From: an uncultured bacterium
GTDB lineage: Bacteria; AUK180
Assembly: GCA_937863565.1 (NCBI GenBank)
Contig: CALMGJ010000017.1
Location: 1-46,580, forward strand
DNA: 46,580 bases
Direction: 5' to 3'
The translations under genes and the position numbers were made by a program. The notes under the pieces are model-generated. The model did not search any database, was not told the DNA's origin, and worked only from the letters and a program-made list of their open reading frames with translations. The first letter of the stretch is position 1. Every line of letters starts with the position of its first letter. This document shows, piece after piece, positions 1 to 46,580 of this stretch.

Positions 1-2
1 CC

Positions 3-131
3 AACTCTCCTTCCGATCTGGCGCTCGCCCTTAAAGGTTATGCGGTTCAGGGAGATGCTTCGGGAGAGAGCCTGGCTGAAACGGATAAAACGCCGTCACA
101 TACAATCGAAGACTCGGATATCGAACCTTAA
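3..131 (+). CDS. 3' end of an upstream gene, truncated by the window edge; product unknown
   Basis: Frame 3 is open from the window start (NSPSDLALALKGYAVQGD...IEDSDIEP) to TAA 129-131, directly abutting the helicase ATG at 132. Confidence 0.5.
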   Translation, partial: NSPSDLALALKGYAVQGDASGESLAETDKTPSHTIEDSDIEP

Positions 132-2282
132 ATGCCCGTCGACCTAAAAGATTTTCTGAACCGGGAACAGCTCGAGGCCGTTCATTCAAAGGACCGCGTA
201 AATCTGGTCTTTGCCGGCGCGGGTACAGGAAAAACAAGGCTTATTCTCTATAAGATATTCAATATCTTCGAAAGTGAATCCCCGAAAAACCACGATTTCT
301 TCATAACCACCTTTACAAATAAAGCGGCAGATGAGCTCAAAGAAAGGCTGAATGCGCTTTTGGGAAGGCAAATCCACTTCCCCTATTTGGGAACGTTCCA
401 TTCGCTGTGCTGCCGCGTACTCAGGAAATATGCGCCGGCGATAGGGTATAAAAAGGATTTCACGATCTACGATGAGGACGACTCCGTAAAACTTCTTAAA
501 AAGATCATACCGCAGGAAAAAAGACAGATACATAAACCGGAAAAGGTCTTAAGAAGCATCTCTTTCTATAAGGAGAACAGGTTCGATTCAGACGAGAAAC
601 TCGAGGAGGAATTCTCTGATTACTATAAAGAATACGAAAAATCGCTGAAACGGAACAATTCATTTGATTTTGCAGACCTTCTCGAGAAGACAATAGTGCT
701 TTTCGAAAGCATCCCCGATGCGCTGAACGATTACGCAAAGCACTTCAAATATCTCTTCGTGGACGAATTCCAGGATACCAATCTCGCCCAGTACCGTATT
801 TTGCGGCTGCTATGGAAAGCCGCATCAAGTTCGGGGAAGGGGTACATGATGGTCGTTGGCGACGAGAATCAGAGCATATACGCCTTCAGGAACGCCTGTG
901 TTGAGAACATACTCAATTTCCCGAAGGACTATCCCGGGTCCAGGGTGCTTACGCTTTCCGTCAATTACCGCTCCACGAAAAATATCCTCGATACGGCCCG
1001 GCCGCTGGCGCACAAGAACCCCTTCAAGGACAAATACCTGGTTCCGGCTGACCCGGAAAGGACCGGAGAGAAGGTGGTATACGCCACGCTTCTCAATGAG
1101 AGGAAAGAGGCCGAATTCATCATCGGGGAGATCATAAGATTGAAGGAAGCGGGAGTGAACCTGAGCGATATCGCCGTTTTCTTCAGGACGAACAATCAGA
1201 TCAGGGTGCTTGAAAGCGAGATGAAGAACGCGCTGATCCCCCATATCATAATCGGAGCTCAAAGATTCTACGAAAGAATGGAGATAAAGGATATTTTAGC
1301 ATATATAAAATTCGCCGTGAACGGAGATGACTCCGTATCCCTTTCCCGCATCATAGGCATTCCCAAACGGGGGATCGGAGAAAAGACCTTCGAAGCGGTG
1401 CTTAAATATTCTGCAGAGGAGAATACGGCCCTCCAGTCTGCGGCCGCAGAATGCGTTAAAAAAGGGATCGTCCCGAAAAGCAGGGAATCCGGATTCAATG
1501 ACCTTTTTGCTACGGTACAGTGGATAAGGGAAAGCCCTCTTAAGCCTTCAGAGACGGTGAAGACGCTCCTCGAGAAGATAGAGTATTTAAGGTATCTGAT
1601 GGATTTCGATGCCGAGACCTTCGAGGAAAGAAGGGATAATGTGAACTTCTTTTTAAGGGAACTTAAAAATTTCGAAAGCATGGGCTATCTCACGCTCGTG
1701 GAGATACTCGAACTTCTCACCCTCTCCTCGTCCGTGGATTCGTGGAAAAGGCACGAGGGGGCCGTTAATCTGATGACGCTGCATCTTTCGAAAGGTCTCG
1801 AATTCGATACGGTTTTCATCTCCGGCGTTGAGCAGGGCATTTTGCCGCACCTAAACTGCGCCGGCCAGAAGGAATACGAAGAAGAAAAACGCCTTCTGTA
1901 CGTGGGAATAACAAGAGGCAAGCAGAAGGTTTACCTGACCCGCGCTAAAACGAGGTTCGTATTCGGGGACATCAGGGAGAATCCCGAATCGGATTTTGTT
2001 AAAATGCTGGATCGGGATATCCTCGATATAAGAGATAGAACGGTCTTCTCATTTGAACCCGGCCCTCAGATCACCCGCACATTGAAAACCGTTCCCGAGC
2101 CGGAAGAACCGTCAGCTCCCGGACATCCGGTATTCGTAAAAGGCGTGAAAGTACGGCATGGAACCTACGGAGTAGGCCTTGTGGTCGGAGCCAGGGAAGA
2201 GGGCGGTAAGATAAAAGTGGATGTACATTTTTACAAACATGGAAAAAAAGTTATAATAGGCGACTATCTGGAGATATTATGA
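132..2282 (+). CDS. pcrA: ATP-dependent DNA helicase, UvrD/PcrA family
   Basis: Q motif LNREQLEAV, Walker A AGAGTGKT, TFTNKAA, TFHS, DEFQDTN, VGDENQS, NYRST, MTLHLSKGLEF, EEKRLLYVGITR, and a C-terminal Tudor-like VRHGTYGVG. Confidence 0.95.
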   Translation: MPVDLKDFLNREQLEAVHSKDRVNLVFAGAGTGKTRLILYKIFNIFESESPKNHDFFITTFTNKAADELKERLNALLGRQIHFPYLGTFHSLCCRVLRKYAPAIGYKKDFTIYDEDDSVKLLKKIIPQEKRQIHKPEKVLRSISFYKENRFDSDEKLEEEFSDYYKEYEKSLKRNNSFDFADLLEKTIVLFESIPDALNDYAKHFKYLFVDEFQDTNLAQYRILRLLWKAASSSGKGYMMVVGDENQSIYAFRNACVENILNFPKDYPGSRVLTLSVNYRSTKNILDTARPLAHKNPFKDKYLVPADPERTGEKVVYATLLNERKEAEFIIGEIIRLKEAGVNLSDIAVFFRTNNQIRVLESEMKNALIPHIIIGAQRFYERMEIKDILAYIKFAVNGDDSVSLSRIIGIPKRGIGEKTFEAVLKYSAEENTALQSAAAECVKKGIVPKSRESGFNDLFATVQWIRESPLKPSETVKTLLEKIEYLRYLMDFDAETFEERRDNVNFFLRELKNFESMGYLTLVEILELLTLSSSVDSWKRHEGAVNLMTLHLSKGLEFDTVFISGVEQGILPHLNCAGQKEYEEEKRLLYVGITRGKQKVYLTRAKTRFVFGDIRENPESDFVKMLDRDILDIRDRTVFSFEPGPQITRTLKTVPEPEEPSAPGHPVFVKGVKVRHGTYGVGLVVGAREEGGKIKVDVHFYKHGKKVIIGDYLEIL

Positions 2283-3169
2283 AATTGAAGGAAAAGTACA
2301 GGCACTACGATATCGTATTCAATATCTATATGTGCACGATGGCCGTTCTGCTTCTTGTTTTCGGACCCGGGAGAATAGACAACTGGCTCCTTCATGCCCT
2401 GAAATACGTGCTCGTCGCCTGCGTTGGGAATGCGCTTGTGATCTACGGCAAGGACAAAGGGATCATAGGCTTTTTCAGGACATTCTATCCAATGCTGATT
2501 TTCCAGATGAATTATACCGATTCGGGCAGATTCGCATTTATGTTCTTCAGCGAACTTCAGGACCCGCTCATCCTGAATTTCGAGAGGATATTCTTCCCGG
2601 TCCAGCCCGTGATCTTCCTGGAAAGGCTTGCCAGCCCTCTTCTTACAGAACTCGTTACCGTAGGATATATGGCTTATTATTTTATTTTGCCCATCCTCGC
2701 GCTCCTTCTTTTCTACCGTAAAAAAGATATTAAAGGAACATATAATCTCATGCTTACCGTGAGCATCACTTTCTACTTCTGCTATCTTTTCTTCATGATC
2801 CTCCCCGTGGACGGTCCCTGGCGCTACAGGCCTGTCCTCGATGTATTCGACGGAAGGCTTTCCGGGTATTTCCTGTACCCCCTTCAGGAGAAGATCATGA
2901 AGATGGCCACTGTCCACAGCGGCTGTTTCCCGTCCTCTCATGTTGCCGTTGCTACCGTTACAATACTCAATGCGAGAAAATATTACAAAACGCTCGGATT
3001 CCCATATCTGATCATCGGCGTGCTTCTTTTCTTTGCGACCTTTTATCTGAGGTTCCACTATTTAACGGATTCAGTGGCAGGATTTCTGGTGGGCGCGCTT
3101 TTCTTCAAAGTGATCTCGCGGTATAATGACAGATGGTTCGAGAAAAAGAATACGATCTCATCGTCGTAG
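2279..3169 (+). CDS. PAP2-superfamily membrane phosphatase/phosphotransferase (AUR1/IPC-synthase-like)
   Basis: Multiple hydrophobic helices with PVDGP, GCFPSSHVA and RFHYLTDSVAG motifs; ATGA overlap with the helicase stop. Confidence 0.85.
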   Translation: MKLKEKYRHYDIVFNIYMCTMAVLLLVFGPGRIDNWLLHALKYVLVACVGNALVIYGKDKGIIGFFRTFYPMLIFQMNYTDSGRFAFMFFSELQDPLILNFERIFFPVQPVIFLERLASPLLTELVTVGYMAYYFILPILALLLFYRKKDIKGTYNLMLTVSITFYFCYLFFMILPVDGPWRYRPVLDVFDGRLSGYFLYPLQEKIMKMATVHSGCFPSSHVAVATVTILNARKYYKTLGFPYLIIGVLLFFATFYLRFHYLTDSVAGFLVGALFFKVISRYNDRWFEKKNTISSS

Positions 3170-4947
3170 GGGCGGGCCATGCCGGTCTTGAAGCGTCGCT
3201 GATATCCGCTAAATTCGGCTTGAAGATCTGCCTGCTCACTCTTTCCCGCGGGACAGTAGCCGAAATGCCATGCAACCCGTCCATAGGAGGAATAGCGAAA
3301 GGCCATCTTGTAAGAGAGATAGACGCCCTCGGCGGAGCGATGGGAATGGCAGCGGACTATGCGGGTATTCACTTTAAAATGCTCAACCGCTCAAAGGGGC
3401 CTGCCGTATGGGGCCCTCGCGCTCAGACGGATAAAAAACTGTATTCCGCGTTCTTTACAGATCTTCTCAATATGCATGCGAATATCGTTCTTATCGAGGA
3501 TGAAGCGCAGGCAATTATCGCCGAGAACGGATCCTTCCGCGCAGTGAAGACAAAGTGCAGCGGAGATATCCTTGCCTCTGCCTGTGTGATCACGACGGGG
3601 ACCTTCCTGAACGGTGTCATGTACAGGGGAGAAGAAAAATTCCCCGGCGGCTGTTTCGGGCAGCCCCCATCCGTGCCCCTGTCCGCAAGCATCTCCTCGC
3701 TCGGTATCAAGATGATCAGACTGAAGACCGGAACTCCGGCAAGGATAAAAACGGCTTCGATCGATCTTGCCAAAACCACTGAAGATCCCGGAGAGGATAT
3801 CGATTATTCATTCTCATTTTCGAAACGGGACGTGATAAAGAACAAGGTGAAATGTCATGTCACATACACGAATGAAGCCACGCATTCCATTATCCGCGAA
3901 GGACTTTCCCGCTCACCCCTTTACAAAGGGATAATAAAGGGGATCGGGCCGCGGTATTGCCCGTCAATAGAAGATAAAGTGGTGAAATTCCCTTCCCGGA
4001 CAAGGCATCAGATCTTCCTTGAACCGGAAGACCTCGGGGATGAATTGACCTATCCCAACGGAATATCCACATCACTGCCTTCCGATGTCCAGGACCGCTT
4101 CGTCAGAACGATACCGGGACTTGAGGATTGCCGTATCGCAAGATACGGTTATGCCGTGGAATATGATGCCGTTCTTCCACACCAGAATGAAAGGACGCTC
4201 TGTTCGAAAAACTTAAAGGGCCTGTATTTCGCGGGCCAGATCAATGGTACGTCCGGTTACGAGGAAGCCGCAGCGCAGGGCCTGATCGCAGGGATCAATG
4301 CTTCCCTTAAGATCAAGGGAGAACCCCCTTTCACCCTTTCATCAAAAGATGCCTATATAGGCGTTCTTATAGAAGAACTCGTTCTGAAGAGCATTAATGA
4401 GCCATACCGTCTTTTCACTTCAAGCGCGGAACACCGCCTTCTTCTGCGCGCGGATAACGCGGATATGCGTCTTAGGCCCTTCGCCGTAAAGTACGGACTT
4501 ATCGCAACCGGTCAGCGCCGCGCATTTGAAAAAAAGAAAGAGGCAGCGGATATCCTTTCTGCAAGGATCCGCGAGATGAAATACCGCGACGGAGGCCGGA
4601 CGCTGAAGTATGAAACATTTATAAAAAGAGATATCGCAAATGCTCTTGCGGACCTGACAGTCTCGCAGGCCATCGATCCCGATATCATTTTTACCGTTCT
4701 GAACGATATCAAGTATAGAGGTTATATCGCCCGGGATTCCCGCAGAAAGAACGAGAAAGCACTTCTTCTGGAATTACCGGCCTGCCTTGATTACAGCGGG
4801 ATCAAGGAATTAAAAAAAGAGGCCCGGCAAAAATTATCCGAAATAAGACCGGAAACCCTTCTTGATGCCGGTCGCATTCCCGGGATCTCCCAGGCCGATA
4901 TCGTCACGATCCTCATATATCTGAAGAAAATGAAAAATGAAAAATGA
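3133..4947 (+). CDS. mnmG: tRNA uridine-5-carboxymethylaminomethyl(34) synthesis enzyme MnmG (GidA)
   Basis: VVGAGHAGLEA, MPCNPSIGGIAKGHLVREIDALGG, RLKTGTP, GPRYCPSIEDK, AGQINGTSGYEEAAAQG. Confidence 0.98.
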   Translation: MVREKEYDLIVVGAGHAGLEASLISAKFGLKICLLTLSRGTVAEMPCNPSIGGIAKGHLVREIDALGGAMGMAADYAGIHFKMLNRSKGPAVWGPRAQTDKKLYSAFFTDLLNMHANIVLIEDEAQAIIAENGSFRAVKTKCSGDILASACVITTGTFLNGVMYRGEEKFPGGCFGQPPSVPLSASISSLGIKMIRLKTGTPARIKTASIDLAKTTEDPGEDIDYSFSFSKRDVIKNKVKCHVTYTNEATHSIIREGLSRSPLYKGIIKGIGPRYCPSIEDKVVKFPSRTRHQIFLEPEDLGDELTYPNGISTSLPSDVQDRFVRTIPGLEDCRIARYGYAVEYDAVLPHQNERTLCSKNLKGLYFAGQINGTSGYEEAAAQGLIAGINASLKIKGEPPFTLSSKDAYIGVLIEELVLKSINEPYRLFTSSAEHRLLLRADNADMRLRPFAVKYGLIATGQRRAFEKKKEAADILSARIREMKYRDGGRTLKYETFIKRDIANALADLTVSQAIDPDIIFTVLNDIKYRGYIARDSRRKNEKALLLELPACLDYSGIKELKKEARQKLSEIRPETLLDAGRIPGISQADIVTILIYLKKMKNEK

Positions 4948-4993
4948 AGAATTGATAATTGAGAATGGACAATTAACAATTAAAAGTTAAAAA
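4931..4993 (+). repeat. Degenerate 7-bp tandem repeat tract overlapping the mnmG stop
   Basis: tgaaaaa tgaaaaa tgaagaa ttgataa ttgagaa tggacaa ttaacaa ttaaaag ttaaaaa. Confidence 0.8.
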
Positions 4994-5032
4994 GAATGAG
5001 AAGAACAGATATTTTGACGATCAAGATTTTTA

Positions 5033-5060
5033 TTGACTTTTTTATGAAAATGAATACAAT
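5033..5060 (+). promoter_or_regulatory. Sigma70-type promoter, probably giving a leaderless mRNA
   Basis: TTGACT-16 bp-TACAAT; ATG at 5067 lies 6 nt after the -10 box and has no Shine-Dalgarno sequence. Confidence 0.6.
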
Positions 5061-5066
5061 ATCCCT

Positions 5067-6326
5067 ATGAAGAGAACGATCCTAATACTGTTTTTGTTCA
5101 GTGTCCTTCTTGCAGCGGCTCAGGATATCGAGATATATTTCAGCGGGAAAACATACGGGGAGATAACGCCGTGTTCCTGCCCGGTTCATCCGGATGGAGG
5201 CATTTCGAGGAGGATCAAGTTCCTCACTGACAGAAAAAGCCCGGATACTCTCTTCATCGATACGGGCGGCATCCTTTCCGGAGGCTACGGGGAATCAAGA
5301 GAAGAGCATATCGCGGCCGAACGCGACGAAGTTCTTATCGACGGATATAAAAGGATCGGTTATGATGCGATATCGCCCGGCGTGTCGGAATTTACCCACT
5401 CTTCGGAATACATCAGGAAATTATCGGAGGGATTGGGAAAAATACTGGTCTGCACAAACTACACGGGCAAAACGGGCTATCTGAACAAGTATATAGTTAA
5501 ACAGATAGGGGATACCCGCGTTCTTATCTTCGGCGTTTTCATCCCCGACGAAAATTTTCCCGTTCATGAGGATTTCCCGAGAAAAGATTTCGCCGATCCG
5601 GCGGAATCGGTGAAGAACGAGCTCATCAATATAAGGAGACCCGATGATCTTGTGATAGTCATCGGCTCTATCTCCGAAGATCAGGCTAGAAAGCTCGCCG
5701 GCCTGCTCCCCAATGTGCATATTATCCTTTTCGGAAAGAACGAGATACTGCAGAAGGAACCCGAGCAGGTCAAGAAAACCTACCTTGCCGCATCCAATTA
5801 CCAGTCCAAGAAGATCGGGCGGCTCCTGTGCCAGTTCCGGAACGGCAAACCCATCGATATCAAGTGCGGGTTCACGAGGATGTCCCCCGCTACGGGAGAG
5901 ATCGCCGATATTTATATAAGATCCCTTCAGGTATGCAGGCAAGAAAGCGTGAAATGCCCTCATTATGTGTATTTTTATCTCGGCCCCGATTATCTTAAAT
6001 ACGAGAAGAAGATCAAAGAATCCCTCAAGGTCCTTTTGAAGAAAGGTATCGAACGCAAGGTCATTTTCTCCGATTTCAAAGACGAAGATGCCATTTATTT
6101 CGACATGATGAACAATGAGTTGTCCAAGTATATTAAAATCCGACCGTCAAAAATGAAGCAGAAAGAGTACAAGGCGGAAATGAGCAGAACGAAAAACGAG
6201 CATGAGAAGGCGAATTTCGGCACAGCGCTGCCCGGCGTATACACGGGCCTCAGGTATTTCTCTTTGGAGGATCTCGATACAGATTCTCTGATCTGGGATA
6301 TGAGAGTATTAGGTCTTTTAAAATAA
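5067..6326 (+). CDS. Exported 5'-nucleotidase/UshA-like metallophosphoesterase-fold protein with a CxC motif; canonical metal ligands degenerate
   Basis: Signal peptide MKRTILILFLFSVLLAAA; GEITPCSCPVHPDGGISRR, IDTGG, YDAISPGVSEF and VCTN mirror the UshA N-domain motifs. Confidence 0.65.
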   Translation: MKRTILILFLFSVLLAAAQDIEIYFSGKTYGEITPCSCPVHPDGGISRRIKFLTDRKSPDTLFIDTGGILSGGYGESREEHIAAERDEVLIDGYKRIGYDAISPGVSEFTHSSEYIRKLSEGLGKILVCTNYTGKTGYLNKYIVKQIGDTRVLIFGVFIPDENFPVHEDFPRKDFADPAESVKNELINIRRPDDLVIVIGSISEDQARKLAGLLPNVHIILFGKNEILQKEPEQVKKTYLAASNYQSKKIGRLLCQFRNGKPIDIKCGFTRMSPATGEIADIYIRSLQVCRQESVKCPHYVYFYLGPDYLKYEKKIKESLKVLLKKGIERKVIFSDFKDEDAIYFDMMNNELSKYIKIRPSKMKQKEYKAEMSRTKNEHEKANFGTALPGVYTGLRYFSLEDLDTDSLIWDMRVLGLLK

Positions 6327-6327
6327 C

Positions 6328-6356
6328 TTGACTTGTTCTTCCTATTTTGCTATAAT
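6328..6356 (+). promoter_or_regulatory. Sigma70-type promoter
   Basis: TTGACT-17 bp-TATAAT, followed by SD GAGGAGG (6369-6375) and ATG 6382. Confidence 0.75.
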
Positions 6357-6381
6357 AAAAAAAATATTGAGGAGGCATTGC

Positions 6382-7227
6382 ATGAGAAAATACCTTTCTT
6401 TTCTCATTATCGTCCTGTCGTCGATGATATTATTAAGCGGGTGTCTGCAGAACGAGAAGACATTTGATCCTGATAACAACGCACCGATGATCAATTTCTT
6501 CGACCTTTTTCCACAGACCGTCGTGCGCTACAATACGGTGACCATCACAGTCAACTACACGGATTATGACGATGATAATGTGGTATTCACGATAGAGCCG
6601 TATGAGTTCCCCGCGGATTATGTTGATTATGATCCGGATTGGGAGGAGAACACTCCCGATATCGTTTCCGGAACGGACAATACACAGTTCACTTGGTGCG
6701 CACCCCATATCGCCGGCAGATACTGGTTCAAAGCTAAAGGTACGGACGGGCATTTTACGACGGAATCGCTTTTCTCCATCATCGTCCTTTCAAGGCCTCC
6801 TTCGATCACAGTCTCTCCTGCACCTGTCTCCGCTTTTAAACTTGAGAGCGAATTCGTCAAGATGCCTACATTCAGTCTTCACATCGCAGATGCGGACGAA
6901 CCGCCCGCGTCAACGGTCACAGCTACGATCCAGCTCCTTGATCTGACGGGAGCGGATACCTTCCCCAAGGGTAAACTGTATTTTTCAGGGACAGACGATA
7001 CGGACCTTGTCACGATCGCGACGAGCGAAACATCGGCAACAGTGATCGTGGACACAGGGACGGCCACGATAGATCTGCATTGCGGTTACTATATGAGCGA
7101 TGCGGATATCGCCCTTTGGAACGCTGACAGATACGATACTTTTCTTGTAAAAGTGTTCCTGATCGACGAATGCGGGTATTCGAACTCATATTCTAAACAG
7201 ATCATAATAGGCCGCACGATCTATTGA
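6382..7227 (+). CDS. Lipoprotein with Ig/PKD-like beta-rich domains
   Basis: Start moved to 6382 on the basis of the SD; lipobox LLSG-C; NNAP...TITVNYTDYDDD and WCAP..AGRYWFKAKGTDG Ig-like patterns. Confidence 0.7.
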   Translation: MRKYLSFLIIVLSSMILLSGCLQNEKTFDPDNNAPMINFFDLFPQTVVRYNTVTITVNYTDYDDDNVVFTIEPYEFPADYVDYDPDWEENTPDIVSGTDNTQFTWCAPHIAGRYWFKAKGTDGHFTTESLFSIIVLSRPPSITVSPAPVSAFKLESEFVKMPTFSLHIADADEPPASTVTATIQLLDLTGADTFPKGKLYFSGTDDTDLVTIATSETSATVIVDTGTATIDLHCGYYMSDADIALWNADRYDTFLVKVFLIDECGYSNSYSKQIIIGRTIY

Positions 7228-7392
7228 TCCCAAGCCTTTTTATTATATGTTCTGCCACTTTCGAAAGGTTCGTTTGCACCGCTCTTTTCTTCTTTAAAGA
7301 ACTATTACCCGGTGAATTCAAAAAATAAAAAAAATTCCAGAAAAATGGAAAAAAGCCTGAAGTGATTTCCCAATAACAGAGAACTTGTTGCC

Positions 7393-7408
7393 TGGCACAA
7401 ATCTTGTA
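7393..7408 (+). promoter_or_regulatory. Putative sigma54 (-24/-12) promoter
   Basis: TGGCAC-AAATC-TTGTA versus consensus TGGCAC-N5-TTGCW (GT instead of GC at -12); 31 nt upstream of ATG 7440, SD GGAGG at 7427-7431. Confidence 0.5.
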
Positions 7409-7439
7409 TAACTTAATGAAAATTATGGAGGTATTGAGT

Positions 7440-10400
7440 ATGAAAAAATGCATGCTCGTCATTCTGGCATTGATATTGTCAATTTCAGTCTCCGCCTTCG
7501 ATAAGGAGGACTGGAATACGGACAATGGCCCCATGATACTTTCCAGATACGATCTTCAGAAGAACTTTTCTGAAGAGGACTATCAGGAAGTGAAATCGGG
7601 CGATGTAGTGTTTTTCAAGCCGCGCCTGAAAGTGGGCGAAGTGAAGGAACTCTGCCCGGGCTTCAAGGTTACGCTCGTAAGGCATTTGTCCAACGGCAAG
7701 CCCACACTGGTCTGGGCCGACAGGATCTATGTCAGGTTCAAAGGCCAGGATTCGATATCCTATGAAAAGGCCAATGCGCTCCTGAAAACCTTGGGGGCAA
7801 GAATACTTCCCCAGTACAGGGTTTCTGATGAAACGGCCTTCTCCGTATTCGTCCCGGACGGCGAAACGGTGGAATCGCTCACGGCCAAGCTGAACAAGCT
7901 TTCCGAGGTCGAATATGCCGAACCTTACCAGGTTTACTATACGCACTATACTCCTACCGATCCGAACTATTCCTCGCAGTGGCATCATCCCCTGGTCCAA
8001 ATGCCCGATGCCTGGAACATAACCTTCGGCGATCCCGGAACGGTCTTCGAGATAAACGATTCGGGTTTCTCTCTGTACACTCTAGCCGGCGACGCCTATA
8101 TCAAGACCGGTTCTTCATATGTCGTTTCCAATGAACTGCAGCATATCGCGGCGGACAGAGCGACATACGAACACAATCCCGGTCCGAACCGCGACCTTAC
8201 CAGGGGCGACAATTATCCGAACGACGAGTTCGGCCACGGTACGGACATCTCGAACCTTATTTTTGCAGATATGAACGACGGCCAGTACGGCTGCGGCGTA
8301 GCTCCCGAACTTAAGATACTCCCCGTGAAATCGGGCAGCTGCGACGGCCTGATCTACTCCGGCAATGCCGGTATCGACTTCGGCCGCACGAACGGCGCCA
8401 AGGTGGTGAACTGCTCGTACGGCGGACATACGGCCGATTCCACTTCAAGGACCACGGTGAACAATGCCTGGCTGGCCGGCATGATCGTTGCCGCATCAAC
8501 GGGTAATGAAGGCGATACGACGGATTGGACTGTCGGCTTCCCCGGCGGTTACATCAATGCCCTCGCCGCAGGCGCCACGACATCGACCGGCGGCAGAGCC
8601 TCTTTCTCCTGTTACGGCTGGGGCGTAACGGCGGGTTTCCAGAACACGGAAGAGGGAGAGACCTTCTGTGTGGCCCCGGGCTCGTCGCTTTACAACCTTC
8701 AGATGCAGTATTCCACATATTCCGGCGGCGCTTATCTTTGCGCTACGGCCGACCCGACGAACCAGACCTGGTCCGGTTCGACGACGGGAACCTCCTTCTC
8801 GTCGCCGATCCTCGGCGCTCTTGCCGCCCTCATGTATTCTTTGGGCGCATCAGATCCCGCTACGATAAGGGATATCATCGCCAATACCTGCGATCACACA
8901 TCCAACGGCAGGGTCTCGCCGACAGCGACATCCTCGATCTCCGGCGCCAATACGTATTCGGAGCAGTACGGCCACGGCATGGTCCAGTTCGCCGATGCCC
9001 TGAACCAGGTAACGCCTGCGCCGTATCTTGTCTATCTTTCCAAGACCTTCTCTGATGCGACCGGCGGCGACAATGACGGAATTCCCGAACCCGGCGAAGC
9101 CGTGCAGATAACCGTGAGCCTTCAGAATACCGGCAAGGTAGGCGATTCGAATTCGACGGCGACTAATATCTCAGCCACCTTCTCTACAGCCGATTATTAT
9201 GCAATGGTCTCTGAGTCGGCATCTGCTTTCTCGGATATAATCGGCGGCGGAACAGGCGCGGCATCCGATCCCTTCACCCTCGAGATCTCCGCTTTCTGCC
9301 CCAATCTCCATGATATAGAGATATCAATGTATATAACGGCGAAATATTCTTCCGGCACGAAGGACTATTCCGCAACAAGAACGTTCAAACTGACCTGCGG
9401 CTCGACACCCGTCATCATTGTCGATGTCGACTCCGGTGCGGCCGTGAACGGTTATCAGATAAACTCTGAAGAAAGGCTCGGTTATTCGCTTTCAGCCCTT
9501 AACTGGACCTACGAGATCGTCAATTCGGCTCCTGCCGACCTCGCATATCCGAGATTCAATACCGTTTTCGTCTGTCTCGGTAACTGGGGATACTATTCTT
9601 CGGCAAGATCGTCCTCTGGTGATTTCCAGGTGATGACGAGCGAAGAGACCAATGCACTGAAGAACTTCGTAGATACCGGCGGCATGCTCTATATGGAAGG
9701 CGCCGGCGAAGCCCAGAGATACGGCGGGACGGCGCTTTGGACCCATTTCGGAACGAACTATACGGGCGATACCACAAGGGATTACTATACGGGCAATATC
9801 ACGACAGTGACCGGTATAGCCGCAACTGTAGGCGCAAGGGTTACCGCTACTACGGCTTATGAGAACAATGCCACGAACCCCGGCTGGGGCGCGTATACGG
9901 ACTCGTTCAATACGCCTCTTACCGTTACATCCGCCACTTCGGCCGTGACATCCGCCGGTCCTCAGGGCAATGGCCTGGCCAGAGTGGCCCAGCGCGATGT
10001 GACCAATCCCGCCGGCAAGACGATATGGTCGGATATCCTGTTCTCCGGTATCGCAACGACCGTTGCAAGCTCCACCGTAAGGAACAATTACATGGACGAT
10101 ATCCTTGACTTCTTCGGCCAGTCGACCAATCCGACGGATACGACACCGCCCGCAGATACGGAACTCTCCATTACATTAAATAAATTCGTCGGCGGCAAAG
10201 GTACGATATACTGGACGGCCCCCGGCGATGACGAAATGAACGGCTGGCTTGCGAATGCCAATCCTTATACGATGAGATATGTGCTGGACAATGCCGCGCC
10301 CTATACGATAGATTTTGCTTCGGCAACTGACCTTACCGGCGAACCTGCCGCGGCGGCATATCCCGGTCTTGCCCAGTCGATGGCTATTTCACTCACCGCG

Positions 10401-13400
10401 GGCAATACCTATGTATTTATGCTGAGAACGGGTGATGAGGCGAACAACTATTCGTATTCAGAAGCATTGGTAAAATACCTTCCTATCGCGCCCTGCGGCG
10501 ATTATACGGGGAAACTCTGGCTTCTTGCGATATGGCCGGAATCCAACTGGTATCCCGAGATGGGTTATTATCAGGCTGCGCTTGATGCCAACTCTATCGT
10601 TTTCGATCTTGCCGTTAACAATCTGCCCGGCGATCTTTCCGGTTATGACGTTATCATCAATGTTGCCGGTTGTTGGGCATCTTGGGACAGCGATGGTTAC
10701 GAGAAAGTGGGAACGGCCGGTTCTTCGGAACAGACGGCCTTGAACGATTTCATAGTCAATCAGGGTAAATCTGCGGCATTTAACTTCGGCTGGAACTCGA
10801 TATTCTGGGACCAGTTCGATTATGCCTGGATCAATACGATTGCCGGTCCGGGCCTCGACGGCGATTATACTGACGACTATCAGGACAGGGCCTGGACATA
10901 TACCAAAGTGGGCGGCACCTACGGTACGGCGAATTACGGCACATATGACCGCAATTACGGCGAGTATTATGATGATGCCTGCGACTATGCCACCGCACCT
11001 CTCGGCACCGTCGCCTATACGGACGGCACGACGAAGAACAATTACAGAAAGATAGTGGAAAAGGTCTCCGGTTCTTCAAGGAGACTTTATGCTTCGATGT
11101 CCCTCGGCGGCTGGACAACCCCGGCCAACAGGAACACGGTCATACTTGACCACAGGAACTTCTTTGATCCGACATATACGCCTCCTGCCGATACCTGCCG
11201 CCCGAATCCGATCGACGATCTTACAGCAGCGCTCCATCCTACAGCCGGATCCGTGTGGCTTTTCTGGACAGCCCCGGGCGATGACTGGAGAGTGGAAGGC
11301 GGTACGGGAAAATGCGTATCCTACGCAGTGAAAAGATCTGCAAACCCGATCAGGGTCGATGACGCACCGTACACGACAACGACAACGAATTTTAATGCGG
11401 CAGCGACGCCCGGCGGTACGGTTCCGACCCCTTCATATGCAGGGACTGCGGAAAAGATGCTGACGACCGGCTCGACCACCGGCGCAGGATACTATTTCAA
11501 TATCAGGGCTGCGGATGAAGGCCCGAGATATTCTTATTCCAATGATGCATATATATATCTGCCCTCTTCGATGGCCTCGCCTAAGATACTCGTACTTGAC
11601 ACGTCGCAGCCCGGTATGACCACATGGGGCGCTCAGATGGGTATCTACGAGGGCTGGCCTCTTGATAACGGCATACCCGGGGACATGAGGGCCATGCCTA
11701 CGGTGAGAGCGCTTCAGAACCTCGGGTTCACAGCGGCTTATATACAGGATTCAACGGCCAACAGGGTTGCCAGCGCGGCTCTTCTCGGCTCGCTCTCGAA
11801 TTACGATATATTCTTCTACTTCGGGTTTACATGGGATCCGACCGACCGACTTCCGTCCGCCGACGACACGAATATTTACAATTTTATTAATACGAGCGGC
11901 AAGAGAATGTTTATAGAAGATAACTACGGATACATGTATTACGGTTACGGCGAAGAAGACCTCGACGTGGGCGGCAATGAAGAGGAGATCTGGTGGGATT
12001 CCATGTCGGCCGACTGGTACGGATACTCTCCCGGCGGCAATACCGGAGGTATCAAAGCCCTTTACGGAACTGATTTCCAGGGTATCGCGAAAAGCATGAA
12101 ATTCCTCTACAATAACCAGAGCTCCGCGGATCATAACTGCTCGTATGTGGAACCGAGGAATACAGCGGAAGCCGGCCCTGTCCTCAGGGTCGCCGAGATC
12201 GCGTCAAGATACACAACAACGGTAGCGATAGACGATACATTCGTAGTTGCCAGATATGCTCCGGGTGTGAATATCAAGACCATGACAAGCGGTCTCTATA
12301 TCGGCTCGTGCACGCCTTATGATGATTCGATATTTGCCGGTTCGACATTTACGAACCTTATCAAAAATATCATGACCTTCTTCGGATTCGGAGGCAATGT
12401 CGCACTCTCCGGCAATAACCCGTATCTGGCGCCCATCTGGTCCGCCGACGGGAATGATGCGTTTTACATTTATTCTTATTACGGTTCTGCGCCGGCGCTC
12501 TACAGGGCGAATGATATAGCATGGGGTGAATATAACAGCACATACAAGTTTACAAGGGTGGATACCACACTGCACCACGGTTCGAACATTACAACGGACG
12601 GCACTTATATCTATTATGGAAGATATAATGCCACCGAAACGGGACTTGAGATCTACAGAGTTCCCTGCGCGGATAATGTGAACCCTGCAGCATATTATCC
12701 TCACGGCATCCTCGGCGGCGCAACACCTGACGTGATCAGGTGGTACGATCCCGATTTCGCGCCTGCTGCCGCATTCTCCGATAATAAAGGAAGACTTGTT
12801 GCCTGCCATGCCGGCGAACTTGTTTCGTACATATCCTATGGCTGGACCCCGAGCAATGCAACAACGCTTGACGCGATAAGGATCACGAGATTCCAGGCGG
12901 ATATCGAGGATGACGATACGATAGAACCGAAATGTTATCAGCCCAGGTGGTCGCCGGACGGCGATTCGGTGGTCTTCGTTTACAGGCCTCCCGTATCCTC
13001 CGGTGTTTCCAAATCGGGCGTTTATGTCATCAACGGCGTAAAGGACATCATCGCAGCCGGCAGCGTTCCCGTATCTGACGATATTTGGGTCAAGAGCCTT
13101 GCCGACACAAGGGTCTATACCTGCTATGCGATCACGAGGCATCCTGCCTGGTCGCCTTCCTTCTCTCAGGACGGCTCCCTGGTGGCATTCTCCGTCGACA
13201 TACTCGACCAGTTCAACAATAAAACGTTCCTGACCACACCGCTGTCTCAGCTTGAGAACTCCAATTTTGAAGTTTACATGAAGGAATGGGAAGACAGGAC
13301 CTCATTCGAGTCGACGCTTCTTACTACGGATAATAACGAAGCGTTCGTTCAGTGGGCTCCTGAAGGCGGAAACAAACTTCTCCAGGGCACAAATGAAAAA

Positions 13401-14240
13401 ACATCTAAGCTCTATACGCTTGCGGCCTTCTCCGATACGAACAATGAGATCGGCGGCTGGGCGAGCAAAGCTGACGGCACCTACGGCACGGAGATCAGGG
13501 ATTATGCGAACACGTCCCTTAGGATCAAGGGCGAGATATCCGAGTACGGGATCGATACGATAAAGATCCTGCCCACAGGTACGGATCCGAACATACCTGA
13601 AGGATATAAGTATTACGGCGCTTCGAGGAAGATCACATCTGTTCCCGCCTCGCAGGATATCATAAACGGCGGAGAACTCAAACTCCACTATGTGAAGAAA
13701 GCGATGGTAGGCCATAATGCGGATAAATACAGATTAGGCCTTTTCTTCCTTGATAATGGCAAACTCAGAGAGATCGATGCAACATTCACGGAGAACGACC
13801 TCTCCGGATGGGCATTCGCAAAGATCGAAAAATACGGCGATTACTATATACTCGGCATTCCGAAAGCCGCGGCTGTTACAGACCTCTCCAAGGTAAGGGT
13901 CTTCCCGAACCCGTGCAGAGTGGGCGCGGTTGACGGCACGGTCAATGTGGAGGGCGTTGTGATCGATACGCTTCCCGATAATGTCACCGAGGTCAATATC
14001 TATAATATCGCCGGCGAAAAAGTCGCAACAATGGGCAATGCGGTTGAGTTTAAGGATACGGACACTGCACTCTCTACCTGCCCGACCGACTATATCGATA
14101 CATGGGATGTCCTCAATGCTAAGGCTTACTGGAACGGTAAGAACGATGACGGCGAAAGCGTTGCGCACGGCGTATATGTGATCGTCATGAAGCTTGCCGA
14201 CGGTAAGACAGTATACAAGAAGGTTGCTGTCATTAAATAA
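7440..14240 (+). CDS. Giant secreted modular S8 (subtilisin-like) serine peptidase with repeated accessory modules, a TolB/PD40-like propeller and a C-terminal T9SS type A/FlgD-Ig-like domain
   Basis: Signal peptide MKKCMLVILALILSISVSA; triad D (INDSG, 8058), H (GHGT, 8235), S (GTSFSSP, 8793), oxyanion STGNEG; two WTAPGDD FN3-like units; PxWSxDG repeats; C-terminal VFPNP...IYNIAGEKV...WNGKNDDGESVAHGVY...KKVAVIK. Confidence 0.9.
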   Translation: MKKCMLVILALILSISVSAFDKEDWNTDNGPMILSRYDLQKNFSEEDYQEVKSGDVVFFKPRLKVGEVKELCPGFKVTLVRHLSNGKPTLVWADRIYVRFKGQDSISYEKANALLKTLGARILPQYRVSDETAFSVFVPDGETVESLTAKLNKLSEVEYAEPYQVYYTHYTPTDPNYSSQWHHPLVQMPDAWNITFGDPGTVFEINDSGFSLYTLAGDAYIKTGSSYVVSNELQHIAADRATYEHNPGPNRDLTRGDNYPNDEFGHGTDISNLIFADMNDGQYGCGVAPELKILPVKSGSCDGLIYSGNAGIDFGRTNGAKVVNCSYGGHTADSTSRTTVNNAWLAGMIVAASTGNEGDTTDWTVGFPGGYINALAAGATTSTGGRASFSCYGWGVTAGFQNTEEGETFCVAPGSSLYNLQMQYSTYSGGAYLCATADPTNQTWSGSTTGTSFSSPILGALAALMYSLGASDPATIRDIIANTCDHTSNGRVSPTATSSISGANTYSEQYGHGMVQFADALNQVTPAPYLVYLSKTFSDATGGDNDGIPEPGEAVQITVSLQNTGKVGDSNSTATNISATFSTADYYAMVSESASAFSDIIGGGTGAASDPFTLEISAFCPNLHDIEISMYITAKYSSGTKDYSATRTFKLTCGSTPVIIVDVDSGAAVNGYQINSEERLGYSLSALNWTYEIVNSAPADLAYPRFNTVFVCLGNWGYYSSARSSSGDFQVMTSEETNALKNFVDTGGMLYMEGAGEAQRYGGTALWTHFGTNYTGDTTRDYYTGNITTVTGIAATVGARVTATTAYENNATNPGWGAYTDSFNTPLTVTSATSAVTSAGPQGNGLARVAQRDVTNPAGKTIWSDILFSGIATTVASSTVRNNYMDDILDFFGQSTNPTDTTPPADTELSITLNKFVGGKGTIYWTAPGDDEMNGWLANANPYTMRYVLDNAAPYTIDFASATDLTGEPAAAAYPGLAQSMAISLTAGNTYVFMLRTGDEANNYSYSEALVKYLPIAPCGDYTGKLWLLAIWPESNWYPEMGYYQAALDANSIVFDLAVNNLPGDLSGYDVIINVAGCWASWDSDGYEKVGTAGSSEQTALNDFIVNQGKSAAFNFGWNSIFWDQFDYAWINTIAGPGLDGDYTDDYQDRAWTYTKVGGTYGTANYGTYDRNYGEYYDDACDYATAPLGTVAYTDGTTKNNYRKIVEKVSGSSRRLYASMSLGGWTTPANRNTVILDHRNFFDPTYTPPADTCRPNPIDDLTAALHPTAGSVWLFWTAPGDDWRVEGGTGKCVSYAVKRSANPIRVDDAPYTTTTTNFNAAATPGGTVPTPSYAGTAEKMLTTGSTTGAGYYFNIRAADEGPRYSYSNDAYIYLPSSMASPKILVLDTSQPGMTTWGAQMGIYEGWPLDNGIPGDMRAMPTVRALQNLGFTAAYIQDSTANRVASAALLGSLSNYDIFFYFGFTWDPTDRLPSADDTNIYNFINTSGKRMFIEDNYGYMYYGYGEEDLDVGGNEEEIWWDSMSADWYGYSPGGNTGGIKALYGTDFQGIAKSMKFLYNNQSSADHNCSYVEPRNTAEAGPVLRVAEIASRYTTTVAIDDTFVVARYAPGVNIKTMTSGLYIGSCTPYDDSIFAGSTFTNLIKNIMTFFGFGGNVALSGNNPYLAPIWSADGNDAFYIYSYYGSAPALYRANDIAWGEYNSTYKFTRVDTTLHHGSNITTDGTYIYYGRYNATETGLEIYRVPCADNVNPAAYYPHGILGGATPDVIRWYDPDFAPAAAFSDNKGRLVACHAGELVSYISYGWTPSNATTLDAIRITRFQADIEDDDTIEPKCYQPRWSPDGDSVVFVYRPPVSSGVSKSGVYVINGVKDIIAAGSVPVSDDIWVKSLADTRVYTCYAITRHPAWSPSFSQDGSLVAFSVDILDQFNNKTFLTTPLSQLENSNFEVYMKEWEDRTSFESTLLTTDNNEAFVQWAPEGGNKLLQGTNEKTSKLYTLAAFSDTNNEIGGWASKADGTYGTEIRDYANTSLRIKGEISEYGIDTIKILPTGTDPNIPEGYKYYGASRKITSVPASQDIINGGELKLHYVKKAMVGHNADKYRLGLFFLDNGKLREIDATFTENDLSGWAFAKIEKYGDYYILGIPKAAAVTDLSKVRVFPNPCRVGAVDGTVNVEGVVIDTLPDNVTEVNIYNIAGEKVATMGNAVEFKDTDTALSTCPTDYIDTWDVLNAKAYWNGKNDDGESVAHGVYVIVMKLADGKTVYKKVAVIK

Positions 14241-14248
14241 CGGATCGA

Positions 14249-14270
14249 GGGGAGGCCTCCGGGCCTCCCC
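14249..14270 (+). other. GC-rich intercistronic hairpin without a U-tract (mRNA stabiliser or partial terminator)
   Basis: GGGGAGGCC-TCCG-GGCCTCCCC, a perfect 9-bp stem between the protease stop and the PorV-like gene. Confidence 0.6.
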
Positions 14271-14321
14271 CCTTGCTCTCTTTGAGCGGCTCTTTTTAAA
14301 AAAATGTGGAGGTATTTTGAT

Positions 14322-15215
14322 ATGAAGAAACTTACGATGGTGTTAGTTTCACTTGTTATTTTATCTACAATGGCTTTTTCAGAAGGCGCCGGGACCACCG
14401 GTGCTCCGTTTTTGAAGATCCCGGTGGGCGCGAAAGCGGGCGCTTTGGGAGACGCCATTGTTGCAGCGCCTTTAGGCGCGGAGTCCATTTTCTGGAACAT
14501 AGGCGCGCTTGCATTCCAGGAAGGGCTGAGCTTCAATGCATCCTATCAGGACTGGCTTGCCGATATCAGCACCCAGTATGTCGGCCTGTCTTTCACGCAG
14601 GGTGATCTCGGCACGATAGGCCTCGGTTTCGTCAATCTCGGCATGGGTGAGATGGATGAGACGACGATCACGGATCCCGATGGCACAGGAGAAACATTCT
14701 CCGCGAGCGATATGGCACTCACCCTTGCCTATGCGAAAAGATTCGGCGAGCAGATCGGGTTCGGTTTAGGTCTTAAGTACATTACCCAGAAGATCGCCGA
14801 AGACAGTGCGACGGCATTTACCGCCGACATCGGTATGAAGTTCAAACTGAACGACCAGATGTCGATCGGCCTTGCCGCCCAGAATCTCTTCGGCGAGATC
14901 GGCTTTACCGAGAAATTCCCTCTTCCTATGATCTTGAGGGGCGGCGTGATCTTTGCTGCGACTGAAGCCTTGAACGTACTGGCCGAGATCGACTATCATG
15001 CGGATACCGGCATGAAATATTCAGCCGGTGCCGAATATGTCATCAAAGACATGATCGCGGTCAGACTCGGTTATAAAGGCGGTTACAGCGTAGACGGCAT
15101 TACTGCAGGCCTTGGTGTGAAATTCAGCATGATCAATGTTGATTTCTCTTACGGGCTCGTTTCTGAAGAAGCATTGAACAATATAATGAAGTTCTCTCTC
15201 GGACTTCATTTCTAA
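14322..15215 (+). CDS. PorV/PorQ-family (UPF0164-like) outer-membrane beta-barrel protein
   Basis: SD GGAGG at 14308; signal peptide; FLKIPVGAKAGALGDA...IFWN.GAL N-terminal signature; alternating beta-strands; terminal Phe (FSLGLHF). Confidence 0.85.
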   Translation: MKKLTMVLVSLVILSTMAFSEGAGTTGAPFLKIPVGAKAGALGDAIVAAPLGAESIFWNIGALAFQEGLSFNASYQDWLADISTQYVGLSFTQGDLGTIGLGFVNLGMGEMDETTITDPDGTGETFSASDMALTLAYAKRFGEQIGFGLGLKYITQKIAEDSATAFTADIGMKFKLNDQMSIGLAAQNLFGEIGFTEKFPLPMILRGGVIFAATEALNVLAEIDYHADTGMKYSAGAEYVIKDMIAVRLGYKGGYSVDGITAGLGVKFSMINVDFSYGLVSEEALNNIMKFSLGLHF

Positions 15216-15230
15216 ACCAGAAAGTATTAC

Positions 15231-15259
15231 GCGGGGGAATATCGCATTCCCCCGCTTTT
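15231..15259 (+). terminator. Rho-independent terminator
   Basis: GCGGGGGAAT-ATCGC-ATTCCCCCGC followed by TTTT. Confidence 0.85.
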
Positions 15260-15740
15260 CCTTCTTCCCGCGTTTCGTTTTGATTTAATTTAATACGCTT
15301 TTTTATCTTTCATTATTCATTTTTTCCGTTATTCCCGTAAATTCCATCGCGTCATTCCCGACCCGATCGGGAATCCACCTCTTTAAATACCGGATCATCG
15401 GATCCAGCCCGACAATGACAGCGGTGTGCTTCATTATTCATTTACATAATTATTAATTATCCATTCCCTCTTTATCCTCCAACCTCTATTTGTCCGCTCC
15501 GCTTCATTACTCTGTTAACGTGTTTATTTTATATTTCTTTAACTCTCAACTGTCAACTCTAAACTGTCGCCTCTTTCTTTATCCTCTAAATTCCAGCCTC
15601 TAACCTCTGCTTCACATTTTTCACTTTTCTTTTTTCATTATTCACTGTGCTCTGTTTAATTGTCAATTCTCAATTGTCAATTATTTATTATAAACTTTCA
15701 ACTCTCAACTCTTTCTCTATCCCCCAACTTCTCGCCGCTT
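15260..15740. repeat. Pyrimidine-rich mosaic of several 7-bp repeat families
   Basis: ttcattattca at 15309, 15430 and 15634; tcaactc/tcaactg runs (15541-15567, 15693-15711); tcaattc/tcaattg run (15656-15683); aacctct/tatcctc units. Confidence 0.75.
15351..15420. repeat. REP-like palindrome dimer (CGTC-type, dRS3-like core)
   Basis: GTCATTCCCGACCCGATCGGGAATCCA-spacer-CCGGATCATCGGATCCAGCCCGACAATGACA; terminal GTCATT/AATGAC inverted repeat. Confidence 0.75.
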
Positions 15741-15746
15741 TCAGAT

Positions 15747-15775
15747 TTGAATAAAAATCCGAATTCAATTATAAT
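15747..15775 (+). promoter_or_regulatory. Sigma70 promoter, probably giving a leaderless era transcript
   Basis: TTGAAT-17 bp-TATAAT; ATG 15782 lies 6 nt downstream and has no SD. Confidence 0.65.
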
Positions 15776-15781
15776 AACATT

Positions 15782-16654
15782 ATGAAGACTGGTTTTATCG
15801 GCATTATTGGCAGGCCTAATGCGGGAAAATCGACATTTTTAAATGCCGTGCTTGAAGTCCCTCTTTCACCGGTCTCCAGAAAAGCGCAAACTACAAGGAA
15901 CAGGATAACCGGCATACTGAACAGGTCCCAAGCGCAATACATCTTCTTTGATACGCCCGGTATTACCGGAATGGAAAAACCGTTGAACAGGATCCTCAAC
16001 AATACGGCCCGGGGAACACTTGAGCTTTCCGATGTGGTGCTGTATTTCATCGATTCCAGGAATTTCTCCGCCGATCCTGAATTGACGGCGCTTTTTTCGC
16101 GTTCGAAGAAACCCGTGATAACCGTTTTGAATAAGACCGACGCAGTAAAAAAAGAAGGACTTCTTCCCATAATGGAAAAACTATCGGGATTCGATTTCAT
16201 AAAAGAGATAATCCCGGTCTCCGCGCTCAAGAAGAAAGGTCTGGAAAGGCTTTTAAACACTATTGCAGAATACCTTCCCGAATCTGATATGCTGTATCCG
16301 GAGGAATATGTTTCGGCCAATCCGGAAAAATTCCTCATCGCTGAAGCGATAAAAGGTGCGATCTTCAAGAAAACCAGCAAGGAAGTGCCGTATTCCTGCG
16401 CCGTGTACGTTGAGAAAGTGGAGGAAAAGAAAAATATTATCGTGGCATACTGCACCATTTTTACGGCCCGTGAATCGCAGAAAGGGATCATTATAGGAAA
16501 AGCGGGGGCTATGGTGAAAAGAATAGGGATGAAATCCAGAGCGGACCTTGAGGAATTGTTCGGAAAGAAATTCTTTCTTGAACTATATGTGAAAACAAAA
16601 AAGAACTGGCAGAAGGACAATAATTTTTTAAGAATGCTGGGGTATATAGAATGA
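15782..16654 (+). CDS. era: GTPase Era
   Basis: GRPNAGKST, QTTRNRI, DTPG, NKTD, VSA; KH domain ESQKGIIIGKAG. Confidence 0.97.
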   Translation: MKTGFIGIIGRPNAGKSTFLNAVLEVPLSPVSRKAQTTRNRITGILNRSQAQYIFFDTPGITGMEKPLNRILNNTARGTLELSDVVLYFIDSRNFSADPELTALFSRSKKPVITVLNKTDAVKKEGLLPIMEKLSGFDFIKEIIPVSALKKKGLERLLNTIAEYLPESDMLYPEEYVSANPEKFLIAEAIKGAIFKKTSKEVPYSCAVYVEKVEEKKNIIVAYCTIFTARESQKGIIIGKAGAMVKRIGMKSRADLEELFGKKFFLELYVKTKKNWQKDNNFLRMLGYIE

Positions 16655-17028
16655 ATAAGGTCTTCATTTCATTGAGATCGGAAGTGGAAACGCGCTTTCA
16701 AGCGGTTTTAAAAATCTGTTCCCAGGCCGGAATAGAGGACCGATCCCTAACCCTCCTTCTAAAAAGGGAACGAGAGGGCAACACTTTCATAGGTTCGCGC
16801 ACGGCCCTTCCTCATGCTGTAGCCCCAGGTTCCGGAGAAATCCTCGTTTACGCCAAACTCCGCAAACCTGTTCAGTGGGGAGGGAAGAGAAGCGAGACAG
16901 CGGACTTCATTTTCCTTATCGTTGCGCCGTCGCGCGCCGAAGTAAAACGGATCATGGCGGATACGGCCTTCAAGATCATAAAGAAAGGTCCGGATTTAAC
17001 GAAAAAGATCTTCCTGGAGGAGTTCTGA
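16651..17028 (+). CDS. PTS sugar transporter/nitrogen-regulatory IIA domain protein
   Basis: REREGNTFIGSRTALPHA containing the phosphorylatable His; LRKPVQWG, FIFLIVAP. Confidence 0.85.
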   Translation: MNKVFISLRSEVETRFQAVLKICSQAGIEDRSLTLLLKREREGNTFIGSRTALPHAVAPGSGEILVYAKLRKPVQWGGKRSETADFIFLIVAPSRAEVKRIMADTAFKIIKKGPDLTKKIFLEEF

Positions 17029-17033
17029 GCTCC

Positions 17034-18227
17034 ATGGGGAAAAGGGCCGTTCTATTAGCCGCGCTTGCGTTATGCTGCGTTCTTGCTGCCACAGAGGACT
17101 ACAAATATTTCCGTAAACAGTATTTCTACTATAAGGATATCGGGCCCTTAGTCTACCATGTTGTAAAGATCGAACGCAATTCCAATCTTGTTCCGGTCAT
17201 TCAGGCTGTTCCGGACCCGAAAACAGAAACATTAAGCGGTATAATAAAGGATACGGGCAGCGTTATAGGATTGAACGGCGGCTTTTTCGGTACTGAGAAC
17301 AATGAGATTCTCGGGATCATGACAGCCTTCGGTAGGATCATTTCGAATAAAAAAGTAATGGGCCGGGGAAGTTTTACTATCGACAGATCCGGCCATCCGG
17401 GTGTTGAATTTATCAGCAATCAGGATATCGGCGCCGGCAGGGCTCTTTTTTACAAATACATACTGTCGGGGGGAAATATCATCCTGAAGAACGGGCAGAA
17501 CAGCGGAGGGAAAGGTGAACTGCATCCTATGACGGCTATCGGGATCTCTTCAGATTCATATTTTCTCTTTGCAGCGGAGGGCCGGAGCCTCCTTTCTTTC
17601 GGGATAAATGAATACGCCATAGGCGAGATCCTGCGCTCTCTCGGATGTACGGAAGCCGTAGCGATGGACGGCGGAGGTTCTACTGAACTTGCCGTCAATG
17701 AGGACGGCCGCGTTAAAATAATGAACAAAGTGGCCGGAGGTTCGGAAAGGCCGATAAAGACAGCTATTCTTTTCCGGAGGATGGAAAAAGCCGGCATCGC
17801 TCTGCCCGTTTCGGTGACCGATATGAAAAATTGCCTGGTCCTTTCGGAAAAATTCGAAGGAAAGGGGTATGCGCTTTCCGTAATCCCGTCAGGGAACGGG
17901 AATATATGCATAGAGATCGGCGATAAGGTAAGGAATATGACCTTCTCGGGATCCGAAAAGCAGGTGGACGATATCGTGATCGATAATTCAAGGGAGAAAA
18001 GTCCCTTCCCGGTGAAGATATTATGCAGTGGTTTTCCCATTGATAAGGTGCCGGCGGGGAAGAATACGGTTTTCCGGGTAAACAACGGATTCGACAGATT
18101 TTCTCTTCTTGAGCGTTCAGAGAAGGAGTATCTGGTAAGGGCGGCTCTTGAGGACATACTGGCCTGCGATGAAACACTGCTCTTTTTTTTGATTTATAGA
18201 ACGCTTGATGATATAATACAAGAATAG
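17034..18227 (+). CDS. Exported phosphodiester glycosidase (NAGPA/DUF2233) family protein
   Basis: Start at 17034 (SD GGAGG 17016) gives a signal peptide; LNGGFF, HPMTAIG, EGRS, AVAMDGGGST, ERPI motifs. Confidence 0.8.
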   Translation: MGKRAVLLAALALCCVLAATEDYKYFRKQYFYYKDIGPLVYHVVKIERNSNLVPVIQAVPDPKTETLSGIIKDTGSVIGLNGGFFGTENNEILGIMTAFGRIISNKKVMGRGSFTIDRSGHPGVEFISNQDIGAGRALFYKYILSGGNIILKNGQNSGGKGELHPMTAIGISSDSYFLFAAEGRSLLSFGINEYAIGEILRSLGCTEAVAMDGGGSTELAVNEDGRVKIMNKVAGGSERPIKTAILFRRMEKAGIALPVSVTDMKNCLVLSEKFEGKGYALSVIPSGNGNICIEIGDKVRNMTFSGSEKQVDDIVIDNSREKSPFPVKILCSGFPIDKVPAGKNTVFRVNNGFDRFSLLERSEKEYLVRAALEDILACDETLLFFLIYRTLDDIIQE

Positions 18228-18235
18228 GAGACCCC

Positions 18236-19261
18236 ATGTCCGAATTAAGAAAGGACCCTATCACTAATTCCTGGATAATAATAGCCTCGGAACGGAGCAA
18301 GAGACCGTTCGACCATAATCAGCTGGAGAATTCCGCCGCGGCAGAACCCGTTAAATGCCCGTTTTGCGTCGGCTCTGAGAACATGACGCCGAATGAGATC
18401 TTCTCGTACCGTCCGCCTGACGATAAGACAAAATGGTGGGTAAGGGGCTTTCCCGCCCTTTCACCGATTCTCAAAATAGAAGGGGAGCTGGATCAACGCG
18501 GTTTTGGAATATACGATACAGTGAACGGCATAGGGGCGCATGAGATCATCGTCGAATCCCCAAAGCACGGAGAGGATTTCTCTGAGATGGACACGAATCA
18601 GATAGAAAAAGTGTTCTGGGCTTACAGGGACAGGATCATCGATCTCAAAAGAGATAAAAGATTCAGGTATATAATGATATTTAAAAATCACGGCCCGCAA
18701 TCCGGAGCCTCCAATATCAAGCATCCTCATTCGCAGGTCATCGCATTACCCGCGACACCTAAAAAGATCAAGGAAGAACTTGACGGGGCAAAGTTCCATT
18801 ACGGGCTCAAGGAACGCTGCATCTTCTGCGATGTGATATCTCAAGAGATACAGATAGACGAACGCATCATCATGAAAACCGAGCATTTTGCCGTGCTTGC
18901 TCCGTGGGCTCCGCGATTCCCTTATGAAACATGGATCCTCCCGCTCAAACATTCACATGATTTTACATCAATTTCCAAGGAACAGATCATAGACCTTTCC
19001 TTCGTTTATAAAAAATTCTTCAAGGCCCTCTATAAAGTGCTGGGAGAGGACATCAGCTACAATATGATCCTCCACGATGCGCCTAATCTTCTAAGAAGAG
19101 AGGGATACTGGAAGACGATCGAAGACGATTTCCATTGGCATATAGAAGTGATCCCGAGGGTCACGAGGATAGCAGGTTTCGAATGGGGAACGGGCTTCTA
19201 CATTAATTCGATACCTCCCGAGCATGCCGCCAAAGAAATGAAGAAGATCATTTATCAGTGA
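18236..19261 (+). CDS. galT: Galactose-1-phosphate uridylyltransferase (GalT-like)
   Basis: MSELRKDPI..WIIIASERSKRP, CPFC, FKNHG, HPHSQ catalytic motif, CIFC, AGFEWGTG. Confidence 0.92.
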   Translation: MSELRKDPITNSWIIIASERSKRPFDHNQLENSAAAEPVKCPFCVGSENMTPNEIFSYRPPDDKTKWWVRGFPALSPILKIEGELDQRGFGIYDTVNGIGAHEIIVESPKHGEDFSEMDTNQIEKVFWAYRDRIIDLKRDKRFRYIMIFKNHGPQSGASNIKHPHSQVIALPATPKKIKEELDGAKFHYGLKERCIFCDVISQEIQIDERIIMKTEHFAVLAPWAPRFPYETWILPLKHSHDFTSISKEQIIDLSFVYKKFFKALYKVLGEDISYNMILHDAPNLLRREGYWKTIEDDFHWHIEVIPRVTRIAGFEWGTGFYINSIPPEHAAKEMKKIIYQ

Positions 19262-19262
19262 A

Positions 19263-20228
19263 ATGAACCAGATCCTTCTGAAAAAATTATCCCGGCTCAA
19301 AGGGAAAAAGATCGCCGTGATAGGGGATATCATACTGGACCGGTATGTGTTCGGAGACGTATCCCGGATCTCCCCGGAAGCTCCCGTGCCCATCGTAAAA
19401 GTGATGAACGAGGAATACAAGCTCGGTGCCGCGGCCAATGTGGCCAAGAACCTGAAAAAAATGGAGAACACACCATTTTTAATCGGTCTGACCGGGGATG
19501 ACATACACGCCAATATCCTTCTTTCCCTAATGAAAAAGGAGGATATGACAACGGATCTCATCATCAGGAAGAAGAAATATAAAACGATCCTGAAAGAGCG
19601 TATAATATCAAAAAATCAGCAGATGCTGAGGATAGATTATGATCCGGGAACTTCTCCCTTAAAAACGGGAACAAGGATCATTTCCGCACTTAAAAAGATC
19701 AAACCGGATGCAGTGATCATAGAAGATTACAATAAAGGGCTTCTGAATATTTCCGCAATGAGAAATATCCTCAAATGGTGCCGCGAAAGGGACATTATGA
19801 CGGTTGCCGATCCGCATCCGTCAAGAAGTTATCAGTTCTACAAAGACACATATGCGATCACTCCGAACCTCAATGAAGCACAGCATCTTCTCCACACAGG
19901 AAAAAGGGAAGTCCCTCTTGAGAAAATCGCGGAGAAGCTTAATACGGGATGCAGGAACACGGTGACGCTCATCACTCTCGGGCCAAAAGGTATGCTTCTC
20001 TATGATAAGAACTTCCACTTCATTCCTACCAGAGCAAAGGAAGTGTACGATGTAACGGGTGCAGGGGATACAGTGGTCTCGATATTCACGCTCGCTCTCG
20101 TCTCGGGACTTACGCCTATAGAATCTGCGCAGCTTGCAAATTACGCGGCAAGTTATGTCGTGACCCAGATCGGTGCCGCTGCGTGCACTCACGAGATACT
20201 GGATGGCATTCTCAAGAATGACTCGTAA
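19263..20228 (+). CDS. rfaE1: D-glycero-beta-D-manno-heptose-7-phosphate kinase (RfaE domain I, PfkB family)
   Basis: VIGDIILDRYVFGDVSRISPEAPVP, DYNKG, TPNLNEA, DVTGAGDTV. Confidence 0.93.
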   Translation: MNQILLKKLSRLKGKKIAVIGDIILDRYVFGDVSRISPEAPVPIVKVMNEEYKLGAAANVAKNLKKMENTPFLIGLTGDDIHANILLSLMKKEDMTTDLIIRKKKYKTILKERIISKNQQMLRIDYDPGTSPLKTGTRIISALKKIKPDAVIIEDYNKGLLNISAMRNILKWCRERDIMTVADPHPSRSYQFYKDTYAITPNLNEAQHLLHTGKREVPLEKIAEKLNTGCRNTVTLITLGPKGMLLYDKNFHFIPTRAKEVYDVTGAGDTVVSIFTLALVSGLTPIESAQLANYAASYVVTQIGAAACTHEILDGILKNDS

Positions 20229-20703
20229 GATATTCTCCGACAGGAAAGCATTTTTAAGTACACTGAAAAAAATAAAAAAAACGCGCCGGCGGATCGTATT
20301 CACCAACGGCTGTTTCGACATAGTTCATCTGGGGCATCTTCATTATCTCAAGACCGCCGCAAGGATGGGAGATCTTTTGATCATAGGGTTAAATACCGAT
20401 ATGTCGATAAAAAGGCTGAAAGGCCGCGGGCGGCCGGTGAACAGTTTCGAATACAGGTCTCTTTTTCTTTCATACCTTGACTTCGTAGATTACATCATCG
20501 GGTTCGAAGAAGATACTCCGATTGAACTCATTGGCACCGTGCTTCCCGATATCCTCGTGAAAGGAGGTGATTACAGGAAAACAGATATCGTGGGATATCG
20601 AGAGGTTAAGGACAACGGCGGACGTGTTGTGACAATACCTTTCGAGTATGAAGTGAGCACGTCCGGGCTTATAAAAAAACTCAAAGGGAAGGCCTGCCGA
20701 TGA
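20218..20703 (+). CDS. rfaE2: D-glycero-beta-D-manno-heptose 1-phosphate adenylyltransferase (RfaE domain II)
   Basis: VFTNGCFDIVHLGH, GLNTDMSIKRLKGRGRP, KGGDY, STS; start moved to ATG 20218. Confidence 0.93.
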   Translation: MTRKIFSDRKAFLSTLKKIKKTRRRIVFTNGCFDIVHLGHLHYLKTAARMGDLLIIGLNTDMSIKRLKGRGRPVNSFEYRSLFLSYLDFVDYIIGFEEDTPIELIGTVLPDILVKGGDYRKTDIVGYREVKDNGGRVVTIPFEYEVSTSGLIKKLKGKACR

Positions 20704-21410
20704 AATGTGCGGTTTTCATCCCGGTCAGATACGGCTCTACGCGTTTTCCAGGCAAACCTCTGGCGGATATCAACGGGAAAAGCATGGTGAGAAGGGTCTG
20801 GGAGAACGCCAGTTCTGCAAAGAGCATCGACCGCGTATGCGTTCTGACCGACAATGAAGAGATCGTAAAAGAGTGCCAAATGTTCGGCGCGGAAGTTCTA
20901 ATGACCCCAGGGACAGTTAGAAGCGGAACAGAGCGGATAGCGTCGGTGATCGGCCGTTTCGGGGAATACGATATGATATTCAATATGCAGGGGGATGAAC
21001 CCCTTTTTAAAGGCGCCGATCTGGATTCACTTCTGAATAGATACCCTGCCGATGAAAAGACCGTATGCGGAACATACTGTTATCCGTTAGACCCTTCTTC
21101 GGCGGCGGACCCGAATAAGGTCAAGGTAGTGGCGAATGCTGCAGGAGAAGCGCTTTACTTCTCGCGAAGTCCGATCCCTACCGGCGGCCCCTTTCTAAAA
21201 CATATAGGCGTATACCTTTTCCGCAGGGAATTCATAAAAACATATATCGGTCTTCCTGCCGGCAAACTCGAGATCTCGGAAAACCTTGAACAGCTGCGCA
21301 TACTCGAGCACGGATATAAGATCTGCCTGAAAAGGACCGAGAGCGATACCGTTGCCGTAGATACGCAAGAAGACCTGGAAAAAGTGAGGATGATCCTGAA
21401 TGAAAAGTAA
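20700..21410 (+). CDS. kdsB: 3-deoxy-manno-octulosonate cytidylyltransferase
   Basis: IPVRYGSTRFPGKPLA, SGTERI, NMQGDEP, ALYFSRSPIP, HIGVY, LEQLRILE. Confidence 0.96.
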   Translation: MKCAVFIPVRYGSTRFPGKPLADINGKSMVRRVWENASSAKSIDRVCVLTDNEEIVKECQMFGAEVLMTPGTVRSGTERIASVIGRFGEYDMIFNMQGDEPLFKGADLDSLLNRYPADEKTVCGTYCYPLDPSSAADPNKVKVVANAAGEALYFSRSPIPTGGPFLKHIGVYLFRREFIKTYIGLPAGKLEISENLEQLRILEHGYKICLKRTESDTVAVDTQEDLEKVRMILNEK

Positions 21411-22188
21411 AAAGAAGAAACTCGTTGTGATAGCCGGCCCGTGCGTTCTTGAAGGGCTGAAGGAAACGGAGAGAATCGCAGAAACACTTATGGAAATCAC
21501 CGAAGGATTGCCGGTAGACCTTTATTTCAAGGCATCATTCGATAAAGCCAATCGGACATCCGGAGCTTCATATCGCGGACCGGGAATAAAAAAGGGAATA
21601 GAAATGCTCCGGAAAATTAAAAGTAAATACGGGATCAAGACAACTACGGATATCCACCTTCCCGAACAAGCCGATATGGTGAGGGACGCCGTGGACATGA
21701 TCCAGATCCCGGCTTTTCTGTGCCGGCAGACCGATCTTCTGATCGCTGCGGGAAAAACAAAAAGGAGCGTGAACGTTAAAAAGGGGCAATTCCTCTCTCC
21801 GGCGGAGACCAAGAATATCATCGAAAAGTTAAAGCATACTCCGGCCTCCGGGATCATGATAACGGAACGGGGCACGACATTCGGCTATAACCGTTTAGTC
21901 GTGGATATGACGGGCATTCCCGTTATGAGGTCATTTGGGGTCCCTGTGATAATCGACGCTACCCATTCCGTTCAGCAGCCGGGAGGAGGAGGAACGAAAA
22001 CGACAGGGAACAGGGACTTCGCACCTGTTATCGCCCGTGCAGGCATTGCCGCGGGCGCAGACGGCATTTTCATGGAAGTACACCCGCAGCCGGACCGGTC
22101 GCCTTCCGATGCCGCGAATATTGTTTCTTTAAGGGAATTTCCGAAAATATTGAAGATATTGCTGGAAATTTTCCGTCTTTTAGATTAA
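21400..22188 (+). CDS. kdsA: KDO 8-phosphate synthase
   Basis: IAGPCVLE, KASFDKANRTS, QIPAFLCRQTDL, KKGQFLSP, ERGTTFGY, DATHSVQ. Confidence 0.97.
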   Translation: MKSKKKKLVVIAGPCVLEGLKETERIAETLMEITEGLPVDLYFKASFDKANRTSGASYRGPGIKKGIEMLRKIKSKYGIKTTTDIHLPEQADMVRDAVDMIQIPAFLCRQTDLLIAAGKTKRSVNVKKGQFLSPAETKNIIEKLKHTPASGIMITERGTTFGYNRLVVDMTGIPVMRSFGVPVIIDATHSVQQPGGGGTKTTGNRDFAPVIARAGIAAGADGIFMEVHPQPDRSPSDAANIVSLREFPKILKILLEIFRLLD

Positions 22189-22196
22189 AATATAGT

Positions 22197-22604
22197 ATGG
22201 AGATAAAAACAGAAAAACTACAGAGCATGACGGTATTCTATTTCGGAAAACCGGAGAATACCACTCTTTCGATTATATACTCTGATCCGCAGATCGTTTT
22301 CACCTGTGAAGTGGACAAAGCGCCGACGAATGAGTTCATGGTCCTCTGGGACAATACAATGGACATCAATTTCTATCTCAATGCAGAGATGGAGTTCGTT
22401 AGCCAGGGCATCAGTTCGGGCATTAAATGCCTGCCCCATGCGGAGGAGTTCCTGAAAAAGCAGTATATGGAAGCCTATAACGGCCTGTCCCGGACGAATG
22501 ATGCCAATATGAAGAACCTGATGATGAAATCTCTGGCCAATGTCAAGGCCGCTTTATTCCTTCTTAACTGGTACAAAGAGAACAAATCCAAATATATCAA
22601 ATAA
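22197..22604 (+). CDS. Hypothetical protein (135 aa)
   Basis: Clean ORF 8 nt after kdsA with protein-like composition; no motif recognised. Confidence 0.7.
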   Translation: MEIKTEKLQSMTVFYFGKPENTTLSIIYSDPQIVFTCEVDKAPTNEFMVLWDNTMDINFYLNAEMEFVSQGISSGIKCLPHAEEFLKKQYMEAYNGLSRTNDANMKNLMMKSLANVKAALFLLNWYKENKSKYIK

Positions 22605-22659
22605 GGGTACGGCAACACTGAACAGTGAATAATGAATAGTGAACAGCAGAGCGGCAAGG

Positions 22660-22942
22660 CCGCGGTGTGGAGTGTGAAGTGTGAAGTGCCGAGTGGGAAT
22701 AAATAAAGAGTTGACAGTTGACAGTTAAGAATTGAGAGTTGAAAGTTGATAGTGAAAATGAAAGATCCTGTTGTCATCATCGTGCTTGACACGGTGATCC
22801 AGTATTAAAAGACAATATTAAATACCCTGGATTCCCGCTTTCGCGAGAATGACAAAAGAAGTGAATAATGAGTAATTATATGGAACATATTTCTTATCTC
22901 ACTTTACACTTCGCACTTCACACTTCACACTCCACACCGCGG
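22660..22942. repeat. MITE-like unit bounded by a perfect 30-bp inverted repeat built from 7-bp units
   Basis: 22660-22689 CCGCGGTGTGGAGTGTGAAGTGTGAAGTGC is the exact reverse complement of 22913-22942; the interior holds heptamer runs and a REP dimer. Confidence 0.75.
22772..22854. repeat. REP-like palindrome dimer, same family as 15351-15420 in opposite orientation
   Basis: TGTCATCATCGTGCTTGACACGGTGATCCAG-spacer-CTGGATTCCCGCTTTCGCGAGAATGACA. Confidence 0.75.
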
Positions 22943-22954
22943 TGTTTCACCGCA

Positions 22955-23683
22955 CTACTGCTTCATTAGAAAGGTGAGTATTTCCCCCGTTCCGGCGGTC
23001 AATTCATATAAAAGAAAGATCTTAAGGTCGCCGTTGCCGATAGCATCCAATTCTATCTCTGCATCCTTTGAATAAGCGTTAATGTCCTCAGATATTTCTG
23101 CAAGGTGATCGGTACCTGTGAACTTCACACGTTCTTTTATCGTTTCCGTATCTCCGGAAAGGGCATTCTTGAGTTCGGTTATCGCGGCATATCTGCTTCC
23201 GAAACGTGCCAGCGCATTGGCATCCGGAATGCTCAAGTTCCCTAAAAGACCGAGCAGATAAAGATGGAATGAATATCTGATCCCAAGGTCCGCCTCAATC
23301 GACGAGAGGTATTCCCCGAGTCCGGAGAATCTCTTTTTTCTTGAAGGGGACATCGAAGAGATGAAAGTCAGGTATTTTTTATACGCGTTGAATATAAGCG
23401 GATTTGCGAACCCGAATGAACTCATCCTTGCATTCACATGCTCAAACAGGCACAGAGCGTCTCTGGCAGGAAGTCTTTTCGAGGAGAGGAGAGTGCCCTC
23501 AATGAGAAAGATCCCTTTTATATCTTCCAGTACGCGGTCTTCTATAGAAATATCCAAAGAAGCGAATCTTGATAATAGAGAGAAAAAATCGGTATTCCTC
23601 TCCGTTACAGCGTATACTTCGGCCTCAAATCTGGAAAGGACCTTCAATACCCCTGCGGACAGCCCGAATCCCGAGAGGTTCAT
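22955..23683 (-). CDS. Hypothetical protein (242 aa)
   Basis: ATGA-coupled to the upstream CsgG-like gene; no motif recognised. Confidence 0.7.
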   Translation of the reverse strand: MNLSGFGLSAGVLKVLSRFEAEVYAVTERNTDFFSLLSRFASLDISIEDRVLEDIKGIFLIEGTLLSSKRLPARDALCLFEHVNARMSSFGFANPLIFNAYKKYLTFISSMSPSRKKRFSGLGEYLSSIEADLGIRYSFHLYLLGLLGNLSIPDANALARFGSRYAAITELKNALSGDTETIKERVKFTGTDHLAEISEDINAYSKDAEIELDAIGNGDLKIFLLYELTAGTGEILTFLMKQ

Positions 23684-24684
23684 CTGTCCTGAAGCTGCTT
23701 TATGACCTCTTCGCGTTTTCTCTTAAGGTTCTGAAGTTCCGTTTTCTTTGCGATGGCATTTGAATCGCTGCCCAATTGGAGCGCCTGATCGATATATGCG
23801 ATAGCCCCGTCATAATCGGCCAATGCCTGGTATGCGATCGCGAGATTGTAAAGGGCCGCTTTCTGATCGTTCAGCACTCCTTTCTCCGCTATATCCTCCC
23901 AGATAGGGATCGCATTGTCCCAGAGCCCGCCCCGGGCAAATTTGAAGGCATCTTTCATTCGCAGGTCCTTTCCTTTACTAATGAGCCGCTCACCCTTGTA
24001 AATTGTATGGGGCGCTATCTGGTTCACGAATTCCTTTACGATATTATTGATGATGCCCGCGAGCATCGATTTGGCTTCGGGAAGGGCGCTGATCGCCTCA
24101 CCTTTCGTTTTCCTCGCAACATTGCGCTGAACCTCGGGAGCATAGTTCTTGGAAACCATTATCTCGCCTGTAGCGACATTAATGATCTTGACGGTCATTT
24201 CGAGGCGGACTTTCCTGAACGCTTTGAACACCTTCTCCATATAATATTCTTTAGTTTTGCTGTTGTATCTTTTCTCTTCGACCTCCTCGCCGAAATCTCT
24301 GGAAGAGTAGTCGGAGATATGTCCGGTTATAATGGCATTGGCGCCGAGGAGCTGGCCGATCTGCTGCGAAGCGCTCTCTTCCGTAAGACCCGTTACCGAA
24401 AGCTGATGTTCGGACGTGATCGTTTTGAGTTGCGCTCTTTCTATCACCTTGAAGAAACCGTTGTCCAAAAGAGCCTGAGAGAGGGCATTGCTCACGTCAT
24501 CGGCAGGGGATCCGAGATAGGTCCTCACGGCAGTGAAATCTGCCACCGCTATCGCTTTCACTCCGGGAAGAGGATGCTGTGCGGGCTCAAGCATCTTGAT
24601 CGAGATCATGCCTCCGCCGCAGGACAGGAACATGAGCATGACAGAAACGAAAAAAAGTGCAAGGAAGATCTTTTTTGTTTTCAT
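23680..24684 (-). CDS. CsgG/HfaB-like lipoprotein with a C-terminal TPR
   Basis: Lipobox FLSC; IAVADF, FKVIERAQLKTITSEHQL, IGQLLGANAIITG, KIINVATGEI; TPR ALYNLAIAYQALADYDGAIAYIDQAL. Confidence 0.8.
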   Translation of the reverse strand: MKTKKIFLALFFVSVMLMFLSCGGGMISIKMLEPAQHPLPGVKAIAVADFTAVRTYLGSPADDVSNALSQALLDNGFFKVIERAQLKTITSEHQLSVTGLTEESASQQIGQLLGANAIITGHISDYSSRDFGEEVEEKRYNSKTKEYYMEKVFKAFRKVRLEMTVKIINVATGEIMVSKNYAPEVQRNVARKTKGEAISALPEAKSMLAGIINNIVKEFVNQIAPHTIYKGERLISKGKDLRMKDAFKFARGGLWDNAIPIWEDIAEKGVLNDQKAALYNLAIAYQALADYDGAIAYIDQALQLGSDSNAIAKKTELQNLKRKREEVIKQLQDR

Positions 24685-24704
24685 CTTTAACTCCGCTTAA
24701 GATT

Positions 24705-24733
24705 ATTTTATAATATTTTAAATGAAAATTCAA
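24705..24733 (-). promoter_or_regulatory. Sigma70-type promoter for the CsgG-like gene
   Basis: Minus strand TTGAAT-17 bp-TAAAAT, SD GGAG before ATG 24684. Confidence 0.55.
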
Positions 24734-24793
24734 ATCAACACTTCGGGAATCTGCTTCCGGAAAGGTCTGTGAATGCCCTATTTTAAAAACAGA

Positions 24794-24822
24794 TTGACAA
24801 AAAAGGCGTTTTTTAATATAAT
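24794..24822 (+). promoter_or_regulatory. Perfect consensus sigma70 promoter
   Basis: TTGACA-17 bp-TATAAT; SD AAGGAG 24833-24838; ATG 24845. Confidence 0.85.
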
Positions 24823-24844
24823 TTACATAAATAAGGAGTATTCT

Positions 24845-26317
24845 ATGCGTTCACAAAGGGTTCTATTTCTGGCGGCTTTGATGCTTCTAGGGGCCGCCGT
24901 TTTCTGCTCCACCGAAAAACCCGTGATCGTTCAAGGCGTCCAAAACATATCAGTCGAGGACTACAAGTACGATAGCGGAGAATCGGTCATCCTGAAATTC
25001 TCTCTTTCTCCGGATGACACATTAAGCCAGGGCAATCCCGTGAAGTATTATCGGATACTTATAAAGAGGGGATGGCTTGAAGAGGATGAGAAGATAAACC
25101 CGGATGATTTCAGGGAGATCCAGAATATCACATCCACGGCTATCGCAAAGTCCAGGCTCAGCGAAGCGCTGCGGAAGGATAAAAGCGTGAAGGAAAAATT
25201 CAGATATCCATTTCTCGATGATGTGAACGGCGAAAAGAGGACATATTGCCTCAGGCTTAAAAACCTGAAGCAGTTCTTTCTGAACCCTATCGAGAACAAT
25301 ATCGCGTATTACAGATACATTGTCGATGAATACAAGGTCGCAACAGACATCAGCAAGGAAGAGAAAAAATCCGAGATCAAAAAGATCTGGGCCGAGATCA
25401 TTAAAATGAACAAGGAATTGAAAACGCTCAGGAAAGAGCTCAATAAAGATCTCAAACTCACCGTTACCGTTGTTGCCGAATCCGCCGAGGGGATTAAAAC
25501 CTTCTCTCATCTGTACCAAACCTTCGAACCCAAGGTCGAAGCGGTGAACTTAGATAAACTGAGTGTTTTCATAGTTTCCATTGCCTTCGTTATACTCCTT
25601 CTTATAATTTACCAGATGACGAAGATGGGCAAGGAATTCTATGTGAGGCCAATCGCAGGACTTTCGGCCGTTGAAGAAGCAGTCGGCCGCGCTACGGAAA
25701 TGGGAAGGCCCGTGCTGTATATCGGCGGTCTGAGCGGCATTTCGGATATCGCCACGCTGGCCTCGATCAATATACTCGGCCAGATCGCCAAGAAAGTGGC
25801 TATTTACGAAACACCCCTGATCGTTCCCGCCTATGATCCGATCGTATACTCGGTGATGCGGGAAGTGGTAAGAGAAGCATACATTGATGTAGGGAAACCC
25901 GAAGCTTTCCAGGAAGAGAACATCTTCTACCTTACCAGCGAACAATTCGCGTATGCCGCCGGTGTGAACGGCATCATGGTAAGGGAAAGACCGGCAACGA
26001 TCTTCCATATGGGAATGTTCTTTGCCGAATCGCTTCTTATGTCCGAAACCGGGAATCAGGTAGGCGCCATACAGATAGCCGGAACGGACGCCGTTACGCA
26101 GATACCGTTCTTCATAACCTCCTGCGACTATACGCTGATCGGAGAGGAGCTTTATGCCGCAAGCGCATACCTGTCCAAGGAACCCCTTCTGCTTTCAACG
26201 CTCAAGGCCCAGGATTACGGAAAACTCGCAATAATGGTGGGGATCATCCTCGGCATCGTTCTTGAGCTTCTGGGAGTAACATTATTGACCCAGATACTTC
26301 AGAACATACCGGAGTAG
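24845..26317 (+). CDS. DUF6754-domain membrane protein with an exported N-terminal FN3-like/coiled-coil region
   Basis: N-terminal signal; one TM helix then YVRPIAGLSAVEEAVGRATEMGRPV, QFAYAAG, FFAESL, IQIAGT, QIPFFITSCDYTLIGEELYAASAYLS. Confidence 0.8.
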   Translation: MRSQRVLFLAALMLLGAAVFCSTEKPVIVQGVQNISVEDYKYDSGESVILKFSLSPDDTLSQGNPVKYYRILIKRGWLEEDEKINPDDFREIQNITSTAIAKSRLSEALRKDKSVKEKFRYPFLDDVNGEKRTYCLRLKNLKQFFLNPIENNIAYYRYIVDEYKVATDISKEEKKSEIKKIWAEIIKMNKELKTLRKELNKDLKLTVTVVAESAEGIKTFSHLYQTFEPKVEAVNLDKLSVFIVSIAFVILLLIIYQMTKMGKEFYVRPIAGLSAVEEAVGRATEMGRPVLYIGGLSGISDIATLASINILGQIAKKVAIYETPLIVPAYDPIVYSVMREVVREAYIDVGKPEAFQEENIFYLTSEQFAYAAGVNGIMVRERPATIFHMGMFFAESLLMSETGNQVGAIQIAGTDAVTQIPFFITSCDYTLIGEELYAASAYLSKEPLLLSTLKAQDYGKLAIMVGIILGIVLELLGVTLLTQILQNIPE

Positions 26318-26326
26318 GAGATTACA

Positions 26327-27043
26327 ATGAAAAGATCAGTACCGCTCGCCATAGTCCTTGTGACAGGCATCATATATTTCTTCGTGCCCTTCATGACCAA
26401 CCGCTTCACGATGGATTTCCTGTACCAGACGATCCTTGTGGATTGGATGAAGATCATGGGCGTTTTCGCCATCGTGATGTCCATCACCTCTCTTGTGAGA
26501 AGGAATGTGTACAAGATCCAGAGAAAGGTCGGCGATTACCAGTATTCCTGGGTAGAACTGATAGGGATGGCCTTCATGATAACCGTCTCGATCTTTCTTC
26601 CCCAGACCCCGCTCGGCAAGAACATGCTCCTGGGCGGGATACGCGAAGGATCGGTATATGACTGGGTATTCTCGAACATCCAGGTTCCAATGCAGGCGAC
26701 GATGTTCTCGCTTCTCGCGTTCTACATCGCCTCGGCCGCCTACCGCTCTTTCAGGGCGCGCAATGCGGAGGCGACGCTTCTTCTCATCACGGCCGGTATA
26801 GTGATGATCGGAAGGGTACCCCTCGGAGAGGATATATATAATTTCATGAAGGGATTGAACGGGGACGCATCCTTCAGGTGGTCGGAAATATTCAATTTCC
26901 AGGGCATCACCCAGTTCATACTCGATATCCCGAACGCCGCGACAAAAAGGGCCATCGGCTTCGGCGTCGTCATGGGCATGATCGCCACCTCCCTCAAGAT
27001 CATGTTCGGGATCGAAAAATCCTGGCTCGGCGGCACGGAGTAG
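26327..27043 (+). CDS. Conserved hypothetical multi-pass membrane protein (DUF6754 cluster)
   Basis: About 5-6 TM helices; ATMFSLLAFYIASAAYRSFRARN.EATLLL, IGRVPLG, PNAATKRAI..G, GIEKSWLGG; SD AGGAG. Confidence 0.8.
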   Translation: MKRSVPLAIVLVTGIIYFFVPFMTNRFTMDFLYQTILVDWMKIMGVFAIVMSITSLVRRNVYKIQRKVGDYQYSWVELIGMAFMITVSIFLPQTPLGKNMLLGGIREGSVYDWVFSNIQVPMQATMFSLLAFYIASAAYRSFRARNAEATLLLITAGIVMIGRVPLGEDIYNFMKGLNGDASFRWSEIFNFQGITQFILDIPNAATKRAIGFGVVMGMIATSLKIMFGIEKSWLGGTE

Positions 27044-27052
27044 GGGGTATAT

Positions 27053-28120
27053 ATGAATTTTTTCAAATGGCTTTCCAATATTGACAGGCGCTGGATATAC
27101 CTTCTGATGGCCGTGGTGATCTCGATACCTATTTTTATCAGAGCTCCTGTAAAGGTCAAACCGAGCCCGGATGTCACGATGCTGTACGATTATCTTGAGA
27201 ACCAGGAGGAAGGCATGGGCGTGCTCCTGTCCTTCGATTATTCGCCTGACTCTCTCGCGGAACTCCAGCCGATGGCAAAAGCGCTTTCTTATCATGCACT
27301 GAGCAAGAATCTCAGGCTCATGGGCATTGCGCTTTCATGGCCTTCCGCCGCGGGCCTCGGGATCGAAGCGATAAAATCCCAAGTGGATATCATCAACTCC
27401 GAAGTACTGAAGGACCTTCTTGACAGCGCTGAACAGAACGAGGAAGTGAAGACCTATGCAGCTGAGAAGAAACTTGCGTCGGAAGGATTACGCAAAGAGA
27501 TCCTGTATGTTCTCATTGCCAAACTTGAAAAGGACAAGGAGATAGAGGAAAGGTATTCCGAACTCAAAGGAGTCCTCGAGAAGGCAAGGATATCATCGGA
27601 GATAGTTACATATGAGAAAGAAGTGAGGCTTATCGGAAGGGATTGGTGTTATTTCGGGTACAAACCCGGATATACGCAGATGATACTGGGTATGGGCACC
27701 GATATCGCTACGACCTTGAGCACGGACTATAAAGGGACTTCTCTTCTCAAATATGAGATGTTCAATTCTCCTACCGAAAAAATGAAGAATTACGATAATA
27801 TCGCCGTTTGTATAGACCTTGCCGCAGGCGGCTCCCTCGGTTCCTGGCTGGCCTTTGTGAATACGAAATTCGGCCGGCCGGTAGCGACCGGGGTCACTGC
27901 CGTCATGGCGGCGGATTATTATCCGTATCTGCAGTCAAAACAGATCATAGGACTTCTCAACGGGATGAGAGGCGCCGCAGATTATGAAACGCTCATAGGG
28001 AAACCCGGCCGCGGGCTTTCGGGTATGAGCTCCCAGTCCGCAGCGCATATACTTATCATCATATTCATCATCCTGGGAAATATCGGATACTTCCTCGGCA
28101 AGAAAGGAGGTGAGAAATGA
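27053..28120 (+). CDS. Conserved hypothetical membrane protein with N- and C-terminal TM anchors and a soluble alpha/beta domain (DUF6754 cluster)
   Basis: IDRRWIYL, SFDYSP...ELQPMA, FGYKPG, GVTAVMAADYYPYLQSKQIIGLLNGMRGAADYE, QSAAHILII..IILGNI. Confidence 0.8.
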   Translation: MNFFKWLSNIDRRWIYLLMAVVISIPIFIRAPVKVKPSPDVTMLYDYLENQEEGMGVLLSFDYSPDSLAELQPMAKALSYHALSKNLRLMGIALSWPSAAGLGIEAIKSQVDIINSEVLKDLLDSAEQNEEVKTYAAEKKLASEGLRKEILYVLIAKLEKDKEIEERYSELKGVLEKARISSEIVTYEKEVRLIGRDWCYFGYKPGYTQMILGMGTDIATTLSTDYKGTSLLKYEMFNSPTEKMKNYDNIAVCIDLAAGGSLGSWLAFVNTKFGRPVATGVTAVMAADYYPYLQSKQIIGLLNGMRGAADYETLIGKPGRGLSGMSSQSAAHILIIIFIILGNIGYFLGKKGGEK

Positions 28121-28749
28121 GCGTAATGAACTTCATTGGAACAACACTTGCGGCGATATTCACACTTGCGGTATTCTCCTTCCTTTACAAGGACAATCCA
28201 TTCTACAAATTCGCGGAACATCTTCTCGTCGGGCTCAGCGTCGGTTATTATGTCGGTCAGATCTGGCATACGGCGTTCATATCCTGGATCATAAATCCCG
28301 TGTTCAATGAAAGGCAGTATATCCTTTTCATCCCCATATTCTTCGGACTTTTCTATCTCGGTTTCATACATTCCAAGACCGTTTGGCTGATAAGGATACC
28401 TATAGCGCTTTCGCTCGGCATAGGCAGCGGGTACGGCATCTCGTACTCGTTCCAGACATCGATATTCATCCAGCTAAGGGAGACGATAAACGTGTTCACT
28501 CAGTCCGGCATGGACGCATGGGACGTTATCAAAGCGATACTTCTTGTCGTCGGCGTTTTTTCCGCGATCGTCTATTTCTTCTTCTCGTGGAAACACGAAG
28601 GGGTTGTAGGCTGGATCGCGAAAGTGGGCATATATTTTCTTATGATAGGTTTCGGCGCATCGTTCGGCCTGACGGTCATGGGAAGAATATCCCTGCTCAT
28701 CGGCCGCTTCCTTTTCCTTTTCCAGGACTGGCTGCATATCATTAAATAG
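28117..28749 (+). CDS. Conserved hypothetical multi-pass membrane protein (DUF6754 cluster)
   Basis: TLAVFSFLYKDNPFYKFAEHLLVGLSVGY, YFFFS, FLMIGFGASFGLTVMGRISLLIGR; ATGA coupling and SD AGGAGGTG. Confidence 0.8.
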   Translation: MSVMNFIGTTLAAIFTLAVFSFLYKDNPFYKFAEHLLVGLSVGYYVGQIWHTAFISWIINPVFNERQYILFIPIFFGLFYLGFIHSKTVWLIRIPIALSLGIGSGYGISYSFQTSIFIQLRETINVFTQSGMDAWDVIKAILLVVGVFSAIVYFFFSWKHEGVVGWIAKVGIYFLMIGFGASFGLTVMGRISLLIGRFLFLFQDWLHIIK

Positions 28750-28758
28750 AACGGTTAA

Positions 28759-28790
28759 GCGCGGGAGACCGTCTCCCGCGCATATTTTCT
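28759..28790 (+). terminator. Strong hairpin terminator between convergent operons
   Basis: GCGCGGGAGA-CCG-TCTCCCGCGC followed by ATATTTTCT. Confidence 0.75.
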
Positions 28791-28815
28791 TTGTTTTCTG
28801 AGATCAGTGAACCGG

Positions 28816-31800
28816 TTAACGGAATTTAGTTTTTATCAAAGAGGCAAGAGCGTAATATCTCGGGAACTTGAATTTTTCCTTCATAGCGGCCGCTGCCGCG
28901 CCCAGATCAGAACCATTCCTTATAAGTAAGCGTATCAGAATACTGTAAAAATTCATATCATCCCATGGACAGAAGATGAAAAGAGAATTCTCGTTGGAAT
29001 AAAAGGAGGGAATGACATCGTAACCCACGGCGGCAGGCTCTATGCCCGAAATAACGAGCATGGCAAGATCGGCCGCCTTTCTGAACGGGACTCCGGGATA
29101 GGATGAGAGGAAAGGCTCAATACCGTTGAAAAAACCCCTCTTCAGAACGGCCATGCCGGAAGCCCCGAAATGACCGGCCAGGTCGGTGAGGTACGGCGCG
29201 TCTTCCGAGAAAAAATACGGACCATTGTCTTCAACGGCCTTTCTCTTCAGGGAGAACGGGACCGAGTAAAGCCCGATCTTGCGGTCCTCAAAAATACTGA
29301 AAGGGAAAAGAGCCGTTCTCCGATCCGGAATAAGGGTGATATCCTTCTCGGGGATATCCGAGAAGAACAGATCGGAAAAATAACCTTTTGCGTGATCGAA
29401 CTCCGTGAACCCTGCGATATCGGAGAACAAAGAATGGAAATTCAATGCGTATTCCTCCGCGTCAAAAGCCCTTGATGTCATCGATATCCTGCCGTTTTTT
29501 ATGCGGAAAGTGAAGATCAAACCGTCCAAAAGGACTATTTGGCACGCATTGAACGAATATTGCTCCAGTGCCTCTTCGACCTCTTCCCTGGAATACCTTT
29601 CCTTCAGAATATCGGAATAGTACCCCGTAAGCGCCTCGGCCGGATTCGCGCTGAGGAAATATTTTTTCAAGATGCCTTCCTTGGAAAAGGTGAGACCGTT
29701 TTTTATGATGTCGAGGGAAGCGATATTCCCCAGTTTTAAAAATTCTTCGAAGAGGTTCTCCGTCAATTCAGGTTCGGATGAGGAAAGATCGTTGAGAAGT
29801 TCAACGCGGAGCACACCCGAGATGTTCTTTCCGAGAAGTTCGCGAAGGGCCGCTGTGGCCTTTTCGGGTTTCTCTGCCTTTGCTTTTCTATACTGTGCGA
29901 AATAATAATAATCCTCGTAGTCATATGTCCGTGCCATCTCTTCGAGTATTTTGATCTCGTCCGAAGCTTTAATTCCCAACCTGCTCTTGCAAACGGCGAT
30001 CAGCCTCAGATCGTAGAGGATATTGGCGACATTGTCTGTCTTCACATCCTTCTGATAGATCTCGGAGGCTATCGAAAGAGCTTTTCTATATTCGTTCCCC
30101 GCCATAAAAAGGAGGCATTGATTGGCTCTTATATCGAGAATAGATCCCTCCTGCTTTGATTTAATTGCATATTCCAGGGCTTTCTTAAAGCAATTTCCGG
30201 AACTATCAAGATTATTCAATTCAAATTCTATAAGTCCGAGGAGATTGTATCCCGCGGTAATATCGGAGATCTCCCTGCTTTTAATAAGGCTTTCTGCAAT
30301 GTTCCTCGCTTTTAAAAGATCGCGCCTTTTTAGGCATGCCACGCCGAGTATTGCCGAAGCCCTTTCCGCATCGATAAATTCGCTATACTTCTCGATAAGC
30401 CCGCCTATCTCGTAATTCCCGCATTCGATATTGTTGCGGAGGTATTCGAGGAAGTAGGGGCCTATGTTCTCTCCTTTCAGCTTTTCAAGATCGAGCCGAA
30501 TGCCCTCTTCAAAAAGATTCAGCGAGCCTAAGGGGTCCTTCTTGAAAAGATAAAGGTAGTGCGCGTAATTCAAAATGATCCTGCTCATATGCATGGTATC
30601 CGAACCGCTATTGTATTCCCTGTACAATTCGGAAGAAAGATCGAACGCTTTCTTTAACATTCCATTCGAAGCGTAAACATCGATCTGACTGAGCTGTATA
30701 GGAATAAGATATCCCGTGTCCCCCGCGAATTTCTCCTGCATGATCTTCGCTGTCGCCAAAGCCTTCTCGGTGTCGCCCATGGCATTGTGTATTGCGATCA
30801 GATTGCTGAGGAGCCTGTAAAGATCATCCTTGTGCGTTTCGGGATCAATGATACCGTCCAGCACTTTGTTGATATAATAAACGGCAATCTCATAATCGCG
30901 GGTCATATAAAGTGCGCGGATGAAATAATTGAATATCTTCATCTTTTGGGCATCTTCAAGGGGATCTCCGTAAATATTGATCAGATTATTGAAATAGATC
31001 GCGGCAAGCTGCCATTTTTTGCCCTTGTATGCATCAATGGCCAGATCAAGATAGTATTGGAATTTTGAATTGATGAAGAACGGGATCTCTTCCTTTTTCA
31101 ATCCCCTGAAACCGAAGAATAAGGAATCCGGCGATGAGAGGACATCGAATTTATTTTCTCCTTTCATGCGCTCCGGGGGGATGTCGGAAAAACCTGAAAA
31201 AGTGGATATGCCCGAAAAGGTCAAAAGAGGCACAAGAAGTTCCGTGATACTGTAATCGGGGAGTTCCCGCAGGAACAAGTGATAGGGCGTCTGCCTCTCG
31301 CCGAGAAGCGCTTTTACAAAAAGCGGCCCTATCCTGAGGTCATTCACATTGCTGCCTTCTATATATGCGTTGATGATCCCCCAACCGCCGAGCTTCGCCG
31401 TGTTTTCATCAACGTTCAGGACCATTTCGGGATTATAGTTGAAATTCACGAGAGAGTAGTAAAGAAAGTTCAGAGAAGTGGAATTGGCCATACCGGGCAC
31501 GAATTTAGTATTATAGGACACGGCATAATCATATTTCAACCCGCCCGTATCTGTTATTCCGAGCATTTCATAACCGTCCCAGAGCACAAAGATATTAGCC
31601 GCCCAGTCGCAGAATAAGATCCTTTTACCTTCGAAAGACCCCAGCATCTCCTTTATGTCCCTTGTGAAAACGCGGATGAAAAAATTGACATAGGAAGCGG
31701 GATTCTGCTTGAGCTCCTCGTCGATCTCGAGAAGCAGCCTGTCCTTGTCCGTGTCACGCCGGAAGAGCTTCTCTTTTAGGAAACGCGCATTTTTAAAAAA

Positions 31801-34800
31801 GATATTATCCAGCTCACCCGAGAAGACGATATCCTCTTCGGATACGGAATTGAAAAATTCGAGAGAGCGGCACTGTTCCTTTAAGCGCACGAAACCCAAA
31901 AAATCCCCTTCCCTGTATAGGTCTTGCGCCTTCCGGTTCAGAAGGTTTACCGCTGCCGGCATCAGAGAACCCGGTATTTTCTCGAAAGTGTTCAGAAGGG
32001 AATCCACTGCTTTCACATTATTCCCGGCAAGCATTTGAAAGTACCAGATCAGTCCGCAGCGCGGAAAGTTCTCCACAGTACGCAGGGCGTCTTCAAGATA
32101 AGGTCTTCCATCTCCGCCCCCTATGCCTGCAAGAAAATATTTCGTTAAAAAAAGCAGCGCTCTCGTTTTAAAATGAGCATCTTTATTCCTTTCTAAAAAA
32201 TCATCAATGAGATGTTCCAATTGGATAAGGTTCCCGTAGATCTTTTCGAATTCGTCCAGATTCTTCTCCAGGTCCAGCGAAACGGAGAATTCCTTAAGGC
32301 CTTGCGTCTCGAGAAGGGCGCGCTGGAAAAGAGAGAGTCCCACGCCTTCCGTTAAAGCATTGCCGCTTTTAACGATCTTCACATAATCGGAAAATGGGAT
32401 GATCTCCCTGAAATCTCTCCGAGCGAAATTCCCGGAATAGATATTTACGAGATTCGCAAGTCTGCCTCTGTTCGACTTGATATCCTCGAGTATGGACATG
32501 CTGTCGGTAAAACGCTTTACCGCTTCATCGATCTTCTTCTCGCGAAGGCTGTTCAATCCGAAATGGTTCAACACAATGGCGCTTTCCTCGCTTTTCTTCT
32601 CTTTCTTGGAAAGGAACGCCATGCGCGCACCTAGATAACGGTTTGCATCCGCATACCTTCCGAGTTTCGAGTACACCATGATAAGGCCGTTATATATCTC
32701 TTTTCTTATGGCGGTAGGAGGGTCCTTCATATAGTCGGCTTTTTTCACGCCGAACGGATTAATGAAGGCTTCGAAATCAAAAAGACCTTTACGGTCGAAT
32801 TTATATGTCTTAAGCTCATCGAGAGCTTTCAGAAAATACTCCTCGGCGCTTTTATTGTCATTGAGTTCAAGGCAGATATTCGCGTACAATTTATATTCCA
32901 TTGTGAAGTTGGCGCCCAGCTGTTTTTCCTTTTCGCCTATAAGCGACATGACATTGACAAGGGCGTCATTATATCTTCCGTTAATGTAGTTCAGGAATGA
33001 AAGGTACCGGAGTATGCGTATGCGGTAACGCAGATCCTCTCCGTACTTCATTGCCTTCTGAAGTACATCCACTGCTTCCCTGTACTTTTTATTGATATTG
33101 TAAGTTCTGGCAAGGATCAGGGAGTCGTTCACCGCCTGTTCAGCATTGAAGAAGAACCCGAACTGCTGAAAACGCATTGAGAGATAATAATCTAAGTTCT
33201 CGTAATCCTCAAGCGAGTAAAAACATTTTCCGAGATATGAAAGTATCAGAGCATTGATGTATATGGTATCATTGGAACTCAGATTGAGCGCTTTCAAAAG
33301 ACTGTCCTTCGCTTTTTCGAAATTACCGCTCATGAAATAGTATATGCCCGTTACGGCGAGCAGATATGGTTCCTCCCACTTACCCAGAGCCCCTCTCATC
33401 CTCAAAGAAGGTATCTTTTTCTCGAGGAAAAAATCACACATAGTCCTCTTGTAGAGATACATATCGTCGTTTTTCCCCAGATTCTTCGCTATGATCGAAA
33501 GCTTATCGCGGGCATTCTCTTTCAAGTAGAAAAAATACCAGAATATCATCCGCGGTTCGTTCGGATAGAACGTATACAGCCGTTCAATAATGTTCATGTC
33601 CTTTTCACGGAAAATACTTTCCACATTAAGAAGCTTCATGATCTCGCTTTTTATCCCGGGAGCTTCCCGGTCGGCCTTTTTCAATGTTCTCGCGATAACC
33701 TCGGTATCGCGGTCATCTACTGCGATCTTTATCTTCAAAAGCTGAGCCTCGGGTTTTTCATTGTCCTTTATCAGTTCAAATGCGTTCTTATTGAGGCCGA
33801 GTCGGTTCAGCATCTCGGCTTTTAAAAGAAGCGCATCTTCGTCGTTGCGGATCCTCTCCAGGAAATAGAGCTTTTCCCAAAGGCTTATCAGATCAGAGCT
33901 GAACGCTTCATCCAGAAGGCCGATGAAACGCCCTTTATCCTCTTTTCCAGCCGCCGCGAAGAACGAATCCCAGAGATCGAGGATCTCACGGATATCGCCG
34001 AATTTGGAATAAACGGAAGAGATATTGATCTGAGCCGAATTAAGAACGGGCCTGTTCCGCGCACGGTCCCTAACGGCCCTGAAAACAGCCAGAGCATCTT
34101 CATAGCGTTTGCCGCTAAAAAGATATGATCCCCAGAGAAGATCGATGCTGTCCCTGAATTTCGGTGCCAAAGCAAGATATTCCCCGTATTTCTCTTCATT
34201 AAGGCTTCCTTTCATATAATCGGTAAGAAGAAAGAAATAATTTTTCAACTGCGGGTCTACACGGTCGGCCGTCAGTTCTAAGTAATACCCGGCCTTCGTA
34301 TAGTCTCTTTTCCTCAGATAAAGAACGAACAGGTCTTTCTCGATATTGATATTGCTGCCTTTCAAAGCCAGGAAGCGCTCCAGAGCAAATATCTCTTCGT
34401 CCGTCCCGCTGAAACGGTAATCGCCGATATCCGCTTCATCTGTAAAGAGGGGGGCTGCGCCGTCCATGCTGAATTTTACAATATCGAAATTCTTATCCCG
34501 TTTCGCAGCAATAAGATCACTTCCGCTCACGTTCAAAGTAACAACGGGAGAATTATCGTAGAACAATGGAAGCTTGGTTCCATTCATGATCATATAAACG
34601 CGGTTATCCGCTTCGCAGAAGAACAGCCGGTCATTGAGCATCACGGGATAGAAAACGTCCGTATCGTTCTTATGAACAATTTTTATTTCTCCTGAACGGA
34701 ACATGTAATGAAACACCTCATTCCCGCAGGAGAACAATATGCCGCCGGAATATTTGAAAGGATATCGTCCGTCAGCTATCTTTTTTTTTTCTTTTTTTCT

Positions 34801-35229
34801 TGTGGAATAGAGTATCAATTGATTATTGGAAGAGTAGCAGACATTATCCTTGTCAATAAAGCACGCCCCCTCAAAAGAGCGGCCTCTTTCTATGATGATG
34901 TTTTTTGATCTTTTCACATCGTATTTCTTAAGCGAACCCCTTGAATCTTCTTTATTGGAGATCCAGAGGATATCATCCTCATCAGGACTTACATCAAAAC
35001 CGTCCGCAAGAACGAACTCGTCCATGATCACCGAAAGTTCGCCGCGGACCGTTCTTTTCATTATAGAGATCCTGTCCTTCTGGTATTTAATGAAATAAAG
35101 ATCACCGTTTCTTATCACCGGGAATATCTCATTACCCGTGTAATTGGTTATCTTGTTTAGCGCCGATATGTGACTTGTCAAGAAAAAAAGAAAAAATAAG
35201 AGCGTGGCCCTTCGGATCATTTTTCGCAT
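28816..35229 (-). CDS. Giant exported protein (2137 aa): N-terminal TolB-like propeller, long TPR arrays, degenerate CHAT-like C-terminus
   Basis: Signal-like N-terminus; FDVSPDEDDILWISN propeller pattern; many TPR helices (YFMSGNFEKAKDSLLKAL, YNLLGLIEFELNNLDSSGNCFKKAL); C-terminal ITLIPD...FPFSIF and PRYYA. Confidence 0.75.
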   Translation of the reverse strand: MRKMIRRATLLFFLFFLTSHISALNKITNYTGNEIFPVIRNGDLYFIKYQKDRISIMKRTVRGELSVIMDEFVLADGFDVSPDEDDILWISNKEDSRGSLKKYDVKRSKNIIIERGRSFEGACFIDKDNVCYSSNNQLILYSTRKKEKKKIADGRYPFKYSGGILFSCGNEVFHYMFRSGEIKIVHKNDTDVFYPVMLNDRLFFCEADNRVYMIMNGTKLPLFYDNSPVVTLNVSGSDLIAAKRDKNFDIVKFSMDGAAPLFTDEADIGDYRFSGTDEEIFALERFLALKGSNINIEKDLFVLYLRKRDYTKAGYYLELTADRVDPQLKNYFFLLTDYMKGSLNEEKYGEYLALAPKFRDSIDLLWGSYLFSGKRYEDALAVFRAVRDRARNRPVLNSAQINISSVYSKFGDIREILDLWDSFFAAAGKEDKGRFIGLLDEAFSSDLISLWEKLYFLERIRNDEDALLLKAEMLNRLGLNKNAFELIKDNEKPEAQLLKIKIAVDDRDTEVIARTLKKADREAPGIKSEIMKLLNVESIFREKDMNIIERLYTFYPNEPRMIFWYFFYLKENARDKLSIIAKNLGKNDDMYLYKRTMCDFFLEKKIPSLRMRGALGKWEEPYLLAVTGIYYFMSGNFEKAKDSLLKALNLSSNDTIYINALILSYLGKCFYSLEDYENLDYYLSMRFQQFGFFFNAEQAVNDSLILARTYNINKKYREAVDVLQKAMKYGEDLRYRIRILRYLSFLNYINGRYNDALVNVMSLIGEKEKQLGANFTMEYKLYANICLELNDNKSAEEYFLKALDELKTYKFDRKGLFDFEAFINPFGVKKADYMKDPPTAIRKEIYNGLIMVYSKLGRYADANRYLGARMAFLSKKEKKSEESAIVLNHFGLNSLREKKIDEAVKRFTDSMSILEDIKSNRGRLANLVNIYSGNFARRDFREIIPFSDYVKIVKSGNALTEGVGLSLFQRALLETQGLKEFSVSLDLEKNLDEFEKIYGNLIQLEHLIDDFLERNKDAHFKTRALLFLTKYFLAGIGGGDGRPYLEDALRTVENFPRCGLIWYFQMLAGNNVKAVDSLLNTFEKIPGSLMPAAVNLLNRKAQDLYREGDFLGFVRLKEQCRSLEFFNSVSEEDIVFSGELDNIFFKNARFLKEKLFRRDTDKDRLLLEIDEELKQNPASYVNFFIRVFTRDIKEMLGSFEGKRILFCDWAANIFVLWDGYEMLGITDTGGLKYDYAVSYNTKFVPGMANSTSLNFLYYSLVNFNYNPEMVLNVDENTAKLGGWGIINAYIEGSNVNDLRIGPLFVKALLGERQTPYHLFLRELPDYSITELLVPLLTFSGISTFSGFSDIPPERMKGENKFDVLSSPDSLFFGFRGLKKEEIPFFINSKFQYYLDLAIDAYKGKKWQLAAIYFNNLINIYGDPLEDAQKMKIFNYFIRALYMTRDYEIAVYYINKVLDGIIDPETHKDDLYRLLSNLIAIHNAMGDTEKALATAKIMQEKFAGDTGYLIPIQLSQIDVYASNGMLKKAFDLSSELYREYNSGSDTMHMSRIILNYAHYLYLFKKDPLGSLNLFEEGIRLDLEKLKGENIGPYFLEYLRNNIECGNYEIGGLIEKYSEFIDAERASAILGVACLKRRDLLKARNIAESLIKSREISDITAGYNLLGLIEFELNNLDSSGNCFKKALEYAIKSKQEGSILDIRANQCLLFMAGNEYRKALSIASEIYQKDVKTDNVANILYDLRLIAVCKSRLGIKASDEIKILEEMARTYDYEDYYYFAQYRKAKAEKPEKATAALRELLGKNISGVLRVELLNDLSSSEPELTENLFEEFLKLGNIASLDIIKNGLTFSKEGILKKYFLSANPAEALTGYYSDILKERYSREEVEEALEQYSFNACQIVLLDGLIFTFRIKNGRISMTSRAFDAEEYALNFHSLFSDIAGFTEFDHAKGYFSDLFFSDIPEKDITLIPDRRTALFPFSIFEDRKIGLYSVPFSLKRKAVEDNGPYFFSEDAPYLTDLAGHFGASGMAVLKRGFFNGIEPFLSSYPGVPFRKAADLAMLVISGIEPAAVGYDVIPSFYSNENSLFIFCPWDDMNFYSILIRLLIRNGSDLGAAAAAMKEKFKFPRYYALASLIKTKFR

Positions 35230-36896
35230 ATGAGACCGTCCAGGACCAGAATATCCATATGCGTTTTTACAAAAGTTTCAACCGCGTCCTTCGGGGAACA
35301 AACGATAGGTTCTCCCCTGAGATTGAAAGAAGTATTGATAATGACGGGAACGCCGGTGATCTTCCCGAATTCGCTCACAATGCGGTATATTTTCGGATTT
35401 TCCCTCTCATTAACTGTTTGGACACGGCCCGTATTATCCACATGGATGCCCGCCTTGAAAGAATCCTTTTCCGGCATTACGGGAAGACAGAGGATCATGA
35501 AAGGCGAAGTTGTTCCCGTTGAACCGAAAAAGGATTCGAAATCCTCTTCACGGACAACCGGCGCAAAAGGTCTGAAACTCTCCCGGTGTTTGACTTTCTC
35601 GTTGAGGATGTCCTTCATGGCAGGGTCTCTCGAATCGGTCAGTATCGACCTCCCGCCAAGCGCTCTTTGACCCATCTCCATCCGTCCTTCAAACCAGCCG
35701 ACGATCTTGCCCTGCGCGAGCTTAGATGCAATATAGGCCTCGGTATCATCAACCGTCCGGAAGCTCAATCCTGCCTCGGTCAGAGCTTTCTCGGATACCT
35801 CTTTGCTGTATGACGGACCCCAGAAAAGATTGGTGAGTTTTTCAAAGCCGGTCTGTTTACCGGCATTCTTGGTTAAAAAGGCGTAAAGAAATGCGGCACA
35901 ACCCACAGCCGCCCCGCCGTCCCCGCCTATCGGAAGAAAGAAATATTCGTCGAAAATGCCGCTTTTAAGAAGCTTTCCGTTCATTACGGAATTAAGGACC
36001 ACCCCTCCGCCGTAGCAAACCCGGGAACTACCTGTGATCTCCTTCGCATGGGCGCTTATCTTCAGGGCTATCTCTTCGAGAAACCACTGAAGAGTTGCCG
36101 CGAGATCCTCATCCCTTTTCGTAATAGGGCCCTCAGGTATGCGTGGCTCTCCGAACAAGCGGATCATCTCCTTTGAATACATCCGCTTCGAGTGCTCATA
36201 AGCGAAATACTTCCTGTTCAACTTGAAACTTCCGTCATCGAATATCCTGAGGAGACGGGAGAACTCCTGTTTCATCGCGGGTTTGCCGTAGGAAGCAAGC
36301 CCCATCACCTTTCCTTCACCGCTGTTCACTTTGAAACCCAGAAAAGCGGTTATCGCCGAATATAAAAGGCCCAGCGAATCTGGAAAATCCATTACTTTGA
36401 GGATCTCGATATCATTGCCGTTTCCCTTTGAAATGGAGAGAGTGTTCCATTCTCCAACGCCGTCGAAAGTGATCACGGCGCTTTGTGTAAATCCTGAAAG
36501 GAAAAATGCCGCTGCGGCATGCGAAAGGTGATGACTAACGAAATACGGGATTTTACCGAGTTTTCTTTTAATAAAATACTTTATATGGAGCTTTGATCTG
36601 ACCCAGGAGGGGATAACTTGATGAAATGTTCCGTATCCGAGAGGAAAATTACGTATATAAGTATCCAGTATACGGTCGAATTTAAGGAAAGGTTTCTCAT
36701 AAAAGACGATATGATCGATATCGCCGGAGCTGATCTTTCTGAACTTTAAGCAAAAATCGATAGCCTGCTCCGGCCATCCGTGATCATGCTTAATCCGGGA
36801 AAACCGTTCTTCGGCGGCCGCGGCAACGATCTTGCCATTCTCGAGAAGACAGGCGGAAGAATCATGATAAAAGGCCGAGATGCCGAGTATGATCAT
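35217..36896 (-). CDS. Carbamoyltransferase (NodU/CmcH family)
   Basis: ILGISAFYHDSSACL, AEERFSRIKH, HHLSHAA, DGVGE, GEGKVMGLASYG, RALGGRSIL, KHRESFRPFAP, NTSFNLRGEPIV. Confidence 0.95.
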   Translation of the reverse strand: MIILGISAFYHDSSACLLENGKIVAAAAEERFSRIKHDHGWPEQAIDFCLKFRKISSGDIDHIVFYEKPFLKFDRILDTYIRNFPLGYGTFHQVIPSWVRSKLHIKYFIKRKLGKIPYFVSHHLSHAAAAFFLSGFTQSAVITFDGVGEWNTLSISKGNGNDIEILKVMDFPDSLGLLYSAITAFLGFKVNSGEGKVMGLASYGKPAMKQEFSRLLRIFDDGSFKLNRKYFAYEHSKRMYSKEMIRLFGEPRIPEGPITKRDEDLAATLQWFLEEIALKISAHAKEITGSSRVCYGGGVVLNSVMNGKLLKSGIFDEYFFLPIGGDGGAAVGCAAFLYAFLTKNAGKQTGFEKLTNLFWGPSYSKEVSEKALTEAGLSFRTVDDTEAYIASKLAQGKIVGWFEGRMEMGQRALGGRSILTDSRDPAMKDILNEKVKHRESFRPFAPVVREEDFESFFGSTGTTSPFMILCLPVMPEKDSFKAGIHVDNTGRVQTVNERENPKIYRIVSEFGKITGVPVIINTSFNLRGEPIVCSPKDAVETFVKTHMDILVLDGLICEK

Positions 36897-36897
36897 G

Positions 36898-37104
36898 TCA
36901 ATAACCCTTGAAAAACGTCTTTAAAACGGGTTTTCCATCCCGGTACCGTTTGTAATTGGTTTTAGCGGAACTATCTCTCAGAAGGGAGAATAACATATAA
37001 AAAACCTTGAACAGGCCGAAAATGATAAAGAACAGAATACCCATGAAAAAGTGGGTTTCGATTTTGCCCAGGATATTTAAAACGGCTTTGGCGATCTTCT
37101 TCAC
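36898..37104 (-). CDS. Short SxtJ-like membrane protein (68 aa)
   Basis: GTG start 1 nt after the DUF5989 stop; LGKIETHFFMGILFFIIF hydrophobic segment and terminal aromatic residue; position typical of the DUF5989/SxtJ/carbamoyltransferase cassette. Confidence 0.6.
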   Translation of the reverse strand: MKKIAKAVLNILGKIETHFFMGILFFIIFGLFKVFYMLFSLLRDSSAKTNYKRYRDGKPVLKTFFKGY

Positions 37105-37105
37105 T

Positions 37106-37279
37106 TTACACCAGAGGATAAATGAACGGAAGCAAGGGGGATATCGAAGCGGCAATGGCGAGCAGCCCGAACAGCAGAACGAAGAGCATAAGAGGGATGA
37201 GCCACCACTTCTTTCTAACAAAAAGAAATTCCATGAACTCCAAAAACAGGGAAAGATTCTCAGAAACCCTTTTAAACAT
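37106..37279 (-). CDS. DUF5989 family small membrane protein
   Basis: EFMEFLFVRKKWWLIPLM...LLPFIYPLV; SD AGGTG before ATG 37279. Confidence 0.85.
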   Translation of the reverse strand: MFKRVSENLSLFLEFMEFLFVRKKWWLIPLMLFVLLFGLLAIAASISPLLPFIYPLV

Positions 37280-37315
37280 ACTTATCACCTAATAATTATT
37301 ACTAAATAGACATTA

Positions 37316-38683
37316 TTACAGAACATTGTTTATTCTCTTGTAGACAACCCTTGCGGCGTCCTCATTCGGCGCTTCAACCTGTACGCGAAGGATCGGTTCC
37401 GTGTTCGATTCTCTTATAAGGAACCAGAAATCACTTGGGGTACCGTTGCCCAATTCCCTTTCTCTGTAGTATATCCCGTCATCGAAACGATATTTCCCCT
37501 TGAAGAACACCTCTTTAAGGCCAATGATGAAATCGTCGGAAAGTTTTTTATCACGGATCTTCGCTTTCAGCATATAATGGTCGGGGAAATTATCTATTGT
37601 TTTATCCAGGCTTTTCTCCGAAGAAGCCATTGTATTGAGGATCAGGATCATTCCGGCATATGAATCCCTTCCGATATGGAACGGGGAGAAGATAACACCG
37701 CCGTTCCCCTCGCCGCCGATGATCGAATGTTCCTTTTTCATCATAGCGGCAACATGTGCTTCTCCGACCGGAGTCCGGATGATCTTTGCCCTTTTTCCGA
37801 TAATAAAATCATTCAAAGAGGAGGTTGCAATATTGATCACAACCGGAGAATCGATGAACTTAAGAATGCCTTTTACTGCCAAAGGTAAGGTGATCTCCTC
37901 CGAGTGGAAAAGCCTTTGCGGGGTTAGTATTCCCAGTCTGTCGGCATCAGGGTCCTGAACGAATGCGATATCAAACTCGAATGAACCTAATTCAGTTTCC
38001 AGATCGATGAGATTCTCCTTGACCGGTTCCGGTTTTCTGGGAAAAGCGCCTTCGGGGTCGTGGTTAAGGTAACGAACGCTTTTTATACCGAGTTTCTCGA
38101 AAAAGATCTGATTTACCACGCTTCCCGCACCGCATACCGCGTCAACGGCCACTTTGAAGTCCCTCTCCCTTATCTTCTCAAGATCGATGTACGGTTTAAA
38201 AGCGTTCAGAGCGGAGTCAACGAAGATCTCCTTCCACCCGGGGATCCCGGAAAGTTTCCCGACCTTGTTCCAGGAAGCGTATTTAAACGATTTATTCACA
38301 TAGATATTATAGATCTTGTTTGCATCTTCATTGTCAATGAAAAGCCCTTCTTTTTTAAGAAGCTTCAAGGCATTGTATTCGATATCGTTGTGCGATGCAG
38401 AGATTATTATCCCTCCGTCCGCCTCAAGATGTTTAACCATGAAAGCAACTGCCGGTGTCGGGGCGATGCCAAGATCGATCACGCTGCACCCGGAGGCGCA
38501 GAGGGCAGATACAGCAATGTCTTTGACGATCCTTCCGTGAGGCCTTGTATCGGACCCTATAACGATCCTTCCACCCTCACCGATAAAAGTGCCGAAAGCC
38601 AGCGCCATATTCAGAATGACATCCGGATTAAGGCCGTCATTTAAAATGCCGCGTACGCCCGAAACGGTTATTTTAAGCCCCAT
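37316..38683 (-). CDS. Phosphoglucosamine mutase/phosphomannomutase (alpha-D-phosphohexomutase)
   Basis: SGVRG, ISASHN phosphoserine loop, DPDADR metal loop, GGEGNGG, RESNTEPILR. Confidence 0.92.
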   Translation of the reverse strand: MGLKITVSGVRGILNDGLNPDVILNMALAFGTFIGEGGRIVIGSDTRPHGRIVKDIAVSALCASGCSVIDLGIAPTPAVAFMVKHLEADGGIIISASHNDIEYNALKLLKKEGLFIDNEDANKIYNIYVNKSFKYASWNKVGKLSGIPGWKEIFVDSALNAFKPYIDLEKIRERDFKVAVDAVCGAGSVVNQIFFEKLGIKSVRYLNHDPEGAFPRKPEPVKENLIDLETELGSFEFDIAFVQDPDADRLGILTPQRLFHSEEITLPLAVKGILKFIDSPVVINIATSSLNDFIIGKRAKIIRTPVGEAHVAAMMKKEHSIIGGEGNGGVIFSPFHIGRDSYAGMILILNTMASSEKSLDKTIDNFPDHYMLKAKIRDKKLSDDFIIGLKEVFFKGKYRFDDGIYYRERELGNGTPSDFWFLIRESNTEPILRVQVEAPNEDAARVVYKRINNVL

Positions 38684-38960
38684 TTTCTTCTCCTGCGATC
38701 TTTTTATATTCGTCCAGAACGATCCTTCTCATATATTTCGAGTACTCGGGATCATTTATCTTTATGAACTCGAAAAGTTCGTTGCTGATGACTTTGGACG
38801 GGAAATGAAGGAAAAATCCCTCATGCTTTGTTTTTATTATTGTTATACCCCTCAGTAGGACAGCATCCCCTAAAGTTATATCGGCATAAGCCACAATACT
38901 GTAATCGCCTTTATCTATTTTGTAGGGGAATATTTTAACAGAGGAGATCTCAGGGTTCAT
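38673..38960 (-). CDS. spoVG: SpoVG-family nucleic-acid-binding protein
   Basis: EISSVKI, AYADITLGDAVLLRGITII, GFFLHFPSK, IVLDEY. Confidence 0.7.
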   Translation of the reverse strand: MNPEISSVKIFPYKIDKGDYSIVAYADITLGDAVLLRGITIIKTKHEGFFLHFPSKVISNELFEFIKINDPEYSKYMRRIVLDEYKKIAGEENGA

Positions 38961-38971
38961 CGCGCTCCCGT

Positions 38972-39457
38972 TCAGCTCCTCGTGTTCAGCGTCATTGATA
39001 TCTCCACGGCAACATTAAGCGGGAGTGAAGAAGCTCCGATGGCCACTCTTGAAGGGAAATTATCCTGGGGTATGACCGAAGCCAGAAGTTCGCTTGCGCC
39101 GTCCAATACCTGATGAGGCCAAATAAAATCTGCAGAGGCATTCACATAGCCCACGATCTGAACGATACTTTTAATATAATCAAGACTTCCGAAATGCTCC
39201 TTGATCTGTGCAAGTGCCGTGAGCGCCGCCGCCCGGGCGGCTTCCTTTCCGAATTCAATATCTTCTTTTTTAGTCAGTTTGCCTACGATAAGCTCTCCCC
39301 CGGATTTGAATGGAAGCTGGCCCGAAAGAAAGATCAGGCCGGGTTCCTTTAAATGGATCAGCGGCGAGTATTTACCAACAGGTTTTCCCACGCGGGGAAG
39401 AACAAGACCAAGCAACTGTATTTTTTTATCTATAGACACTCTGCTCTCCTTTACCAA
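38972..39457 (-). CDS. RidA/YjgF (YER057c/UK114) family protein
   Basis: IFLSGQLP, IVGYVNAS.DF..PHQVLDGASELL, SRVAIGASSLPLNVAVEI. Confidence 0.88.
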   Translation of the reverse strand: MVKESRVSIDKKIQLLGLVLPRVGKPVGKYSPLIHLKEPGLIFLSGQLPFKSGGELIVGKLTKKEDIEFGKEAARAAALTALAQIKEHFGSLDYIKSIVQIVGYVNASADFIWPHQVLDGASELLASVIPQDNFPSRVAIGASSLPLNVAVEISMTLNTRS

Positions 39458-40158
39458 TCCTTCTTTTTCTTGAAAAACCCTTCTTCATCAAAACGCTCCA
39501 CGATCTTATCCGGATCCTGAGAAACATTTCCGAAATAAGTGCTCCTGTATTTCTTTTCCGTATCATCCACTCTCTTCAGGTATTTACGTTCAGCATTGTC
39601 TAAAGCACCCCCCTCATTAGGCTCCCGGCCGCTGCCCTCCTTTCCGGGAAGTTCCTCCCCGTTCTTTTCTTTCTCTCCGCCGGGTCTTTCTGCATTTTCT
39701 CCTTCCCTGCCGGCATCGTTCTTCTCATTGCCGACCGCGCCGCCGCTTTCAACATCTTCCCCGGAGGGGTCTTGCTTAACGTTCTTTTGTTCCAGCATCT
39801 TCTTGGCAAGTTCAAGATTAAAACGCGCATCTTTATCATAGGGCTTGATATTCAATGCGTTCTCATAACTCTGCACCGCACTTTTATAGTCACCCTTTGA
39901 AAAGTAAGCATTTCCGGCATTAAAATGAGATTTGAATCTGATCCTGTCCGATGCGCCGGCAGAAGAGAGTATCTTGTCGAAATAAGCAAGAGCTCTGTCG
40001 TAATCGCCAAGTTTATAGCAGGCGCATCCGGCATTGTAAGCGGAGCGGAACGAGTCGCTTCTTCCGTAATGCTCAAGAGCCCCGGTATAATCACCTTTCC
40101 GGTAAAGGTCATTACCCCAAAAAAGACCGGTTAAAAAAAGAAGAACGCTCATGCTCAC
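39451..40158 (-). CDS. TPR protein with a charged low-complexity tail (BatC-like)
   Basis: GNDLYRKGDYTGALEHY, YNAGCACYKLGDY, FNAGNAYFSKGDYKSAVQSYENAL..PYDKDARFNLELA; E/G/K-rich tail ending KKDW. Confidence 0.8.
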   Translation of the reverse strand: MSMSVLLFLTGLFWGNDLYRKGDYTGALEHYGRSDSFRSAYNAGCACYKLGDYDRALAYFDKILSSAGASDRIRFKSHFNAGNAYFSKGDYKSAVQSYENALNIKPYDKDARFNLELAKKMLEQKNVKQDPSGEDVESGGAVGNEKNDAGREGENAERPGGEKEKNGEELPGKEGSGREPNEGGALDNAERKYLKRVDDTEKKYRSTYFGNVSQDPDKIVERFDEEGFFKKKKDW

Positions 40159-41369
40159 AATGCAAGCCCCCTGTTCATAATATTGTCAGGATCGAACAAA
40201 CTCTTGATCTTCCTGATATAAGGCAATTTCCCAGCAAGGGCTTTTCTCATAATAGCTTTACTTCCGGGCCCGTAGCCGTGCTCACCTGAGAACGCTCCGC
40301 GCTTTTTAGCTATAAAATTATAAACCGTTTCGACATTTTTTTCAATATTTACGGCCTTCTCATCATAAAGAAAACTGGTATGGAAGATGCCGTCGGTAAA
40401 ATGGCCGTAATAAAGGGCCAGAAAATGCTTTGTGCACATGCCTTTAAGTAAAGCATCGAATTCGGGGAGAGCCTCGATATCGAAAGAAAGATCAAAACTC
40501 TTTTTATAAGGCATGACAGAAGAAAGCATGGGAGACACGGAACTCCGGTCGAATTTTAAATGAGAACGCCCCGGGAACAGGGAGGAATCGGCATGTATTT
40601 CTATGTAATAATAATTACTATTTAATAATAATGTTGATATAGTATCATTAACTATTTCAAACCTTACCGGGTGAATTCCCTTGCGCCTCATTTTAAAAAA
40701 AAGATCGAATATTGGTCCCAACTGCCTGAACCTGAAGATATATTCATAGATCCTTGCCGGTTTCGGGATAACGCCGAATTCGGTCTCGCAAATTATTCCG
40801 AGAAGGCCGAGGGAACCGATGAACAGGTTCTTTATATCTATCCCTTGAGAATATCTGTGGCAATGGGCTCCGATATTAAGGTCCTCGCCTTTTCCCGTAA
40901 TGACCCTTAGGGATTTGAGGTAATTGGAAATGCCTCCAAAGCGGCCGGCCTCAAAACCGGAGGCATTAGTAGAAATATTACCTCCAATAGAAGAGAATTT
41001 ATAAGATGCAGGGAAAACAGGGAGAAAGAGCGAGTGCTCATTGAGGTAATCATTGATCCTTGCAGCGGAGATCCCGGCTTCGGTTCGAATAAGGCCTGCC
41101 ACATAGGAAAAATTCAAAATGCGATCCATTTTTTCGGTTGATAGCATGATGCCTTTCCCGGTGGGGGATCCTGCGCCGGTAAGGGACGTGCCTGCACCTT
41201 TAATATAGATGGGGGTGCCGCGCTTTCTGCAATAGCGGACGATCCCGGCGATCTCCTCCGGGGTTCGCGGAAAAACAATATTGGTCAGATTTTGCCTCTT
41301 TGAAGCATTCCTTGACGCATCGGAAGAATAAACGATACGATAAAGTAAATCCAAGCTCATATTATTCAT
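40155..41369 (-). CDS. FAD-binding oxidoreductase (GlcD/D-lactate dehydrogenase-like)
   Basis: KGAGTSLTG, SIGGNISTNASG, FIGSLGLLGII, SGEHGYG, IKSLFDPDNIMNRG. Confidence 0.85.
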   Translation of the reverse strand: MNNMSLDLLYRIVYSSDASRNASKRQNLTNIVFPRTPEEIAGIVRYCRKRGTPIYIKGAGTSLTGAGSPTGKGIMLSTEKMDRILNFSYVAGLIRTEAGISAARINDYLNEHSLFLPVFPASYKFSSIGGNISTNASGFEAGRFGGISNYLKSLRVITGKGEDLNIGAHCHRYSQGIDIKNLFIGSLGLLGIICETEFGVIPKPARIYEYIFRFRQLGPIFDLFFKMRRKGIHPVRFEIVNDTISTLLLNSNYYYIEIHADSSLFPGRSHLKFDRSSVSPMLSSVMPYKKSFDLSFDIEALPEFDALLKGMCTKHFLALYYGHFTDGIFHTSFLYDEKAVNIEKNVETVYNFIAKKRGAFSGEHGYGPGSKAIMRKALAGKLPYIRKIKSLFDPDNIMNRGLAL

Positions 41370-41405
41370 AATAATTACTATTTAATAAATATTGCTAAAT
41401 AAATA

Positions 41406-42110
41406 TTATTTTAATTCAGAAAGAAGTTTCTCTCCATCCTTTTTATCTCTTGCTTCCTGGATGCGGTCTTTGGGAAAATCGCCGTTTATCAGATGTTCAA
41501 GCACTTCCCTGGCCTTCTCTTTTTCTTTTACCTTGATGAGTGTTTCTGCAAATTCGTAAAAATGAAGAGAATAGGTCGGGCGCAACTCACAGGCTTTCGC
41601 GAGATACTCCCTGGATCTTTTATTGTCGCCGCCGGCAAAACCGGGCAACTTCCTTAAAAGAACACCTAAGATATGATGAGCTCCGGGGTGGTTCGGATCG
41701 ATGCTTATGATCTTCTCGCAGAGTTCTCTGATAGGTTTAGCCAATGCAAGAGATTTTAACACCCCTTTGACAAGGCCGATCTTGCCGAGGATAGCGGCAA
41801 GATAATACATTCCCTCGGTATGGACGGGGTCGTTTGCAAGAAGCAGATCGGCATATTTGCGGCCCTCTTCGAAGGCAGCAAGCTTATCCCTATCCTTTTG
41901 CTTTTCTATTCCGTAGTAATAATAGAGCTTTGTGAGATAGAAAAGGTCTGTATCACTTTTCGTCTCTTTATTTGTCAGGATCTCGATTTGGGCATAAATG
42001 CCGGCATTGTCGTCCCATTTAATGATGGCGTCTTCAACGGCGCTATAATCATCTGCGGCCGCTATCACTACAGCGGCAAAGAGCAGAAACATCGGAAAAA
42101 GCTTCTTCAT
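41406..42110 (-). CDS. Exported TPR protein (TatT/RMDN-like)
   Basis: Signal peptide; GVLKSL, IDPNHPGAHHILGVLLRKLPGFAGGD; SD AGGAGG. Confidence 0.7.
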   Translation of the reverse strand: MKKLFPMFLLFAAVVIAAADDYSAVEDAIIKWDDNAGIYAQIEILTNKETKSDTDLFYLTKLYYYYGIEKQKDRDKLAAFEEGRKYADLLLANDPVHTEGMYYLAAILGKIGLVKGVLKSLALAKPIRELCEKIISIDPNHPGAHHILGVLLRKLPGFAGGDNKRSREYLAKACELRPTYSLHFYEFAETLIKVKEKEKAREVLEHLINGDFPKDRIQEARDKKDGEKLLSELK

Positions 42111-42120
42111 ATGACCTCCT

Positions 42121-43449
42121 CTATAGATGTATCATTTTCCCTTTTAATCCCAGCAGTGCCTCGTAAACGGCTTCCGAGTAAGAAGGATGCGGGAACATGG
42201 TATTTCCAAGTATGTCTCCGGCCCTGGTCTTTTTAGAGATCAAATACCCGAAGGGCCAAATAAGTTCCCCCGCACCCTCGCCTATGATATGCGCCCCGGC
42301 GATCTTTCCGCCGCTTGAAATGATCTTGACGAAGCCTTTTAACTTATTGGAACAATTAGAACGCGGATTGGCCGAGAAAGGAAATCTCGAAATGATGATC
42401 TTTTCTCCCGTTTTAGCCGCTTCTTCCTCAGTAAGACCGATGGAGGCAGCTTCAAGATATGTATAGATCACCGAGGGGACGATAGCATGTATCCTGTCCT
42501 TTCCCAGGATATGGTTCACGGCATTCAATCCGTCATGTGATGCTTTATGAGCAAGCATCGGGCCTTCGACCATGTCTCCGACCGCATAGATGCCGGGAAT
42601 ATTTGTCATAAGATTCCCGTCGACCTTGATCCTGCCGGCCTCTTTAATAATACCAGCATTGGTCACATCTTCCGGAATATTCGCTTTTCTTCCGGTTGAA
42701 ACAAGTATCGCATCGGCCTCATAAACAGCATCTTTTGTATAAAGTTTACCGTTTTCAATCCTCACGATCGCAGTTGAAAGGTGCATTTCTATCCCGGAAC
42801 CTTTGAGGGACTTTTCCAGTTCGTTTGCGACCTCAATATCCAATGAGGCGCCGCCTATTCTCGGAAGGATATCGAAAATGATTACTTCAGCTCCAAGTCT
42901 TCGGTAGATAGTGGCCATTTCCACACCGATCACGCCCCCGCCGATTATAAGAAGTTTTTTAGGAATGAACGGCAGCTCCAACGCTTCATCCGATGTCCAA
43001 ACAGGCGCATCACCCTGTATAAAGGAAGGCAGCGAGGGGACGGAACCATGTGCAAGTATGATATTATCGGCCTGAAAAGATTCTCCGCCGATAACCAACT
43101 CCTTTGATCCCTTCAAAAGAGCTTCTCCCCGGATGGTCTTCACATTGTTCTTTTTTAAAAGGCCGTCAATGCCCTTTACCGATCTTAAGACCGCCGAATC
43201 CTTCCATGCTTTTAGTTTGTCCCTGTTGAAAGTGATGGCTGCACCCTCTATGCCGAGTCTGCCGTAATTGATCTCTCTATAATTCGTGGCGTATAACAGG
43301 GCTTTTGTCGGGATACAACCGCGATTCAGGCAAGTACCGCCAAAGGAATCTTTTTCGGCCAGCGTTACATCAAGGCCCTCTTGTGCCGCATAAACAGCAG
43401 CTACATAACCTGCCGGGCCTCCGCCTATGATGAAAAGTTTCTTACCCAT
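42121..43449 (-). CDS. lpdA: Dihydrolipoyl dehydrogenase
   Basis: IGGGPAGYVAA, GGTCLNRGCIPTK redox cysteines, IIGGGVIGVE, GPMLAHKA, HPSYSE. Confidence 0.92.
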   Translation of the reverse strand: MGKKLFIIGGGPAGYVAAVYAAQEGLDVTLAEKDSFGGTCLNRGCIPTKALLYATNYREINYGRLGIEGAAITFNRDKLKAWKDSAVLRSVKGIDGLLKKNNVKTIRGEALLKGSKELVIGGESFQADNIILAHGSVPSLPSFIQGDAPVWTSDEALELPFIPKKLLIIGGGVIGVEMATIYRRLGAEVIIFDILPRIGGASLDIEVANELEKSLKGSGIEMHLSTAIVRIENGKLYTKDAVYEADAILVSTGRKANIPEDVTNAGIIKEAGRIKVDGNLMTNIPGIYAVGDMVEGPMLAHKASHDGLNAVNHILGKDRIHAIVPSVIYTYLEAASIGLTEEEAAKTGEKIIISRFPFSANPRSNCSNKLKGFVKIISSGGKIAGAHIIGEGAGELIWPFGYLISKKTRAGDILGNTMFPHPSYSEAVYEALLGLKGKMIHL

Positions 43450-44815
43450 TCATATACTTCCCGATCCTTTTCAGCGTTTCTTCCCTGCCAAGGATCTCCA
43501 TTGATTCGAAAACACCGGGAGAGACCTTCTTCCCGCTTATTGCAAGCCTGATAAACTGAGCGAGCACTTTGAGCTTGATCCCGTTCTTCAGAGCAAAGTC
43601 ACGTGCTGCAGCCTCAAGGCCGGTGCTTTTGAATTGAGCCGATTCGAGGAGCATCATTAATTCAGCCGCTTTCTCAAAGGGAACGGCTTCATCATATGTG
43701 TCCGGAACGCGGAAAAAGAATAAAATATATGAACGGATCTCCTCAAGTGTTTTTCCGCGTGTTCCGAGTATAGGAATGATCTTCTCAAGAAGCGCTCTAT
43801 CAAGGGTCTCTCCGTAGAATTCGCTGCAGAATTCAGAGATAAGGCCGGCTTTTTCATTCTCCTCAACCCGGAAAAGGTATTCCCCGTTAAACCAGATCAG
43901 TTTTTCCATATCGAATCTTGCCGCGTTCTTAGACACTTTGGAAAGGTCGAAATGTTCGATCAGATAGGCTATATCGAATATCTCCGTATTATCACCCGGA
44001 TTCCAGCCGAGAAGAGAAAGGTAGTTTATGATCGCTTCCTTCAAATATCCCATTCTCTTATACTCTATCAAGGCGGTCGCCCCATGCCTTTTTGAAAGCC
44101 GGGTGCCGTCAGGTCCGTTGATGAGAGGTATATGGGCAAATTCCGGTACCTCCCAACCCAGTGCATTGTATAGAATTATCTGCTTGAAAGTGTTTGTAAC
44201 ATGATCTTCGCCGCGGATAACATGGGAAATATTGAGAAGGTAATCATCGATAACGCACGCATAACTGTATGTTGGCGTTCCGTCGGACTTCATTATTATA
44301 AAATCATCGAACTCACGGGTGTTTACAGTGACCATACCGCGGATCGCGTCATTATATGACACATCCTCGCTTTCGGGACATACGACCCTTATCGCCTGCG
44401 CCTCTCTGGCCAGCTCGGCATCCTTGCCGAGGTTCTCGCGGCATTTTCCGTCGTATTTGAATCCCCCGGAGGAGGTCTTGACCGCTTTCTGTTTCTCGAT
44501 GTCCTCCTTCGTGCAGTAGCAGTAGTATGCTTTTCCGTTCCTTACCATCTCCTCGGCGTATTTTTTATAAAGGTCAAGCCGTTCGCTCTGAAAATACGGA
44601 CCCTCATACGGCGTTAAGCCAAGCCAGTCTAGCGAAGCCAGGATAGACCTTGTGTATTCATTCTTTGAGCGGTTAAGGTCCGTGTCCTCTACTCTTAATA
44701 CGAAATCGCCCCCGTGCTTCATGGCGAAAATATAATTGAAGAGCGCCGTTCTAACCCCGCCTATGTGTAAATGCCCTGTCGGGGAAGGCGCAAATCTTAC
44801 GCGTACTCTTTTCAT
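43442..44815 (-). CDS. gltX: Glutamate--tRNA ligase
   Basis: RFAPSPTGHLHIGG, RVEDTD, HVIRGEDH, RLSKRHG, SPGVFE. Confidence 0.97.
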   Translation of the reverse strand: MKRVRVRFAPSPTGHLHIGGVRTALFNYIFAMKHGGDFVLRVEDTDLNRSKNEYTRSILASLDWLGLTPYEGPYFQSERLDLYKKYAEEMVRNGKAYYCYCTKEDIEKQKAVKTSSGGFKYDGKCRENLGKDAELAREAQAIRVVCPESEDVSYNDAIRGMVTVNTREFDDFIIMKSDGTPTYSYACVIDDYLLNISHVIRGEDHVTNTFKQIILYNALGWEVPEFAHIPLINGPDGTRLSKRHGATALIEYKRMGYLKEAIINYLSLLGWNPGDNTEIFDIAYLIEHFDLSKVSKNAARFDMEKLIWFNGEYLFRVEENEKAGLISEFCSEFYGETLDRALLEKIIPILGTRGKTLEEIRSYILFFFRVPDTYDEAVPFEKAAELMMLLESAQFKSTGLEAAARDFALKNGIKLKVLAQFIRLAISGKKVSPGVFESMEILGREETLKRIGKYMNG

Positions 44816-45315
44816 TTCAATTCATCCCCGGAGAAGATATCGAAAATGAAAATAGACCCGTCCGATGTATCCCACATTGCTGCCGAGGAAATGCCCGTAA
44901 GAAGACCTCCCGCCTCCCCGGGGTTGAGAACCGCCGCACTGCCGTTTTTCCGGATCTCCTTCCTGTGTGTGTGGCCGTAAGCAAGAAGATCATATTCACC
45001 GCTTTTTAGAAAGACCTCAAGGAATTCGGGTTCATGCATGCATATGATCTTCTTTCCGTTCAATGAGAACTCGTGCGGTGTAGTGAAAAGTTCGGCATAA
45101 TCGAAACGCTTCCTCAAGTAAGCTTTATCTCCGTCATTATTCCCGAAGATGATCTTTAAAGGTGCCTTGAGGGGTTTGAAATGATCGGCCATTATCGGAG
45201 AACAGATGTCCCCTAAATGGATCACCAGATCAGGGGACATATTATTGAACCGCTCTACCGCGGCAGCGATGTTTTTCGTCTGTTCATGAGTGTCAGAAAT
45301 AAAACCGATCTTCAT
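44812..45315 (-). CDS. YfcE/MJ0936-family metallophosphoesterase
   Basis: ISDTH, HLGD, FGNNDGD, MHEP, YGHTH, LNPGE. Confidence 0.9.
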   Translation of the reverse strand: MKIGFISDTHEQTKNIAAAVERFNNMSPDLVIHLGDICSPIMADHFKPLKAPLKIIFGNNDGDKAYLRKRFDYAELFTTPHEFSLNGKKIICMHEPEFLEVFLKSGEYDLLAYGHTHRKEIRKNGSAAVLNPGEAGGLLTGISSAAMWDTSDGSIFIFDIFSGDELK

Positions 45316-45337
45316 CTAATACTACACCTCATTATAT

Positions 45338-45365
45338 ATTATAATTTAAAAGCATCTATTTTCAA
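45338..45365 (-). promoter_or_regulatory. Sigma70-type promoter heading the long minus-strand gene run
   Basis: Minus strand TTGAAA-16 bp-TATAAT, SD GAGGTG before ATG 45315. Confidence 0.55.
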
Positions 45366-45512
45366 AATCCATGCCACTTTTTAAGATCGTTTTTTACCCT
45401 CCCTTTTTTTCATTCATTGAATAGAGATTTGCTTTTAAAATTTAATATTGTAAAATGTTCCAGAAAAAAGCTGCATGAAGATCATTCACCTTGATGATCG
45501 GGAGCGCAAGAT

Positions 45513-46406
45513 ATGAAGAACCTTCCATTTATCGTGCATAAATACAGATTGTATGTAGATATCCTTCTCATTATTATCGGCGCGGGGCTCTCGGCCCTGG
45601 CCTATCCGATGTTCCTTATCCCTCTGAAAATAGTTCCCGGCGGCGTCTCAGGACTTTCGATAGTGATCCATCACCTCACCGGTTTTCCTGTCGGTCTTAC
45701 CGGTTTCGTGCTGAATATTCCTATCCTTATTGCCGGGTTCATCCTGATCGGAAAAGTGTTCGCATTAAGGACCATCATTGGCATGACGCTTTGTAATCTA
45801 TTGATAGATTTCTTTACGTATATCGTGAAAGTGCCCGCAGTAACGGATGATATGCTGCTCGGATCCATTTTCGGGGGCATACTCCTCGGTCTCGGATTGG
45901 GTATAATCTTTCTTGCCAATGCCTCGACCGGAGGATCGGACGTTATCGGACAGATCATAAGCAAATACTCAAATTTCACAGCAGGTATAGGTATAATGAT
46001 AACGGATTTTTTAGTGATATCTCTTTCCGGGATCGTCTTCAGGTCCTTTGAGCTGCCGCTTTACGGATATACATCGCTCATCATTTCGTCTACGCTCATA
46101 GACAGGGTGATGCAGGGCTCTGATTATGCAAGAGGGGTTTTCATCATAACGGAGAAAAAAGAACTTGTGAAGGAGTTCATTTTCATTTACCTTGAACGAG
46201 GGATCACAGAATTCCACGGAAGAACGGGTTTCTCCCAAAAGGAGACAGATATCGTATTTACGGCTATCGGCATGAAACAGCTGCCCATACTGAAACGGTA
46301 CGTCAAAAAGATCGATCCGGAAGCTTTCATAGTCGTGACCGATGTTTTCGAGATCATAGGGAAGGGATTCTCACAGAGGAATATCCTCAACAGTTCCAAG
46401 GTCTGA
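45513..46406 (+). CDS. YitT family membrane protein (C-terminal DUF2179)
   Basis: IVPGGVSGLS, LNIPIL, STGGSDV, RGIT, IDPEAFIVV.DV.EIIGKGF. Confidence 0.9.
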   Translation: MKNLPFIVHKYRLYVDILLIIIGAGLSALAYPMFLIPLKIVPGGVSGLSIVIHHLTGFPVGLTGFVLNIPILIAGFILIGKVFALRTIIGMTLCNLLIDFFTYIVKVPAVTDDMLLGSIFGGILLGLGLGIIFLANASTGGSDVIGQIISKYSNFTAGIGIMITDFLVISLSGIVFRSFELPLYGYTSLIISSTLIDRVMQGSDYARGVFIITEKKELVKEFIFIYLERGITEFHGRTGFSQKETDIVFTAIGMKQLPILKRYVKKIDPEAFIVVTDVFEIIGKGFSQRNILNSSKV

Positions 46407-46476
46407 AAAAGCATCGCAGGAAGATTAATCGCTCATTATCAGAACGGGAACGCAAAAGATCGATATCTGCTTTCGA

Positions 46477-46580
46477 ATTGAATGAAGTGGAGAATACTCA
46501 ATTCGACACCACAGCTATTATAAGTATTGAATGAAGTGGAGAATACTCAATTCGACACCACAGCTATTATAAGTATTGAA
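46477..46580. repeat. Perfect 49-bp tandem repeat (2 copies plus a partial third) running off the window end
   Basis: ATTGAATGAAGTGGAGAATACTCAATTCGACACCACAGCTATTATAAGT at 46477 and 46526; ATTGAA begins again at 46575. Confidence 0.9.

Follow-up and report, generated by a model that had tools for sequence, protein, structure and literature searches.

A four-gene module of uncultured bacteria encoding a candidate inner-membrane complex of an undescribed kind

Organisation of the operon

The analysed DNA (hereafter the window, 46,580 nucleotides from an uncultured bacterium) contains four tightly spaced genes, here called g1 to g4, which are preceded by a sigma-70-type promoter and followed by an intrinsic terminator (Table 1). 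The perfect promoter, the tight gene spacing and the strong terminator described in the initial annotation were all confirmed. The exact TTGACA-17-TATAAT arrangement occurs only once in the 46.6-kb window and was found in none of 100 shuffled sequences, whereas promoter-like sites of weaker score are about as frequent as expected (9 compared to 7.3 ± 2.6). Its spacer was read as containing an A6-GGCG-T6 inverted repeat. The g1-g2 and g2-g3 gaps are 9 nt each, the start codon of g4 overlaps the stop codon of g3 (ATGA), and the four genes are translationally coupled. The terminator, whose hairpin proper extends from 28759 to 28781, is the strongest of the five terminator-like sites of the window, a number that does not exceed chance expectation (5.4 ± 2.5). 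As the genes on both sides are in the opposite orientation, the four-gene unit is self-contained.

Table 1. Features of the four-gene operon (coordinates of the window)
Feature	Coordinates	Strand	Description
Promoter, sigma-70-type	24794..24822	+	TTGACA-17 nt-TATAAT, 12/12 consensus match
Shine-Dalgarno sequence	24833..24838	+	AAGGAG, 7 nt 5' of g1 start codon; sequence reading
g1	24845..26317	+	ORF, ATG at 24845, 490 aa
g1 extracytoplasmic N-terminal region, FN3-like	24908..25549	+	residues 22-235; aligns to FN3-like columns of family profile
g1 TM helix 1, followed by K/R-rich stretch	25550..25624	+	residues 236-260; model helix 7-31, hydropathy
g1 Rossmann-like DUF6754 core	25661..26176	+	residues 273-444; AlphaFold2 model m02c6d019f0c0
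g1 C-terminal TM helix	26213..26299	+	residues ~457-485; hydropathy, model helix 218-246
g2	26327..27043	+	ORF, 238 aa
g3	27053..28120	+	ORF, 355 aa
g3 lineage-specific charged insert	27389..27628	+	~80 aa, residues 113-192; 42% K/R/E/D, g3 alignment
g4	28117..28749	+	ORF, 210 aa
Intrinsic terminator, between convergent genes	28759..28791	+	10-bp stem (8 GC), 3-nt loop, T-rich tail

Conservation and distribution of the module

The complete g1-g2-g3-g4 order was found in 68 of 79 related loci, all of which are from MAGs, and in five further loci the module is interrupted mid-way by a contig end. Nine of the 79 loci contain two tandem modules, 14 a complete module with an extra g1, and six g1 alone. 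In the tandem modules of L004/5/11/21/65 and L039/L079, each of the four genes has its best match in the same module of other loci, and the paralogues within a locus are only 35-63% identical; judged by these comparisons, the four genes co-diverge as sets. The synteny and co-conservation anticipated by the initial annotation were thus found, and the four genes form one co-inherited unit. Within it, g2, g3 and g4, which are conserved at about 40-50% identity, constitute the core and g1 is an exchangeable subunit, because many genomes have extra g1 copies.

The module is widespread in uncultured bacteria: a collection with one genome per species contains at least 584 confirmed stretches, and there are 2162 related clusters at 50% identity (E ≤ 1e-3), 774 of them with E ≤ 1e-30. 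The proposed occurrence in archaea was not confirmed by the 79 loci, none of which is archaeal; its support is one row of the Atlas, that of a g4-like cluster labelled Bathyarchaeota. Some other relatives are labelled Firmicutes; these labels, taken from MAGs and Atlas rows, are weak.

g1 and its DUF6754 domain

Pfam DUF6754 (PF20539) covers residues 231-485 of g1 (E 2.7e-112, model positions 2-256 of 257). As g1 alone has this domain, the name DUF6754 operon, previously applied to all four genes, is misleading. According to Pfam, hydropathy and the family profile alignment, g1 consists of an N-terminal hydrophobic signal-like segment, an FN3-like ectodomain with a charged insert of ~110 aa, a transmembrane (TM) helix, DUF6754 and a C-terminal TM helix. 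DUF6754 is C-terminal in all 56 long relatives scanned. The N-terminal region of g1 gave nothing significant in Pfam, and the FN3-like columns of the family profile match FN3/titin in PDB. It is here that the family varies, the region being FN3, a BamB-like beta-propeller (9 of the 56 long relatives) or of unknown type.

An AlphaFold2 model of the g1 C-domain built from a deep alignment (pLDDT 94.9, pTM 0.88) predicts a six-stranded Rossmann-like fold of six parallel beta-alpha units between the two TM helices. An alignment of 150 sequences contains 20 invariant columns, including R282, T284, E285, G295, R380, G390, E395, E401, Q410, Q419, D428, G433 and E435, and C427 is nearly invariant; identity across 50%-identity clusters is 47-64%. 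A conserved Q456-D457-x-x-K460 precedes the C-terminal TM helix. In the model, the invariant Arg, Thr, Glu, Asp, Gln and Gly residues are placed at the C-terminal ends of the strands, which is where Rossmann-like domains bind their ligands. The strand-1 loop contains a single invariant Gly and lacks GxGxxG, and the Asp after strand 2 is conserved in less than 90% of the 150 sequences; the motifs therefore give no indication of nucleotide binding. A fold search with the model gave no PDB or BFVD match at E ≤ 0.001 (best E 4e-3), and the top matches, Moco carrier protein, MthK RCK, MurQ SIS and eIF2B-alpha, are generic ligand-binding Rossmann-like domains. A literature search for DUF6754 and PF20539 found no paper, the family having no described function or structure.

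The core subunits g2, g3 and g4

None of g2, g3 and g4 matched an entry in Pfam, NCBIfam, PADLOC, PHROGs or PDB sequences, and the Atlas's own models (pTM 0.48 and 0.51), cited on the folds of these three proteins, resembled no named family above TM 0.5. As initially described, g2 and g4 are multi-pass proteins with about six hydrophobic segments each. Hydropathy and K/R counts per loop gave six TM segments for g2, with both termini inside; its alignment revealed a cytoplasmic loop rich in Arg (SAAYRSFRAR), a GxxxG motif within TM6 and, at the C-terminus, a conserved GIE(K/R)xWLGG. In g4, which has about six TM segments and its N-terminus outside, the conserved blocks are LYKDNPFY(K/R)FAEH, YFFFSxEHKG and GFGASFGxTVMxRISLLIGR. 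Longer g4 relatives bear domain inserts in loop 4, namely HhH-type domains in 14 of 93 (HHH_3/ComEA, PsbU and T2SSK, families known from extracytoplasmic proteins) and an EF-hand in two of 93.

Hydropathy also confirmed a soluble domain between TM anchors in both g1 and g3; of the alpha/beta nature supposed for both, the model supports that of g1. The g3 protein consists of a TM helix with its N-terminus inside, an extracytoplasmic domain, a C-terminal TM helix with conserved His and Asn, and a K/R tail. Among the g3 relatives listed, 120 in number, none has a Pfam domain. The charged insert of its ectodomain is absent from all 28 aligned orthologues, only the closest relatives of 343-368 aa having one, and coiled-coil inserts are found among the variable periplasmic additions of the g3 family.

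All five motifs highlighted in the initial annotation are present, four of them in conserved blocks and GYKPG more loosely conserved. Since no homology was detectable between g2 and g4 or between the g1 C-domain and g3, the 2+2 subunit composition proposed there stands as an architecture, but not as a pseudo-symmetry.

Topology and variable periplasmic domains

Topology was deduced from K/R counts in 47 to 150 sequences per protein and, for loop 4 of g4, also from the extracytoplasmic type of the domains inserted there. The mean number of K+R in 15 aa is 3.0 after g1 TM helix 1 versus 1.3 before it (150 sequences). From the charge distribution, the Rossmann-like DUF6754 domain is predicted to be cytoplasmic, and the g3 domain, the N-terminal region of g1 and loop 4 of g4 probably face the periplasm. 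This does not agree with the extracytoplasmic capture domain previously assigned to g1, as its conserved domain is predicted to be cytoplasmic and Rossmann-like, and its variable ectodomain, FN3-like or a beta-propeller, does not have a binding-protein fold. A tethered periplasmic receiving domain, should one exist, would more plausibly be provided by g3 than by the g1 ectodomain.

The periplasmic parts thus vary between FN3, beta-propeller, coiled coil, HhH and EF-hand, while the cytoplasmic domain stays constant. A constant cytoplasmic domain and TM core with lineage-variable additions, and one core common to exchangeable g1 paralogues, would suit an envelope machine, in which an event in the Rossmann-like domain would move the periplasmic domains of g3, g1 and g4 to act on the cell wall, the outer membrane or surface structures, with no small solute crossing. 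Its logic would be comparable to that of FtsEX/MacB-type or Tol/Ton-type systems, which transmit force or conformation across the membrane. Envelope genes near some loci are consistent with this: a Wzi-like OMP downstream in three loci, a T9SS-sorted protein adjoining L047 and, in the window itself, LPS genes, a CsgG/LpoB-like lipoprotein and a PorV-like OMP. However, no ATPase or known motor motif is present, the neighbours are lineage-specific and include no conserved periplasmic partner enzyme, and the Firmicutes and Bathyarchaeota labels, although weak, suggest that the family is not tied to the outer membrane. We regard an envelope machine as rather unlikely, though it deserves serious consideration.

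The same variable ectodomain and invariant cytoplasmic domain, together with several g1 copies per core, might also belong to a transmembrane receptor, in which g1 paralogues would sense external cues and signal via the Rossmann-like domain, as a new output or second-messenger-binding module, with g2-g4 as scaffold. This domain is closest to ligand-binding or regulatory domains such as those of the RCK and LOG/Moco-carrier types, and histidine kinases flank three loci (L001, L071 and L079) and CheW one (L045). On the other hand, three more membrane subunits of ~40-50% identity, co-duplicated with g1, go far beyond the usual need for a scaffold, the g1 C-domain is far more similar between phyla than is usual for signalling domains, and neither a known output domain nor a conserved regulator nearby was found. 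Such a receptor is improbable.

Genomic neighbours

No neighbour gene conserved across phyla was found, the neighbours being lineage-specific. Rex lies 9-12 nt downstream of the module in six of ten Cloacimonadota loci, a 2-hydroxyacid dehydrogenase gene 8-34 nt upstream in four Fermentibacterota-type loci, a ferredoxin gene upstream in two loci and a lipoate-protein ligase gene downstream in six; as functional hints these are weak. These NAD/redox-flavoured neighbours of four lineages, the ferredoxin with an FAD oxidoreductase among them, could fit a membrane-bound enzyme complex, in which the Rossmann-like domain, at the cytoplasmic face, would act on a substrate embedded in the membrane or linked to a lipid, with the membrane subunits holding or flipping it, in a reaction possibly linked to redox or 2-oxo/2-hydroxy-acid metabolism. 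The catalytic-site-level conservation of the g1 C-domain, with 20 invariant residues (R, T, E, D and Q at strand ends among them) and the nearly invariant Cys, would also suit an enzyme, as would eight loci with a biotinyl/lipoyl-type match beside an ASKHA 'MutL' ATPase, although this match is weak, falls below the Pfam cut-off and is absent in L056. However, the domain has no dinucleotide-binding or cofactor motif and no enzyme-family fold match at E ≤ 1e-3, and each neighbour link is limited to one lineage. We consider an enzyme complex unlikely.

The ion-coupled peptide or amino-acid importer originally proposed, with g1 providing the capture domain, is consistent with two polytopic subunits, extracytoplasmic domains and the lack of an ATPase motif. 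However, no recurrent peptidase or amino-acid catabolic gene lies beside the module (67 flanking ORFs of the non-Poribacteria loci and earlier sets), no known transporter family was matched, and the predicted location of the conserved g1 domain and the FN3-like or beta-propeller nature of the ectodomain argue against it. No finding specifically suggests peptides or amino acids as substrates, and we consider this importer highly improbable.

Comparison with known systems and possible function

Walker A, CxxCH, CxxC and CxxCxxC motifs are absent from all four proteins, in agreement with the initial annotation, which had seen no Walker A, heme or Fe-S motif. Its view of a co-conserved unit with neither an assigned function nor an ATPase or cofactor motif was thus upheld, which makes the module a strong candidate for a membrane complex of a kind not described before. 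The complex need not be independent of ATP, as the Rossmann-like domain of g1 could bind a nucleotide.

The operon matches no characterised system, and the complex is of an undescribed kind. On the comparative evidence, the four products very probably form a real and co-functional inner-membrane complex; whether it translocates something is considerably less certain, although conceivable. Our best, though tentative, reading is a translocation or transmembrane-coupling complex of a new type. In such a complex, the acidic crevice of the cytoplasmic DUF6754 domain would bind either a cation or a small ligand that is phosphorylated or of nucleotide type. This domain has a membrane anchor at either end and probably docks onto the Arg-rich loops that g2 and g4 expose to the cytoplasm. 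Ligand binding would gate or drive a conformational change in the 16-helix membrane core, and hence in the periplasmic domains, with the net outcome that a substrate would be moved across or into the envelope, i.e. by a transporter in the broad sense. Several observations argue against this reading: the g2 and g4 alignments contain no invariant acidic residue mid-membrane, neither protein has detectable inverted repeats of the kind common in transporters, periplasmic decorations as large and variable as these are uncommon in transporters of small molecules and better fit envelope machines or receptors, nucleotide binding has no motif support and the top result of the fold search is weak (E 4e-3, TM 0.34/0.48), and no neighbour is conserved across phyla.

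The best fold match of the g1 C-domain is to the LOG/Moco carrier type (PDB 2iz5, 6y01), a parallel-sheet alpha/beta domain with a nucleotide-type ligand bound at the strand C-termini. It is a weak match (E 4e-3, TMq 0.34, TMt 0.48-0.50, 12-14% identity) and not accompanied by any Pfam or sequence match, and, unlike these proteins, the g1 C-domain is flanked by a TM helix on either side and is marked by invariant motifs of its own, such as GRATEMG and CDYTxIGEE. Like the RCK/KTN domains that gate cation channels and transporters (MthK, Trk/Ktr), it would be a cytoplasmic Rossmann-like domain that has acidic ligand sites and is joined to a membrane pathway, and MthK RCK chains are among its top matches (TMq 0.30-0.33, rmsd ~5 Å). 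However, it has neither a TrkA_N/RCK Pfam match nor GxGxxG, it is anchored at both ends and does not form a free ring, and neither g2 nor g4 matches TrkH, KtrB or any channel family. RCK domains are also usually far less conserved.

Among multi-subunit transporters of the secondary and ECF types, TRAP DctQMP, TTT TctABC and CbiMNQ resemble the module in architecture only, with two different polytopic subunits and a CbiN-like subunit whose extracytoplasmic part lies between two TM helices. The module has no match to DctM, DctQ, TctA, CbiM or CbiQ and no ATPase gene, and no binding-protein fold was shown for g3. A further resemblance is that an exchangeable subunit joins a common core, as is the case for ECF S-components.

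Organization of the four-gene operon

The four membrane-protein genes, designated g1 to g4, are tightly spaced between a perfect promoter and a terminator, and the feature is real and was correctly described in the initial annotation. The exact TTGACA-N17-TATAAT arrangement occurs only once in the 46.6-kb window and in none of 100 dinucleotide-preserving shuffles; for looser promoter-like sites, the window shows no enrichment (9 found vs. 7.3 ± 2.6 expected). The promoter spacer contains a short inverted repeat, A6-GGCG-T6, which may serve as an operator or be no more than a consequence of the AT-rich composition of the spacer. A purine-rich GGAG-type stretch precedes the start of each of the four genes, and g1 is read from the ATG downstream of the promoter, the longer ORF of 514 aa having its start upstream of the promoter. 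The genes are separated by 9 nt (g1/g2 and g2/g3) or overlap by 4 nt (ATGA, g3/g4). As the flanking genes on both sides are in the opposite orientation, the operon is self-contained, and each of its genes is present in one copy in the window.

Features of the operon and of its surroundings in the window
Feature	Coordinates	Strand	Description
Subtilase-domain protein gene	7404-14240	+	2278 aa
Beta-barrel protein gene	14304-15215	+	303 aa
Sugar-nucleotide/LPS-core genes	18236-22188	+	
ORF without family	22955-23683	-	242 aa
Lipoprotein-like gene	23680-24684	-	
Promoter TTGACA-N17-TATAAT	24794-24822	+	sigma-70-type, both hexamers perfect, 17-nt spacer
Inverted repeat in promoter spacer	24800-24816	+	between -35 and -10 hexamers
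g1	24845-26317	+	490 aa; ATG 7 nt past AAGGAG; start downstream of promoter
g2	26327-27043	+	238 aa
g3	27053-28120	+	355 aa
g4	28117-28749	+	210 aa
Terminator after g4	28759-28791		hairpin of 10 pairs (8 GC) with T-rich tail
TPR-rich protein gene	28816-35229	-	2137 aa
Carbamoyltransferase gene	35217-36896	-	

Protein families

Residues 231-485 of g1 were identified as DUF6754 (PF20539), with 374.5 bits and an E value of 2.7e-112 (Pfam gathering score, 27 bits). The DUF6754 model did not match g2, g3 or g4, which have no family in Pfam or NCBIfam, the lone NCBIfam row scoring 17 bits, below the cut-off of 52. PADLOC and PHROGs provided a family for none of the four proteins. A permissive Pfam scan (E ≤ 1) of 29 members each of g2, g3 and g4 returned nothing consistent, and the scattered matches of their relatives to hydrophobic families look like noise. 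Likewise, unusually long variants of g2, g3 and g4 and N-terminal regions of g1 contained no Pfam domain beyond a weak fn3. Sequence-profile searches of the PDB with g1 to g4 yielded FN3 as the sole match, which fell in the N-terminal part of the g1 alignment, and in the ESM Atlas g2 and g4 found unnamed clusters only, all named families being at or below a TM score of 0.5. No homology was detected by hhalign between the DUF6754 region of g1 (g1c) and g3 (probability 1.4%) or between g2 and g4 (1.5%), and the comparison of their halves revealed no internal repeats in the latter two.

Co-inheritance and distribution of the module

Searches with g1c identified at least 8000 candidates at E ≤ 1e-3. 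In a library clustered at 50% identity, 2162 representatives were matched at E ≤ 1e-3, 1595 at E ≤ 1e-10 and 774 at E ≤ 1e-30, and in a one-genome-per-species collection at least 609 stretches were matched, of which at least 584, each from a species-level genome, were confirmed. No match was found by tblastn of g1c against 72,556 plasmids. The 79 loci studied come from the best 80 of the at least 609 matched stretches, and all are from metagenome-assembled genomes (MAGs). According to the record titles, they belong to Poribacteria (26), WOR-3 (11), Cloacimonadota (10), Fermentibacterota-type (4), Stahlbacteria (3) and Eisenbacteria-type (2) organisms, with one each from Edwardsbacteria, Coatesbacteria, Planctomycetota, CSSED10-310 and Desulfuromonadaceae and 18 unlabelled. 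Occurrence in archaea and monoderms is suggested by MAG labels and Atlas rows.

The profiles of g1 to g4 were mapped onto every ORF of the 79 loci. The four-gene synteny held, as at least one complete set in the order g1-g2-g3-g4, hereafter called the module, was found in 68 of these 79 loci from the best 80 stretches. Within the same set, a contig end fell inside the module in five loci, with the remaining order intact, and g1 was found alone in six, one of which (L044) has only ~250 nt downstream. Two tandem modules were present in 9 of the 79 loci, and a complete module with an additional g1 in 14, the pattern in Cloacimonadota being g1-g2-g3-g4-g1'. In the double-module loci, the best match of each gene is the same module elsewhere and the paralogues of one locus are 35-63% identical, indicating that whole modules were duplicated and kept as cognate sets; this pattern is clear for L004, L005, L011, L021, L065, L039 and L079 and less clear for L001 and L027. 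The four membrane proteins g1 to g4 are encoded by genes that are inherited together and coupled in translation, as one unit. Sets of four co-inherited membrane subunits without an assigned function are rarely found.

Predicted structure of the DUF6754 domain

An AlphaFold2 model of g1c computed with 22 sequences was poor (pLDDT 53.9) and was superseded by a model based on an alignment of 150 representatives, with a pLDDT of 94.9 and a pTM of 0.88. This model comprises a transmembrane (TM) helix (residues 236-260), six beta-alpha units (~273-444) and a long helix running into a C-terminal TM segment. All 150 sequences agree at twenty columns, which include, in g1 numbering, R282, T284, E285, G295, R380, G390, E395, E401, Q410, Q419, D428, G433, E435 and D457; C427 is nearly invariant. 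When sequence positions were read against the secondary structure of the model, rather than from its coordinates, most of the invariant residues appeared to lie either where the first helix ends or at, or just past, the C-termini of strands 1, 4, 5 and 6. In Rossmann-like domains the C-terminal ends of the strands form the usual ligand crevice, and the model confidently predicts such a domain, with a conserved crevice, in g1.

A Foldseek search with the g1c model returned nothing at E ≤ 0.001 in the PDB (350,542 chains) or BFVD. The best matches are generic Rossmann-like ligand binders, including MurQ (SIS), eIF2B-alpha and the NAD domains of dehydrogenases. GxGxxG is absent from g1c, only one Gly after strand 1 being invariant in the 150 sequences, and the Asp after strand 2 is conserved in less than 90% of this alignment, so that nucleotide binding is possible but not indicated by motif. 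The top match was of the LOG/SLOG type (Moco carrier protein, 2iz5), but it was weak (E 4e-3, TM 0.34/0.48). The LOG/SLOG families are defined by fold similarity together with glycine-rich motifs, and Pfam Lysine_decarbox (LOG) did not match g1. The likeness to the RCK/KTN domain of MthK is also weak (TMq ~0.32, E ~8e-3), and whereas RCK/KTN domains have a Rossmann fold with a loop of the GxGxxG type and match a TrkA_N/RCK profile, g1 has no such Pfam match and a single invariant strand-1 Gly.

Predicted membrane topology and variability of the external regions

The counts of Lys and Arg over the family alignments agree with the positive-inside rule. For g1, 3.0 such residues in the 15 positions following TM1 vs. 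1.3 before it suggest that DUF6754 is cytoplasmic and the N-terminal region outside, in agreement with a signal-like N-terminus; as this N-terminus (..AAVFC) is off the canonical lipobox, we refer to it as a signal-like segment only. Both ends of g3 (3.5 in the N-tail and 3.7 in the C-tail) are predicted to be inside and its central domain outside. Based on the positive N-tail and loops 2 and 4, g2 would have six TM segments with its N-terminus inside, and based on the positive loops 1, 3 and 5, g4 would have its N-terminus outside.

Longer relatives of g4 (93 among 3381 candidates) have inserts in loop 4, as read from six sequences, with HHH_3-type domains in 14 of the 93, several of them also matching PsbU or T2SSK, and EF-hands in two. 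In some relatives of 370-650 aa (P0394, P0400, P0430 and P0463-P0476), the loop-4 inserts are whole domains or long regions without family. The families HHH_3/ComEA, PsbU and T2SSK comprise extracytoplasmic proteins, and their presence in loop 4 independently supports the predicted topology of g4. One g4 relative has a signal-anchored N-terminal extension preceding TM1.

The ectodomain of g1, its variable N-terminal part, varies in length between ~40 and more than 1000 residues. Many close relatives have an FN3 ectodomain, and several of them are named 'fibronectin type III domain-containing protein', and the FN3-like columns of the g1 profile match titin FN3. Among 56 long representatives, the ectodomain contained a PQQ_2/BamB-like beta-propeller in nine and fn3 in one, and had no Pfam match in 46. 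In the window, the g1 ectodomain consists of an FN3-like part and a charged insert of ~110 aa, and g3 contains a charged insert of ~80 aa that is absent from all 28 aligned orthologues; a different insert of ~120 aa is found in Cloacimonadota g3, and g2 and g4 have lineage-specific loop expansions. In contrast to these variable outside parts, g1c retains 47-64% identity over 150 clusters. We considered three further explanations of the module, namely a conformation-transmitting envelope machine, which we regard as a less probable alternative to the translocation discussed below, and a receptor complex and a membrane-bound enzyme, both of which we regard as improbable.

Comparison with known systems and possible function

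The absence of Walker A and of heme or Fe-S motifs, noted in the initial annotation, was borne out by a motif scan of the four proteins, which found no Walker A, CxxCH, CxxC or CxxCxxC; g2 and g4 lack cysteine altogether. ABC and ECF transporters, which combine membrane domains of the ABC or EcfT/CbiQ type with a nucleotide-binding subunit bearing Walker A/B, were rejected, since g1 to g4 show neither Walker A nor hhhhD[DE] and no corresponding Pfam or NCBIfam match, and the operon has no ATPase gene. TRAP/TTT systems consist of DctM/DctQ or TctA/TctB subunits and a DctP/TctC binding protein; none is matched by g2, g3 or g4 in Pfam even at E ≤ 1 (29 members per alignment), and the structural DctM row of the Atlas has a TM score of 0.24. 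The RnfA/E- or NqrD/E-type six-TM subunits, FMN-binding RnfG/NqrC and Fe-S subunits of Rnf/Nqr are likewise unmatched in Pfam, and this candidate was rejected also for the lack of Cys motifs, and of Cys in the mutually non-homologous g2 and g4. For g3, no match to periplasmic substrate-binding proteins, whose hallmark is a two-lobed alpha/beta fold, was found in Pfam or among PDB sequences. At the level tested, no known kind of transporter, motor, receptor or enzyme complex corresponds to the system. A literature search for DUF6754, PF20539 and broader terms found no paper, and nothing in print names the system.

The initial annotation had proposed an undescribed complex such as an ion-coupled peptide or amino-acid transporter. 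The undescribed, co-inherited four-gene membrane unit stands, as seen in 68 of the 79 loci from the best 80 stretches, and the importer of peptides or amino acids now appears very improbable. We tentatively favour translocation in a broad sense, while considering it far from assured. The four proteins would assemble into a putative complex, with g2, g3 and g4 as the core and g1 as an exchangeable subunit. The predicted cytoplasmic domain of g1, anchored to the membrane through a helix on either side, would bind a small ligand or cation and dock on loops rich in Arg in g2 (SAAYRAFRAR) and g4, and ligand binding may be coupled through 16 helices to the periplasmic domains. A bolder proposal, to which we give a low probability, is that of a new class of energy- or ligand-coupled translocator, the engine of which would be a TM-clamped Rossmann-like domain instead of a P-loop ATPase or ion-coupled carrier. 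It might be linked to NAD(H)/redox or to organic acids and be common to hundreds of uncultured species of FCB, PVC and other groups, the interchangeable g1 fitting one core to varied periplasmic partners.

A spread over at least 584 species-level genomes and 2162 clusters at 50% identity, with g1c about half identical across phyla, is a degree of conservation that is usually the sign of a core machine. Family models are absent for three of the four subunits (g2, g3 and g4), and with such families defined, thousands of proteins now listed as 'hypothetical' could be annotated in Poribacteria, WOR-3, Cloacimonadota, Fermentibacterota, Eisenbacteria, Planctomycetota and others. If the Rossmann-like domain indeed gates or drives translocation, this would add a new principle to those known for membrane coupling, and the idea can be tested directly with the confident g1c model and the invariant residues listed above.

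Genomic context

No neighbouring or accessory gene conserved across phyla was found among the flanking genes scanned. From 52 loci not resembling Poribacteria, 80 flanking ORFs were collected and 67 were scanned, the other 13 having been scanned earlier or being Rex-like (checked by BLAST). The neighbours have a faint redox or organic-acid flavour, each link being confined to a single lineage. An NAD-dependent 2-hydroxyacid dehydrogenase gene lies 8-34 nt upstream in four Fermentibacterota-type loci and a distant homologue 173-285 nt upstream in two Poribacteria; a lipoate-protein ligase gene is found downstream in six loci, a 4Fe-4S ferredoxin gene upstream in two and a gene for a Wzi-like protein downstream in three. 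In ~20 Poribacteria, the module is preceded by aroK-aroB and followed by a sugar-phosphate isomerase-like gene.

In six of the ten Cloacimonadota loci (L046, L048, L049, L053, L069 and L077), a gene for a Rex-type redox-sensing repressor follows the extra g1 by 9-12 nt (for example, at 14190-14819 in L048). A scan of 1.15 Mb for Rex operators with a consensus sequence found eight sites with at most two mismatches, none upstream of a module. In 8 of the 79 loci from the best 80 stretches (L004, L005, L011, L021, L065, L002, L026 and L056), two genes are located immediately upstream of g1 in the same orientation (for example, at 4317-7324 in L005), one for a 'MutL'-type ASKHA ATPase (PF13941, ~610 aa) and one for a protein of 375-402 aa whose biotinyl/lipoyl or RnfC_N barrel-sandwich match is below the threshold. 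The ATPase, the barrel-sandwich protein and the lipoate ligase may be accessory proteins in that lineage.

In the window, the operon is surrounded by LPS/Kdo genes and by genes for a CsgG/LpoB-like TPR lipoprotein and a large TPR protein. The latter gene is convergent on the operon terminator, and its start overlaps the end of the upstream carbamoyltransferase gene by 13 nt. The lipoprotein-like gene, whose product matches DUF6340, CsgG and LpoB and has a TPR at its C-terminus, is divergent from the operon, with which it has a 160-bp intergenic region in common, and it overlaps the adjacent ORF without family by 4 nt. The sugar-nucleotide/LPS-core genes code for a GalT-like protein, a PfkB kinase, two cytidylyltransferases (one KdsB-like) and a KdsA-like DAHP_synth_1 protein, which indicates a diderm organism making Kdo. 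Further upstream, one gene encodes a protein that combines a subtilase (Peptidase_S8) domain with a fervidolysin-like prodomain, and the next encodes a beta-barrel protein that weakly matches PorV (T9SS); the two products may be a giant secreted protease and its outer-membrane partner.
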